Source of the DNA: Nemertoderma westbladi
Taxonomy: Eukaryota > Animalia > Xenacoelomorpha
Direction: 5' to 3'
DNA: 64,000 nt
Assembly: GCA_032718475.1 (NCBI GenBank)
Contig: JAUCBJ010006880.1
Location: forward strand, 50,218 to 114,217
In this document: positions 1 to 64,000 of the stretch, in pieces
How positions within the stretch are numbered: the first letter of the stretch is position 1
Layout of the letters: each line of letters opens with the position of its first letter
The notes under the pieces: model-generated
Databases searched by the model: none
Seen by the model: the letters and a program-made list of their open reading frames with translations, nothing else
Told to the model about the DNA's origin: nothing
Translations under genes and position numbers: made by a program

Positions 1-2845
1 CCACCTGTTACAATGGAAACTCCTACTCAACAACAAGACTACCAACTGCCTCAAAATTTCCCATTGTCACCATTTTTCTTCTCTACTTTAGATACGTGCG
101 ATTTAAATGAGCTGGAATTATTAAATGGAGATGTTAGTCTTGGTGATACACAAATATATAATGACATCCCCCAACCCCAACCTTTTCTTCATTCAGAATC
201 TTTACCAGGTCCAAACGTAGACCAAGCACCTGATGCAAATTCTGGACCTCGGAAACGAAGACGATTTGCCAATCCTGAGGAGTGGGTCAGAGAGAAAAAT
301 AAAAAAGCACGGATGCAGGGTTTGGAATATGAAGGGGTTGTAAAGGGGGAAAAGGCCACTAAGGTTTTAAGATCTGTGGGTGCAGGGTGTAACTCACAAG
401 CATGTGAAAAACAATATGGGTATTATTGTAGAGATATATCACAAGATCAGCGTGCGGCAATTCATAAAAATTTTCTATCTATGAATTGGGACCAACGAAA
501 AGTGTGGGTGGCCACAATGGTAGATAAAAAGATACCAAACAAACAACGAGCCACAGGAAAATCCCATACATTTAAATACAATTTAAAGGTAGATGATAAA
601 CGATTTTCAGTTTGTAAAAAAATGTTCATAGATACTATAGCAATGTCAGGTACAACAATACACAATTGGCTGAACTCATTTGAGAATACTGGCACAGTTC
701 CAGCTCCAGGAAAGTTCCCAACAAAATCTCATAATAATGCGATAGCAAGGCAGCATGTTGTGGAATTCTTAGACAATCTTCCCAAGATGCCATCTCATTA
801 CTGTAGGGCACATACCACTCGATTGTATGTAGAACCTCAGTTTAAAACTAAAAAAGCTTTGTATGATTTATATTGTCAAAATGTCACAGAAAAATATAAC
901 GATGGTAATATTATGAGCTCGACTTCGTTTTTCAATGAAAGTGAAAATTTGAAAATTTCCCTTTTTGCCCCTAAAAAAGACCAATGCGATACGTGTGTGG
1001 CATTCGAACATCAAAATATTAGTAAAGGCGAATATGAGGAACACATGAATCGCCGGAGTAGTTTGAGGGCTGAGAAGGAGGCAGACAAAGAGAGAGGTAT
1101 AGAAGCAAATGGCGATGGACTTATTGTTATAATGGTTGATGTGGAAGCAGTTGTATTGACCCCGTATGTTCAAGCAAGTGATGCCTACTACCGATCAAAG
1201 TTGTCGACGCACAACTACACTGTTTATAATTGTGTAAGTAAAAGTGCAACCTGTTATATTTGGAACGAGACAGAGGGCAATGTAGATGGAGAAGATTACG
1301 GATCCTGTCTGTATGATTACATAGTCCAATTAAATTTGAAACCGAAATCAACGCTAATTATCTGGAGTGATGGTTGTGGAACACAAAATCGATGTGCACC
1401 TCTTGCGAATATCTTACAATATCTTGCATTGAAACTGGATTTAATAATAATTCAAAAATACCTAGAAAAGGGACATACGCAAATGGAGGTGGATACAATT
1501 CATTCAGTAATAGAAAGAGCGAAAAAGCATAGGGATATATACGCCCCATCTAGCTTTGTTGAGTTTGTACGTGGTTGCAGATCTAAACAACCTCTGGTCA
1601 TTAACTATGTTGACCACACTTTCTTCAAGACTTTTAAAGCCATTGCTCTAATTTCTGACATTCGGCCAGGAAAGAAAAAAGGCGATCCAATGGTAGTTAA
1701 CCTTCGTTCACTGAAATACTCTAAAAGTGGGGACACGCCCTTATATAAGTTAAACATAGGAGACCAATGGCAAGTGCTACCAGTTCGAAATCCGATGCAA
1801 GTGACATTACATAAGGAATCGATTCAAGATCTGGAAAATAAAATACTTGCAACATATAATTCCAGACTTTCAATATCCGAGAGAAAATATAATGATCTCC
1901 AGGCTTTGAAGATGGTGATAGACAAAGAATATCATAAATTCTACGATGAAATACCGCATGGGGCCGCTTCTGAATGTGACTGATCTAGACTCCTAAACTA
2001 ACTATTGGGACAATATTGATAATTATTAAATTTGTTTACATCGATAAAAGTAGCTCTGTGATCCGTGCAATAATATTCATTCATATTGGCTAATTATTTG
2101 AATTAATTTTCAAATATTATTTTATTAACCATAATATTTCTTCTTGAATATTACCTTGGGTGATACCAGATACATTAAAGACAGGGATAAATCATGGATG
2201 CTTAAATCATTGTAAATGCCGCCGCTCCCTCACCTCACGATGAGATATGTCCAACTATGCACCCTTTCCACAGCCCCCCTCCCCCAGTGTTGAGGTACGT
2301 CCGACTACACTCCCCCCAAAATACCACCCCATGTCCGACTTCAAACCCTTCCCCCTGACGTTTGTCTGATTATTCTCCCCACCAACCACACCCCCCCCCC
2401 CCCCGCCCACCCTCCTATACGCCATGGAGGTATGTCTAACTACCATCCCCACTATGAGCTATGTCTGACTAACCCCACACACCCCCCCCCCCCCCCCCCA
2501 ACCCGGATAATATCATGTTATCATGAAATATTTTACTATTACATCTACAGGATATCCCATTTTTACCCTAGAAATAAAATAATAAATTTGGATAACCCCA
2601 TATTGTTTCATTGCAAATTCGGATATCTGAAATAAAAGGAATTGCAAAATGGGGTATCCCCTAATTAAACACCTTAATTAACACTAATTGCCATAAATAT
2701 TTGTAATTAGTTACCAGATTCGATGGAAGGAATGAATTTACAGTTATCACCAAATTCTCATTTTCTATATTAGAAAAAAATTGTTTTTTTCGTCTCCTGG
2801 ACATTGCCAAAATCTCGGATATACCATTTTGTTTTTTGACCATCG
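1..2845 (+). mobile_element. Right part of a Sola-like DNA transposon; left end outside the window
   Basis: Transposase followed by GGATAT/GGATAA subterminal motifs (2550-2830). Candidate terminus ...GACCATCG is followed by ATAT (2846-2849), fitting an AWWT target-site duplication (TSD). The end is inferred. Confidence 0.45.
13..1983 (+). CDS. Sola-type (Sola1-like) DDD transposase, uninterrupted 656-aa ORF
   Basis: Motifs SHYCR, PKKDQCDTC, MVDVEAV, YYRSKLSTHNY, WSDGCGTQNR and EKGHTQMEVDTIHSVIER match the Sola DDD catalytic pattern. Confidence 0.75.
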   Translation: METPTQQQDYQLPQNFPLSPFFFSTLDTCDLNELELLNGDVSLGDTQIYNDIPQPQPFLHSESLPGPNVDQAPDANSGPRKRRRFANPEEWVREKNKKARMQGLEYEGVVKGEKATKVLRSVGAGCNSQACEKQYGYYCRDISQDQRAAIHKNFLSMNWDQRKVWVATMVDKKIPNKQRATGKSHTFKYNLKVDDKRFSVCKKMFIDTIAMSGTTIHNWLNSFENTGTVPAPGKFPTKSHNNAIARQHVVEFLDNLPKMPSHYCRAHTTRLYVEPQFKTKKALYDLYCQNVTEKYNDGNIMSSTSFFNESENLKISLFAPKKDQCDTCVAFEHQNISKGEYEEHMNRRSSLRAEKEADKERGIEANGDGLIVIMVDVEAVVLTPYVQASDAYYRSKLSTHNYTVYNCVSKSATCYIWNETEGNVDGEDYGSCLYDYIVQLNLKPKSTLIIWSDGCGTQNRCAPLANILQYLALKLDLIIIQKYLEKGHTQMEVDTIHSVIERAKKHRDIYAPSSFVEFVRGCRSKQPLVINYVDHTFFKTFKAIALISDIRPGKKKGDPMVVNLRSLKYSKSGDTPLYKLNIGDQWQVLPVRNPMQVTLHKESIQDLENKILATYNSRLSISERKYNDLQALKMVIDKEYHKFYDEIPHGAASECD

Positions 2846-3952
2846 ATATGTACCATAGCACATACGCATAAGCACATACCACCACCCTCTGGTAAAATCA
2901 ATGTTTCCTCAACTGATTCACATCTGGAACACAACTTGCCATAAGATTTGCATCTCTGATTATAATTACTTATCATCAATTAGAATATCGTAATAAATAC
3001 GGTTTCGAACATCTGTTTGAGTTATTGATTATATGTATATTATATATATGAATTAATTCAATTTGAATGTAACAGCCATTCTTATCTACATCTACTATGT
3101 TTATGTATGTATTTATGATTTTGTATTAATATTTGTAAATATTTGTATATATTGACTAGGAATAACTGTTTCATGTTATGTAACTATTTCTTGTGAAGTT
3201 AACTTGTGAATAATATGTTGCTCATTAATGGCGGCGTTGTAAAGTTCAAACAATTACGGAGTAAAAACAGTAAGTAACATTGAAGGCTCCTCTAATAATA
3301 TTGTAAATGCAATCAATAAAAAAGCCTGGCAGCAATGATACACATATGCAGTTACATATCCAACTCCATTAGTTAGAACAACATGCATTATGCATAACAT
3401 ACAAATATTCATATCTGATTACATATCATACTTGTAGGATTAAATTGCTTCAGCGAATCAGGTCAAAGTTGGTTATTGTTAAAAATTGTTTATTGTAAAC
3501 AATTTTATTTATAATATTAAAAGTATTTGTTTCATTCAACTCCTCAATTACAATAATGATTGAAGCAGCGATGTTTCGTCACATGTTTATAGTTTAACAC
3601 ATAGTTTATCTTTCAACATGTCAATCAATATTTATGGTGAAGAAAATTCATAATTTGAACGTTATTATTAATAACTATTAATTATTTACAGTCCATTCCA
3701 TCAGTACAACTGTATATAGCATATATGTTTGCTCTTTTATCACGTATAACACGAAATCGCTTTGCGCAAATCTAACAACAACACAATATCCAGGGTAGGA
3801 TTATAACAAAATATATATCCTTTTTTTCTCTCCATTGGGAAATATCGCCCCATGGCGTTTGACGGCTGACTGCCGCTTCCCTATTGCAGTTTTTAAATTG
3901 GTCCATGTGGTCAAATGGGTCAAGCGAATAATGCCTATTGGGGCGTAGTCGC

Positions 3953-4339
3953 TGTGCCGACAGAAGTGCCGACACAGGTGCCGATAGAGGTGCCGACATA
4001 GGTGCCGTGCCGAGACAGGTGCCCACACAGGTGCCGACGTAGGTTGCCGACACAGCTGCCGACACAAGTGCCGACACAGGTGCCGATACAAATGCCGACA
4101 CAGGTGCCGATATAGGTGCCGACACAGGTGCCGATACAAATGCCGACACAGGTGCCGATATAGGTGCCGACACAGGTGCCGACATAGGTGCCAACACAGG
4201 TGCCGACACAGGTGCCGACACAGGTGCCGACATAGGTGCCGACATAGGTGCCGACACAGGTGCCGACACAGGTGCCGACACAGGTGCCGACACAAGTGCC
4301 GACACAGTTGCCGACATAGGTGCCAACATAGTGGCCGAC
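3953..4339. repeat. 12-bp tandem array (AGGTGCCGACAC)n
   Basis: About 30 units seen directly. Confidence 0.95.
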
Positions 4340-5113
4340 TTACGCACTCCAGGTTTCTCTCATTATGTTTATCTCACTAAATGGCTTACCTTGTTGTGAC
4401 GTTATATACTGTCTATTTGTAACTTTCAGAAAAATCAAATTCCAAAAGCTTTATGTGGCAGATTAACCCCGTCGGCACTATGCAAAGGTTTCACACGTCA
4501 AAAAATATTTTATATTTGTACCATACCTGAAGACCCCATGCGATAGGGACACAAATGTTGTATAATATGTTAATATAGAAATTATTCCTTTTCAGCAAAA
4601 TCATTCAGAAGACTTTAAACAAGCGAATACATATGGCACAAGGAGTCTAAACAATTACCCATTTATATTATCATCATGTGTCAGTCTAAACTATATTTAA
4701 AAATTATTATAATTCTACGGTGGTAGTCGAATACCGCAACCATAGGTATACGGGGCTGGGGGTGGGGGGGGGGGGGGGGTGGGGGCTCCCCAGTGCCCCC
4801 GGAACCAATTATTGGGGAGAAATAGTGGAGAGAGAGGGAGCTGTAATAAACAGGAGAATAAATTGAAATTGAAAATTATTTTTTTAAGCAAAAAAATAAC
4901 AATTGGAAATTTGAGACAATAATAATAATTACAATTAGTTTACGTAATTGTACAAGTACTAGTGGAAGTTATACAATATGGGGGGGGGGGGGGGGGGTTA
5001 CAACTTATTATACCGGCGGATAGAATGCGATTGTTTGTTGCCGCTTTTAAATTTTGCTCTTGTAGGTCACCCCTACCCTTTTTGGCGGGTCGGGAGCAAT
5101 GTTCCTGTGTCTG

Positions 5114-5406
5114 CACCTGTGTCGCTTACCTGTGTCGGCACCTATGTCGGCACCTATGTCGGCACCTGTGTCGGCACCTGTGTCGGCACCTGTGTCGGCA
5201 CCTGTGTCGGCACCTATGTCGGTACCTGTGTCGGCACCCGTGTCGGCACCTATGTCGGTACCTATGTCGGCTCCTGTGTCGGCACCTGTGTCGGCAACTG
5301 TGTCGGCACCTATGTCGGCACCTGTGTCGGCAACTGTGTCGGCACCTGTGTCGGCAACTGTGTCGGCACCTGTGTCGGCAATTGTGTCGACACCTGTGTC
5401 GGCACA
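5114..5406. repeat. 12-bp tandem array (GTGTCGGCACCT)n, inverse of 3953-4339
   Basis: About 24 units seen directly. Confidence 0.95.
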
Positions 5407-7310
5407 CCGTCTACGCCCAGCTACTGGCTACACGGGTACAATAATTATTAATAACAGTAGGCCTGCAGCATACAACAACAGTAAACACTGGTGGGAAATT
5501 ATTGTGTAGGCCTATGTCGGTTTATTTCTCCCTAGTACAGTAGTCCGGCAGATATTGCATTATACCTAGCCTAGAAGTACTTAATAAATATTTTTTAAGT
5601 AGATTATATTGTTGTTATCAAAAAATGCGACTGATGTTCAACTGTTATCATTCACCAGTGATCCTTGACCAAACTGTGTTGAAGTTACATTAGCGCCAGA
5701 GACCAGATAGCATTCACATTACCCCTACCAAGGCCGGGAGTATCCTAAGAAGACATTTAAATGGCGACGCGACATACTCCATCTTCATCTGTTCTATACA
5801 CGTTCGTGTGGCCTTCGCGCAGCACGAGGCTTAGTTATGAGATACAGATTAATATTGAGCGATTCTACTGTATCACAAACTCGGTATTTAAGAAATTTAA
5901 CAAAACACCAGTAAATCAAAGAGAGGGGAATAAAGCCCCCCCCCCCCCCCCCCCCACCCTTCAACCTCCCTCTTAATCTGCACCACCCCAACCCAAAAGC
6001 GCACACAGGATTGATGAAAGGCAGGTATAATCAGAAATTTGTGTTTTAAAAGTAATATGTTATATTTTTTTATTTTAATATAACACAAAATAGAACTGGA
6101 AGCGATTCACAAATATACAAACAGCACAAATTTCTAGCAAAAATAATTAAAGATCGCATATTATTTAATTTATTTAACCATCAAAGAAATCAATAAACTC
6201 ATGTTATTGGTAACATGTTAAACTCATAAGTAATATATTAAATATTTTAGGCGTGGAGGCGACCCAATTTGTAAGAAATATTAAAACTTACCTTATGCCG
6301 ATAGTATTGATACTGAAATATTAATTTATCATGTCAACGCCTCAACGAAATTATTTAGCTAATTATTCTAAAGAATCACGATTAAATACTCAGCCAATCA
6401 TTTTGTAAGGTAAACACAATAAGCAAGGTTAAGCTCTCTTATTAGTCTGGCTCATTACATTGCTGCCTAATGAGTAGTGGTGAGCTGGTGGTTGGACTGG
6501 TTCCCAGTTAGGCTAGTCAATAGCAAGCATGCCTTGGAATAAGGGAGCTAGTGTAGAGTGACGGCTGACGGGGTATTTTAATAACTTAATTACGTTTAGA
6601 TCAATTAAAAACACATTTCTTAAAGCAAATCACTTGAACTAATTAAAAACTATAATGGAATGGGGTATGGGGATTACAGCTGTATAATTTTTAAGTATAA
6701 TTATTTATATCTTATACTATAAAATAATTAATTTCCATTAAAAGTCATGTTGAAAATGCTGTTTTTACCCTAACAAACTTAATTAATTTTAATTTAATTA
6801 ATTAACTGCTATTATCTTAGCTTCTCGAAGGCCACACGCAAATTCAACTTGGAAAATTTCTAAACTTTTGCCAGACTACATGTGTACCAAGTTTGGATAG
6901 ATTTCATCGAGATTTGGCTGAGTTATTAACGTTTAAAATTGAACACAACAGAACGACAGAAAACAGACACACGATTGAGTTAGTGGTACCCGTATGCTAA
7001 GCTTGCTTACTTTCGTGGCTCGCCCCACAATACGGCTTCATTTTCTTTGAATGCCAGCCTTTCTCTAGCAGTAGGCCTAGTCTGTAAATATTGAGTTGTT
7101 ACCATCTGTTAATTTCCAACAGTAAATTTATTACTAAAATATATGCAAGCAATCGGATGAATTGTCTTAACCGTTTCCTGGAGACAATTTTTTAATTGAA
7201 ATTATACAAAACCCTTATAGATGCAAACTGGGCATCAGTGGGATTATTGATCACATTTCCTACCAAAATCATCCAAAACATTTACTATATACAGTAGGCC
7301 TTCTCCCATT

Positions 7311-8158
7311 CATAGGCGTACGAGGCTGGGGGGGGGGGGGGGAATCAGAGTTGGGCGATAAATCCGGGAAGGGAGAATTGGGCGATAAAATATAATAAAA
7401 GGAAGAATGAGAGGGATGATAGAGTGAAAAAGAAATCGAAATCTCAACTTAAAAATAGCAATTCAACACAAATTTATGTAATAAAAATGTTGCTACTACT
7501 GTAGTAACCAGATTCATAGTAGTAGTCACTTACACGTACATCGCGCTATAAAAACTTGAGAATTGGGCAATGCTGGTTACTGGCAGCCCATAAAACAGGC
7601 AGCAGCATAATTAATGGCGTTTACCCAAACTGACAGTAATAGAGTAGGCCTACACTCACTACATATTGCATTTATAAAGTACACATACAATAATTGTAAT
7701 TATAAATAGTTCAGGCTGTTTATAGTTCAGACATTTTTAATAATATAATATTCACTTATAATGTTACAGGTATACACTTTTACTTAAAATGTTAAATAAT
7801 CACAGTTTACTACCGGTAGTTTTTTTTTACACAATTGTTATACTGTAATGTTAAACAACGCAGTTTAATTTCCATGTAGGCCTACAGTACACTGTACAGT
7901 TCATCTCTACGTGGGCGTTCTATCTTTTATGGAAGTGTTATGATTCTATTATAATAGTTTAGTCTATCTAGTACTCACTTGTGATTATACTAATTTAATT
8001 ATTACAGTAGGCCTACATAGCCTACAGGTATGCCAAATTTAGTTTGAGGAACCGGGTATTTTGTGGGATGGATGTAGAATGATGTTTGGTTGGGGGGAGG
8101 TGCATTTTGTTGGATGTGGGAATGTTTACAAAAAAATTTTTTTTTTTTGGTGGTAGGT

Positions 8159-8189
<31 letters not shown>

Positions 8190-8288
8190 ACGTGAGGGGT
8201 GGGGGCGAAAATATGAGATATTGTTACAGCCCCCAACGCCCCCCCCCCCCCCCCCCCCCCCAACGAAGATGACTCCCGTACGCCTACG
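7311..8288. mobile_element. hAT-like MITE
   Basis: Terminal inverted repeat (TIR) CATAGGCGTACG / CGTACGCCTACG with G and C runs inside; 8-bp TSD CTCCCATT (7303-7310) / CTCCCATG (8289-8296). A related left end is at 4741. Confidence 0.7.
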
Positions 8289-8865
8289 CTCCCATGCAAG
8301 GTTCAGTGAAAAACGGCATATATCTGCCGGAATATTGTAGCAAAATCCATATTAACTGCTTCCTCTATATAGTCACTGCTAGGCCTACCTAGTGAACGAG
8401 GGTCTGAATGTTGCCATCACGGGTGCCACTTCATCCCATCAAATATTGAACTGCAACCAGTAGTGGTATCAACTCATTTTGTTACATTATGTCAACTTAA
8501 CAGCGTTCTGGTAAATTACTCGTAACGCTGCAACCTGCAAAGTACTATTTTGCAGCGTTGTGGCCTATAGGACGGAACGCTGCAAAGTAATTAATGACAT
8601 GGAAACAACTTAAATTACCGTATTCCAGAATGTATTGTCCATTTGTGTTAATGAGTGCTGTTTTGTTATCCACTTTGCAGGTACGGGACTAGCTACTGCT
8701 ACTGTAAGCCTATGTCTGTATGTAATCCATTATGGCGAAACGTCAAATATAAGACATTTTAGAGAAAATGACCAAAGAAAATGGCGACAGTGTTCAGTAA
8801 AACTTAACGGACACAGACGGTGACTAAGTTTGCTTCAGTCGACATAAGTTGACATAATGTAACAA

Positions 8866-9020
8866 AATTACATACATCATTGCTTGCAAAGGTCACTTTA
8901 CAGCATTAAAGACCCTTGTTTATTTATGTAAACCTCCCTCGCTGCGCTCGCTCGGTACATAAATAAACTCGGGTCGTAACGCTGCAAAGTGCGACTTTGC
9001 AGACAATGATGTAAATAGTT
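8866..9020. repeat. ~155-bp imperfect hairpin, possibly the end of a Crypton-like non-autonomous element
   Basis: Arms ACATCATTG...GCAAAG / CTTTGCAGACAATGATGT around loop CTCGCTGCGCTCGCTCG. Same architecture as 14177-14327. Confidence 0.5.
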
Positions 9021-9098
9021 ATATTGTTATTATGGTTAATTTCCACTGCCCCCCTTATCTGCTGGACGTATTCGGAAGATCGTTATGGAAACCTAATG

Positions 9099-10160
9099 AA
9101 TAGGGTTGGTGCGCGAAAACATTGTTGGGCTAGAGTGGCTAGTCACATACAGCTGTCAAGGTTTTTATAAAAACACGAGCAAACGGTCGAAATGGCGGAT
9201 TTAAGTAAGAGCGGAAAGTTTGAAAATCGGCTGTGATTGGATGCTACATACTGTATTTGACGTCATTACGCAGTGCTCTTATAATTTCTTATATTGTTTT
9301 CAATGGAGGTTGACTTTAGATCCATTAAAATACACATTTAATCTCAATCATTTCACACGCGGCTTATATCAATTGAAAGCAGAGAGTCTTGTGCGTTGCG
9401 TCTTTTGACACCACAATTCATTAAATTCATGGTGATGAACATTTTTTTTGATAAAATGAATCAATTCACAATTATAAACTCGCAGATTGTCTGACCGGTG
9501 GGCAAGGACTCAACCACTCAGCCCTCTCCACCTATTGCATTGCAGTATCGGAGTTTAGGCCTACTGCTGTATTGTTGCTTAATTAAGTTCATTAAATTGA
9601 GTAAACCTACCGCTGTACCTGTACCACTGTTACACTACCGGGTGACCGGTACACATTTCAACTAAATGAACCTAAGCTGCAATACAGCTGCAATACTGTA
9701 CTCTGAACGCCAATAATACAATGCAATAGGTGGATAGGGCTGAATGGTTGAGTCCTTGCATAACACGGTCAGGCAATCTGCGAGTTTATAATTGTGAATT
9801 GATTTATTTAATTATTGTTCATCACCATTAATTTAATTAATTGTCATGTCAAAAGACGCAAAAGACTCTCCGCTTTCAATTGATATAAGCCACGTGTGAA
9901 ATGATTGAGATTAAATGTGTATTTTAATTTTAATGGATCTAAAATCACCCACCATAGAAAACAATATAAGAAATTAGCAGAGCACTGCGTATAATGACGT
10001 CAAATATATAGCCGCCAATCACAGCCGAAATTTTTCAAAATTGGCTTCACGCTCTTACTTAAACCCGCCATTTCGACCGTTCCTCGAGTTTTTTTTACTA
10101 TTCGATTGTTTCTAGCCAAGGTATTCTAGCCCAACAATTTTTTCGCGCTCCATCCCTATT
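9099..10160. mobile_element. ~1.06-kb palindromic MITE/foldback
   Basis: AATAGGGTTGGTGCGCGAAAA ... TTTTCGCGCTCCATCCCTATT; arms stay complementary to a centre at about 9620-9650. Confidence 0.85.
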
Positions 10161-12485
10161 GTAGTGTATAGTCATTGGCTGCTCTGTGATTCCTTGGCTT
10201 TACCTTGTGAGATGATTTCCCCAAGAACAGAAAGGTAGGCCTACTATAGTTCTGCGCTTCGGCTTAACGGTATAATATTATACTGCTTATACTGTACATT
10301 AGTACGGATACTGAAACATTATGTACGGTTCACGTCAATGGAAATTATAGACACACAGGCCTCGTTCGTATAATGTGTTCGTATAGACACACACAGTCAC
10401 AGGCCTCGTATAATGGGTTCGTATAATCTATAATGGGATACACTCTACAACTATTGCTGACGACATATAACCATTTTTTAATTAATGATGGCGATGGTTC
10501 TCTAAATAAACTTTATTACTTGCGAAACATTAATGTTATTGTTAACAATGGCTTGATGATTGTCAAGTTTTGGCACGTGACCTTCTGTATAAGTTCTGAA
10601 CCTGTTGTTTACTTACTGTGTTCTGTATTGAACGCATACATTAAATATTTTGCTATATTTATTTAATTACTCCCAACCATGTTAGTTAATTTTTAGTGAC
10701 TTTTCAAGCAATTCGTTCAATTATTCTTAGGTTTTAGCGATTTTATTATCAAAAATAGTATGTTTCAATGGCAATAATATGTTTAGTATGTTTTTGACTT
10801 AGTCACTGAATCAAATAATTATTTGAATATACCCACATAATATAGTTCAGTACCTAATTGCCGTAATTACCCTAATTACAGTACCGTAATTATTTCGCTT
10901 TATTAACTTGAAAACAATTAACACGTCGAGATTATCCGTAGGCCATTTTTATTTATAATTATTTATTTAGTATCATAAAATAATAATATATTCCATTTAT
11001 ATATAGTTTAGTTTATAACAACTACCGGTAAAATAATAATTCTGGAAAATTATTTTCAATGATACTAAATATATGAATCGATTAAAATGTGAACAAAAAG
11101 GACGTAGAAAAATCTCGGCAAATGAATATCTCGTCTCAGTGTTAAATTATCAGTTAAAGTAAAGAAGCAGGTTCGAGTGGCACGTTATTCTAACCAAAAC
11201 AATAAACTAAAGTCAATAGAACATGGTACAGTTTCTGGGAGTAATCCGCTGTTATTTCGCCACTATTTTCCCCTGGAGAGGTATTCCTTGAGAGAATTGC
11301 TTCAAAAACTATCTAAATAAAATCACAAGCAGAAACACTCCTTCACGTACGATGTTGATTTGATATTATTTTACACTCATTCTCGCATCCACACATCGGC
11401 CACACCTTGGCCGCCTCTGCAACACACCTAGAAGATTGGCGCAATTTAACCCCAATATAACCAGCCCCTTTAATGTGGCTTCGAAGGCCCTATTAACTCG
11501 AACTGTTTTTGCCAGTTATATATGCAAAGTCTACTATAAATGGCCTACTAACTGTGTGTCAATATACTCTTTGACCTTTACACTGTCGTGTGTTTACCGG
11601 TACAATCAATATCTTCACTTCATGTTAAGTTTCAGTAGTTATGTTGTTGTTGTATTATCGTATTATGTATTATATATATAATAACCTGTGCAATTAAAAT
11701 AGTAACTCTATTTTACATATCGTGTGTTTGAATGGGATGTGGGAATGGGTGGAGATTATGGCAAGTTATTTGCAAAGTATTTAACAATAATTATTACTGT
11801 AGGAACTACAGTATGAGTACAAAGGGGGGGCAGGGCAATTCGGACCCATACCAAAAATATGATATATTTTGTAAATGTTTTGAAAATGTGAACATGTTAG
11901 ACACTAGAACGTTTTATAAATAGTTGAAAAATAATAGTTTTTGCTATTTTTTTTAATTATTCCGATTATTAAAGTATTAGTTCTCGAAGCAGGGCCTTAT
12001 CGCCCCTGGAACTTTATCGCCCCTATAAATTGCATTTATGTTGGGAACTTATTGCCCATCTGTTCTGAGTTTTTAGGAACGAATCGCCCCTGGGTCTTTA
12101 TCGGACCCGAATCTGGTCCTTTATCGATTATCGATTCCTTCCTTTATCGATTCGATAATCTCTAATTATGGTAGGCCTATAGGTCCGAATTGTCTGGGAC
12201 CCAATTGTCATCCGAATAAAGTTATATTTATTGACAGTAGCCATCATCAGGGATAATTAAACACAAAAGTACAAAAGTAATATTTATCTCAAAAAATATT
12301 TAAGCCAATATTGTTAATATAAATTTATTTATCATACATAACTAATATTTTTTTAATAGTACTTATAATATATCTTTATAATAATTTCGTTTAATCTTCA
12401 ATCAGCTTTTTTTATATTTTGTCTTTACTTTAGGTTTTATTCAGTAGAATATATACGGATTATATTAACTCTAATAACATTAAAA

Positions 12486-13274
12486 ATGGATAAAGATAAC
12501 AAGGTTACTCCTTTTTCTGACAAAGAAAAAGACGAAATTAAATTAATTGGAGTTGAAGGTTTTCAGCCAACCAACGGTAAGGTACCTGAAAGAAGTGTAA
12601 CAACAGCTGCAGAAGAAGGCTCACAGAGTCCTCGAAAAGGAATTAAACAAAAGTCTAAGGGAAATTTTAATAAATTGATAGTTAGCCAGATGAGCGGAGT
12701 TTACGCGATGCTGATTGGCTGTATATCTTGCGTTGGTATTTTAATGTACGCAATGGATGAGAGCCTGGGCTACACAATGGCAATTCTATTCATAATTCTC
12801 AATGGAATATCTGTAAGCGCGCTGATGTATCTGTTGTTTTTGTGTTTCATCGACCACCGAGAAAGAATCAGTCCACACGATCCCCATTCCGGGAGCTGCT
12901 ATCTGAAGGTTGCATCTGTCCTCTTTGCTTTCGGGGCGCTCGCCCATTACGTTACTAAGATCGTGTATTTCGCTAACAGAACCGAAATCTGTCGTTGGAA
13001 AATCTTTGAAGCTTGGTACCTAATGTCAGCCGTTGTCGTGGTCTTGGAAACAGTACTCATCGTTTTTTACTCTAATATACGTATCCAACGAGACTTCGCG
13101 TTCGCTAAATTTGCACTGAGTCACTCGGCTATCGTGAGTTTGATTGGTTGGTTTTCCATGGTAGCGAGCGAAGCTCAGGAGGGTGTCACACACGCGACTT
13201 TCCACGAGTTACACAGTAATAAGACGTCGAGTAGTGAACATTTTAATATAAGTAACAGCGAAATGTCTAAAATG
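12486..13274 (+). CDS. Otopetrin-family proton channel, coding exon 1 (263 codons)
   Basis: Multiple TM segments and HSGSCYLKVASVLFAFG (otopetrin HxGSxxLxxxxxxFxxG). Donor GTAAGT at 13275, phase 0. An upstream acceptor TTTAG ending at 12433 implies a 5' UTR intron. Confidence 0.85.
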
Positions 13275-13361
13275 GTAAGTTGTACTGCACAATAGTCAGT
13301 ACATAATTACATATACAGACAGGCATACTGTACTACAGGGCGAGCCACGACGTCCGTGGGC

Positions 13362-13650
13362 TTTTCTAACCAAAACAATAAACCGTGTTGTTACCAACTG
13401 AGGGAAAGAAGCAGGTTAGAGAGGTGATATTTTCTAACCAAAACAATAAACGATGTTGTTAACCATTGAGGTGAAGGAGCCGGTTAAAGAGGTGAGCTTT
13501 TCTAACCAAAACAATAAACGATGTTGTTAACAATTGAGGTAAAGGAGCAGGTTACAGAAGTGAGATTTTTAACCAAAACAATAAACAAATTTCTATACCA
13601 ATTGAGAGAAAGAGGAGGTGACAGAGATGAGCTTTTATAACCAACAAAAT
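13362..13650. repeat. 68-bp tandem repeat, about 4.5 units
   Basis: TTTTCTAACCAAAACAATAAAC (later copies degenerate) recurs at 13362, 13430, 13498, ~13566 and ~13633. A dispersed copy is at about 11155-11207. Confidence 0.85.
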
Positions 13651-14176
13651 AATATATAGGCCTACTTTGAATCACAATGTCAATAAAAATTAGTTATGAA
13701 TGATTAATTTTAATGGAAGAGATTTAGTGGAAAAAATTATTAATTTTAGTGATAAAAAAATTATTAATTTTAGTGATTAAAAATTATTAATTTTAGTGAT
13801 TAAAAATTAAGTGTTTATGATGGGAACATTTCATTTGTCTGATGTCCCGGACATCAAACAAATAAACAATATGAATGAGAATTTTAGAAATTGGCATAAT
13901 ATAAGCCAAATACGATCGTGTGACCTTCGCCCAGCATCATGACTAGGTGGGCTTTTGCGTAGCTGTACAATTAGAGGACCTAGTTATTACCTCCTAGCGG
14001 CCAACAGAAGAACTATAGAAGTCTGTCTGCGTGTGTAATTTCGAAACTTTTTATACAGTACATATGTACCAAGTTTGGTTACATTTCATCAATGATTGAT
14101 TTAGTGTGGTTCTAGAATAATTAATATAATTAATTTATAATTAATTTTAGGTATAATTAATTTATTGATTTTAGGT

Positions 14177-14327
14177 AATAACTATTTACATACTTGTGTG
14201 TACTTTACAGTGTGATGATCCGAGTGGCTTTGTTACACGAACGAACGTTAGTGAGTGAGTGGAAATAAAGCCACGAGGATCAGAACACTGTAAAGTACTT
14301 TGCAACAAGTATGTATGTAGTTTTATT
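14177..14327. repeat. ~150-bp imperfect hairpin (Crypton-like terminal palindrome)
   Basis: AATAACTATTTACATACTTG...CAAGTATGTATGTAGTTTTATT, loop ACGAACGAACGTTAGTGAGTGAG. Confidence 0.5.
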
Positions 14328-14614
14328 CCAAAATGTTAACATTACGAAATGATTGTATATATACTATAAGTGATAGAAACTGCACAAATTTTATTAGTTG
14401 CTGTATAAATAAATGTAAAAATGACATAAATTATGTTATAAATAAGTTAGCTTATATTTATCGCGGCGTTTGGAGCTATGTTATAATAATATAGCTAGGC
14501 CCTACTGGTTATGGTTAGAGCAGTAGGCTTATCTGGCTGTCAGGCAAATTCCCACCTATTGTTTACGTGGTAACCAATGACGCCGTAACTTTACAGCTTT
14601 ACATTTACATTACA

Positions 14615-15948
14615 CTACTACTAGGATCGGCATGCTGCATTGCAGCTGCATTTTTAAGAATGCTGTGCCGGCCTGTCAACAAAATTGCACCACCACAACT
14701 CCCTATCACCCATGACATTTGCTAGATCATCCGCATCTTTAAGGCCAGTGTCCTTTAAGATGCGTCTCAAGAAAGTCATGGGCTGTCCACCATGCTTATT
14801 CACTCCATGAGGCTGCCAAAGTACAAGATTATGCACTGGCTGGTCCTCACGGCGAAAGCAATGTCCTGCAAAGCGGAGGCGATTTTGTTCTAGTGTCAAG
14901 CTTGGGGGAACCAATGAGACACCTCCAATGTTATATAGTGTCTGGTTGGAGATGTGTGCATTGTACTTGACACAATGAACCCGGCGTAGCATTCTTGTAA
15001 ATGTGCCATCCAGAGATTTGGTGTCCTCAGCAGTTAGAGCCCAGCATGGACTCCCGTAGAGGAGTACTGGAACTACTGCTGCTCTAAATAATCGGACCTT
15101 AAGTTTCCGATTAATTCTAGGTGACTTCCAAATCCTGGAAAGCCTATTCAAGGCTGCCCATGCCTTTCCCTTACGTATTCGAAGGTCCTCACCTGACTTC
15201 CGGATCCATGATCCCAGGTAACAGAAGTCGTCCACATGCTCAAGCATACCATCCTTTGAGCTTATGCTCATCCGATCAGAGACTTGCTGAGGACTTTCAA
15301 AGTTAACCGTCAGAATTTTGGTCTTTCTGGAGTTAATAAAAAGACCAACACTAGAAGCAGCATGTTCTAATGAGCTGAGGAGCCGTTGGGCTCCCTCTAA
15401 TGATTCTGAGAGTACTCCTAAGTCATCAGCAAAGTCTAGATCAGTTAGGTACTTGGCAGGATTTCCTCGACTTCTGGAGCCAGTAGGTGGAGTTATCATC
15501 ACCCCATCATCATTATGATGATCTAAGGACATGCGTAGAACATAGTCAACCACAATAATGAACAAGAATGGTGCAAGTGTGTCTCCTTGGAGGACGCCCC
15601 ATAACACTTCAAATGGTTCTGTGTCACCGTCAACAGTAGACACAAATGTTGTCGAACCATCGTATACTGATCTGATTGCTGCAATAATTTCATCAGGAAT
15701 CCCATATAATGAAAGTATGAAAGTATGCTGAACATACGTGACCGAGAGACTGAATCAAAGGCCTTGAAGAAGTCAACAAAGATAACAGCCAGATGCCTGT
15801 CTTTCTTTTTTTGATAATTCTTCAATTATCCTTCTAAGTGCCAAAATGGGCTCCATGGTCCCACGACCTTTACGGAACCCATTCTGATTTCCACGGAGCA
15901 GTCTCTCAATGGGATCCCTGATGCGATTTAATAGAATCCTATTGTATT
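14615..15948 (-). mobile_element. 5'-truncated RTE-clade LINE in an otopetrin intron
   Basis: RT motifs FVDFFKAFDSV, GVLQGDTLAPFLF, LDFADDL, FCYLGS, RLRFAGH. (TAG)3 tail; 11-bp TSD TTTACATTACA at 14604-14614 and 15949-15959; frameshift from an 8-bp duplication near 15711-15726. Confidence 0.9.
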
Positions 15949-16394
15949 TTTACATTACAATTTATACATTACAACACCCACTACAATACTAAATGTACAG
16001 GCCAATACAATGCTGTAATGTCCTCTAAAGTTGTAAAGTGCTAAATAACAACTCGCTGTTAATACTAACGGCGTTGAGTAATGTTACAATTTTGAAATAA
16101 AAAATATAATTTAGTTATTTGTTGAACAAGGGTTTACGAGGATAACATAATGATGGGGTTTGGCTTCGCACTTGGAGAACATAATAGTAAAATATGATAG
16201 GCCTCCTGTAGTTTTGGTTAATCAAAGAAATTGGAAACAGTTAAATTTTTTTTTAGACCTCTGGCGGGAGTCTATCGAGCTGATGATGTCTGAAAGTTTC
16301 AGCGATCGAAAGTTAACTATATACTGTATTTCTCAACTAGGCCTACACGTTATACTGCATCAACTTACTATACTGTATGTTCCCCTTTTCACAG

Positions 16395-16502
16395 GATCTT
16401 GACGAATCCCACGAATGGTTTTGTGTATCCAAGGATGTTGACAGCGCAGTATTGGTTAAAGATGTCAGCCCTGTATTAATAGCAATGATGGTAGAATTTA
16501 AG
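16395..16502 (+). CDS. Otopetrin coding exon 2 (36 codons, absent from the ORF track)
   Basis: Acceptor CCCCTTTTCACAG, donor GTGAGA. Encodes DLDESHEWFCVSKDVDSAVLVKDVSPVLIAMMVEFK, in phase 0 with both neighbours and containing the TM6 glutamate. Confidence 0.85.
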
Positions 16503-17028
16503 GTGAGATAATATTAGTTATAATAATTCTCACAATTGAGCACAAATATGAATATCATTGAATAACCAGGCCAATAATATTAAAAATAGATTGACCTAAA
16601 TTTTAGAGAAAGAGGACTTGACTTGACGCAAATCCCTTCTCGGCGATTTAAGAATTTAAAATATCAATTACGGGAAAGGAGCAGGTTACAATGACATTTT
16701 GAATTTTGATGCTGGCCTATAACCAAAAAAGGAGTCAATAACATAGCCAGGGATGGCATAACGAAACGAAATGATTAATGTCTCGTTTCGTTCTGTCTTC
16801 CCTGAACTCAGGTTACAACTACATTTTGGATTCCGTCTCGACGCCATTTCACATTCTCATCAATATAAAATGGTAGAGAGAGAAAATAGAGTTTAATTTA
16901 ATAATTGACATAATTTTTATTTAAAAATAATTGTTTCTTGAGTTTCATAATATTAATGAATATTATAACGTATCTTTCTTTTATGATCACTATTTTATTA
17001 TTATAATGTTATTTACTTATTTATTTAG

Positions 17029-17871
17029 GTTGTTTCAGCGAGCTACCTCTACATGATGTGGTGTAACGTCGGGAAATCTTCACATCACATCGAACCAGTG
17101 AAAGTCTACTGGAAACTGGATCTGCAAGTTGCTCGAGAATTCATCAAATGTCCAAATTTCGCATTGATTGCTGGCGGGATAGTATTTGCCGCGGATTTTG
17201 CCGTGGTCATTATATACGGGAATTTAATCACTGAAGTCCACAGTGTACTACTCACAGCTACTTACCACACTGTCGTTCTCACATTGCTAATTATGTCTGT
17301 CATCGTTATGATATTGGCATTCCGTAGAATGACTAAACATCACCAACGCCACGACCACTACAACGAACCCCTGGATGTGGTTGTCCTAATCGTGGCTCAA
17401 TGCGGGGTTTATCTCAACCTTGCGTTCTGCTTCTATGCATTATTTATTGACGAAAAATACAGGCAATACATGCCAACATCGTTAGCAATTTTATTAATCT
17501 CAGGAGTTCAAACATCATTCCAGACTATATTTATAATGGATAGTTTGCGAAGGGGAAAATTTAGAACGATTTACCGTGAATCTCGTTGTTCCATTACCAA
17601 TCCCAAAGCGGCTATTACCATCCTAATGTTACTAAATTTAGCGCTATGGATGCACAGCCTTCTAGAAATTAAACACCCAGAATTCTATCCAGCTGTTATC
17701 GATTATTTTGATCCAAAAGTCTGGGCTGTAATTCGGTATGTGACGTCACCGCTTGTCATATTTTATCGCTTCCATTCCACCGCAGTGATTTTCGATGTTT
17801 TGGTACATGCCTTTATGGATACAAATAAATTTCTTAAAGTTGGACAACAAATGGATTCATTTTACCGATGA
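17029..17871 (+). CDS. Otopetrin coding exon 3; spliced protein about 579 aa
   Basis: Acceptor TTTATTTAG, then VVSASYLYMMWCNVG, QTSFQTIFI, LLNLALW and the signature PLVIFYRFHS. Confidence 0.9.
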   Translation, partial: VVSASYLYMMWCNVGKSSHHIEPVKVYWKLDLQVAREFIKCPNFALIAGGIVFAADFAVVIIYGNLITEVHSVLLTATYHTVVLTLLIMSVIVMILAFRRMTKHHQRHDHYNEPLDVVVLIVAQCGVYLNLAFCFYALFIDEKYRQYMPTSLAILLISGVQTSFQTIFIMDSLRRGKFRTIYRESRCSITNPKAAITILMLLNLALWMHSLLEIKHPEFYPAVIDYFDPKVWAVIRYVTSPLVIFYRFHSTAVIFDVLVHAFMDTNKFLKVGQQMDSFYR

Positions 17872-18202
17872 GTACCTAATATCGTATTGGTACGAACAGC
17901 TGTTATTGTGGGCAATGGAAGTTATTGATGTTCAGCGAACATATTAAACTTCTACACCATTCGGTTACCCAATAATTATTGCACGAACGCTTTAATATGA
18001 TCCTTTTCATCGTCTGCTTTAAAGTTGAACTTTATCATAAACTATTTTTGTTTATGTCAACTTTATCAGCACAGTGATGAAACATAACAGGAACAGCCCT
18101 TTAGGTCATCACGCTTAAAACTAATCAATAGGCCTACCTAACTAAGAAGCAATAGACTTCCTAGAACACTTCTTAGAATATTATTTCTGCATTATTCTAG
18201 TG

Positions 18203-19616
18203 TGAAAAAAATCGTGCGATCGACTTAACTAACTCGTGCGAACGACATACTAAGTCGTGCGAACGACATACTAAGTCGTGCGAACGACATACTAAGTCGT
18301 GCGAACGACATACTAAGTCGTGCGAACGACTTAACTAACTCGTGCGAACGAGTAAGTAACTCTTGCGAACGACTTACTAACTGTACTTTGGTTGGCTAAA
18401 TAATACTGGTAATAAAAGTAGGCCTTTTTAGGGGGATTTTCAATTCAATCTACAGCATTTGTTGATGGCATTATTGGTTGAAAATAGTATTATCAATGGC
18501 TGAACGCGCTATGTTAATATCGACGTACTTTAACTTAGGCCGACAATACAACCGACATATTGTAGCAAATTATAATATCTTTAACATATTAATTTTATTT
18601 TAACTTATTCAGTAAATAGCTGTATTATCTACGGTCAGCGCTGTTAGATACGCTGATTTTAGTGTCAGGTGTTGTTGCTGTGTTGTTAAGCAACATTCCC
18701 ATTCCCATCTCACTATTGTATCGAACAGCTGTAGTCGAAATCTCAGGTTTTGGGGGTAGGTGAGATAGATCCTACTATTTAGAGTATTGTACAATATTGT
18801 GACTCTGCCACTATATTCGATTTGAATAAAGTACTGTACGTACCCGTATTTCACTTTCAGGCTCTCGTTTCATATTTCACTCAGTCGCTTAAGCTCGTTC
18901 TTAATAAAATTAATTCGAATAAATAATGCGTAACATCCCTAATGAAACCAGTGGGTGCATTGATGGATATTCCCGGAAAATGATTTGGTTGAACGTATAT
19001 AACACCAACAATGACAGTAAAGCTATCGGGGGCTACTTCCTCGAAGCGATAACTGAGAACAAGGGTGATCGTGGATTGTTTGTTGGAATTTTGGAACAGA
19101 AAATGTTCGCGTTTGAGACTTTCAGAAGTTCATCCGTAGAGATCACACTGACAATATGCAACAGACCTGTTACATCGATGGCGCGAGCACAGCGTAGGAT
19201 AATTTCCTTATTTAGTTTTAAAGCAGATGAAATCTGTCCGTATGTTAGGCCTAAGTTAAAGTACGCCGATATTAACAGAGCGCGTTCAGCCATTGATAAT
19301 AATGTTTTCAACCAATAATGCCATCAACAAATGCTGTAGATTGAATTAAAAATCCCGCTAAAAAGGTTGTACTTTTATTACCAGTATTATTTAGCCAATC
19401 AAAGTAAAGTTAGTAAGTCGTTCGCACGAGTTACTTAGTCGTTCGCACGCGTTAGTTAAGTTGTTCGCACGACTTAGTAAGTCGTAAGCATGAGTTAGTA
19501 TGTCGTTCGCACGAGTTGTTCGCACGACTTAGTATGTCGTTCGCACGAGTTAGTTAAGTCGTTCGCACGAGTTAGCAAAAAAAAAATTTTTCTCATGTCC
19601 CTTTAGGGGCTCCGTA
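18203..19616. mobile_element. Rearranged IS3EU-like DNA transposon remnant with 21-bp subterminal repeats
   Basis: Right end reads TACGGAGCCCCTAAAGGGACATG on the minus strand (TAYGG terminus). (AAGTCGTGCGAACGACATACT)n arrays occur in both arms. Integrase-like fragment GCIDGYSRKMIWL at 18953-18990. Confidence 0.7.
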
Positions 19617-21262
19617 GACCCTCCATCCCCCCAAATTGTTTTTTTTTAATCTTTATCATATGGCCACGATACGGAGGGTGCGATTTCGCAAGACTTTTAA
19701 AACGCTTATAAAAAAAATTTAAAGGCAAAATTGTCGAAAATTCCTGCTTCTTGGTTGAACTACTGTAGTTGTGTTTCAAATTTCAAGCAATATGATAAAG
19801 ATTTGTAGAAAAATTTGGGGGGGGGGGGGGGGTGTGTCTGTGTCATCAGAAAATGACACTGTATTACGGGTCATGGTGTGTTGTTGTAGGTTAGTTACTG
19901 TAATTACGGATAGTTGCTTAAATGGATTTTAATTTCAAATATATTCCTGAAAAACATTACAATCTGAAGTGTTTACGTAAAGTTTATTGTACTAAAATGA
20001 CATTAAATGTATGTATCAGTTCCCCAAACCGGTAGAGAAATACACTCGAGTCATAACTAAGTTATGTGATACTTTTCACACAATGATGTAAAAATAGTGA
20101 TTCAGTATAAGTCTAGTTACTGCCGTATAGAAATGCCGTACTTTAATAGACTGGTGTAAGTAAGTAGTAGTACCGAATTGGTATATATTTTAGGTTTGTT
20201 TAATTAAAGGTGGAAACTTATAAAATTTATGGCAATAAATTAATTTTTTCATTTATGGGAATACTATGTTGGACGTATAACTGATGTTGGCGTAGATATA
20301 TTTTGGATGAAAACATTTCATATAAATTTTCAATCAAATCTCCACCGAAAAATGAAAACCTGACATTCTAGACATGTCCCACAAACCCACCCCCCCCCCC
20401 CCCCCCCCCCACAGCGGATTTAAGAAAATGAATCAGTAATTAACATACTATCATATATTATACAGTAATGTATAGTTCATCATTCAGTAAAGAAACATAA
20501 ACAAACGTTATATAAATAAGAACTATCATTATGAGTTTACAAGTACCAGAACAGAGAACACCGGTTACAAATTCTACAGTAACATTTATTATATAATTAT
20601 AATGTTTACGATCTAAATGTTACACAATTCCAAGAGTTATGCTGTATAGCATAGAGCTGTATATTTATTATAATACAGGCCATCAACAGATGAAGAAGAG
20701 TCAGCATTAGGGAAAGAGTAATTATAGTATAGGAGCGGTACCCAATGTGAGACACTTTAATAACCGTTTTGAACAACTACGGCATTTTACACCAGCGCAC
20801 CGAACGCCTTTGTTTTAGTTTCAGTAAGGTTTTTTTATATAGGATCAAACAGGATGTTACCAAGTGGTGACCTGGGAAGACGGGAATTGGTATTAAAGTG
20901 AGGTACAAGAAGGACTGCTGGACTACAACAGATAGACACATATTGTTTTAGAATTTTAAAATAAGTAAATTTAAAAAATCTGACTACATTCGTCTGTTCG
21001 TAGTAAAAGAAACCTACGTATTAGCAATTAGGCCTATGTTCTTATTTTCAATAGACTAGACATGCGTTCAAAAGTGGATCCAGCATTGGATAGGCCTATT
21101 AAAGTAGATAAATGTTTTATTGTTGTACTGCCAAAAATTGTTATTTTGGCAATCCGCTGAGGAGTCTGAACTGAATAATGTCAGAGTTTTCAGTTTTACA
21201 AAGTCAGTTTGTTTGTTTAGTTGATAAAAGACTACTTAGTTGATAAAGGACCCTTCCCTCCC

Positions 21263-21925
21263 CTAGTACCGGCCTTTGGGACTCCTCCGTCGCTCCCTAG
21301 AGTGACTCCTCCGTTTGGGAGACCGCGAACTCCGCCTACCTTCGCTCCTCTTCCTCCGCCCGTAGAGATCGCGTCGTAGATCCCTCGAGATCGGCTTGAG
21401 ATGCATAAAGTTACAGAAACCGCCGCGGGTGCATTCGCCCATCTCGTACTGCCGACAGCACGCTTCCCGGAAATCGGTGACCGGACTGAGTTCCGCATGG
21501 ATCGGCATCCCGTTGAACCACCGGTTGTTTAAATCGTTTACCGCCTTCTCCGCGTCTTCTTCTCGCCGGAACTTCACGTAAACCGAACCAACTAGATGAT
21601 CCCCCAAGTTATCGCAAACATTCATCTCCTCAACTTCGCCGTATTTATCCTCGAGTTCGACGAATATATCCTCGAAGAACTCGTCGTAATGTTCTTGCAT
21701 CTCGACGTCGGTGACTCCGGTAGTCAGTTGGGCCCCCTCCGAGCCCATCGCAGTCAACTGCGGGTTGCGGTACAGATTTGGGATCAGTATAGTCTGACTG
21801 AAAGTCGGTTTATTGTGCGTACGGGAACATCTGTCGCCATGACGACAGGCCCCGATCTTGAAATAAAACGAGCAATTAACTTTATCTTTTTCAGTACCGA
21901 AGATGGAAGCTAAATGTTCTGCCAT
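21263..21925 (-). CDS. U2AF1: U2 snRNP auxiliary factor small subunit (U2AF35), 220 aa, intronless CDS
   Basis: MAEHLASIFGTEKDKVNCSFYFKIGACRHGDRCSR; two CCCH fingers flanking a UHM domain; RS-rich tail. Confidence 0.98.
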   Translation of the reverse strand: MAEHLASIFGTEKDKVNCSFYFKIGACRHGDRCSRTHNKPTFSQTILIPNLYRNPQLTAMGSEGAQLTTGVTDVEMQEHYDEFFEDIFVELEDKYGEVEEMNVCDNLGDHLVGSVYVKFRREEDAEKAVNDLNNRWFNGMPIHAELSPVTDFREACCRQYEMGECTRGGFCNFMHLKPISRDLRRDLYGRRKRSEGRRSSRSPKRRSHSRERRRSPKGRY

Positions 21926-22362
21926 TCTGAAGAATTTGTGTCATTCAGCTGTCCTTAGCCTCAGGTGCGGATATTATTTTCAAATTTAAGAATCGGTACG
22001 CGGCACTGTCTGACAGTCAGACAGTACCGTACCGGTAGTACAGCAAACCAGTACTGCAGTAACTGCAAACTGCTAAATTCAGAAATTGAGTACCCGGTAC
22101 TATTTGAACATCAAATTATCAGTATACTGGACAAGTCCCTAAAAGGTGCCACCCTGCTCCATAGCGCGGGAAATTCAAATGATTGAAAGACATGTTATCT
22201 GTACTGGAAAGGGTGGCAGATCAGATCTGCCACCTATATATTTGCGGTAAATTCAAATCTGTTTTAATATTGAATACATGAATAGAGTAAGACTAATGTA
22301 ATTCATTGAATCAGAATAAATTATTCTTATCGGTTTAACTCACTCATCCGTTCAGCCGTTAA

Positions 22363-22907
22363 TGTAGGCGTTAATTTACCCTAATGGGTGAAGCTTACCT
22401 ATTTACATGGCTCGACCCAGAATATGTGCCTTTGCTATAAGAGGCTATGAAGCTCCATTGGCTGGACCCACAAATACTTGGACCAATGACAGTTCATTTA
22501 CATTCAATGTTGCTCTGCTATTGGTTTGTATTGTTATGATATATTTTGGGGCCCAGATCTAAAGACTATAAAAGCCTGAGTTTCAAGTTCATTATTCATT
22601 CGTAGCTTTGGGCTCAGCAAATTCATTTACCGCTGCTAGCGGCTACCTAGATTTGTTGGGAACCTAATAGGTTTATCTATAGTATACATTCATTATTATT
22701 TGGGTGTTTATATTGCTTGACTTTGAGATACATTATAAGTGGAATAGCCCTTCAATTGATCACGGTTAGTGTTTTCCGTATATTAGCCCGTTCGGGCCCC
22801 TGATGCTTTTCCCTTTGATGGACCTCTCAATCCAGTTCGTAGCCAGTAGCGCGTCATTTGATTGCTCCCGGCCAGCGCGAATCACAATGTTGTAAACCGG
22901 GCCAACA
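22363..22907 (+). repeat. 5' LTR of Bel/Pao A
   Basis: Appears identical to 29430-29974. Confidence 0.95.
22567..22601 (+). promoter_or_regulatory. Predicted LTR core promoter (TATA plus Inr)
   Basis: TATAAAA at 22567 and TCATTC with its A at 22598, 31 nt downstream. Confidence 0.6.
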
Positions 22908-23079
22908 TTAAGTAAATGAATTTGAGGCCATTTTAAACTTTTTCGATTAATAAATTGAATTTTCTATTTTATTAATTTATTTATTCTTCTTGATTGAATT
23001 ATAAAGCTTTATTAATCATACGTAACTTATTATTATTTTTACCGGTATATTATTTATGTTTCGTTCATAATTTGTTTAA

Positions 23080-23432
23080 TTACATGAACTGGTTATTGTT
23101 ATTATACCAGCGCTTGTGATTAAAAGGTTGATTATATTATTCAGTTCTGTTTTCTTTAAAATTTATATTAGGCTAAGATTACATGAACTGGTTATTGTTA
23201 TATCCCAGCGTATGTGATTGAATAGCTGATTATTACTATTACCGGTATAGTATTAATTTATGTTTTCTTTATAACTTTACTTTAAAAGATTACATGAACT
23301 GGCGATTTGTTATCCCAGCGCATGTGATTGAAAGCTGATTGATTATATTATTAATTTATGTTGACTGTATAACTTGATTTAATAGCCATTACATGAACTG
23401 GGGATTGTTATTATCCCGGCGCATGTGATTGC
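23080..23432 (+). repeat. Four ~100-bp repeats in the leader of Bel/Pao A
   Basis: TTACATGAACTGG...CCAGCG..TGTGATT occurs four times. Confidence 0.8.
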
Positions 23433-23807
23433 AACGGACATCATCACTAGCGATCTCCAAATAGGATCGCAATACAACCCTACTGTACTAAAACACTGAG
23501 TTTCATAAACTGAGTTTATACTGTTTACACCAGCGTATGAGAACGATTACTTAGGTAGTAACATAGCGACAAGCGCATAATTATTAGTAAAGAAGAACGC
23601 AGTCAATAACTTGTTTACAGGCACTGGGGTTTGTTTAAGAACCACAGCACCTGTGAATTAGTAAAACATTGAGAGCAACCAAACAAAGTATATTACATTA
23701 GATATCGCTCGGGTAAATATAGATTACACAAATAAACGTAACATAATAATATAAATAAATAAAATAAACTAAGAGTCAATCATATAACATCGAATAAGTA
23801 ATTCGTA

Positions 23808-26800
23808 ATGGATGAATCAAAAGCCGGTTCCTGTTCTGGGTATAACGAATCTACTTGGCCTGCAGTTTCAGCAATGCCTGCCGGTAGTGTATGGAATCCA
23901 GTGTATTCGCACATCGCACCTGAAAGATCATCAACTGTCACTCAGGTGCCACAAGTTCCGTATAACCACAACCCCCGAACATTAATCGACGACGAACATC
24001 AGTTACATTCGTTGATGACATCTCTAGGCCTAGGAGCGCCGGCGGCGAGATCGAGTCCAACAGATGACGTCCCCCAAGGTGGGAACCTGCCTGGACGAAG
24101 CAATATTCATGTACAACAACCGTTCCCAGTTTCAGAAAGCCAACATGGGCAGAAACCCGGACCAGTCTTGGCGGGAAATCCAGACAACCTCCATCACGGG
24201 GACTATGAGCTAGGCCTACCGGTAGCTGGTTTAATCAGCTCGGCGGATCCACAGCGAACACGTTTTAGGGCTGGTGTACGAACAGCAACTGGAAACGGGG
24301 AGTTACCAGTCAATGGAAGGGAGTTTAGCAGACAGGATGAGCAAACACAACAGGTAAGGTTTAGGCCTAAACGGCAATCAGAACAGGATAGAGGAAGCTA
24401 CACTGGGTATGATCAAATGCAACCTGGCCATCAGGTACCGGTATCGGCTAGCTGGTCAACTGAGGGACTGATGCCTCCAGGGGGCACCCACACCCCTCCT
24501 GCACGGAGCATCAGGCCAGGAAATAGCGACCAACACAATAGTGCACAACATAATAGGAATAATGTATATTTAGTACATGTCGTAGAGGAGATAGAAAATA
24601 TGAGCCAAACCATATTACAGGTGGAATCAAATTGCAAAGGGGCAATTGAAATTATAGATAGGACAGCTGGGCGTGATCTAGCACATTTACAACTAAATAA
24701 ATTGATTGAGTTGCAACAGGAAATAAGTAATTTCGTGAAAAATATATTTGACGGTAAATATGACACATGTCATGATATAATGGGGGAATCCAAGAGGGCG
24801 TGTGATGCAGCCACTTTATGCCGAGGGTGCATGCGTAAGTTGAGTGCATACATTGAAGCAGAAGACACATACAGTAGAATAAAATTTGCCCCTGGAAATC
24901 ATGGCAATAATAAGGTAACGAATAATAACTTATCACCGTTTCAAAGCTATGAGACAAACGCGGACCCTGCACTACCTGTAGGCAACCCTTCAGACATTCA
25001 TTACTGGATTCGCCATGAACAAAGACAGAATTTGCCCAGACCAATACCGATAAAGTATCGGGGCGAGCCATTAGAATGGTTAAACTTTAAACAAAGGTTC
25101 TTTCAGCAGGTCCATAATACGATTTTGGCACCACAGGAAAAGTTAGTACATTTACTACAATTTTTGGATGGCTCACCATTGGAACTGATAAAGCATTTAG
25201 AAGGGCAAGGTGAAGAAGGATATATGGAAGCATGGCAAGAGCTAGAGGAACGTTTTGGAAACCCAGTCAGAATTATTAACGATTCCATAAGAAATTTGTT
25301 GGCGGGAAAAAGTGTGGAAACACCAGTAGAAATTCAGGCATATTCTGATAAAGTGAACAGAACGGCAAAGACCCTTGCTGCATTACAGAGACCACACGAA
25401 TTGAACAGCCAACGCAATATTACTGAGATTGCTAGTAAATTACCTTACAAAATATATGACAAATGGCTGAGGAAAGTCGATGCAATGGAGGAAAGCGGTT
25501 CCTATCCGAAATTAGAAGAGCTGGCATCATGGCTAAAGAAGGAAGCTCGAATAATTAACAGCACAGCTGCAAAAGAATATAGAGAGAGACATCATAGTGA
25601 TAGTTATAAGCGGAATAAAGATAACGACCCACAGTTTTTAGTTAAGTCAGGTAAAGTATCTTCATATAGTACCCAGATTACGCAACTGAAGGATGGACAG
25701 TCGATTAAATATCCCAATAAGATACCAAAGGCACTAAACCAGGTAAAGAGGATACGTTATACTTGCATATTGTGCAGGTCAACCGATCACTCTTTACTTA
25801 AGTGCCCAAAGTATAAAGAGATGGAACCACATGAAAGGAAGGAGCATGTAGAAAGAGATGGACGATGTTATCGCTGTTTGTCCAGGGGTCACTGTGTGGA
25901 GTCTTGTACAGGGAAATGGGGCTGCTTAGTTTGCGGTAGTACCATGCACCACACATTCTTGCATGGAGCCAATGGAGCCAAGTTAAATAAAGATGAAGTC
26001 ATAACAGAAAAGGCCGCCGAAGTTAACTTCATAGGGGCAGAGACAGTCAATGCTGAAGATGACATTTTATCGGAGCAAGAGGACGAACGTGATGCCATGA
26101 TAAGCAATCTGTGTCCGGTGTATGCCACAATAATCGAAAAGTATCTGAGAGAGAGAGTCATGTTCCAGATTGTTCCCATCAGTGTGAAACTACCAATGGG
26201 AAGGGGTTGGACTACAACCTTAGCAGTGTTGGATCCTTGCTCAGGAGGGACATTTATGGATAGAGAGACAGGCAAACTTCTGGGAATAAAAGGTAGTTTG
26301 AGACCATTGACCATGAGAACACTGAATAAATCAGAAAAGACTGCCGATTATGTTGAGTGTGCAACAGTGACGATTTCATCAACGGAAAAGGACAGTAGTT
26401 TTTCATCAAGTATTTCGGAAGTATTTCTTATCAAAGACATGAACATTACATATAATAAGGAACAGAGAGAAGCATGGCAGAGGTCAGAAGCATTGCGACA
26501 CATACCTTTTGGAAATCAGGCTGTAGAGATTCCAAAAGTAACTATGCTGATCGGGCAGGATAACCCACAGTGTTTGCAACAGCTGGACAGTGAATACCCA
26601 GGAGGATTAAAAGCATATCCACATGCTATTAGAACCATATTTGGGTGGACATTAGAGGGACCTGATTGCAGCAATAGAGAGGGATTTAATGACCCGAATA
26701 GTCCAGGAATATCCACATACTTTATAGATCCTATGGATCTCATCGACAAGGTGAAAAATAATGATGATTGGGTAAGAATCATGTGGGAAAGATACTTCCA

Positions 26801-28514
26801 ATTAGAAACTCATGGAACAACTTCTAGAAAAGAAGGTATATCATTAAATGATAGAAAAGCAATACAAATACTAGAACAAACCACGAGGAAACTTGAGAAT
26901 GAAAATCGATATGAAGTAGGGATGTTGTGGGTGAATGACCAACTCCCATTGGTAAATAACAAGGCCCTAGCAGTAAAGAGGTTAAGGCAACTGGAGAAGC
27001 GACTACTGAAGAATCCCGAATATCATAAATTATTTCAAGCAAAGATAACTGATTATCTAGATAAGGGCTATGCCAAAAAATTGACGAAAGAAGAACAGAT
27101 TCATGGTGACCGCACAAATTATATACCAACACATTATGTGGAAGAACCCCGTAAACCAGGTAAGATACGGGTGGTGAATGATGCAGCGGCATGCTTCAAA
27201 GGCACATCATTAAATGAACAATTATTGGATGGCCCGAACACATATAATATGTTGACAGGGGTAATACATAACTTCAGAAAAGACAAGGTGGCCTTTGCTT
27301 GTGATATCAAGGAAATGTTCCACCAAATAAGAACTACAAAAAGAGATTCGGATTCACTTCGATTTCTGTGGTATGAGGGTGAAATTGATCCAGGAGAGGA
27401 TTCATATGATGTGATGGTAATGTTGGTCTACATATTTGGAGCTACATGCTCACCATGCGTAGCCACCTATACTGTAAGACGGACAGCCAGAGATAATGCG
27501 GAAAAGTTCCCCATTGAGGTACTAAAGATGGTAGAGAAAGGGTTTTACGTAGATGATGGCATGAATTCATGCAAAGATGTTCAAACTGCAACCAAACTTG
27601 CTACAGATTTAATACGATGTTTAGCATTAGGAGGCTTTATGGTGACAAAATTTGTTAGCAATAGCAAAGAATTCCTAAAAGCATTACCAGCAAGCAAGCG
27701 AAACGACACAAATCTTAACCTAGACTTAGATGATCTGCCTGTCACAAGAGCATTAGGAGTATATTGGAATGCAGAAGAGGATTATTTGCAGTTTAAGATC
27801 GAGCCTAAGAAGGAGGCTTCGTCAAAACGGGAATGTATCTCAATATTGAATTCGCTGTTTGACCCGATAGGACTTGTATCACCAATAACCTTATCGGGGA
27901 AAATTATCGTCAGAAAGATGTGGGAGGAAGGTGTAAGTTGGGATGAGTTGTTGCCTGATAACATCCAAAAACAATGGACAAAATGGGTAAAGGAGTTGGC
28001 AGAATTATCAGAGTTTAAAATCCCACGGTGCTACTTCATAGCGAGAGAGGAAGCTGATATTCTAGAACTACATGTATATTCCGATGCTTCAAGTATAGGT
28101 TATGGTGCAGTGATATTTCTTAGAAAAGTTTCAATGGATGGTGGTAAGGTAGAGGTAGCTCTGGTCACAGCCAAGAGCCGCGCTGCGCCCATAGTTCCCG
28201 TAACAATTCCAAGACTAGAACTCATAGCAGCTCTTTTAGGCGTGCGAATGAGTACGCAGCTAGTAGAAGAACTGGACCTACCAATAGATGATGTCCACTT
28301 TCATACAGACTCGATAACAGTACTACAATATCTTAACAATCCAGTGAAACGTTTTAAGACTTTCATTGCTAAACGCGTATTTGAAATACAACAGCATACA
28401 GATATGTTAGGCGGAATAATTGGAAAGCAACCTAAATGGATTGGTTCAAGGTGGGCGGCAACAGATGGAAAGTTTTTTTTCTCCGATTTATTCAAGGTGG
28501 GCGGCGAGAATTAA
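23808..28514 (+). CDS. Bel/Pao gag-pol (gag, 3 Zn knuckles, protease, RT, RNase H); no integrase
   Basis: CILC..H....C, CYRCLSRGH, CLVCGSTMHHTFLH; LDPCSG; FACDIKEMFHQI, FYVDDG; LHVYSDAS, TIPRLEL. Recognisable pol sequence ends near 28400. Confidence 0.92.
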   Translation: MDESKAGSCSGYNESTWPAVSAMPAGSVWNPVYSHIAPERSSTVTQVPQVPYNHNPRTLIDDEHQLHSLMTSLGLGAPAARSSPTDDVPQGGNLPGRSNIHVQQPFPVSESQHGQKPGPVLAGNPDNLHHGDYELGLPVAGLISSADPQRTRFRAGVRTATGNGELPVNGREFSRQDEQTQQVRFRPKRQSEQDRGSYTGYDQMQPGHQVPVSASWSTEGLMPPGGTHTPPARSIRPGNSDQHNSAQHNRNNVYLVHVVEEIENMSQTILQVESNCKGAIEIIDRTAGRDLAHLQLNKLIELQQEISNFVKNIFDGKYDTCHDIMGESKRACDAATLCRGCMRKLSAYIEAEDTYSRIKFAPGNHGNNKVTNNNLSPFQSYETNADPALPVGNPSDIHYWIRHEQRQNLPRPIPIKYRGEPLEWLNFKQRFFQQVHNTILAPQEKLVHLLQFLDGSPLELIKHLEGQGEEGYMEAWQELEERFGNPVRIINDSIRNLLAGKSVETPVEIQAYSDKVNRTAKTLAALQRPHELNSQRNITEIASKLPYKIYDKWLRKVDAMEESGSYPKLEELASWLKKEARIINSTAAKEYRERHHSDSYKRNKDNDPQFLVKSGKVSSYSTQITQLKDGQSIKYPNKIPKALNQVKRIRYTCILCRSTDHSLLKCPKYKEMEPHERKEHVERDGRCYRCLSRGHCVESCTGKWGCLVCGSTMHHTFLHGANGAKLNKDEVITEKAAEVNFIGAETVNAEDDILSEQEDERDAMISNLCPVYATIIEKYLRERVMFQIVPISVKLPMGRGWTTTLAVLDPCSGGTFMDRETGKLLGIKGSLRPLTMRTLNKSEKTADYVECATVTISSTEKDSSFSSSISEVFLIKDMNITYNKEQREAWQRSEALRHIPFGNQAVEIPKVTMLIGQDNPQCLQQLDSEYPGGLKAYPHAIRTIFGWTLEGPDCSNREGFNDPNSPGISTYFIDPMDLIDKVKNNDDWVRIMWERYFQLETHGTTSRKEGISLNDRKAIQILEQTTRKLENENRYEVGMLWVNDQLPLVNNKALAVKRLRQLEKRLLKNPEYHKLFQAKITDYLDKGYAKKLTKEEQIHGDRTNYIPTHYVEEPRKPGKIRVVNDAAACFKGTSLNEQLLDGPNTYNMLTGVIHNFRKDKVAFACDIKEMFHQIRTTKRDSDSLRFLWYEGEIDPGEDSYDVMVMLVYIFGATCSPCVATYTVRRTARDNAEKFPIEVLKMVEKGFYVDDGMNSCKDVQTATKLATDLIRCLALGGFMVTKFVSNSKEFLKALPASKRNDTNLNLDLDDLPVTRALGVYWNAEEDYLQFKIEPKKEASSKRECISILNSLFDPIGLVSPITLSGKIIVRKMWEEGVSWDELLPDNIQKQWTKWVKELAELSEFKIPRCYFIAREEADILELHVYSDASSIGYGAVIFLRKVSMDGGKVEVALVTAKSRAAPIVPVTIPRLELIAALLGVRMSTQLVEELDLPIDDVHFHTDSITVLQYLNNPVKRFKTFIAKRVFEIQQHTDMLGGIIGKQPKWIGSRWAATDGKFFFSDLFKVGGEN

Positions 28515-29429
28515 CTGACGTAATAAAAGCTACAGTAGAGAAAATGATTTGGACTAAGGAAACATACTGTAATATTTAGTAAATTTATATAACTTTACTG
28601 GTTACTACTTTTGACATTGGTAAAATGTAAAGTAAAATGAAAATGTGTATTTGAATTTAATTAACCCAATTGATCTATATACCGGTACCTTTGTTTAAGG
28701 TAATCTAAATTGATAAACATGATGCTTTTAGCCCTCTGTTCTTACGTAGAACAAACGATTATTATTTGTGCCTTATTTGTACAAACGATGCTAAATTATT
28801 CTGCGTTTTTTTTAATTTAGCCCTCCGTTCGCAAAGAACAAACGAATATTTTGCTCTTCGAGCAACCGATGCTTTAGCTTTTAGTAATATAAGCTTTAGC
28901 CCTCTGTTCATATAGAACAAACGAAATATCTGCCTTTATGGCAAACGATGCTTCAGCAACATCTTTAGCCCTCTGTTCATTAAGAACGACCGAATATTTA
29001 TGCCCTGGTGGCGAACGATGCTTGAGCCATGTCTCATTGATATGTACTGTACGTACATATATTGTACATTATATATATTATTCCAAGTTATATTATAGTA
29101 ATATCGCACTAATTATTCGTTAGCGTTTAAGTATAGAAGATATACTGTATATAGTGATTTATGTTCAAATTATGTGCTATGAACTATCAGTTACATCGGT
29201 AAACTATAATGATGTTATGAATGTTCTGTAATTTTCGATTTTATTGTGCATTAGGCATACATATTGTAAGTATATAAATATAAATGATTCTACATTAATT
29301 TGATTGTTGTTGATACATTATTTAGATAGATAATTAGTGAATAATTGTTGAGGTTTAATTTGTCTAGGGATAATTTAACGCTGTTTATTGTTGTTAGTGA
29401 GAAGTCAGTGACTTCTGATGGGCGGTTAA

Positions 29430-29974
29430 TGTAGGCGTTAATTTACCCTAATGGGTGAAGCTTACCTATTTACATGGCTCGACCCAGAATATGTGCCTTT
29501 GCTATAAGAGGCTATGAAGCTCCATTGGCTGGACCCACAAATACTTGGACCAATGACAGTTCATTTACATTCAATGTTGCTCTGCTATTGGTTTGTATTG
29601 TTATGATATATTTTGGGGCCCAGATCTAAAGACTATAAAAGCCTGAGTTTCAAGTTCATTATTCATTCGTAGCTTTGGGCTCAGCAAATTCATTTACCGC
29701 TGCTAGCGGCTACCTAGATTTGTTGGGAACCTAATAGGTTTATCTATAGTATACATTCATTATTATTTGGGTGTTTATATTGCTTGACTTTGAGATACAT
29801 TATAAGTGGAATAGCCCTTCAATTGATCACGGTTAGTGTTTTCCGTATATTAGCCCGTTCGGGCCCCTGATGCTTTTCCCTTTGATGGACCTCTCAATCC
29901 AGTTCGTAGCCAGTAGCGCGTCATTTGATTGCTCCCGGCCAGCGCGAATCACAATGTTGTAAACCGGGCCAACA
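29430..29974 (+). repeat. 3' LTR of Bel/Pao A
   Basis: Direct repeat of 22363-22907. Confidence 0.95.
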
Positions 29975-30953
29975 GTTAATGTTTGATTTATCTATTCTGG
30001 GACTTCAAGCAGCACGTGAACAACTACACCAGCACGTTAACTAGCCTGGGGCTTCGAGCACCACGTGAACAACTAAACTGACTAGTTAACTAGTCTGGTA
30101 CATGTCTGGGACAGATATAGCAGTATAGGCAGAAGCATTATCTGTTGTTATTACAGTAGGCCTACCTGCGATATATTTTACTATCAGATCCCTGCCATAT
30201 TGTTATAATTATAATGTTCTGATGTAATTATTACTGATACATGAAGCAAATAATAAATGTTCTTTACATTTTACTGCTAGAAGTTAAGCCAAATCCCCCG
30301 ACCCCCCCCCCCCCCTCCTCAATTTGCAATTTTGCTCGAAGTCTCAGACTAGTAAACCAGTCAGCTTATAGTTGTTCACGTGCTACTGGAAGTCCCAGAC
30401 TAGTTAACGTGCTGGTTTGGTTGTTCACGTGCTGCTCGTAGTCCCAGACTAGGTAACCAGCCAGTTTAGTTGTTCACATTGTGCTTTATGACCAAGACTA
30501 GTTAACTAACGTCAGGTTTAGTTAGTTGTTCACGTGCTGCTCGAAGTCCCAGAATAGATAAAACAACAACAATAACGGCATGAGTGAGTTAAACCGATAA
30601 GAAATAATTTATTCTGATTCAATGAATTACATTAGTCGTACTCTATTCATGTAGGCCTGCCTATTCAATGTTAAAACAGATTTGAATTTACCGCCAAAAT
30701 ATAGGTAGCAGTAGCAGATCTGATCTGCCACCCTTTCCAGTACAAATTACATGTCTTTCAATGATTTTAATTTCCCACGCAGTGGAGCAGGGTGGCACCT
30801 TTTAGGGACTTGTGTATACTGGTAGGGCCTAATGCTGTAATGCAGTACAGCGACAGTATATGGCTGTATGGGATAGTCTACAGTAGATCCGAATCGGTAT
30901 ACACCACCTCTGTACGTACACTTACTGTACTACAGGCAACATACAGACATATA

Positions 30954-31835
30954 CACCATGTCCTGGAATATAGTGTCGTTATTCAGGTACCTGCCCCCCC
31001 CCCCCCCCACAATTTTTCTACAAATCTTAATGAGATTGCATGAAATTTGAAACAGAGATAGTTTCACCTCCCTCCTCCTCCGTGGGTGAGCCAGAATTTT
31101 TATTTTTGACTTCAATCTTTAGCTACAAGTGTTTGAAAAAGGTGTCTCCGGCGATATTTCACAGGTCACAGTGCTATCATGATTCAACCTTAATGTGATT
31201 TGATGGTACCCATGCAAGGATTCCAAATATGTAAAGACATTTGAATTTGGTTGGGAAATAGCTGAGATATGGGGATTCGAATGTTGCATGTTTTTGCTTC
31301 CCCTGCAGGCTATTTATTCTATTTAATAAATGTACCATATTCTAGAACATTTTGTTTATTCCATACGTAGCTGGGCAACAATGTAATGTAGCTATTCATA
31401 AATAAACAAAGTGTTCTAGAATATGGTACATTTATTAAATAGAATAAATGGCCTGCAGGGAAAGCAAATACATGCAACATTTGAACGCTCATATCTCAGC
31501 TATTTCCCAACCAAATTCAAATGTTTTTACATATTTGGAATCCTTGCATGAGTAGCTTTCTATTGGTACCATCAAATCACAATATGGTTGAAGAATGATT
31601 GCACTGTGACCTGTGAAATATCGCCGGAGACACCTTTTTCAAACATTTGTAGCTAAAGATTGAAAGCAAAAATAAAAATTCTGGCTCACCCACGGAGGAG
31701 GAGGGAGGTGAAACTATCTCTGAGAATTTCAAATTTCAATACAATTTCATGCAATCTCATTAAGATTTGTAGAAAAATTCGGGGGGGGGGGGGGGCAGGT
31801 ACATGAATAACGCCACTATATTCCAGGACATGGTG
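30954..31835. mobile_element. Palindromic MITE flanked by TA (Tc1/mariner-type TSD)
   Basis: TA-CACCATGTCCTGGAATATAGTG ... CACTATATTCCAGGACATGGTG-TA; arms pair almost to the centre at about 31380. Confidence 0.85.
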
Positions 31836-32087
31836 TAAAGGGGTCGTCCATAAAGGACGTCCGAGTAAATCGCAGATTTTCGCCCCTTGTTTATGCCAAC
31901 ACCCCCCTCTCCTACATCGGACGTCCTAATTATTGACGATAGTCAAGGTCTGCCCCTAACTAATATATTTTTTTGAGGTTATTCTATACACTCCAAATTC
32001 ACAGACGGAGTAAATGAAATATTTAAATATGTACATTAAAATATTACCGGTTTGAGAGTTTAAAAAAGCACGTTTTAAAATGTAGTT

Positions 32088-34852
32088 TTATGGGATGATA
32101 GATAAGGTGGCGATAGGCGAACATTGAGGACACGATAGGGCGTGGTAACGATCGCTGGCTGAGTTTTGACAAAATTTACAGGTGCAGTCCGGACACGGGA
32201 TGTGGAAAGTTGAATTGTTGCAGAGTTTATAGTGAAAACCGTGAGATGGCGTTCTTGTTATGAGGTGCCTGTTTCTTTGGTTACTGCGAGTCCATGTTGT
32301 TGAAGTGAAGGCCGGTCCTAAATTGTAATTCTCAGTAATGAAATTTGCATTTCGATCCGATCTGAAGATGATGTATTGTTCTAGAATTTCAGCGCTGAAA
32401 ATACCTGGTGATGTTAGAAGGATGTCGTTTGTGAAGGTTTCTTGATGAGTTAATTTTAAAGCTAGAGTTGATGATGAAGAAATATGGAGTCCAAGGAGCC
32501 GTTTAAGAAAGGTAGATTTAATTTTATCCAATTCTTTTAGTTGAGGTAGTGTAAGTTTCGATCCTATTTCCGAGAGGACGTAAGATGCCATAGGGGCGAT
32601 TTTCATTTTAAAAATTTTGATTCCCGTCTCCACGGAGACTAGATGGAGATTTTTCAGGCGGCCAATGGCGGCGTAGGCTTTTTCTTTCTTTGCTTTTATG
32701 TGTTTCGTGAACGTCAAAGTAGGCTGGAGTACTACACCCAAATACTCATATTTATCGCATATCTTTACCAGTTGGCCATCATAATAGAAGTTATCATAGA
32801 GTGCTAAACGGCCTCCTCTTCGAAATTTAACAATTTTTGTTTTAACGAGATTCACCTCAAGAGCATTATCTTTGCACCATTTATGAAGGTTATTTAAACT
32901 GGGGTTTGATGAGTAGAAGGCTAAATCATCGGCGAAAAATATAGATTTCAAGAAGGCAGTAGCTGACCGCAAAGCAACAACAAGGTCGGCGATATACAAA
33001 ATGAAACTCGTTGGGGAGAAACAGTCCCCTTGTAGGAATCCGATAATCTGGCGTATTTTCTTTGAAAGGCAAAGACCATCAAACACCTGGATGTAGTTTG
33101 CATTTAGAAGATACTTGATAACATTGTAAAGTTTGCCTTTAACACCAAAATCGTTGAACAACTTGTTGAGATAAATTTTCCGACTGATGGAGTCAAAAGC
33201 CTTTCGGAAATCAACAAATACAACATAAACTTTACCATTCGCGTCAATCAATGAATTTATGTCAGAGATCAATCGATTTAATGCATCCAGAGTTGATTTA
33301 CCAGGTAGAAATCCAAACTGCTCTTCGGGTATCAACCAGCGGATTTTATTTAATATCCGTTTGTTTATTATAGAAGTAAAGATATTTAATAAAACGCTGA
33401 GGAGTGCAATCCCACGGTAATTATCTGGCAATGTGATCGCACCTCTACCTTTATAGAGTATCTTGACAATACTATACATCCAAGTACGTGGAAGCGAACC
33501 AATATTTAAGCAGGTATTAAAGAGGAGTACCAAAATATGTAGGATTAGAGGCAGAGAGTGTTTCAAGTGTTCGTAGTATATATTATCTGAACCACATGCT
33601 TTACGATTTCCTGTGTGTTTAATTGCAGCCTCAACTTCTTCACGAGTTATAGGACTGTTGTACCATTCGTTGTTTTCTAATTCAGCAGTTGATGTCTCTG
33701 GAATAGGCGGTATATTCGGAGGGTCTTTTGATTTACTTAGAAGATTTTCAAAATGAGATTCCAGTACATCCATCGCTATTGGGGCTACGTGATTTGGTTT
33801 ACATTCTTTTGTCAGAGTCCATGGAGTAATCTCAGCTCTTGCAATTTTGTCGAGTAAGCATTTTTCCTCGTGCTTCAGTCGCTTTGATTTGAGGAGTTTC
33901 TTGTAAACTTTTCTTTCATTCCAGTAAAGATCCTTGTCGTGTTCTGAGATTTCCCTGTTATAAAAAAGTATCATAACCTGTGATTTGAGTAAGCGGCACT
34001 CATTGTCAAACCACAATTTGCCATGATGATTGTAGTTCACTTGCTTCGGAATAGTAGAGTCAGCAAAAACTTTTGCAAGAAGGCGGTTTGCCTCGTCTAT
34101 GTTACTACTTTCTGTTAAAAGATCCTGTATCGTAGTAAGAAGAGGATTGCCTTTCAGTTTAGTTATATTTAAGTTGCGCGAAGGTAGTTCTGGGCGAATA
34201 TTTGGTACTGTAGTGGAACCAGGTAGGGTGAGGGACAGCACAACACGTTGGTGTTTTCTGATAGGGTTCACGTCAATAAGGGTAAACGGAGGTGGGCTCA
34301 TTGGGGTTGTAATCTTAACAAAAAATAAATCGATGGTGCTTACCCCTTGGGGGGAAATGTATGTATGTTCCAAGGGATCATTGATTAAGATAAAACCAAT
34401 ACTCTCTAAGCTATCTGTCAGGTCAGAACCACGGGAACCCTGGTCTATCCGGCAGTTAAAATCCCCTCCAATTACAATTGGAAGATCGGGTGAAGTGTGT
34501 GTTAATGCGAGGCTAACGTCTAGAATTATTTCTTCGGTACTGAAGTCAGGGTGGAAGTAAAAGACTAGGATGAAGGCAGTAGCAGTTTTTATCAAAACAT
34601 AGTTATCATCTGATGCAATATACTTTGGGTCCAGTTTCGGTTTGCATATTGCCAAAATACCACCGATAGGGCGGCCCCGTAATGGCTTCTTTGCTGGTTT
34701 TGGTAACAATAATAAGATACATTTGGGAACTCGAGGTCAGTAGAAAAGGTTTCAGTAAGAAGAATAACATCTGAATTTTGGTATATATCATGATTAAAAT
34801 TTCCAATGTTATCAGTTATGTACTTTAGTCCTAGAGTAACTTTGATATCTAG
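32088..34852 (-). pseudogene. LINE ORF2 (AP endonuclease, RT, C-terminal Cys/His), frameshifted near 34715
   Basis: DVILLTET, GRPIGG, GGDFN, STIDLF, NYRGIAL, QFGF, FVDFRKAFD, LQGDCFSP, FADD, YEYLGV. Confidence 0.88.
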
Positions 34853-35674
34853 TCAGTCTACATTTTTAGTAGTATCACGTCGATCAACAGTTGGAGCGAT
34901 TGAACAGGAGGAGCGTCGGGGGATACCCAAGGTCTCGCGGTCATTTCTGGTGAGAAGATAGTTGCGCACAGTTACACCTTGTTCCCATAACATCGGATCC
35001 ATCATCGAGCTCCTGTCTGCTTGGTCGGCAGTAATGTGAAAACTTTGGTAAGGTTGATCAGAGTGACGAGGGATTGCTGCTATGTCATCGAATTTTATAC
35101 CTTCTGATTGTAGGTACTCGCTAATTTCCAGACTAGTAACGTCCGGTAATAGCCGTCCAATATGTATATGGGACTTCCGTACAGCTGTCATCCTCGGGGC
35201 ACGAGTTGATGGAGGAGCAACGCGCACACTGAGGGAACTCTCTTTCCTTGATCCTCGGATTACGGAGCTGTTGGGCTGTCTTCTATTTCCGGTGCCAATG
35301 TCACTATGCGTGGTCAAAGCAGGTCCAGACCGTGACTGGAGGGTAGGAGGGGGTCCCATTTGCGAGGATGCTGTTACCGTGGCGGTATTACTACGAACCG
35401 TGTCGCTGTAGCTCATTCGGCCTAGATTGGCAGATTTCGATTGGAGATCGATCACCTGATTCTTCGCTTTAATGGTCTCTGCGCGAGCATCAGCGAGTTG
35501 GGAGACGGCTTCTGCCAGTTTACCTACTTGAACGTTGAACATTTGGCCCATCTTAATGAACGCGTCGATTAACTGTCGTTCATCGTCAACGGAAATACTC
35601 TTTTTGGTTTTTATACTTCTGACCAGAGATATTGAATCATCTTGAAGTTTAATGAAAGCCTCCACATCCGCCAT
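34853..35674 (-). CDS. LINE ORF1 (coiled coil plus RRM-like C-terminal domain)
   Basis: Heptad-like N-terminus; IHIGRL...YQSFHI...DPMLWEQGVTVRNY as in LINE ORF1 proteins. Confidence 0.75.
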   Translation of the reverse strand: MADVEAFIKLQDDSISLVRSIKTKKSISVDDERQLIDAFIKMGQMFNVQVGKLAEAVSQLADARAETIKAKNQVIDLQSKSANLGRMSYSDTVRSNTATVTASSQMGPPPTLQSRSGPALTTHSDIGTGNRRQPNSSVIRGSRKESSLSVRVAPPSTRAPRMTAVRKSHIHIGRLLPDVTSLEISEYLQSEGIKFDDIAAIPRHSDQPYQSFHITADQADRSSMMDPMLWEQGVTVRNYLLTRNDRETLGIPRRSSCSIAPTVDRRDTTKNVD

Positions 35675-37961
35675 AATTTAAAAAATCTCAATTTAAATAT
35701 AAAACACAAATCAGTATTTTAAATAATATCAGCCTATTGTAGCGCGCGTTTTAATATTTATTAGATCACAATCGTTTACTAATATTCGTGAGACAAGATA
35801 ACAATTACTATTTTGATGACAACTCTTTCGCATACCACCAACAACTCTAACTAACTAATATATTATTATTATATTTATATTATTATATATTTTATACTAA
35901 TATATTATTTATCTACATCCTGTCAGGAAACTGACAATGTGGGAGTCCGTGCTGGACTCTAACTGCAGAGAATACTACATCTCTCAATCTGTGGGTGGCA
36001 CTTTCACAATAATGATGCGCCGGGTTTACTGTAATTTTATTGCAGGCTATACTTTAATAAAAGACAATCAGGCACAAATCGTGTCTTTGGATCTGGCTTC
36101 CGTTTTGCTCGAAATTAAGAAATGGGGTCTTTTTCTCCATACTCATGTTCTAGAATACACACCGAGGAATATCAATATCAGGATGTTATTTTTAATTGCC
36201 TTTTTAACTCACACAGATGGGTATATTATATCGTTGGAACTTTGAGTCATTCGTGCACTGTATCCAATATAACATAATTGTTGTGTGTATTTGCTAACGT
36301 TCGCTTACATTATAATTATTACTAGACAGACGTGGCCTTCGGCGGCCACTGGCTTTCTACTTAGTTGATGATCAACTGACTGACTCAGCCAAAACTACTC
36401 TAAACGACTTTGATGAAATTTTCTTAGCGGCTGGCTGGCCGGATTCGAAGGTCCCTTGCATGTTCCATGTTCGGCTACTATACCTCCATAACCCTCTGGG
36501 CTCGAAAAATATACATAAACGAAGAAACGCCATGGGCGCAATGATAAGAACACCAGCTGGTGCTCATGCAAATTTATAGTGATGAGGGGCTCAGTAATGA
36601 TATTCAATGGATAGGCCCAAACTGCAGAGAAGTATTATACTTGCCAAGTTTTAGTAAGGTTGAGTTTATTACTCTCTCATTCTATCCCAGACACTAATCA
36701 TAAGGAGGCTCAAAGAGCAGGGATAGTTACTGTCAGAAAATTTGTCAGTGAGGGATATACTGTATATAGCTATCCATAGTCTATCCATCCATATGCTATC
36801 TATCTATCCATATACCGGAATTGCAGTTTGGTACACCTCCTACCTAGCTTGTTTGATTAAATTTTGCAAGTACATTGTTTTGATGGTTCATAATCGCGTT
36901 ACAAAATTTCAGATCGAATCTAGGTTTGGTATTCGATATATTTCGTTTTTTTGATATTATTTTGTCGCGAAATTAAATGTATATAGACATTCATTGACTG
37001 CTGTGGCAAAGGAATACATAGTACATACTGTAGTACATATGTAAACAGTTGATGTTTGATTAATGTCTGTGATAGTGTGAGTGAGTAAACACAACCTTAC
37101 TAAAACTTGGCAAGTAACATACTTCTCTAGTTTGGGCGTATCCGCACCAGCTGGTATTTCTATCATTGAGTCTATGGCAATTTTCGTGTTATGGGGCTAT
37201 TTTTCGTAATAAAAAAAAAGACACTTTAATAATTTTTTCAAAACCTTTTTTCCATATCCTGGGGTTGAGCTCCGTCGATTGATATAACTTTCATTGACGG
37301 ACGAGCTATAGCTTCGGATGAGCTCACCTGATATACACATAAATAAATATTGATAGAGAATACATTTACAGTTAGAAGTCCTGACGGTCTTCTAATAATA
37401 ATTACTGCCTTATCATGATGGTTTTGCTCACAGTTAAAGCAATAAATGACTTACAAAGTTATATAGTAATTGTAATTTATCTAACAATTGGATCTTCTAT
37501 AACACATTATAAATGGATTTAAGTTAAGTTTACGGATATTGCGGAATGTTGCCGTTATCCCGACACCAGGGGGGGAAAACGCCGATGCTGGAGGCGGGGC
37601 TTTACAGACCACGGAGTCCCGGCCAGTCACCGGATATTGATTGTGGAGAAGGAGGAATTTCTTAGATGCAGGATTGCGGTTAAGGAAAAGTTGCATTGGT
37701 TGGATATACTCTTTAATGTAACTTCCTATAGTTGAACCCTGTTCAACACCATTGAACCCTGATTGAGAATAATTTTGGGCTTCCCCAAATCAATATACAC
37801 CAAATATTCACAATAATTATACACGACAATATAAATCCCTACAGTATATTATTTAATTACCCACTGTTCGCTCAGATTTTAGCCTAACTAATGTTCCCCA
37901 GATTTTCCCTCGGTCCTAGTCTTGATGCCGTAGTGTCGGTGTCGGTCGACCCTGTCGCGTG

Positions 37962-40900
37962 TGTTAGGCGACCGTGTAGTGGTCGGTAACAATGTTCAGT
38001 AGGCCACTGTCTGTACGTGACAGCAATGTAGGCCTGTCTGTCTGTGGTGTAAGAAACAAGATGTATGACATATGACAGTCTGTACTTCTATTCTGACAGT
38101 CTACTGTAATTATGTTACACAGTAAGCTGCACGGTACAAAGGTGCTATATTATGTTAGGTCCTCATTCCTAGTATCCTAACATCACCCCCACACAAAATG
38201 ATTTGTTATACTGTATGTATAATAAAGTTTTGAATTATGGGTACTCTACGTATCTCGAGTTTATCCACACATATAATTCTTCAACCAGTATATGTTGTTA
38301 TATTTAGTTCGAGTTCGTATAATTATTGAATTCATCAAACAGTATATTGTTTCCCACTTCGCAATGTTTTTATTACTTGACCTTGACCTTGAGTCTGTCC
38401 CGGTTCCCGCGTTGCTGGATACTGAGATTGTCCCTGCGAAATAGGATCAACTGAAGTACCTTCCTGTGTGGATCCTTGGGTCGGTTCCATGATGTCACCA
38501 CGTCCTGTTGCTAGTGGTAGACCGCCGGTTGGTACTCTTTTACCACTTCCGACACTGGGACCTGCTCCAGCGTGACGGCTCATCGTAGTAGTTGGATTCG
38601 AATTGGTAATGGATGTGGTACCTTCTTTGTCATTCCATGGGTTGTATCGACTCCTTATTTGGTTAACATTGCGTTTGACCAAAATATCACCAACTTTAAC
38701 CATGTATACTCGCGATCCAATCCTTTTTATTATTCGTCCCGGGAGCCACTTTACAATTATTTGCCCCCTACCCGGTCGACTATAGTTTTTTATCCAGACC
38801 GCTTCACCGATCTCGAATTTTCCACTTGTTTCGTCGCTTTTGTTACTCGTCACTGGATATTCCAATAACCGTTCTAACCGAGTCTTTGTAGGATATTGGA
38901 AAATTGATTCGTTCGGGGTTTTTCCTCTTGGTGTGTACAGTGAATTTCTATCCTGCATTAGGAAATTACTGATCTTATCTTGTATAGTATCGTTTTCGAT
39001 ACTGAACTTTTGTTTCTTCATCGAGTTCTTTATACTTTGCACAGTTCTTTCAGCAGCACCATTTGAAGTTGGTGAATAGAATGCGGAACTCCAATGAGTT
39101 ATACCGTTGTCTGTAAAGAAACTTTCTATTTCTGTTGAAATGAACTGTGGTCCATTATCACTAAATATTATCGCCGGAATTCCTGTAAATGCAAACATAT
39201 TTTTCATTTCTGTTATAATTGTAGAAGACTTTGCATTCTTTAATACTCTGGCATCTTTCCAACCAGAATACGTATCAACCATACCTAAAATCGTATGTTC
39301 TTCGAAATCTGCTAAATCTGTGTGAATTCGTTCAAATGCTGCCTTAGCTGTTGGTAATGACACATATTCTTGAGGTGGACTGTTGGCGAATTGTTGACAT
39401 GGTGTACACTCTTTGATGAATAACTTTATATCATCTACTATACCAGGCCACCAACAGATGTCTGCTGCTTTTGTGAGCATTCTTCTTTCTCCGATGTGTG
39501 CGGAATGTAGTTCCTTCATTACATGTGCCTGTAAGCTGGATGGTATTATAATTCGATTGCCACGCATAATTATTCCTTCTTTGATTGTAAGTTCAAATTC
39601 AATAGCTTTGTAATGACGTAACTCAGGATTATTTGTTTGTATCTTTTCGCCATATTCGACTGTGCGTTTCAAATGACGTAATCCCGGATCAGCCTCAGTA
39701 GCATCTTGTAATCCTTGTTTGGTTAAAGGAATGTCTACTATGTTTTGTTCCTGTTGTAAGTCCATAGCTCGAATGTCTATATCTGATTTATCCTTGTAAA
39801 TATTATCTTTGGTTGCAGGTGTAAGTCTTGATAATGCATCAGCAATATTCTCTTCTGAACTAATAGCTGTAACTGTGTAGTTATGAGCTGCTAGCTCAAC
39901 AGCCCAGTGTTGTAACCTTGAAACAGTCGTAGCAGGAAGCGCTTTTAATGGACCAAATATTCGTTTGAGTGGTCTGTTATCGGTAACGATTGTAAACTTA
40001 TGACCGATTAAGAATTGCTGGAATTTTCTTGTACCAAACATTATAGCAAGTGCTTCCCTGTCGAGCTGGCTATATTTTCTCTGATGCGTATCAAGTGTAG
40101 CTGATGCAAAAGCAACTGGTGTGAATTCACTTTTCTCATTAATCTGCCCCAATATGGCAGATACAGCCTTTTCAGACGCATCGGTGATTAATTCCGTTTT
40201 CATCGATGGATTAAAGTGAACCAGTAGTGTACAATTCGATATGGCCTCCTTCACATTATTGTATGCATTGTTGGCTTCTTTTGACCATTCAAATGGTGTA
40301 TCTTTCTGTAGTAATTTGTACAATGGGTTGGATATCTCCGCGTATTTGTGTACATACTTCCGTAAGTAATTCATAAAACCCAATGCACTTTGTAATTCTT
40401 TCTTTGTGGATGGAGGTTTCATATCCCTGACTGCTTGTACCTTCTTTGGATCTGGCAAAAATCCTTTGCTTGTAATTATATGCCCACAGAATTCCACTTC
40501 TGACTTCACAAATGAACATTTCTTCATTCCTATAGTAAGTCCAGCTTCCCTGAGTGCTGTAAACACTGTCTGGAGATCCCGTAAGTGCTCTTCCATATTG
40601 TTAGAAGCTATTAGAAACTCGTCCATGTATGATACTGAAATGTATTTGCTCAATGTACAATGAACAACTTTAAGACATTTGGCTGCAGCGGGAGTGATTC
40701 CATATGGCAACCTTGTAGGTTTTAACAATCCTAATGGTGTCGCTAATGTAAGCAGCGCTTGGCTTTCTTTATCGATTGGCAATTGGTTGTAAGCTTGTGC
40801 CATATCCAACTTCGTAAAAATTGTCTTGCCCTGCAGTTTGGCGGACATTTCCTCTTGAGACATTAAAGGGAAATAATCTTCTATGAGGTACTGATTTACA

Positions 40901-43179
40901 GTGCTCTTATAGTCCCCACAGATTCTGACGGATCCATCGTTTTTAGGCATAATTACTAATGGTGTAGCCCAATCAATGTTTTCTCCCTCATCTGTATGTA
41001 CTAGACGTCCTTCTTTTATGTCAATCTTTAATTGTTCTATGACTTTATCCTTGTATGCATGTGGGACTGATCTTGAATGAAGGAATTTGGGATTTGTGTT
41101 TGATGTTTTGATCCTAATTTGTAAAGGTTCTCCCTTATAACATCCCACACCAGTTAGAACCTCTGTAAATTCTTGTAACATGGTTTGTAACCGATATGGT
41201 AAATCTTTCGTGTCGAACTGAGTATTTTGGGTTTTAATATCCTGTTGTAACAACTCATCAATACTAGTTCCGCGGTGCACTAAATGTTGTAGCCAATATA
41301 GACCAAATAATGGTGAATTTTCGGTTTCACTCTCCTCTGCAATAATTAGCGGCATATTTTCTAACTTTGCCACATTTGTACCTGGGAATTCAACCACAAC
41401 GTAAATGACTCCCTTGATCCTGGCAGTTCCTTTGCAGTATCCACGTCATTTTGAAGGACAATCATGTAATTGTATATCTTGGAACTGTTCAATGTATTTG
41501 TTGTATGGTAATATGCTATGCTTAGCACCAGGATCGAATTCCATTTGTATTTTCTTATTATTTATAAGAATATCTAGTTGAATCGAATTAACTTTGGGTA
41601 AAGTCACTGTATTAATCTCAACTTCATTGCCTAAATCTTGTAAAATATCTGTATGTTTCATGAATAAATCGTCATTGTGCTCTCCTTCATCTATGTCAAC
41701 CATTCCAACTGAGCCTCTTTGACTGTTTGGCTTAAACTGATTAGATCCGGTTGCATTACGTTTTTTAAAACATGCCGTTTCAACATGTCCCTTAGCTTTG
41801 CAATATCGGCATATGATATGTTCTGGCATTCTGCATTCTGTAATTTTATGGCCTTGTTTTCCACAACGGTAGCAAGTAATCTGCCTACTTTGACTAACCT
41901 GCCGTGGTTGTGAAGTATATGAACTTGAACTACCTCTGCTAGTTCCTCCACGGTATCCTACACGACCCCGGCTGTTTCCAAACCGACCACGATTGGAGGA
42001 TCCTTGGTCTCTCTGACTTGTATTAACACGTTGTATCTCAATCTCTGATTTGTTTCTATCATACGCTATGTTGCGAGCTTCCTCAAAGCTAATTGCCGTA
42101 TTTAGCGCTTCAGGGAATGTATCTTCCTGCTTTTGTATCAATTCGGTTGCAACATGATTATCTATTAAACCAGCAGTCAGCTGTTCTCGTAATTGGCCAT
42201 CCAAATCTGTAAATTGACAATCTCTGGCAAGGTTACGCAATCTTTTTGCATAATCTGTAATGCTTTCCTCTTTTTGCTGTGTACACAGTCTGAATTTTCT
42301 CCTTGCTGCTTCCTTGGACTTGCCTTTGCGATAGTAAGTTGTAATGGTATCCAACAATGTATCAATTGGATCCTTTGTAATATCTGCTGGATATCGTAAA
42401 TCATTCAGCAGATCTAATGTTGCTAAACCGCAGTTCGAAATGAATATATCTGTCTTGGCTTGTTCTTCTTCTAATGCTGTCATTGCTGTATTGTCCGGTT
42501 TCACCCAGTTTGTAGTTCTGAGAATCGTACGGAACATAACCAAGTATGTCTCCCACCGGTCTTTCTCAGGGTTAAAAGGAGCACAAACGTTACTGTATTT
42601 AACGCCTCTGTAAGCCATTGTAATTTGTTGGCTAACTGTATTATTGTTGTATTGCTGAACAGCTGAAATTCTATTAGTAACTTGCTGAGGCTGACTGTAG
42701 CGTAGCCTGCAGACTGTCAAAGCAATGTATTCAGGTATTGCACTCGTTCTGAATTGTACAACTGTAGCTGTACTACCGGTACTGTAGACTGTAGGTAGGT
42801 AGGAGTGTAGGCCTACCGGTTTCCGGTCCGGTCAGACGGTACAGTTCAATCTTTGCAGTTTCATCTTCTGTATTGAAGAACACCAACGCATTATAATTAA
42901 ATGTACATAAGGTATAATTAAATTAATAATTGAGTTTATATTTATCGCAGCGCCAATTTGTTAGGCGACCGTGTAGTGGTCGGTAACAATGTTCAGTAGG
43001 CCACTGTCTGTACGTGACAGCAATGTAGGCCTGTCTGTCTGTGGTGTAAGAAACAAGATGTATGACATATGACAGTCTGTACTTCTATTCTGACAGTCTA
43101 CTGTAATTATGTTACACAGTAAGCTGCACGGTACAAAGGTGCTATATTATGTTAGGTCCTCATTCCTAGTATCCTAACA
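37962..43179 (-). mobile_element. Ty3/Gypsy LTR retrotransposon (Mag-like) nested in the Bel/Pao B LTR
   Basis: 221-bp apparently identical LTRs (37962-38182, 42959-43179); 5-bp TSD GCGTG; primer-binding site (PBS) TGGCGCTGCGA (tRNA-Ser-like); PPT TGTGGGGGTGA; two CCHC knuckles. Confidence 0.95.
38335..42618 (-). pseudogene. Gypsy gag-pol in a single frame, with a TGA at 41446-41448
   Basis: The two listed ORFs are in frame (..CPSK*RGYCKG..VVEFPG). Protease FDPGA, RT YMDE, RNase H TDAS, integrase HHCC and DDE. Confidence 0.88.
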
Positions 43180-44469
43180 GCGTGTCCATTCCACCCCTCC
43201 CGAACCCCGAAGGGATCGATCATCGAGAACCAGCACGGCTTGGCTAAGGGTCGGTCCAGTCGGTAGACTCTGTCGCGTATCCGTACCACCCCTCTCGAAC
43301 CCCGAAGGGATCGGTCATTGAGAACCAGTACGGCTTGGCTAGGAGTCTGTCGTGTCGGTGGACCCATTCGCGTGTCCGTCCCACCCCTCACGAACCCCGA
43401 AGGGGACGATCATCGAGAACCAGTACGGCTTGGCTAGGGGTCCGTCGGTTCATCGCAGAAACCCAACCACCTAGGCTTTCCGAGTCCCTTTCAGGCTCGT
43501 AGTCGCTTCGGTAGCCGAGAAACTGCTCCGAACAGTCGGTAGGCCGGTAGGCCGGTAGAGTCCAGTCCTTTGTCTTTCGACCCCGTCGCGTGTCCGTCCC
43601 ACCCCTCACGAACCCCGAAGGGAACGATCATCGAGAACCAGTACGGCTTGGCTAAGGGGTCTGTCGTCGGTTCCCGTCGCAAATCCCTGGTACAAGCAGC
43701 CGGCGTTCCGATGTCCTTTTCAGGCTCGTAATAACTGCTGTTGACCAGAGACCGCTAAGGGCAGTCCTCGTCAAACCCTTCCTCTGTTAGTCGGTAGACC
43801 CTTTCGCGTGTCCGTCCCACCCCTCACAAACCCCGAAGGGAACGATCATCGAGAACCAGTACGGCTTGGCTAGGGGTCTGTCGTGTCGTTTCCCGTCGCA
43901 AGTCCCTGACACAAGCAGCTGGCGTTCCGATGTCCTTTTCAGGCTCGTAATAACTGCTGTTGGCCAGGGACTGATAAGGGCAGTCCTTGTCCTTTAGGCC
44001 TGGCGCGTTACCAAATCCACCTCTACAGGCAGCAGGAAGTTGGCCAGGGCCTAATAGTAATCAGGCTAACCTGAATACTGCTTGAATTTTCTATCCCCCC
44101 TTGGCCCTTATAAACATGAAATTAGTCCCGTACCCTGTAAGTCGCCCCAAAGTTCGCCCATAAATCGCCCCCAGTTTATAGAATGTGCCCAAAACCCATG
44201 GTCCCGCACCCAGTAGTAATATCGGAATAATCATTTTAAATCAATACAAAAAATATTCAACTCGCGTTATGAAAAGTTGAAATACCGCGAACAGTCCCCC
44301 CCCCAATGACCTTCGTGAAGTCTGTCGGTAGATTGAGTTTGCGTAGGTCATTCCCAATATAAAAAACCCAAATTTAATATTGCATAGTTTTGATTAATTT
44401 GGCCTAGAGTTTATATATATATGTATAAAAATAAATGTTCAATAAATGTTCCTGGAATATCCCGATCCA

Positions 44470-47070
44470 CTATTTCTTTCTCTGATACGCCTTTCGCCTC
44501 TTCGCCCGTCGGCTCTCGACGATCGCTATAGCTGGTAGAGGAGCGTCAACATCCATCGTGAGCAACGCTTCGGCTTGTCTTCTGGCGGCTCTTCCTTTCG
44601 ATGGCATCGGGATCATATCGGTTCGTCGTTCCAACTCGGAGTTGCGAGCCTCGAGGAACCACTCTCCGTCACCGAACTCCTCTTTATACGAGTATAAGCG
44701 TCTAATGACTTCGAATGGGCCGAATAATCCAGCGCTCAGCAACAAATCCACGTAATGGAAAGGCAGCGTGGCCGACGTGTGGAGGCGTTCCGGGAAGGAG
44801 AAGTACCCGCACGCCATCTCCTGCGCGATATTCCGAGCGTTTCTCCGGACCTTGGTCTTTATGTGGCTGTTTGCGTATGTTTCAAACATGACCATATTTC
44901 CCATAGCGGTAACGTCTTTAGTAGGACATTTGATATAGCAGCGGGGGCTAGAGGAATGTCCACGGAAACCGCACGTGGTGCAGAGGTTATATAGGATCGG
45001 ACAGACGGAAACATCGTGGCCCGATGTCGCGCAGTATGGGCAATAGAGTATCCCGAGGAGCTGGAGGCATGAATCGGTAACCCGATTCCTTCTACCGCGT
45101 GGGCACTGCTCCGAACCACAGTCGCCGCACACCTCCAACTGCATCTCTCTACCGGGGAATATCGGAATCGGGACGCCGACGTAATACTCGAGTTGTCGGT
45201 CGCTCTTCTGAATATTTGCGGTGGTCGGTAGCCCGCGGAAGGCTGGGCTTTTGCGTAGTAGGTCCTCGCTACGATAACCTTATTTGTGTCCCATCGGTCT
45301 CAATTCGGACGACCGTTTCTGGCGGTGGATCCATTCGGTTTGCTCGGCGTACCAACGGGTTAGTCGCATAGGATCCTGAGGAACGGAGGGTGTAGTAGCC
45401 ACCGCTGGTCAGCGAAGAGGTGCCGAGGTTTTCGACGGAGGGATTCCGAGGAGATCGTCGGGAGTCGGCGCAGCGCTGGGGCCCTTCTCGACCAATATCG
45501 CTGAGCGGGTCCGTTGATTGCTGGTACTCGGAATCTCCGACGACCAGTCTTCGCCACCCGGGAAAGGATACGGGGATAACCTTTGGCACGTATCGCCGAA
45601 GTCATTTAACGCGAAGGTAGTAACCAACTCCCTCGCAGGTCTACCGAAGCCGAGTGGTGAGGAAACGCCCGCTTCTGTCGTTGGTACGGCGGAGGCAACC
45701 CGTTTGGCTGCCGGTTGGTAAGCGGCCTCCGGCTCGAGTTGTCGCTTCGGGGTGGAGAGAAGAACACCCTCATTTAGCCATATTTCTTCCCCTTCCGAAG
45801 AAATCAAAGGCTCCTCCGCACCGAGAAGATCGGTAATCGTAGGGATATCGTAAGGTCCGCTCTCGTCCCAGGAATCGATAACAGCGAGCGTTTTCGTCTC
45901 TCCCGGTGTGATGTTCTCGACCGCTTTGAATGCGTGGTTTATAACCTCGTTCCAGTCGTAGTCGACGAAGGAAAAGGGAACCGCCGTAATGAGATTATCA
46001 AGAGTTTTACAGATAAACTTAGCGACGGTGTAGCACTCCATAACGACGTAGATGTAGTTCCGTCGATCGGGATTCTCCCACCTTTGGTGTATCGTCCACT
46101 TCCGGTCAACGTCCTTCCATCGACCCTCTCGCTCGCTCTTTATTTCTAATCCCGGGTATCCACCATATATTTTATTATAATCCCGGAATTTCTGGGGTTT
46201 GAAGTCGATGCCGCCGTTTAGCACAGCGAGGTAGCCGATCCCGGATTTCGTCGGTCTCACCTCTTGGAATCCTCGCATGAACTCGGCGAATCGTAACCAG
46301 GCTAGTAGCGTTTGAGTGTCGACGCAATGGCTAAGGGCGTTGAGGTCGTCTCGTCAGTTTCTTCCTGAAGGAGCGTTCGCGTAGTCGTTCCGGACGTCTG
46401 CCTTTATATCCGACCCGATTTTAATGATGTCGAAGTCGAAGAGGATCTTTTGGATTTCCGGAGGTAGCAACCAGATCGCTCCGGCTGCCTGCACTTCCTG
46501 TCTGGGTGTCGGAAATATTCGACACACCAATACCAAACCGTCCAGGGTTCCGAGGACGACGACCAAGGATCGACCGTATTCTTTCGCCCCGTATTTTTCT
46601 TGGTAGTCGTCGCGATTTAGGATGGTCGATATACGTTCCTCTCGAAGCGTCGCCGTACACTCCGACAGGTTTCCCCAATGGGCAAGGTACGTACTCTTGT
46701 CGTCGACGAAACTTTGACATCTCGCCAATGTAATCGCTTTCGAGGTGGGCGTCGCGTTTCCCTCGTTGTCGTAGATCAAACATCGGGATCTGTAGACGCT
46801 CTGCCGGAACGTTTCCCAAAATGACGAATCGTCCCCTCCGGTTGCCTTTGCGTTCCGAGTTCTTTTCAGTCTCGTACTAGCATCGGCTAACCGGAGGGCT
46901 CGTAGATTCTTGGAATCCGGTCCCTCTCGCCCGGTGAATTTAACGACTCGCACGTTCTCATTTAGCAGGGTGCTCCAATTTGTATCAAAGTCAGGGGATC
47001 CAGGTTGCGAATATTCCAGTAGATCTATCGTGTTACGTAATTCGCCGATAATTTGGCGATTTGGGTCCAT
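44470..47070 (-). pseudogene. Extra ORF of Bel/Pao B: DEDDy 3'-5' exonuclease (WRN/EXD2/RNase D-like) plus Zn knuckles, 867 codons with three internal stops
   Basis: Three listed ORFs share one frame. ExoI LIYDNEG, ExoII LPPEIQKILFDFDIIKIGSDIKAD, CVDTQ, GIGYLA, ExoIII-like YIYVVMECY; CPYCATSGHDVSVC, CTTCGFRGH. Confidence 0.7.
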
Positions 47071-47599
47071 ATTTACGATTATATCCGTTACAAATTAGAT
47101 CAGTTAATTATAAGTCCAGAAAGTCTGAAACTATAGTGATTGCAGAATAATTCAGTTCAGTTTATTAAATAACATTGCTATATAGGCATCTATCATCTTA
47201 TTGCTAATACATTCAGCATTTACAGTTACTATAACTATACATTAATATCCAACCAGTTTTTTATGACTTTTTATGTCCTTTCTTTTTTCCAATTCTTTTC
47301 TTTAGACCTTTTTATACCTTTTTTTGTCTTTTTTCATTTCATTATTATTTCATCTCATTTCATTTATTTCAACATATTTCAACACATTTATTTCCACCAT
47401 TTATTTCACAATTTTGTCTATTTCCACATCATCATTGGGGTTATAGCCCCCCGGCTATCATCATTTGTTATAAGCGCAGCACCAGGGTGCGCATCATTAC
47501 ATTTTCATCATCATACGCGTCACCATTCATGTTTATAGTAGAGTTGTCTGATCCTTTTCATCATTTCCAACTACATTCAATCATCTTCTTTGGGAAATC

Positions 47600-48035
47600 T
47601 TTGTCGTGGAAGGGGTGTTACGCGGCAATCTGGGATCTACAGCTGGGCTAGTTACACTGCCTACGCCCCAAACTGCGCACGTAACGGACAATGAAGACGC
47701 TGGGAGTGAAGTCACGTGGATGCACCATGGACCCACCAGAATAACACTCCCAACAACATAAAGCTCAGTCGACGAAGTCATGTGGGATGGGGTTACACAA
47801 CATTCTGGGATCTACAGCTGGACTAGTTACACCGCCTACGCCCCAAAATCCACGCAACGGTCCCACCAGAATAACGGGACTGAGAAACATAAAACCCTCT
47901 ATCGTCGAAGTCATGTGGATGCACCATGGACCCACCAGAATAACGGGATAGAGGGGGTGTTGCGCGGCAATCCAGGATCTACAGCTGGACTAGTTACACC
48001 GCCTACGCCCCGAACTGCGCACGCAACGGACAACA
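47600..48035. repeat. Three degenerate direct repeats between pol and the extra ORF
   Basis: GGATCTACAGCTGG.CTAGTTACAC.GCCTACGCCCC at about 47633, 47808 and 47975. Confidence 0.8.
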
Positions 48036-48324
48036 TAACATACTGCGATGAATACAATGAATTCCACTTCAAATCTTTTCCATTTCCAATAATCCAATAT
48101 CGTCGGTCCCCATGACCAAAATCAGGGTAAACAATACATAAACGACCCTGCGTCAGTCGAAACATCTGCAGGGTGACGCTGGACTCCACATAACACACGA
48201 GGAAACACAAATACCATTGCGTGGTTACAGTTGGTTTAAGGGGGGTCCATTTTCATTGTCGATAAATCACAGTTTAATAGAGTTTGTCAACATGATGAGA
48301 AGGGTTTACACGGGTTTAGCATTG

Positions 48325-51300
48325 TCACCAATGTCTGCAGCAGGATCCTCTCGTAGAGTCACCACTGTCATTGCCTTCATGAAGGCACAGCCTCTGGATA
48401 GGGCGTTGGTAGTGGCCCTTTGCCGTTCGTATCGTCACAGTCCTCGCAAGTCCGTCTTTACTCGGATGTATTGTCACAACTCGCGCCACAGGCCAGTGGA
48501 CGCGGTCTTTAAGGTCTTCTTTTACTAGTACCATGTCGCCAACTTCGACATTCCTGTAGGTGTTGTTCCACTTCCTCCTGGTCCGGAGGGTTATGAGGTA
48601 CTCCTGGGCCCAGATTCTCCACCAATGCGCTGCCAACGCTTGGGCCTTCTTCCAGTTTGTATATCTCGCAATATCGTTGGGATCCGGAAACATTGTCTCC
48701 GGGAGAACATGAGTTTTAGGTCTCCCCAGTAGGTGATTAGGAGTAAGGGGCTCCAGGTCTGTGGGGTCGTCGCGGATAGGGACAATGGGTCGGTTGTTCA
48801 GGGTATCCGTGATCTCGCAGAATGTTGTGCGGAGGGTGTCATGGGTTACCCGGGTGTCTCCTAGAGCGACGCGCATGGATCATTTCACTAGGTCGATCAG
48901 TTTCTCCCATACCCCGCTCGTATGGGGTGCTAGGGGGGTCTGGAAGTGCCACTGTATCTGGTGTTCCTTCCAGACTTGGGATGCGGTGTTATCGGTAAAC
49001 CATCCCTCGATCGCCTCTCTAAGTTCTCTTTCTCCTCCCACAAAGTTTGTGCCGTTATCGGAATACATGTGACGACATGTCCCATTGCTTGCCACGAACC
49101 GACGCAGAGCGTTGATGAATGCGTGTTGCGTAAGGTTCACCACAATGTCTAGGTAGATTGCCCTAGACCTAAGGCATGTAAATATGGCCCCCCAGCATTT
49201 GATGTTGGATCGTCGTTCGATGACCGTAAACGGACCGAAACAGTCCACTCCGGTGACGTAGAATGGTGGGGAATCGGGCTGTAGACGGGTGGCTGGTAAG
49301 TCGGCCATCCTTTGTGTGAGTGGTGGCGCTAGATATCTTCTGCAGACAAAGCAACGTTTCAACACTTTCCGGATCAGTGGCTGGATGTGTGTGATCCAAT
49401 ATCTTTGTCTTATATTAGCTATAATCCAGTTTTGTCCTGCGTGATGGTTCTCCTCGTGACATTGTTGAATTAATAGCTTGGCTAGTGTTGAAGTTCCGGG
49501 CAGAAGCGCCGGGTATTTAACCTCATATTCGACCGGGGCGTTTGCCATCCGGGTATTCAGTCGGATCAGTCCGTCCTCTCCCATCATTGGTCTCAGTTGG
49601 TAGACTGGGCTATCCGGTTTCAAGGTCTTGCCCGCACTGAGTTGTTCCCACTCATCGGGGAAACTTTCTCTCTGGACATATCCAACGATACACTTCTCCG
49701 AGATAATGAGTTCTTGTATACTCCGTTGAACTATCGGCTTGTTGTTTTTCCACTGTAGGAAGTTGCGAAGGGTTATAATGTGGTGGATGAGCCGTCTCAT
49801 TGATGAGGTTCGCTCGATCAACAGATGTAAAGACGCCGCTGGTTGCATGATCGTAGCAACATTATAGTACCTGCCCGAGTCCTTTGCAGGCTCAGTCAGA
49901 CAGCTATAAATTTCCACTGCGTTGCTTCTATGGACTTTACGGATCTCTTTATCGTCCACGGAGTATTTTCCGCTATCGAGTTCGGGGTCGAATCGGGTAC
50001 TCCATGTTAATTGTGGCTGCTGTAGGAATTCCGGGCCTGTAAGCCAGAGTTTACTTTTACCGAGTTGTTTTGGGGTGGCGCCTCGGCTTGATAAGTCCGC
50101 TGGATTTTCTTTCCCGTTCACATGGTGCCACTGTTCTCGGCCGGTACACTGTTTAATCTCCGTGGCTCGGTTCGCAACAAACGTAGTGTGACGCCGTGAT
50201 GGAGAGTGGAGATAATAGAGAACTATACTCGAATCTACCCAGAAGTGTTGAGACTCGATGGGGATTCGTAGGTTCCGCATGACCATGCGATTCTGTCTTA
50301 CTGCCCAAACTGCAGCCTGTAGCTCGAGTCTTGGAATCGTTGCTACGAATTCCCCGGATACTGTCTTGGCTTTAGAAAATAAGAAGCTCGTATCGCCGTT
50401 TCCATCGTTGCTGAGTCTTCGTAAGAAGGTGACTACGCCAATTCCGGTATTCGAAGCATCCGAGAAGGTATGGAGCTGGAAGATTTCGGTGGGTAGTTTA
50501 TCGAGGAAGAACGGTCGAGGTATCCGCATAAGATGAAGGTGTTCGAGCTGCTCCGTCCATTTTCTCCATTTGACGCTGAGGTGTGGGGGGAGTTCTTCGT
50601 CCCATCCCAGTCCTTCTATCCACATTTCCTTAATCATGTTCATTCCGGCCAAGGTTACTGGAGATATGAAATTTAGTGGGTCGAAGATGGCGCTTTTTAT
50701 CGACAAACATCCCCTTTTTGTCATAGGCTTGGGTAGGGGTTTATATTTGAAAATGAATTCGTCTGATTCTATGTCCCATTCAATCCCGAGTACACGGTGT
50801 TCCACATCCTCCGAATACATTTTGTTGTTTTCCAGTCGGATGTCCTCCGGAAACTTTTCCATAAGTGTTTTGTCGTGGGATCTGAACTTCACAAGCGGAA
50901 AACCTCCTTTCTTTAGACATTCTACCATCCCCATTGCTAGCCGATATGCCGCGTCCACATTATATGCGCCGGCGCATCCATCGTCCACGTAAAAGCATCG
51001 TCGGATGGTTTCTATGACGGTTGGAGGGAACTCGTTTTCGCACATAGTTGCCGTCCTCTTCAGCATGTCACTGCATGCTACCGGCGAGTCCTTAGCGCCG
51101 AAGATCCTGACGACCATACGCATTATGTCTACATCCTTTATCGTGAGTTGACTAATCTCCTGTTGAGTTAGTGTTTTATCCGTCCATAGGATGCGTAGAC
51201 AGTCTGAGTCTCTTGGTAGCGTACGAACTTGATGAAACATGGCCTTGATGTCGCAGGTGAATGCTACCCGGTTTTCCCTGAACCTGATCAATACACCGAT

Positions 51301-54300
51301 GAGTGTACTATATATGTTGGGTCCCGTGTAAAGCTGACTGTTTAGGGATTCGCCCTGGTACATAGCGGCGGCATCATTTACCACTCGGATTTTCCCACCC
51401 TTCTGGGCTTCTACCACATAGTGGGTTGGGAGATAATATGTTCTTTTACCACCTTGCAGTTCATTCCGTGGTACCATTTCTGCTAATCCATCGTCGAGAT
51501 ATCCTTGGATTACGGTATTATATTTCTCCTTTATCTCGGGTTGGTCATTCAGCCGGCGTAGAATCCCCTTAAGTCGCCTAAGTGCCATGCTGGCGTTGTT
51601 TGCCATTGGTTTGTTTGGGTCCTTCCATAACATAGGTGAACACCAGTGTCCGTCTTTGAACGTGGCCTGGTCGAGAACGTCCATACAATATTGATCCTCT
51701 TCGGACGGGTTTTCATCCTTTTCAGCGAACTCCTGGGTCTCTAGATTAAAATATTTCGTCATCTCTTGTTGGGTTTTCTCGGTCTCCAGAAACAAATCCT
51801 CGTCAAGGTCCGTAGCTGAGCAATAACCCACGGAGGTTACATTCTCTTTAATCTGACATTTGGGAAGGTAGGTATAGGTGTCAGTAGTTTCTTCCTTAAT
51901 GCCACAGAGTGTCCATCCCATTATTGTTCGTTCAGCATAAAATCCGTCATCCTGTTTTATAGATCGGGCGATATCTCCGGTGGGGATGTGTAGTTCCGGT
52001 GTATCAAGTCCGATCAGTAGGGTGATGCGGTTTACGTCCAACTGCGGACACCTCAGATCTACATCGTCTCGGTCCAATTGTATGAGGGGGGCGTACTCGG
52101 CCGATTGTCGGAACCGCACTTGGAGGTCTGTGTGTACCAAGGCGTTCTTGATGGTTAACTTAACCGTTTCGTAGCCCTTCATCACTCCTTCCATCTGGAG
52201 TTGCACCTCCCCGGACTCTACCTCTCTGTTATCGGTGATGGTTTGTATGGGCCGTTTACAAGGTTCATATTCTAGGCCGAGTTGCTCGAGGAAATCCCGG
52301 TCGATGATGGTTCCGTCAGACCCGTTATCAAGGAACGCGAGCGTCATCAGGGATTTGCCGACTCCTTGAATCCTTACTGGGATTACCTTTGCGAAGACCA
52401 TGTAGCGGTGATTTATAAGATTAATCGTGGCTGAAATATTTGTTACTTGTGGTGTATCGGTGGAGATTTTAAACGGGTTGGTTTCTCTCCGTTGGGTTGT
52501 CCGGGTTCCTTTGAAAACGTGGTTCGTTTCTCCTCTTCGCTTGGCTTCGATCCGAAAGGGGAGGGTAGTGAAATCGAAGTTCGCGGGGATGTGGAGGAGC
52601 GTGTGATGACGTTGGTCGTTACAGACGGCACAGCACGATCTTTGGTCGCAATCCCGAACATAGTGACCTGTTCCAAGACACCGGAAGCATCCTCGGTGTT
52701 TCATTATCGCCTCGAAGCGTGGGACGAGTTCGGCGAACTGAAACTTCCTGCAGAATTCCACTTTATGTTTCTCTCCACAGAAGAGACAGAGGAGGGAGTT
52801 TGTGATGCCTTCCCTCTCGGTTGCCCAATTCGCAAGGTAACACGCCCATTCCTCGGCGGATGTCGGTTCCTCGTAGTCTTCGTCGTCGGAATCCTCGGCC
52901 ATGGTGATGGCCATCGTACTCACCGGTGGGGGGCGGAATTTCGGTTTCTGAGGGGGTATCTTACTCCTGGAGTTGCTCTCTATTCCGTCCAACTTGGCGA
53001 GACTCTGTTTTGAAAACATCGAGTCATTCATGGCTTCGGAGATATCGTCCAGGAATGCCGACATTTCAAGGAAGCTAGGATCTCGATCTGGATGTCTGCG
53101 CCGGAGATCTATGCATTTATAAGCCCATTTACTTTGTAGCCATCCGGGGAACTTCCGGGCGATCTGTCGGAGGTTTAGAATGTTGTTCACCTGGTCCTCC
53201 TTATTCAAGGGTTTCAGAGTATAGTAGGCATCCTTCATAGAGTCGGAGAATTCCTGGATATTCTGTGGGTCCCCTAGTGATCCCGCGTCCTGTATCAGTC
53301 TCTCTAGAGTTTTATTAATTATAGTTCCGGTATTTCCGTATCTTTTATCTAGAGTTTTCCATGCGTCATAGTATGCCTCATGAGAACCTCCCTCGAAACA
53401 TGCAATAATTCGGCGTGGTTTGTCACCCAGGTATTGCGATAAATATACCAATTTCTGTGCGTCGGCTATGTCTGTTGATCCAATCTGCGCAAAGAACCAT
53501 TTCTTGAATCTGAGGTAATCGACGGGATCTCCTTCGAAGGTGCGGATCTCCATCTTAGGCATGGCAAGGCGGTTTTCCAACGCCCGGATAATACCGACTT
53601 CGTCTGAACTGGAGTGACTCGGAGGGTTATAGTTATTGGCACTCACTCCCATACTCGATGGATCAATGATAGATGGAGTTTTAATGATGATGCGACTACG
53701 GGTTTGTGGTGTGGATGTAAATGGGTTGTTGGATCGGGGAGTGGCGTCCCGTTCCGAGTCCCTTTCAGGCTCGTACTTGGGTACACTCGTTGTCGTGGGG
53801 TTGGATGGGAAACACGGTTCCTCATTTTTCAGCGTAACCGGTGGGGGATGGAACACCGGTGCTTGTGCCGATAACGTAGACTGTATGATAGGCGGGATCT
53901 CGGGTTTCGGAAGTTTTGCCGCTGTTGGTGTAAATGACTTCTCTAACTCCGGTACCGGGATTGGTTCATATTCCTGATCTATTTCCCTTTCCCAGTCCTC
54001 GTATAGTTGGATATCTCGTTCTATAAGTGCGGCTTCATATTCCGCGAGTTTCGCAATATCCGCATTCTTTTTGTGGATGAGAATCGCTTGGGCCTCGGCG
54101 TGTTGTTTACGCATTTCTGCTTCCCATTTACGTTGTTCGATCTCTTGTTTGGCCTCTCGTTCACGTTGTTCAGCCTCCCTTTTGGCCTCTCGTTCACGTT
54201 GTTCAGCCTCCTTTTTGGCCTCTCGTTCATGTTGTTCAGCCTCCTTTTTGGCCTCTCGTTCACGTTGTTCAGCCTCCTGTCTATGTTGTTCGGCCCGCCG

Positions 54301-54966
54301 TTCGACCTCTTGTTCGGCCTCCCGCTTTTGCATTTCGGCGGCTAATATGTCTTGCTCGGTTTGCAGTTGAACGTACTCATCTTCCATCCGAGCTTTGAGG
54401 GCTAATGCCTTCTGTTCTCGTAGCTGATCTCGGAGTGGCGGCCCCCCTTGAGAACTGCGCGCTGAGCCGGATATCTCGCTCCTAGCGCTGGAGCGCTGGT
54501 GTCTTGAGGATCCCGTTTTCTTTCGATGAATTGTGGTCCTGGTATTGGAGGTTCGCACCGATTCTGCGTCTGTTCTTTCAGCTCTCTTGTAGTACTGTTC
54601 TTCGTAGCCTCTCACGAGGCTAAGGGTCCTCCGTTGTTGTTTGCGGAATTCGTCTAGGCGTGCAACGTGTTCTTCCAATTTGGGATAATTTACCTGGTCG
54701 GTGGTGGGGATGAGTTCTTGGTACGCCTGTATCATTCTCTCATATCTTTGTAAGATACTTCGGATACTCTGAAGCTGAGTTTGTATCTCGTTGAGGGGGG
54801 TTTCGACTCCCTTGAGTTGTTTCTCTATACGTTGGTACGCTCGAGTGACTCCGCCTTTGAGAGCACCTAGTCGACGAGCCATGTTCTTGATGTTCGGTAC
54901 CTCGTCGGTTTCCGAGTCTGTGTGGTGATCCATCTCATCGGTATCGGATACGTTATTTGTCGTCAT
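48325..54966 (-). pseudogene. Bel/Pao B gag-pol with integrase; in-frame TGA at 48880-48882
   Basis: Three Zn knuckles, LDNGS, FYVDDG, FSDAS, HHCC, GVDCFGP, SDNGTNF, GVWE, then LVK*SMRV continuing to PLTPNHLL..WAQEYL. Confidence 0.93.
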
Positions 54967-55154
54967 TGTAGCGCCTCGTCGATAGCTAGATAGGCGATGT
55001 CGTAAAACAGTTCCTCGTAGGTATTGTACTCAGCTTGGACCACCCGAACGGTAATCCTGAATCGTCCGACGTTCGTTCCTTGTACTTCAACCTCGACATG
55101 CCAGATTCCTGGCTCAACTTGGATTATATCAATGGGTGTGATCGATACTTCCAT
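54963..55154 (-). CDS. 63-aa upstream ORF overlapping the gag start (ATGA)
   Basis: Its TGA (54965-54963) overlaps the gag ATG (54966-54964). Composition looks protein-like; function unknown. Confidence 0.4.
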   Translation of the reverse strand: MEVSITPIDIIQVEPGIWHVEVEVQGTNVGRFRITVRVVQAEYNTYEELFYDIAYLAIDEALQ

Positions 55155-55401
55155 TCCCTGTTAACAACTCTCCAAATATGTGATCTGCCGACTACGAGTT
55201 GGTTAGATCGAGTTTGTTGATTAATTAAACCACGACTTAGTCTTAACTCAAATACCAGAGTTTCCTCGTAGTGGGTGCTGGCAAGCACATAGAGAGTTTT
55301 GAAGAGTATTGTAGGATTCTCAACTTCCACCAGTTGAAGTTGGCCGCGTTTTATTCTCAATTTTGACACCCTGTCAAAATTGACCGAATTATTCTCAATT
55401 T

Positions 55402-56698
55402 TGTTGCCGTTATCCCGACACCAGGGGGGAAAAACGCCGATGCTGGAGGCGGGGCTTTACAGACCACGGAGTCCCGGCCAGTCACCGGATATTGATTGTG
55501 GAGAAGGGGGAATTTCTTAGATGCAGGATTGCGGTTAAGGAAAAGTTGCATTGGTTGGATATACTCTTTAATGTAACTTCCTATAGTTGAACCCTGTTCA
55601 ACATCATTGAACCCTGATTGAGAATAATTTTGGGCTTCCCCAAATCAATATACACCAAATATTCACAATAATTATACACGACAATATAAATCCCTACAGT
55701 ATATTATTTAATTACCCACTGTTCGCTCAGATTTTAGCCTAACTAATGTTCCCCAGATTTTCCCTCGGTCCAAGTCGTGATACCGTAGTGTCGGTGTCGG
55801 TCGACCCTGTAGCGTGTCCGTTCCACCCCTCCCAAACCCCGAAGGCATCGATCATCGAGAACCAGCACGGCTTGGCTAAGGGTCGGTCCAGTCGGTAGAC
55901 TCTGTCGCGTATCCGTACCACCCCTCTCGAACCCCGAAGGGATCGGTCATCGAGAACCAGTACGGCTTGGCTAGGAGTCTGTCGTGTCGGTGGACCCGTT
56001 CGCGTGTCCGTCCCACCCCTCACGAACCCCGAAGGGGACGATCATTGAGAACCTACGGCTTGGCTAGGGGTCCGTCGGTTCATCGCAGAAACCCAACCAC
56101 CTAGGCTTTCCGAGTCCCTTTCAGGCTCGTAGTCGCTTCGGTAGCCGAGAAACTGCTCCGAACAGTCAGTAGGCCGGTAGAGTCCAGTCCTTTGTCTTTC
56201 GACCCCGTCGCGTGTCCGTCCCACCCCTCACGAACCCCGAAGGGAACGATCATCTAGAACCAGTACAGCTTGGCTAAGGGGTCTGTCGTGTCGTTTCCCG
56301 TCGCAAGTCCCTGACACAAGCAGCTGGCGTTCCGATGTCCTTTTCAGGCTCGTAATAACTGCTGTTGGCCAGGGACTGCTAAGGGCAGTCCTTGTCCTTT
56401 AGGCCTGGCGCGTTACCAAATCCACCTCTACAGGCAGCAGGAAGTTGGCCAGGGCCTAATAGTAATCAGGCTAACCTGAATACTGCTTGAATTTTCCATC
56501 CCCCCTTGGCCCTTATAAACATGAAATTAGTCCCGTACCCTGTAAGTCGCCCCAAAGTTCGCCCATAAATCGCCCCCAGTTTATAGAATGTGCCCAAAAC
56601 CCATGGTCCCGCACCCAGTAGAAATATTGGAATAATCATTTTAAATCAATACAAAAAATATTCAACTCGCGTTATGAAAAGTTGAAATACCGCGAACA
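55402..56698 (-). repeat. 5' LTR of Bel/Pao B (1297 bp)
   Basis: Matches 37547-37961 plus 43185-44293, with substitutions and fewer repeat units. Confidence 0.93.
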
Positions 56699-56703
56699 CG
56701 GAA

Positions 56704-57430
56704 TGACGTAAACCACTCAGCAACCACTAACCACCACCAGATCTTAGGCTATGAGTGGAAAAGCTCAACCATATTCCACCATGCGACATCGCTCGGATTA
56801 CCCGTGACTATTACCCACCCCCCACCAGATCCCCCAGTTTTCCGCCGACCCCGCTACCTGCCACCGAGGTCTGAGAACGCAGTAATTGAGCAGTTTGTTT
56901 ATCGAGGACCTTCATCTCACAGTTATAAACTCTAACCTAAACCGTATCAACTCTAAATTCAAACCGAACCTACCGAAACGCCAACGGCTAGTTCTGACTA
57001 ACCGTAGGAAGGCTAAGGATATAGCTTTTTTCCAGGAGGACAAGAGCGGTAATATCATTGTTTGTGGACCAGACAGATAAACATGCCTCCATCCAGCGCA
57101 TATTGGGAGATAAAAAGTATACCAGAAACTTGAGAAGGACCCCTCCGCTCGGTTCCGAACTGAACTCCGTAAGGTTATCACGCAACTTGACCTCGGTAGC
57201 AGTGATCTAAAAGTACACCTCTTTCCTCCAACTTATGACGTCGGATACCCATTCATCACCCTCAAGGATCACAAACCCCGGGAGGAATGGCTGCCATCTC
57301 TCAATGGTGGGCTGATACCAATAGCGCGCCCCATTATCTCGAACACCAACGCATTCTTCCGCCACTGGGTAAGTTACTCAACCGATATCTACAACCTCTA
57401 GTACAAAGGTCATTGAACTACCTAGAGAGT
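56704..57430 (+). mobile_element. Degraded Penelope-like RT fragment next to the Bel/Pao B insertion
   Basis: Frameshifted pieces NLPKRQRLVL...QEDKSGNIIV, YQKLEKDP and ITLKDHKP resemble Penelope DKG and KxHK motifs. Confidence 0.6.
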
Positions 57431-59439
57431 TCAATGCAGTTTACCCGAGTTCACCCGAAACGCTGCGGTTCCTTTGGTGTGACGTTCATTGCGCTGGAGC
57501 AATAGGCTGCCACTGGAGAGCCAAAGGCTTGACAGAGTCTTATGAGGAATAAATAATGCAGCCTTTTTAACGGAACTTAGCAAACCAACATAAACACCAA
57601 AGTAAAACCTCATAAGATAGCATTATGGTGTACCCCCTCGTTAGTAGGCACTTTGCTTTGATCTTTTTTAGGTCGATTTTTAAAGGATTTTTCCAGGAGA
57701 ACGGCGAAAGCTAGAACGATTCTGTTTGCGCGATCTTATAGATGGCCCGAGCGTGCACAGCAGAGAGATATTTGGCAAAAATCTGTTAATTAATTAATTA
57801 GTAATTAGCGATTAAAGATTTCTAATTGATTTTTCTCGAAAATTATTTGGTTTTTCCCCTAGCAACGGTGTTTTTTTTTGTTCATCTCGGTAAGATCTAA
57901 AAAAAGTTCAGTCATCGCTATGGCCCTCCTATTACTGTTAATTAGTACTAATTAGCCGAAAACTAATTAGCGTCGTAACTCGAAAACACTAAGAGCTATG
58001 AAAAAACGTAACATCACAAAGTTGTTCGGAATTTTATTCTACACGAAAAAGTCTCTGGCGCCGATGCCGTATCTCCTACCGTTAATTAGTAATTAACTAA
58101 TTACTTAATTACCTAATTGGCGGGGGGGCTTTGCCCCCCCGTCCCCCAAATCCTTATTCACAAGGTGTATCAAAGCGGTTTACTATTTTACAAATGATAA
58201 TTATTCTAAAATCTTTTGAATCGAACTAATTAACGATTTTACTAATTAGTAAAGTTCCCCAAATTAATTAATAATTTATCCAATCCGGCTGCAATTATTA
58301 ATACAGCTGATTCATCAGCCCGGTTTGATGAACTTGATGAAATCATATAGTCAATAGTTGCTGTATGCCATTACTGACTAAAACTATATACCAAACACCT
58401 CTTGCCGGTAGCTACCTCCACAGTCTGTAGTGAACGCCGGTGCAGGTATGGTAGGCCTACATGTACTGATGTAGGGCATATATAGTGGAGGTTCTTTTGG
58501 CAGATAGGCCTAGTCAAAACGTTACATCAGATGCCGTATTTTAGTCAAAACGTACCCTATCTTCATATAGTTGAGTATTGTGAATACATGAATATCCAAG
58601 TACTCCTGTACTTAGTATACCCATCTGCTCATGTACAGTAACTGGCTGACAGTTACCCTTAGTTTGTAGGCTATAGATGATTGACATTTCTAGCAATGTT
58701 CTTAACGTAGGCATTTTACTGGAAGTTATTAATACCATAGTTTACCTCAAAAAAACTAAAATTACCCAAATCGCACCAAATCAAAATAAATCTTATAACA
58801 GCAACACGGGCTATCTGACGATATGGATTAGATCAATGTAGCGGATATTGACCATTGAAGGGCTTCTTATGCATGCAAAGGAAAATATGATCAGACCCGA
58901 ATCACACAGTCAGACCGGATCTTTTGCTGATCAAATACCGGTAGGTGACTTTGCTGATATGCAGTAACATTTTACGGTACAATTTGATGCGAAAATGTTT
59001 TGGCCAGTACTCTGAACCTTCCATTGTGGTCTCAGGTCACGCGCGTACCGTGGTCACTGTATCTGGCACCTGATTGGCTCAAATATTCAAACGCTGAAAA
59101 CTTACCTAGGCCTTGACAATTAGTGATAAGATTTTATGCGAATATGTTTTGGATGGTGTCCTGAATCTCGCGTTGAGGTCCCAAGTCACCCCCATACTGT
59201 GGTCATTAGATACGGCGCCTGATTGTCTAATGCTTTGAACGACGATAACTCGAGTTTGCTTCACTTTGGGATGAAGTTTGAAAGCTAAGAATATTCTCTG
59301 GAGTATGCCCTAACTCACTGACGATGTTTTATAGCTGTTGGATTGTCGGGTTTTGCTACGTGGTCTATGATTGGTTAATTTTTTGAAAGGCTATATCTCA
59401 AGAAGTATTCACTTTGGAATGATGAAGTTTATTTTTAAA

Positions 59440-60683
59440 TGTGGGGCGAGACACGAATGGCGAGCCATCAGCGAACTGATATAATTATACTATGGCCGTT
59501 TTTCAAAAGTCTGTGTGTGTGTGTGTGACATGTGTGTGTGTCGGTAGCCATAAATGTCGGAAGCCATAATCTAAATTAATATATTCAGCTAAAGAGCACC
59601 AATCTGAGCGAATGATACAGCGGTTAGCCAGGTAGCTAGCTACTTGCAGACCAATCATAGGTGGCCTGCAGCAGGCTGGGTTGGTTAAGTAGTAATCTCA
59701 ATAAATAGGACCCAGCAGGAGAGCGAAGTGGATCTACTGTGATTGGTTCTTGACTTACATTGGTAAGAACCAGCAGTAAATCTTAGATTAACTTTTTTCA
59801 GTTCACATATTGTTTATAATCATAAACACAAAATGATTCAATTATTCAATTTTGCAATGTACCGGATGGGTGCTAGCGAGGTAGGCCTAGCAGGTCGTCA
59901 GTCCGTCATCCTACAAGTTGGATCTTGACTCTATCATGTGCGTTCATCTATATGATGCAGACCATCCTGAGCCCGTGAACATGAATTGTAAAGGCTATCT
60001 CGAGGCTGATTATTTTACACATTTACTTGATACTTGCATGAATGCGTCTTTGAGGTAAAATTGCATTATTCTGCAGTTGTTTTGTTATCTGAGAAATTAC
60101 TGATCAGCAAGCAGGAAATTATAACAGCATCATCGTAACCACTCTGCTGACACTTTGCAGAATAAATTCTACCAGACCATAGCTGCGTGTTGGGAGGACG
60201 CCGACCAGTTTGCGGTTCTTCAGTCTGCCACTAGGAGGCGAAATGTCTGAAAGTGAAAATCTTATCCTATTTTGTTATTAATAATGATTTTTAGCTGATA
60301 CTTAGGTCCTTTACACAATATGTTTATAATGTTTTTTTTGCTGATACCAAGCAGAGTATACTACACCGTAAGGGTGTGTATTTGGGCTTGGGGAGACGTG
60401 TTATATATAAATATGCATTGTCTGTCTGTGAGTCTATGAGTCTGTGAGTCTGTCCAAGCTATACACTCCGACACACGAGCACCAATCTGAGCAAATGATC
60501 GAAAGCTCTCTTCCCGAGCACATAAACTATCGCTATCTCGAGGCTAATTTTACTTGTTTGTTTGCGTGAATGCGTATTTTGTGTGGGGCGAGACAAGAAT
60601 GGCGAGCCATCAGCGAACTGATATACTGTAATTATACTATGGCCGTTTTTCAAAAGTCTCTGTGTGTGTATGTGTGTGTGTGA
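59440..60683 (+). repeat. Dispersed repeat ends with microsatellites (Helentron/DINE-like fragments)
   Basis: TGTGGGGCGAGAC..GAATGGCGAGCCATCAGCGAACTGATA...(TG)n at 59440 and 60582. A related inverted motif is at about 7010-7030. Hairpin plus GTCT repeats at 60343-60458. Confidence 0.45.
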
Positions 60684-62697
60684 CAACAAGGCATGAACAA
60701 GGGCAGCCGTGCCCAATAATATTTCTTGAAGTTGTACATTACTAAAATGGCAGCTAAAGCTAAAGTCATTGACCAAGCCAGTGCCTAGGCTAGCACACAA
60801 GGACATGGCCTAACCTGTAGTAGTCTAGTAGAAGGAATAGTGCTCCTTCAATACATCTCAACAAACATCAATTGATTTGCCTGTGCCTACCATAACATAA
60901 CATACTGTATATGCTTGATTTCCTATCACCTCTCACCACAATTATTATTAGTAATTAAAAGTTTCAATTCGATTTGTCTTTCCGTTATATGGTTATTCAG
61001 TTATTGCATTATTAATAAACAAATGTTTTAAAATATATCTTAGGCCAGTATTGGTTGACAAAAGGAGATACGCAATGCGTATCCCATTGCGCCTCATAAT
61101 AGCCTCTCGTCAACAAGTCAACCCCACCGACTAGCGGCACTGGCTGTTTCAGCTGACGGGGCTCTGTCGAAAAACGCGTCCCTGATGCAGTAAGGGCCCT
61201 CTTTTGAGGAGCAATATTATTATTGCCGCGGAACTGCTTCTACTCTAGGCCAGACCTAGCCAGAAGTAGAATCCTCACCAACCATCAACACGAATAGATA
61301 AATCTGACACTTGCCCCAACACCCCCCCCCCCCCCCCCCCCCCCCGCCCCAATGAGGCAGAGGCAGACCAACAACACACCTCTTCACCTCTACCGATGTC
61401 GGAGAGTAAAATACCACGCATTATAGAATACAGGATAAGTTTGATCCAAGCAATGCAACGAAACCTGTAAGTTAGAAAATGCATGGTCCCAATATTTGCA
61501 AAATAATTACAAAGTCCTACATTTATTTTGCATGAGATACTAACAACCCGTCACTAACCACAACAAACGTATTGTATAGTACAGTAGCCTGTCGTATTCG
61601 CCCAAATACGGCAGTATAACTCTGGGTTCAGAGAACGTGTACATATTGACAGGCGGCAATCCCCGGATACAGTACCAAGCATGTGTTTGATATAAATATT
61701 AGATTTCTACTTCCATACAATTCTCATTGATTCCGCAGGTCAATGTTATAATTAAAACAGTCAATTTGATATATTCTTCCGATTCCATAGGCGGCTTACA
61801 CACCAACTCCCACCCTACAGCCCTATTTATCCCAATCCATCAATTTTTGTCACAGGTGTGGTCTGAGGATACTACATTATACAAAATGAGTTTTCCATCC
61901 TGATAACTCTGTTTAATTTGACAATGTTTATAATGATAACTTCACCTCGATTCATATACCATAAGCATCAAACAGTCTTGCAATGTAATAAATCTGCCCA
62001 ATAACTCATTGAACCGGAAGGACGCCCCAGGCTGACAACATAAATCAAAGCTAAAGTAAACATTATCTCTCCTTCATGTACTTATGTCTTCAATAATATA
62101 CTACCCAGAGACAGTCAGTCCCAGGCTATACAAAATTAGTTACCTCGGAGCCAGCAGCTGCTACAGAGTATTACATAACCCAAATCCATTTACTATAACA
62201 TTGCCTTTCTTTCCATTTCTTTGTCACATTTTCTCAGTTGCCCCCCCCCCCCCCCCCCCCCACACCCCACCCCACCCCTAAGCAGTCTCATCAAACCACC
62301 TGAATTATTGCAGGAGTTAAAAGTATCACATTGTCCTAATCCAAATCAACTTGAGATACAAAGAGCAACGTTTATTTATTTATTTTTCAGATACATCGCC
62401 AACACTTTCTTCTTTTTGTTCATATTAAGTATACCGTAAAAACTCTTAACCCAGTGGCTCCCTACTGTAAGAAATGTACATACGCCAAATGTCAATATGT
62501 GCGCCGCGTCGTCGGATTCCGAGTGGCCCACACCCGCTTAGGTGTGCCCACTGCGGATCTTCCGTAGTAAACCAATTTGGTCAGGTCAAATCCAAACATT
62601 CACTGGAGATCACCAAATGGGGCGCTATGTGAAATACCGTGCAGACACGATGATGAAATATATCTTACGAAATATGGTTAATAATTAAAACGTGTCG

Positions 62698-63245
62698 CTA
62701 ACATTCTCGCTGTGGGGGTTTTAAGGGGTGCTGATTACATTTCTGATGTCAGTTTTCACGTTTACATAAATCTAGTCTGTCTGTCTGTCGGTCATTCTGT
62801 TAGTCAGTCTGTCAAAACATAAAAAACAATTCAAATTAACTAACATTCTCGCTATGGGGGTTTTAAGGGGTGCTGATTTCATTTCTGATGTCAGTTTTCA
62901 GGTTTACATTAATCTAGTTTGTCGGACTGTCGGTCTTTCTGTCAGTCAGTCAGTCTGTCAAAACTTTAAAAAGAATACAAACTAACTAACATTCTCGTTA
63001 TGGGGGTTTTAATGGGTGCTGATTTCATTTCAGATGTCAGTTTTCACGTTTAATAAATCTAGTCTGTCTGGCTGTTGGTCTGTCGGTCTTTCTGTCAGTC
63101 AGTCTGTCAAAACTTAAGAAAGTATACTAACTAACCAACATTCCCGCTATGGGGGTGTTAAGGGTTGCTGATTTCATTTCTGATGTCAGTTTACACGTTT
63201 ACATAAATCTAGTCTGTCTGTCTGTCGGTCTTACTGTCAGTCTGT
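62698..63245. repeat. ~145-bp tandem repeat x4 with internal (GTCT)n
   Basis: AACATTCTCGCTATGGGGGTTTTAAGGGGTGCTGATTTCATTTCTGATGTCAG recurs at about 62700, 62842, 62988 and 63137. Confidence 0.9.
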
Positions 63246-64000
63246 ACTACTGTACTGTGGTTGGCATTACGCCATATACCTAACACTAATACTACAGTCT
63301 ACAATACAGCCTATCTACAGTACAGAATGGATTTTTTGCCATGAAGAGCACTAAATGTCTTTAATACTATCCACCAGTATACCTAGACCAAGAGCCTTCC
63401 AATGAAACATGTATTGCAGCATATTGCAGCATGACGTCCACTGCATGTCTTAGTGTTGTCCATGGTGACATGCACTGGACGTCATAGGCTCTAAGGGGTT
63501 AAGCAACACGGTCCCTACTTCTCCCTGTCGACACCCCAGCCATTTTTCACCAATCATTTTTTAGAGTTTTTAAATTTTTTTGTTATTGGTGAAAGTTCTA
63601 GAACATTAGTAGATATGTTCTTTATGATAGCTACCGGTAGTGTTTTTTGCTAGCTAGTATTTTTAGAAATTATAAAAAATGTGAAAGTCCATGATATTTC
63701 AGGTTAAACTGTTGAAGAATATATTAATGACCAAAATAATTTCCAAAAATTACTAGCTAGTAAAAAATACTAGCTATATACCATAAAAAATCTACTAAGG
63801 TTCTAGAACATTCACTAATATAAAAAAGCAATCAAAATCACAAAAAAATAAAAGTTAAAAAACTCATTCGGGACACTTTTGCTTAAGGAGTCAAAATTGT
63901 AGAAAAAATTACCGAAGTTTGCGACGTTTGCGAAATTCGCGACGTTTGCGAAATTCGCGAAGAATCCGTCAGTTTCTGTGCCCTAATGGGTTCGTGCCAA

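Follow-up and report, generated by a model that had tools for sequence, protein, structure and literature searches.

A Bel/Pao retrotransposon of Nemertoderma westbladi that may prime reverse transcription with a piece of its own RNA

Introduction

How does an LTR retrotransposon begin reverse transcription when its 5′ LTR is not followed by the TGG that marks a standard binding site for the 3′ end of a host tRNA? This question is raised by a Bel/Pao element (element A) in a 64,000-nt stretch of Nemertoderma westbladi DNA, the whole of which is referred to here as the window. The ICTV describes Belpaoviridae as using tRNA-Arg or tRNA-Gly of the host at an 18-nt site, and calls their replication poorly understood (PMC8742986). 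Priming by a piece of the element's own RNA has been demonstrated experimentally for Tf1, in which pairing involves the first 11 bases and the RNase H cut falls between bases 11 and 12 (accessible part of PMC7175516). It has likewise been proposed for Tj1 (accessible part of PMC4600332) and predicted for the Tf1/sushi group, Tcn1, and TAR (accessible part of PMC6317226).

In the main texts of freely accessible papers, we found no report of self-priming or of splice-built primers in Bel/Pao elements. Term searches of the accessible parts of the main Bel/Pao surveys (PMC554778, PMC3118150, and PMC6238403) returned no mention of a primer-binding site (PBS) or tRNA, the accessible part of PMC8220671 mentions these in generic terms only, and those of PMC3601003, PMC6934838, PMC4558846, and PMC12451622 hold nothing on Bel/Pao priming. 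The feature may be mentioned in subscription articles dealing with Suzu or further Bel/Pao elements, or in Repbase and GyDB entries.

Element A is a Bel/Pao element

The LTRs of element A (Table 1) end in TG..CA and showed 0 mismatches over 545 nt when compared with each other, which together with the GTTAA duplication indicates a young insertion. Pfam matched DUF1759 and Peptidase_A17 in the ORF at 23802–28514; this ORF stops within RNase H, and integrase is absent from this broken copy. Since the LTRs are identical yet the RNase H end and integrase are missing, A was probably either mobilised in trans or suffered a deletion once inserted. Contigs from other A-family copies part from the window sequence at 28404, and integrase is present in the sister of A in the window (element B).

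The paired TG..CA LTRs, the target duplication, the Pao-type Gag-Pol, and a polypurine tract (PPT) all occur in A, and PF05380 was present in 120 of 120 homologues among the matches listed. By proteins and structure, A is therefore a Bel/Pao element and not a member of Tf1/sushi, the Ty3/gypsy chromovirus ancestry of which is ruled out by the Bel/Pao domains. With Belpaoviridae (Semotivirus) as described by the ICTV, A shares the LTRs, the Pao-type gag-pol, a PPT of ca. 10 nt, and an animal host (PMC8742986); the PPT of Bel/Pao relatives is of the GGGGCCGG type. Among the matches listed, named relatives come from corals, a nemertean, sea urchins, a tunicate, a mussel, and a fish, and a search of viral contigs for relatives of A found none. 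Degenerate tandem repeats lie in its 5′ (23023–23434) and 3′ (28816–29027) untranslated regions, a high-depth inverted-repeat element (22117–22352 and 29975–30824) surrounds A, and contigs that skip its whole insertion exist.

Table 1. Features of the two Bel/Pao elements and the nested Gypsy element in the window.
Feature	Position	Strand	Remarks
Bel/Pao element A	22363–29974	+	whole element
Target-site duplication GTTAA	22358–22362 (left copy); 29975–29979 (right copy)	+ (left copy)	5 nt
5′ LTR of A	22363–22907	+	545 nt; 3′ LTR identical
TATAAAA	22567–22573	+	predicted start near 22598
Predicted self-primer of A	22618–22630	+	contiguous, without intron; ends AC then C, as in most relatives
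Spacer TTAA, LTR end to primer site	22908–22911	+	4 nt
Primer-binding position of A, GTAAATGAATTTG	22912–22924	+	no TGG
Bel/Pao gag-pol ORF of A	23802–28514	+	DUF1759, RT with YVDD, Peptidase_A17 region
Polypurine-tract-like GATGGGCGG (29417–29425) plus TTAA spacer	29417–29429	+	precedes 3′ LTR
3′ LTR of A	29430–29974	+	second 13-mer copy at 29685–29697
3′ LTR of B	37547–44293	-	split by Gypsy element
Nested Gypsy	37962–43179	-	AAT-TGGCGC tRNA-type site; negative control
gag-pol ORF of B	48880–55029	-	2049 aa, integrase zinc-binding domain
Primer-binding position of B	55387–55399	-	2 nt past LTR; exact complement of own LTR; no TGG
5′ LTR of B	55402–56698	-	1297 nt; target duplication CGGAA
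Predicted self-primer of B	55617–55629	-	contiguous; 13-mer unlike that of A

The primer position of A is complementary to its own LTR

A preliminary description of this locus had claimed that A carries no TGG, and indeed nothing TGG-like follows 22907: TTAA and GTAAATGAATTTG are found there instead of the tRNA 3′-end primer site described by the ICTV. Its further claim of a 13-nt perfect complement within the LTR proved exact, since GTAAATGAATTTG (22912–22924) is the reverse complement of 22618–22630, and this length was reached in 0 of 3,000 dinucleotide shuffles of the LTR and 0 of 20,000 of the leader. Apart from 22618–22630, the primer 13-mer recurs in the window only at 29685, i.e., in the 3′ LTR copy. 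When 6,330 window positions were scanned, 49 matches of at least 13 nt emerged, mostly clustered inside large inverted repeats, with the own pairs of A and B both among them. The match between the primer site of A and its LTR is real and far beyond chance.

Counted from an Inr-like A at 22598, a start site predicted from the sequence, the 13-mer occupies positions +21 to +33. The two 13-mers pair in antiparallel fashion, 22630 facing 22912, so that extension from 22630 would copy the TTAA and then the LTR end; this orientation is the one needed for minus-strand strong-stop DNA. The same TTAA that had been reported between PPT and 3′ LTR is present after GATGGGCGG. Moreover, A-family contigs from two studies cross the LTR and the site unbroken, with 3 differences that touch neither 13-mer, and a canonical PBS, the finding of which was to count as a refutation, appeared in none of the family contigs.

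The minimum-energy fold of 22598–22960 includes the primer helix (z -2.19). With the start at 22598, the 3′ ten pairs have a predicted pairing of 0.74–0.91, which falls to just 0.01–0.02 with the start at 22466, so the outcome of the fold hinges on the predicted start site; the three 5′ pairs of the helix are weak (0.3–0.7). The helix of B has a predicted pairing of 0.05–0.29 from LTR position 1010 and is favoured from starts near the primer. A second helix extending beyond the core was marginal overall (p = 0.04; p = 0.06 with one element per family) and in A not significant. Rfam returned no ribozyme and three weak microRNA-like matches at 23600–23671, below the cut-off. The end of the predicted primer of A is flanked by a short hairpin at 22629–22643, a GC-rich inverted repeat.

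A second case in the same window

In element B, the primer site matches positions 1070–1082 of its own LTR perfectly over 13 nt, a length reached in 0 of 3,000 LTR shuffles and 7 of 20,000 leader shuffles. B is 43% identical to A over RT–RNase H, and the two are sisters in the RT–RNase H tree (support 100/99); given this sister position and the different 13-mers, A and B share ancestry but not primer-site sequence. The Gypsy element nested in B has a best own-LTR match of only 4–5 nt, i.e., no self-match.

In the leader of B (55340–55390, minus strand), an 11-nt second copy of the primer site follows the first and overlaps a predicted 12-bp hairpin; this copy may be a competitor for the primer. 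A TTTGGG-GAAG-CCCAAA hairpin lies just before the predicted primer, which is flanked by short hairpins at 55597–55616 and 55630–55645 (minus strand). The LTRs of B contain a repeat array of ca. 95-nt units (55790–56380 and 43180–43990), with a copy number that differs between both LTRs.

Relatives match their own LTRs with different sequences

A, B, and 37 homologues were aligned, and 79 metagenome and 26 MAG loci were fetched with this alignment; 10 further stretches from two of the MAGs brought the set to 115 loci. The 5′ LTR end could be fixed independently, via LTR-pair divergence, in 20 of these 115, yielding 22 elements together with A and B. Loci without a fixed LTR end were excluded, including L107 and L108, which have TGG sites and an LTR resembling that of L109. 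For L005, the final 500 nt before the LTR end were used as LTR. Matches were scored in contiguous form as well as across a GT-AG junction.

An own-LTR match of 10–15 nt was found in 17 of the 22 elements, as opposed to 4 of 500 non-self pairs, in which leaders were scored against the LTRs of other families. The self-match is contiguous in four (A, B, L032, and L038) and appears only across a GT-AG junction in the other 13 (L002, L005, L007, L012, L016, L023, L037, L040, L047, L063, L087, L090, and L115). The 10-nt match of L038 was equalled by 2 of 22 non-self LTRs, and L083 scores 8 nt, with 10 of 11 bases matching across its junction and the one mismatch located there. The tRNA-type site of the ICTV description is absent from A, B, and most fetched relatives; TGG sites occur in L006, L066, L106, and L109, and these tRNA-type elements match their own LTR over only 3–4 nt. 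Under a naive rule (TGG within the first 9 nt after the LTR), a self-match was present in 16 of 17 elements without TGG versus 1 of 5 with TGG (p = 0.003), or 13 of 14 versus 1 of 5 with one element per family, which removes relatedness only partly (p = 0.006). The element combining both is L115, with a TGG plus an 11-nt junction match.

In all 17 self-matching elements, the match starts 0–4 nt past the LTR end and has the priming orientation. The preliminary description had proposed covariation between the two 13-mers as a test, and this was passed: the sites of the 17 differ from each other, with little in common besides a GT/AT start, and L087 and L090 change both sides of the pairing. This supports the self-priming reading of A, with priming, cleavage, and start site being predictions from sequence. 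Its idea of symmetric cDNA ends gained mild support, as the length of the 5′ spacer correlated with that of the PPT-side spacer (rho 0.76, n = 14) for hand-coded spacers in related rows.

The matching LTR segments, i.e., the predicted primers, terminate in AC or AT (in three of them the end lies one base beyond) and are mostly followed by C. The primer lies 44–277 nt from the LTR end, and the nearest TATA-like boxes, in elements having one, lie 26–133 nt upstream of the primer. By eye, L010 (LTR ending in CCA) shows an 11-nt junction match, which stands outside the count. A secondary scan of 24 regions without a fixed LTR end gave plausible matches of 10–13 nt, which were left uncounted because reversed and complemented controls reached 8–13, and a scan upstream of 21 ORFs for the signature recovered L001 alone. 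L037 (6865–7420) has an A-like LTR start (TGTAGGCG), 4-nt spacers, and a similar LTR length, with an intron present; it is not a neighbour of A in the RT tree. Animal Bel/Pao contigs (L080–L115) turned up in many bacterial MAGs, e.g., with 13 matches in G001, and likely represent host contamination.

Predicted LTR introns split the putative primer in most relatives

Across 14 junctions (L083 included despite its mismatch), the predicted introns measure 67–451 nt, are 60–77% AT, and have YAG ends. The junction lies 5–8 nt from the 3′ end of the primer in 14 of 14, and 13 of 14 have a GTRAG donor, compared with 38 of the 339 GT[AG] sites in the same LTRs; judged by their sequence, the junctions look like real introns. 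The sisters L087 and L090 align at the donor (that of L087 was picked from two equal-scoring options by homology to L090), and exon 1 ends in CAC versus TAA where the primer site reads GTG versus TTA, i.e., two changes are matched on both sides of the pairing. In both sisters, AATAAA starts immediately behind the primer.

L032 carries the acceptor in one LTR copy and the joined form in its second; these copies are 88% alike and thus probably from different insertions, and the donor is off the contig. Its sister L015, the LTR end of which was not fixed independently, has an intron at that same junction and one matched change. A loss of this precision would be expected if spliced RNA were reverse-transcribed.

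In an IQ-TREE tree of RT–RNase H (28 rows, rooted on L109/L110), A and B group with L002 and L005 (both of the junction type), L051, and L075 at 87/88. Every independently scored self-matching element in the tree falls within one group (93/94), outside of which L006, L066, and L109 are placed. The contiguous state requires at least three changes on the starred branches, a pattern in keeping with several intron losses from an ancestor of the junction type, though no proof of this for A. Contigs from four DNA runs, in which rare variants are lost through collapsing, contained no intron-bearing variant of A, so that the case for intron loss in A depends on the moderately supported 87/88 grouping. 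A is likely an intron-less form; both A and B probably derive from intron-bearing elements and already contain the joined primer. For the aquatic Bel/Pao radiation as a whole, we lean towards a scenario in which tRNA priming was replaced by a two-exon LTR self-primer assembled by the spliceosome, with splicing gating reverse transcription and intron-less forms arising at least three times by precise loss.

Two candidates were set aside here. An intron within the primer of A or B itself was rejected, with best junction scores of just 8 and 4, respectively. A 9-nt partial primer copy after CAG at 22493 was considered as a relic acceptor and dropped, because the LTR has no upstream donor and 138 of 3,000 shuffles reached 9 nt.

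A model for priming in cis and its alternatives

From these sequence features, we consider it probable that A primes reverse transcription not with a host tRNA but with a segment of its own RNA, by folding back in cis. The A transcript would start near 22598, and its bases +21 to +33 would fold onto the primer site. Cleavage behind the conserved A-C/U end, for which the RNase H of the element is the probable agent as in Tf1, would then leave a 3′ OH on a leader fragment of ca. 33 nt, from which reverse transcriptase would make a strong-stop DNA of ca. 280 nt. In most relatives, both halves of the primer would need to be brought together beforehand through splicing of the LTR intron by the host. 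Plus-strand synthesis in LTR elements generally copies the primer into the primer site; by copying the primer back in this way, the match would be kept free of mismatches, also where the primer spans a splice junction. What is observed is the pairing, its antiparallel orientation, and a layout that recurs in relatives with other letters; the later steps are inferred. Persistence of the intron needs an unspliced 3′ LTR copy, which the model leaves unexplained.

It is on this last point that an element-derived primer acting in trans or stemming from the 3′ copy (a separate spliced LTR RNA, a co-packaged genome, or the 3′ R) becomes attractive, since the intron survives only if the 3′ copy of the template remains unspliced, and a spliced RNA priming an unspliced template would explain its survival in each cycle. 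The AATAAA directly behind the primer end in L087 and L090 and the second copy of the 13-mer of A at 29685 also point this way. Against it, the fold in cis is favoured in A from the predicted start and in B from starts near the primer, the 44–277 nt between primer and LTR end are short, and Tf1 acts in cis (accessible part of PMC7175516); we regard a primer in trans as unlikely. Alternatively, the helix could be structural, serving packaging, dimerisation, translation, or a splicing-gated hiding of the site, while a host tRNA fragment or other host RNA primes. Half-tRNA primers without TGG are known in Copia lineages (accessible part of PMC6317226), which speaks for this explanation; the window itself yielded no tRNA, and 25 loci gave just 2 tRNA calls. 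Against it, the 17 sites differ and each tracks its own LTR, L087 and L090 alter the site itself, which is incompatible with a fixed host RNA, and in every case the match sits 0–4 nt past the LTR end in the priming orientation, so that we deem such a role improbable.

That the complement arose by chance next to a decayed tRNA site is hardly credible, even though the leader is AT-rich and this copy of A is defective. The leader shuffles, the second case in B with a different 13-mer, and the comparison of self with non-self pairs refute it, identical LTRs speak against decay, and the contigs of two studies keep both 13-mers unchanged.

Relation to known self-priming elements

The reading of A as primed in cis by its own RNA has its closest parallels in Tf1/Tf2 of Schizosaccharomyces pombe, Tj1, and the Tf1/sushi group, in which, as proposed for A, an LTR-adjacent site without a tRNA match complements the element's own transcript over ca. 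11–13 nt and a cut must free the primer (accessible parts of PMC7175516 and PMC4600332). However, Tf1 is a Ty3/gypsy element and A belongs to the Belpaoviridae, and whereas the Tf1 primer consists of the first 11 bases (accessible part of PMC7175516), that of A would be internal to the predicted transcript, away from the cap. The Bel/Pao set further differs from Tf1 in that the primer site lies 0–4 nt from the LTR and an intron-split primer is predicted in most relatives, and self-priming has been demonstrated by experiment in Tf1, as against a prediction from sequence here. A probably operates in the manner of Tf1, using an internal primer, which in most relatives splicing would put together.

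In plants, self-priming has been predicted for Tcn1 (gypsy) and TAR/Houba/Osr-1 (copia) at an own-LTR complement of at least 10 nt located 0–5 nt from the LTR (accessible part of PMC6317226). A (13 nt, 4-nt spacer) and B both fall within these limits; the plant elements belong to other superfamilies, and the contiguous search used there would miss junction-split primers.

If the model is right, a third LTR superfamily has evolved self-priming, which may be widespread in aquatic Bel/Pao elements and would account for the failure of tRNA-based site finders on these elements. Such elements would be freed from the host tRNA supply and from tRNA-fragment silencing, and host splicing would be coupled directly to the onset of reverse transcription. 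The predictions of the model are base-exact with regard to the junction, the cut site, and the strong-stop length.

Other features of the window

Elsewhere in the window, otopetrin exons occur with an opposite-strand RT fragment between them (12369–17871). Upstream of A, an ORF at 21263–21940 encodes a CCCH-RRM-CCCH arrangement, which we take to be a U2AF35-like domain order.

Follow-up and report, generated by a model that had tools for sequence, protein, structure and literature searches.

Primer-binding sites complementary to their own LTRs suggest self-priming, often from spliced RNA, in a Bel/Pao retrotransposon lineage

Two Bel/Pao retrotransposons, elements A and B, lie in a 64-kb stretch of DNA (the whole stretch analyzed, hereafter the window), and each carries just past its 5' LTR a predicted primer-binding site (PBS) whose perfect 13-nt complement lies in its own LTR. 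Element B most probably starts reverse transcription by self-priming as Tf1 does, using RNA of its own LTR instead of a tRNA, with a primer that in the wider group is often built by splicing. The complementarity is real and not a matter of chance. The splice-built part comes from relatives of the two elements, both window copies being intron-less.

Element B occupies the minus strand, with the following parts.

55402 to 56698, minus strand: 5' LTR of Bel/Pao element B, 1297 bp, with TGTT...AACA ends and a target-site duplication (TSD).
37547 to 44293, minus strand: 3' LTR, interrupted by a nested Gypsy at 43179-37962.
48325 to 55029, minus strand: gag-pol, with DUF1759, protease, RT, RNase H, integrase and DUF5641.
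44294 to 44303, minus strand: polypurine tract (PPT, a G-run) and 2-nt spacer.

The layout is that of Bel/Pao, gag-PR-RT-RH-IN between TG...CA LTRs, with a PPT and a 5-bp TSD that reads TTCCG at both flanks. Within the polyprotein the protease (884-944) is followed by YVDD at 1347, RNase H motifs at 1523-1600 and the integrase from 1848; a single in-frame stop falls in the integrase region (48882-48880). Pfam matches are to Peptidase_A17 (E 7e-38), DUF1759 (E 2e-13) and DUF5641 (E 8e-30). By these Pao-type Gag and Pol domains, element B is a member of Bel/Pao (Belpaoviridae). Its U3 contains GC-rich tandem repeats of ~95 nt (window 56400-55780 and 44000-43180, minus strand), and the nested Gypsy is inserted in this array in the 3' LTR, which is ~218 nt longer than the 5' LTR.

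Between pol and the 3' LTR, element B has an additional coding region (47094-44470, minus strand) made up of one frame interrupted by a stop (47094-45409) and an ORF of 269 aa whose match to a zinc knuckle is weak (E 0.1). No Pfam family scored above cut-off across 47094-44470. By eye, one stretch in these extra 3' ORFs resembles what we take to be a DEDD 3'-5' exonuclease. Elsewhere the window holds Otopetrin exons (12369-17871, plus strand), a non-LTR RT fragment (14654-15754, minus), an ORF with RRM and CCCH zinc-finger domains (21263-21940, minus), a LINE-type element (32088-35677, minus) and a 12-bp minisatellite in two arrays of opposite orientation (3942-4392 and 5081-5453).

The region around the 5' LTR end of element B contains the predicted priming features.

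55387 to 55399, minus strand: predicted non-tRNA PBS, 2 nt past the LTR, assigned from sequence.
55400 to 55401, minus strand: 2-nt spacer, AA, between LTR and PBS.
55617 to 55629, minus strand: 13-nt LTR segment, complementary in sequence to the PBS; predicted self-primer.
55669 to 55676, minus strand: TATA-like candidate motif, 47 nt upstream of the 13-mer.
55567 to 55572, minus strand: candidate poly(A) signal ATTAAA, 44 nt downstream of the 13-mer.
55357 to 55383, minus strand: leader hairpin of 12 perfect bp, overlapping a second, 11-nt PBS copy at 55361-55351.
55612 to 55616, minus strand: 5-bp helix arm, predicted to pair with U5 at ~55423-55427 (probability ~0.9) and to stack on the primer/PBS helix.

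A sequence-only reading of this DNA had placed the LTR end at 55402, followed by AA and a 13-mer (55399-55387) without TGG, and had proposed a perfect complement at 55629-55617; every position is correct, and the complement is confirmed. It is also present, exact, in the 3' LTR (37774-37762). No TGG follows the 5' LTR, and the 18-nt PBS for a tRNA 3' end listed in the ICTV profile is absent from element B. The 64-kb window contains no tRNA genes, and Rfam gave no match across 55000-56800. With 13 nt and a spacer of 2, element B falls within the self-primer criterion published in the available excerpts of PMC6317226.

Could AT-rich sequences simply match by chance, or the pair be a functionless inverted duplication at the DNA level? 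The 13-mer of element B is AT-rich, and chance matches of 11-12 nt do occur. We nevertheless hold this to be exceedingly improbable. A match of at least 13 nt arose in 2 of 5,000 shuffles of the element B LTR and 9 of 20,000 shuffles of its leader, and among 445 non-overlapping internal 25-mers the first alone has a 13-nt match.

The same reading had noted several transcription signals, each of which is found where it had put it. The TATA-like motif, TATAATTA, begins at 55676; an Inr-like TGATTT has its A at 55645, a start site guessed from the motif, which would put the 13-mer at about +17 to +29; ATTAAA lies at 55572-55567, and a second TATAAA is found in the LTR at 56585. The predicted primer-PBS fold of element B varies with the assumed RNA start: the helix forms with a probability of ~0.9 for a start at 55645 or 55629, and for a start at 55700 the PBS pairs mostly with 55661-55673.

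Element A and the nested Gypsy allow comparison within the window.

22363 to 29974, plus strand: Bel/Pao element A, with 545-bp LTRs and TSD GTTAA, without integrase.
37962 to 43179, minus strand: nested Gypsy, with identical 221-bp LTRs, a 5-bp TSD and a TGG-type PBS, and no self-complement.

In element A, a 13-mer at 22618-22630 is complementary to the PBS at 22912-22924. The claim of a second family with an unrelated 13-mer stands, with matches of at least 13 nt in 3 of 5,000 LTR shuffles and 5 of 20,000 leader shuffles. The spacer is 4 nt at both the PBS and PPT sides of element A and 2 nt at both sides of element B, where the PPT spacer agrees with the earlier reading. A TATA-like motif lies 51 nt upstream of the element A 13-mer. 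Elements A and B are 31% identical over 1,216 aligned residues, and in both the complement is contiguous, with no intron inside the primer segment. The LTRs of element A are near-identical but its ORF stops after RNase H and lacks integrase, so element A is an internally deleted copy. The Gypsy, offered earlier as a contrast, serves as one: it has TGG 3 nt past the LTR and a self-match of only 5 nt.

Relatives were collected by protein search, which gave at least 120 homologues among the matches listed, at 30–41% identity. Those named come from fish, corals, echinoderms, molluscs and a hemichordate, a host range whose resemblance to that of Sinbad/Sailor (available portions of PMC3118150 and PMC6238403) we treat as a lead only. 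An alignment of 41 sequences was used to fetch 77 metagenome loci; a scan of viral contigs found no relatives. Where the LTR end was fixed by both copies, TGG was absent from most leaders, and a search for contiguous matches returned only 7–11 nt before introns were allowed. These matches are short because the complement in the relatives' LTRs is interrupted by sequence with the marks of an intron, namely GT donor, pyrimidine tract and AG acceptor. The splice rule applied below was derived from these examples: it admits listed donors and acceptors, introns of at least 40 nt and at least 3 nt of complement per side, and needs a PBS that starts 0–5 nt past the LTR.

Complementarity to the own LTR is the norm among these elements. 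The fixed-end set comprises A, B and 10 loci whose LTR ends were set independently, and 11 of these 12 carry an own-LTR complement of at least 10 nt (10–15 nt), seven of them solely after splicing. The sole miss, L028, bears a TGG site; its family, L028/L033, is the only TGG-type family sampled. Swapping leaders and LTRs between fixed-end elements gave a match of at least 10 nt in 1 of 132 pairs, and shuffled leaders matched the observed length in 0–2 of 300 trials for each of the 11 positives. With LTR ends found by scanning, 12 of 13 elements have a complement of at least 10 nt; the miss is L030 as read from its 5' copy, where the donor is a variant; its 3' copy gives 11 nt. L040 and L050 have 11-nt matches with ends picked by eye.

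Altogether 25 of the 77 loci were scored, the rest including loci without LTR or leader and family duplicates. Across a set of 24 elements selected as positives, full swaps reached at least 10 nt in 9 of 552 pairs, seven of these among close relatives, and leaders displaced by 30 nt matched in 1 of 24. Scanning a Bel/Pao library for inverted matches against shuffled controls was the check proposed by the sequence-only reading, and in the loci scored here matches exceed those of swapped and shuffled controls. Shuffles, swaps and shifts together contradict chance, which is refuted at the family level, and a DNA duplication is unfit as a source because the exon-exon junction is absent from DNA. 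The inference of a conserved mechanism, drawn from two families, is supported far beyond those two by the fixed-end and scanned-end sets; the contiguous geometry does not hold as a rule, since most relatives need splicing.

Twelve fresh loci yielded five usable ones, of which L086, L078 and L081 each have an 11-nt spliced match. L083 misses the strict rule; judged by eye, 10 of its 11 positions pair. In L080 the end scan chose a spurious 12-nt internal match, so scanned-end counts are inflated by chance. The contigs L078–L089 are located in prokaryote genome bins and are most likely misassigned animal host DNA. Five loci (L010, L034, L036, L004 and L014) were left out of scoring, their LTR end or leader being undefined. 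Among them, L010 (8310-8966) is a long-branch relative with an LTR repeat that does not end in ACA and an undefined PBS complement; it may be an exception to the own-LTR complement. L016 is without the acceptor part.

The 24 elements share a common anatomy. In 18 the match depends on removing a GT..AG intron of 67–478 nt from the LTR, and in six (A, B, L031, L035, L038 and L055) it is contiguous. Matches span 10–15 nt, with 11 nt in 12 of the 24. In 16 of the 24 a poly(A) hexamer follows the primer at a distance of at most 120 nt; three have one upstream. By eye, a G-rich motif often sits a few bases upstream of the primer (L016, L018, L024, L026, L035, L056, L072 and window 55643-55630), and further PBS-like copies occur in L018, L022, L050 and L053, as in the leader of element B.

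These extra copies bear on a different function for the pairing. It could be a structural switch for packaging, dimerization or translation control, with an unrecognized host RNA such as a tRNA fragment as the primer. PBS-like copies in U5 or leader (55361-55351 in element B; L018, L022 and L053) suggest alternative folds, and priming by tRNA halves without TGG is described for Copia lineages in the excerpts available of PMC6317226 and PMC10886601. We judge this reading decidedly unlikely. The paired stretch always begins at the place of a PBS, 0–4 nt past the LTR in 24 of 24 elements, with GT (19) or AT (5) as its first letters. PBS sequences mostly differ, 224 of 276 pairs agreeing at just 3–6 of the first 10 letters, so no single host RNA fits them all; each family would need its own, identical also to its own splice junction.

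Predicted primer-PBS pairing is at least 0.5 in 17 of 24 folds; it falls below 0.5 in seven, which weighs against self-priming. In unspliced folds it is at most 0.17 in 17 of the 18 intron-bearing elements. A Tf1-like stacked second helix was considered as a conserved feature and rejected, being strong in B, moderate in A and absent in L055, L061, L068 and L038. In a quick, unrooted tree that leaves out 14 rows (near-duplicates plus a single very long branch) and six loci too short to enter, A and B group as sisters (SH-aLRT 99), each on a long branch, and their position is unsure. The contiguous forms are scattered among spliced ones, requiring five changes for six rows, a number as low in 179 of 500 shuffles. 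On this tree the scatter fits repeated loss or gain, and the Bel/Pao self-complement may have arisen once or several times.

Evidence that the LTR intron leaves the RNA comes from the L030 family. L030 and L031 are 90% identical, and L031 lacks precisely the GT..AG stretch. A contig from an RNA run joins L030 position 7778 directly to 7947; the 168 nt left out have GT..AG ends and equal the predicted intron. A loose end in another RNA run of that study is compatible with this junction. The joint was not seen in runs X5 and X17, which does not prove its absence. Runs X1–X3, RNA runs of that study, contain nothing on L068, a locus that X17 covers completely and with no joint; the RNA runs therefore do not simply reflect DNA, whereas X17 is DNA-like. 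The junction evidence consists of contigs from one study and one family, with 29 letters on the short side; in this one family tested, excision of the LTR intron as RNA is real. Intron-less DNA copies in the L030 host may be a source of the spliced contig. Relatives thus display GT..AG ends, a pyrimidine tract and, in L030, removal in RNA, as expected of spliceosomal introns.

We propose the following route for element B. The LTR segment would be transcribed near the 5' end of the RNA and then pair with the PBS. The element's own RNase H, whose motifs are present and whose activity is predicted from sequence, would cleave directly 3' of the segment, between 55617 and 55616, as in Tf1. RT would extend the cut end across the spacer, U5 and the part of R downstream of the cut, and the extended DNA would transfer to R at the 3' end, which has its poly(A) signal downstream. 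Plus-strand synthesis would recopy the PBS out of the primer, which would explain why the PBS matches a junction confined to RNA. With strong-stop DNA expected to end at the cut, all sequence upstream of it, and with it the intron, would come from the 3' LTR copy. The intron would persist through an unspliced 3' LTR copy, and splicing of that copy as well could give intron-less forms like A and B.

For what would be a large Bel/Pao lineage of aquatic animals, we favor with moderate confidence a self-primer that the host spliceosome builds from two LTR exons. Splicing would then license replication and confine the primer to the 5' copy, and each cycle would rewrite the PBS from the spliced primer. 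Elements A and B would be intron-loss derivatives with the spliced primer fixed in DNA.

The primer might instead be element RNA supplied by the LTR copy at the 3' end or, in trans, by a short spliced transcript of the LTR ending at its poly(A) site. The segment is identical in both LTRs of element B, and the spliced L030 contig is compatible with either copy; it also reaches 25 nt upstream of the primer, so in that molecule the primer is not at the cap. We regard this source as unlikely, given that in spliced RNA just 46–277 nt separate the 5' primer copy from the LTR end downstream of it, and that this copy pairs locally in 17 of the 24 folds. That 18 of 24 elements still have their intron would be simplest to explain if the 3' copy were mostly unspliced.

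If the model is correct, self-priming would extend to a third superfamily, beyond Ty3/gypsy and Copia, across many animal phyla. Splicing would build the primer, a step absent from the literature searched, and would tie retrotransposon replication to host splicing; the PBS would probably also be removed as a target of tRNA fragments. The model would also explain why searches for contiguous LTR-PBS matches overlook most of these elements. The term "PBS" does not occur in the available portions of three Bel/Pao surveys (PMC3118150, PMC554778 and PMC6238403). The open-access articles and listings searched, portions of PMC3601003 and PMC6934838 among them, contain no report of Bel/Pao self-priming or of a splice-built primer.

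How do these elements compare with known systems? In the Belpaoviridae profile the PBS is 18 nt long and serves host tRNA-Arg or tRNA-Gly (PMC8742986). Element B has the same Pao-type domains, gag-PR-RT-RH-IN order, LTRs and PPT as Belpaoviridae/Semotivirus in the ICTV profile, whereas the tRNA PBS is absent from A, B and 22 further scored elements. In our judgment the tRNA PBS is descriptive, and membership in Belpaoviridae is set by Pol. The TAR lineage of Ty1/copia (Houba, Osr-1) is predicted to self-prime from at least 10 nt that begin 0–5 nt past the LTR (PMC6317226, in part). Element B shares that sequence criterion, but TAR elements are plant Copia, and the portion available describes no intron-split primer.

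The closest parallels are Tf1/Tf2 of S. pombe, Tj1 of S. japonicus, the Tf1/sushi group and Tcn1, which have a non-tRNA PBS and an own-LTR complement of ~11 nt (excerpts of PMC7175516, PMC4600332 and PMC6317226). In Tf1 the element's RNase H cleaves at the 3' edge of the primer, which RT then extends (PMC7175516, in part). Like Tf1/Tf2 and Tj1, element B has a non-tRNA PBS beside the 5' LTR that matches its own LTR. Unlike Tf1/sushi and Tcn1, which are Ty3/gypsy, the elements here belong to the Bel/Pao superfamily, and in 18 of 24 an intron divides the complement, a division that does not appear in the available descriptions of the Tf1 group. In Tf2, alternative start sites decide whether the self-primer is present in the RNA, which gates reverse transcription (PMC5341516, in part); here the gate would be splicing in the intron-bearing families, lost in A and B. 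Element B, Tf1-like in its proposed mode of priming, stands outside the Tf1/sushi group, as its Pol is Pao-type and not that of a Ty3/gypsy chromovirus.
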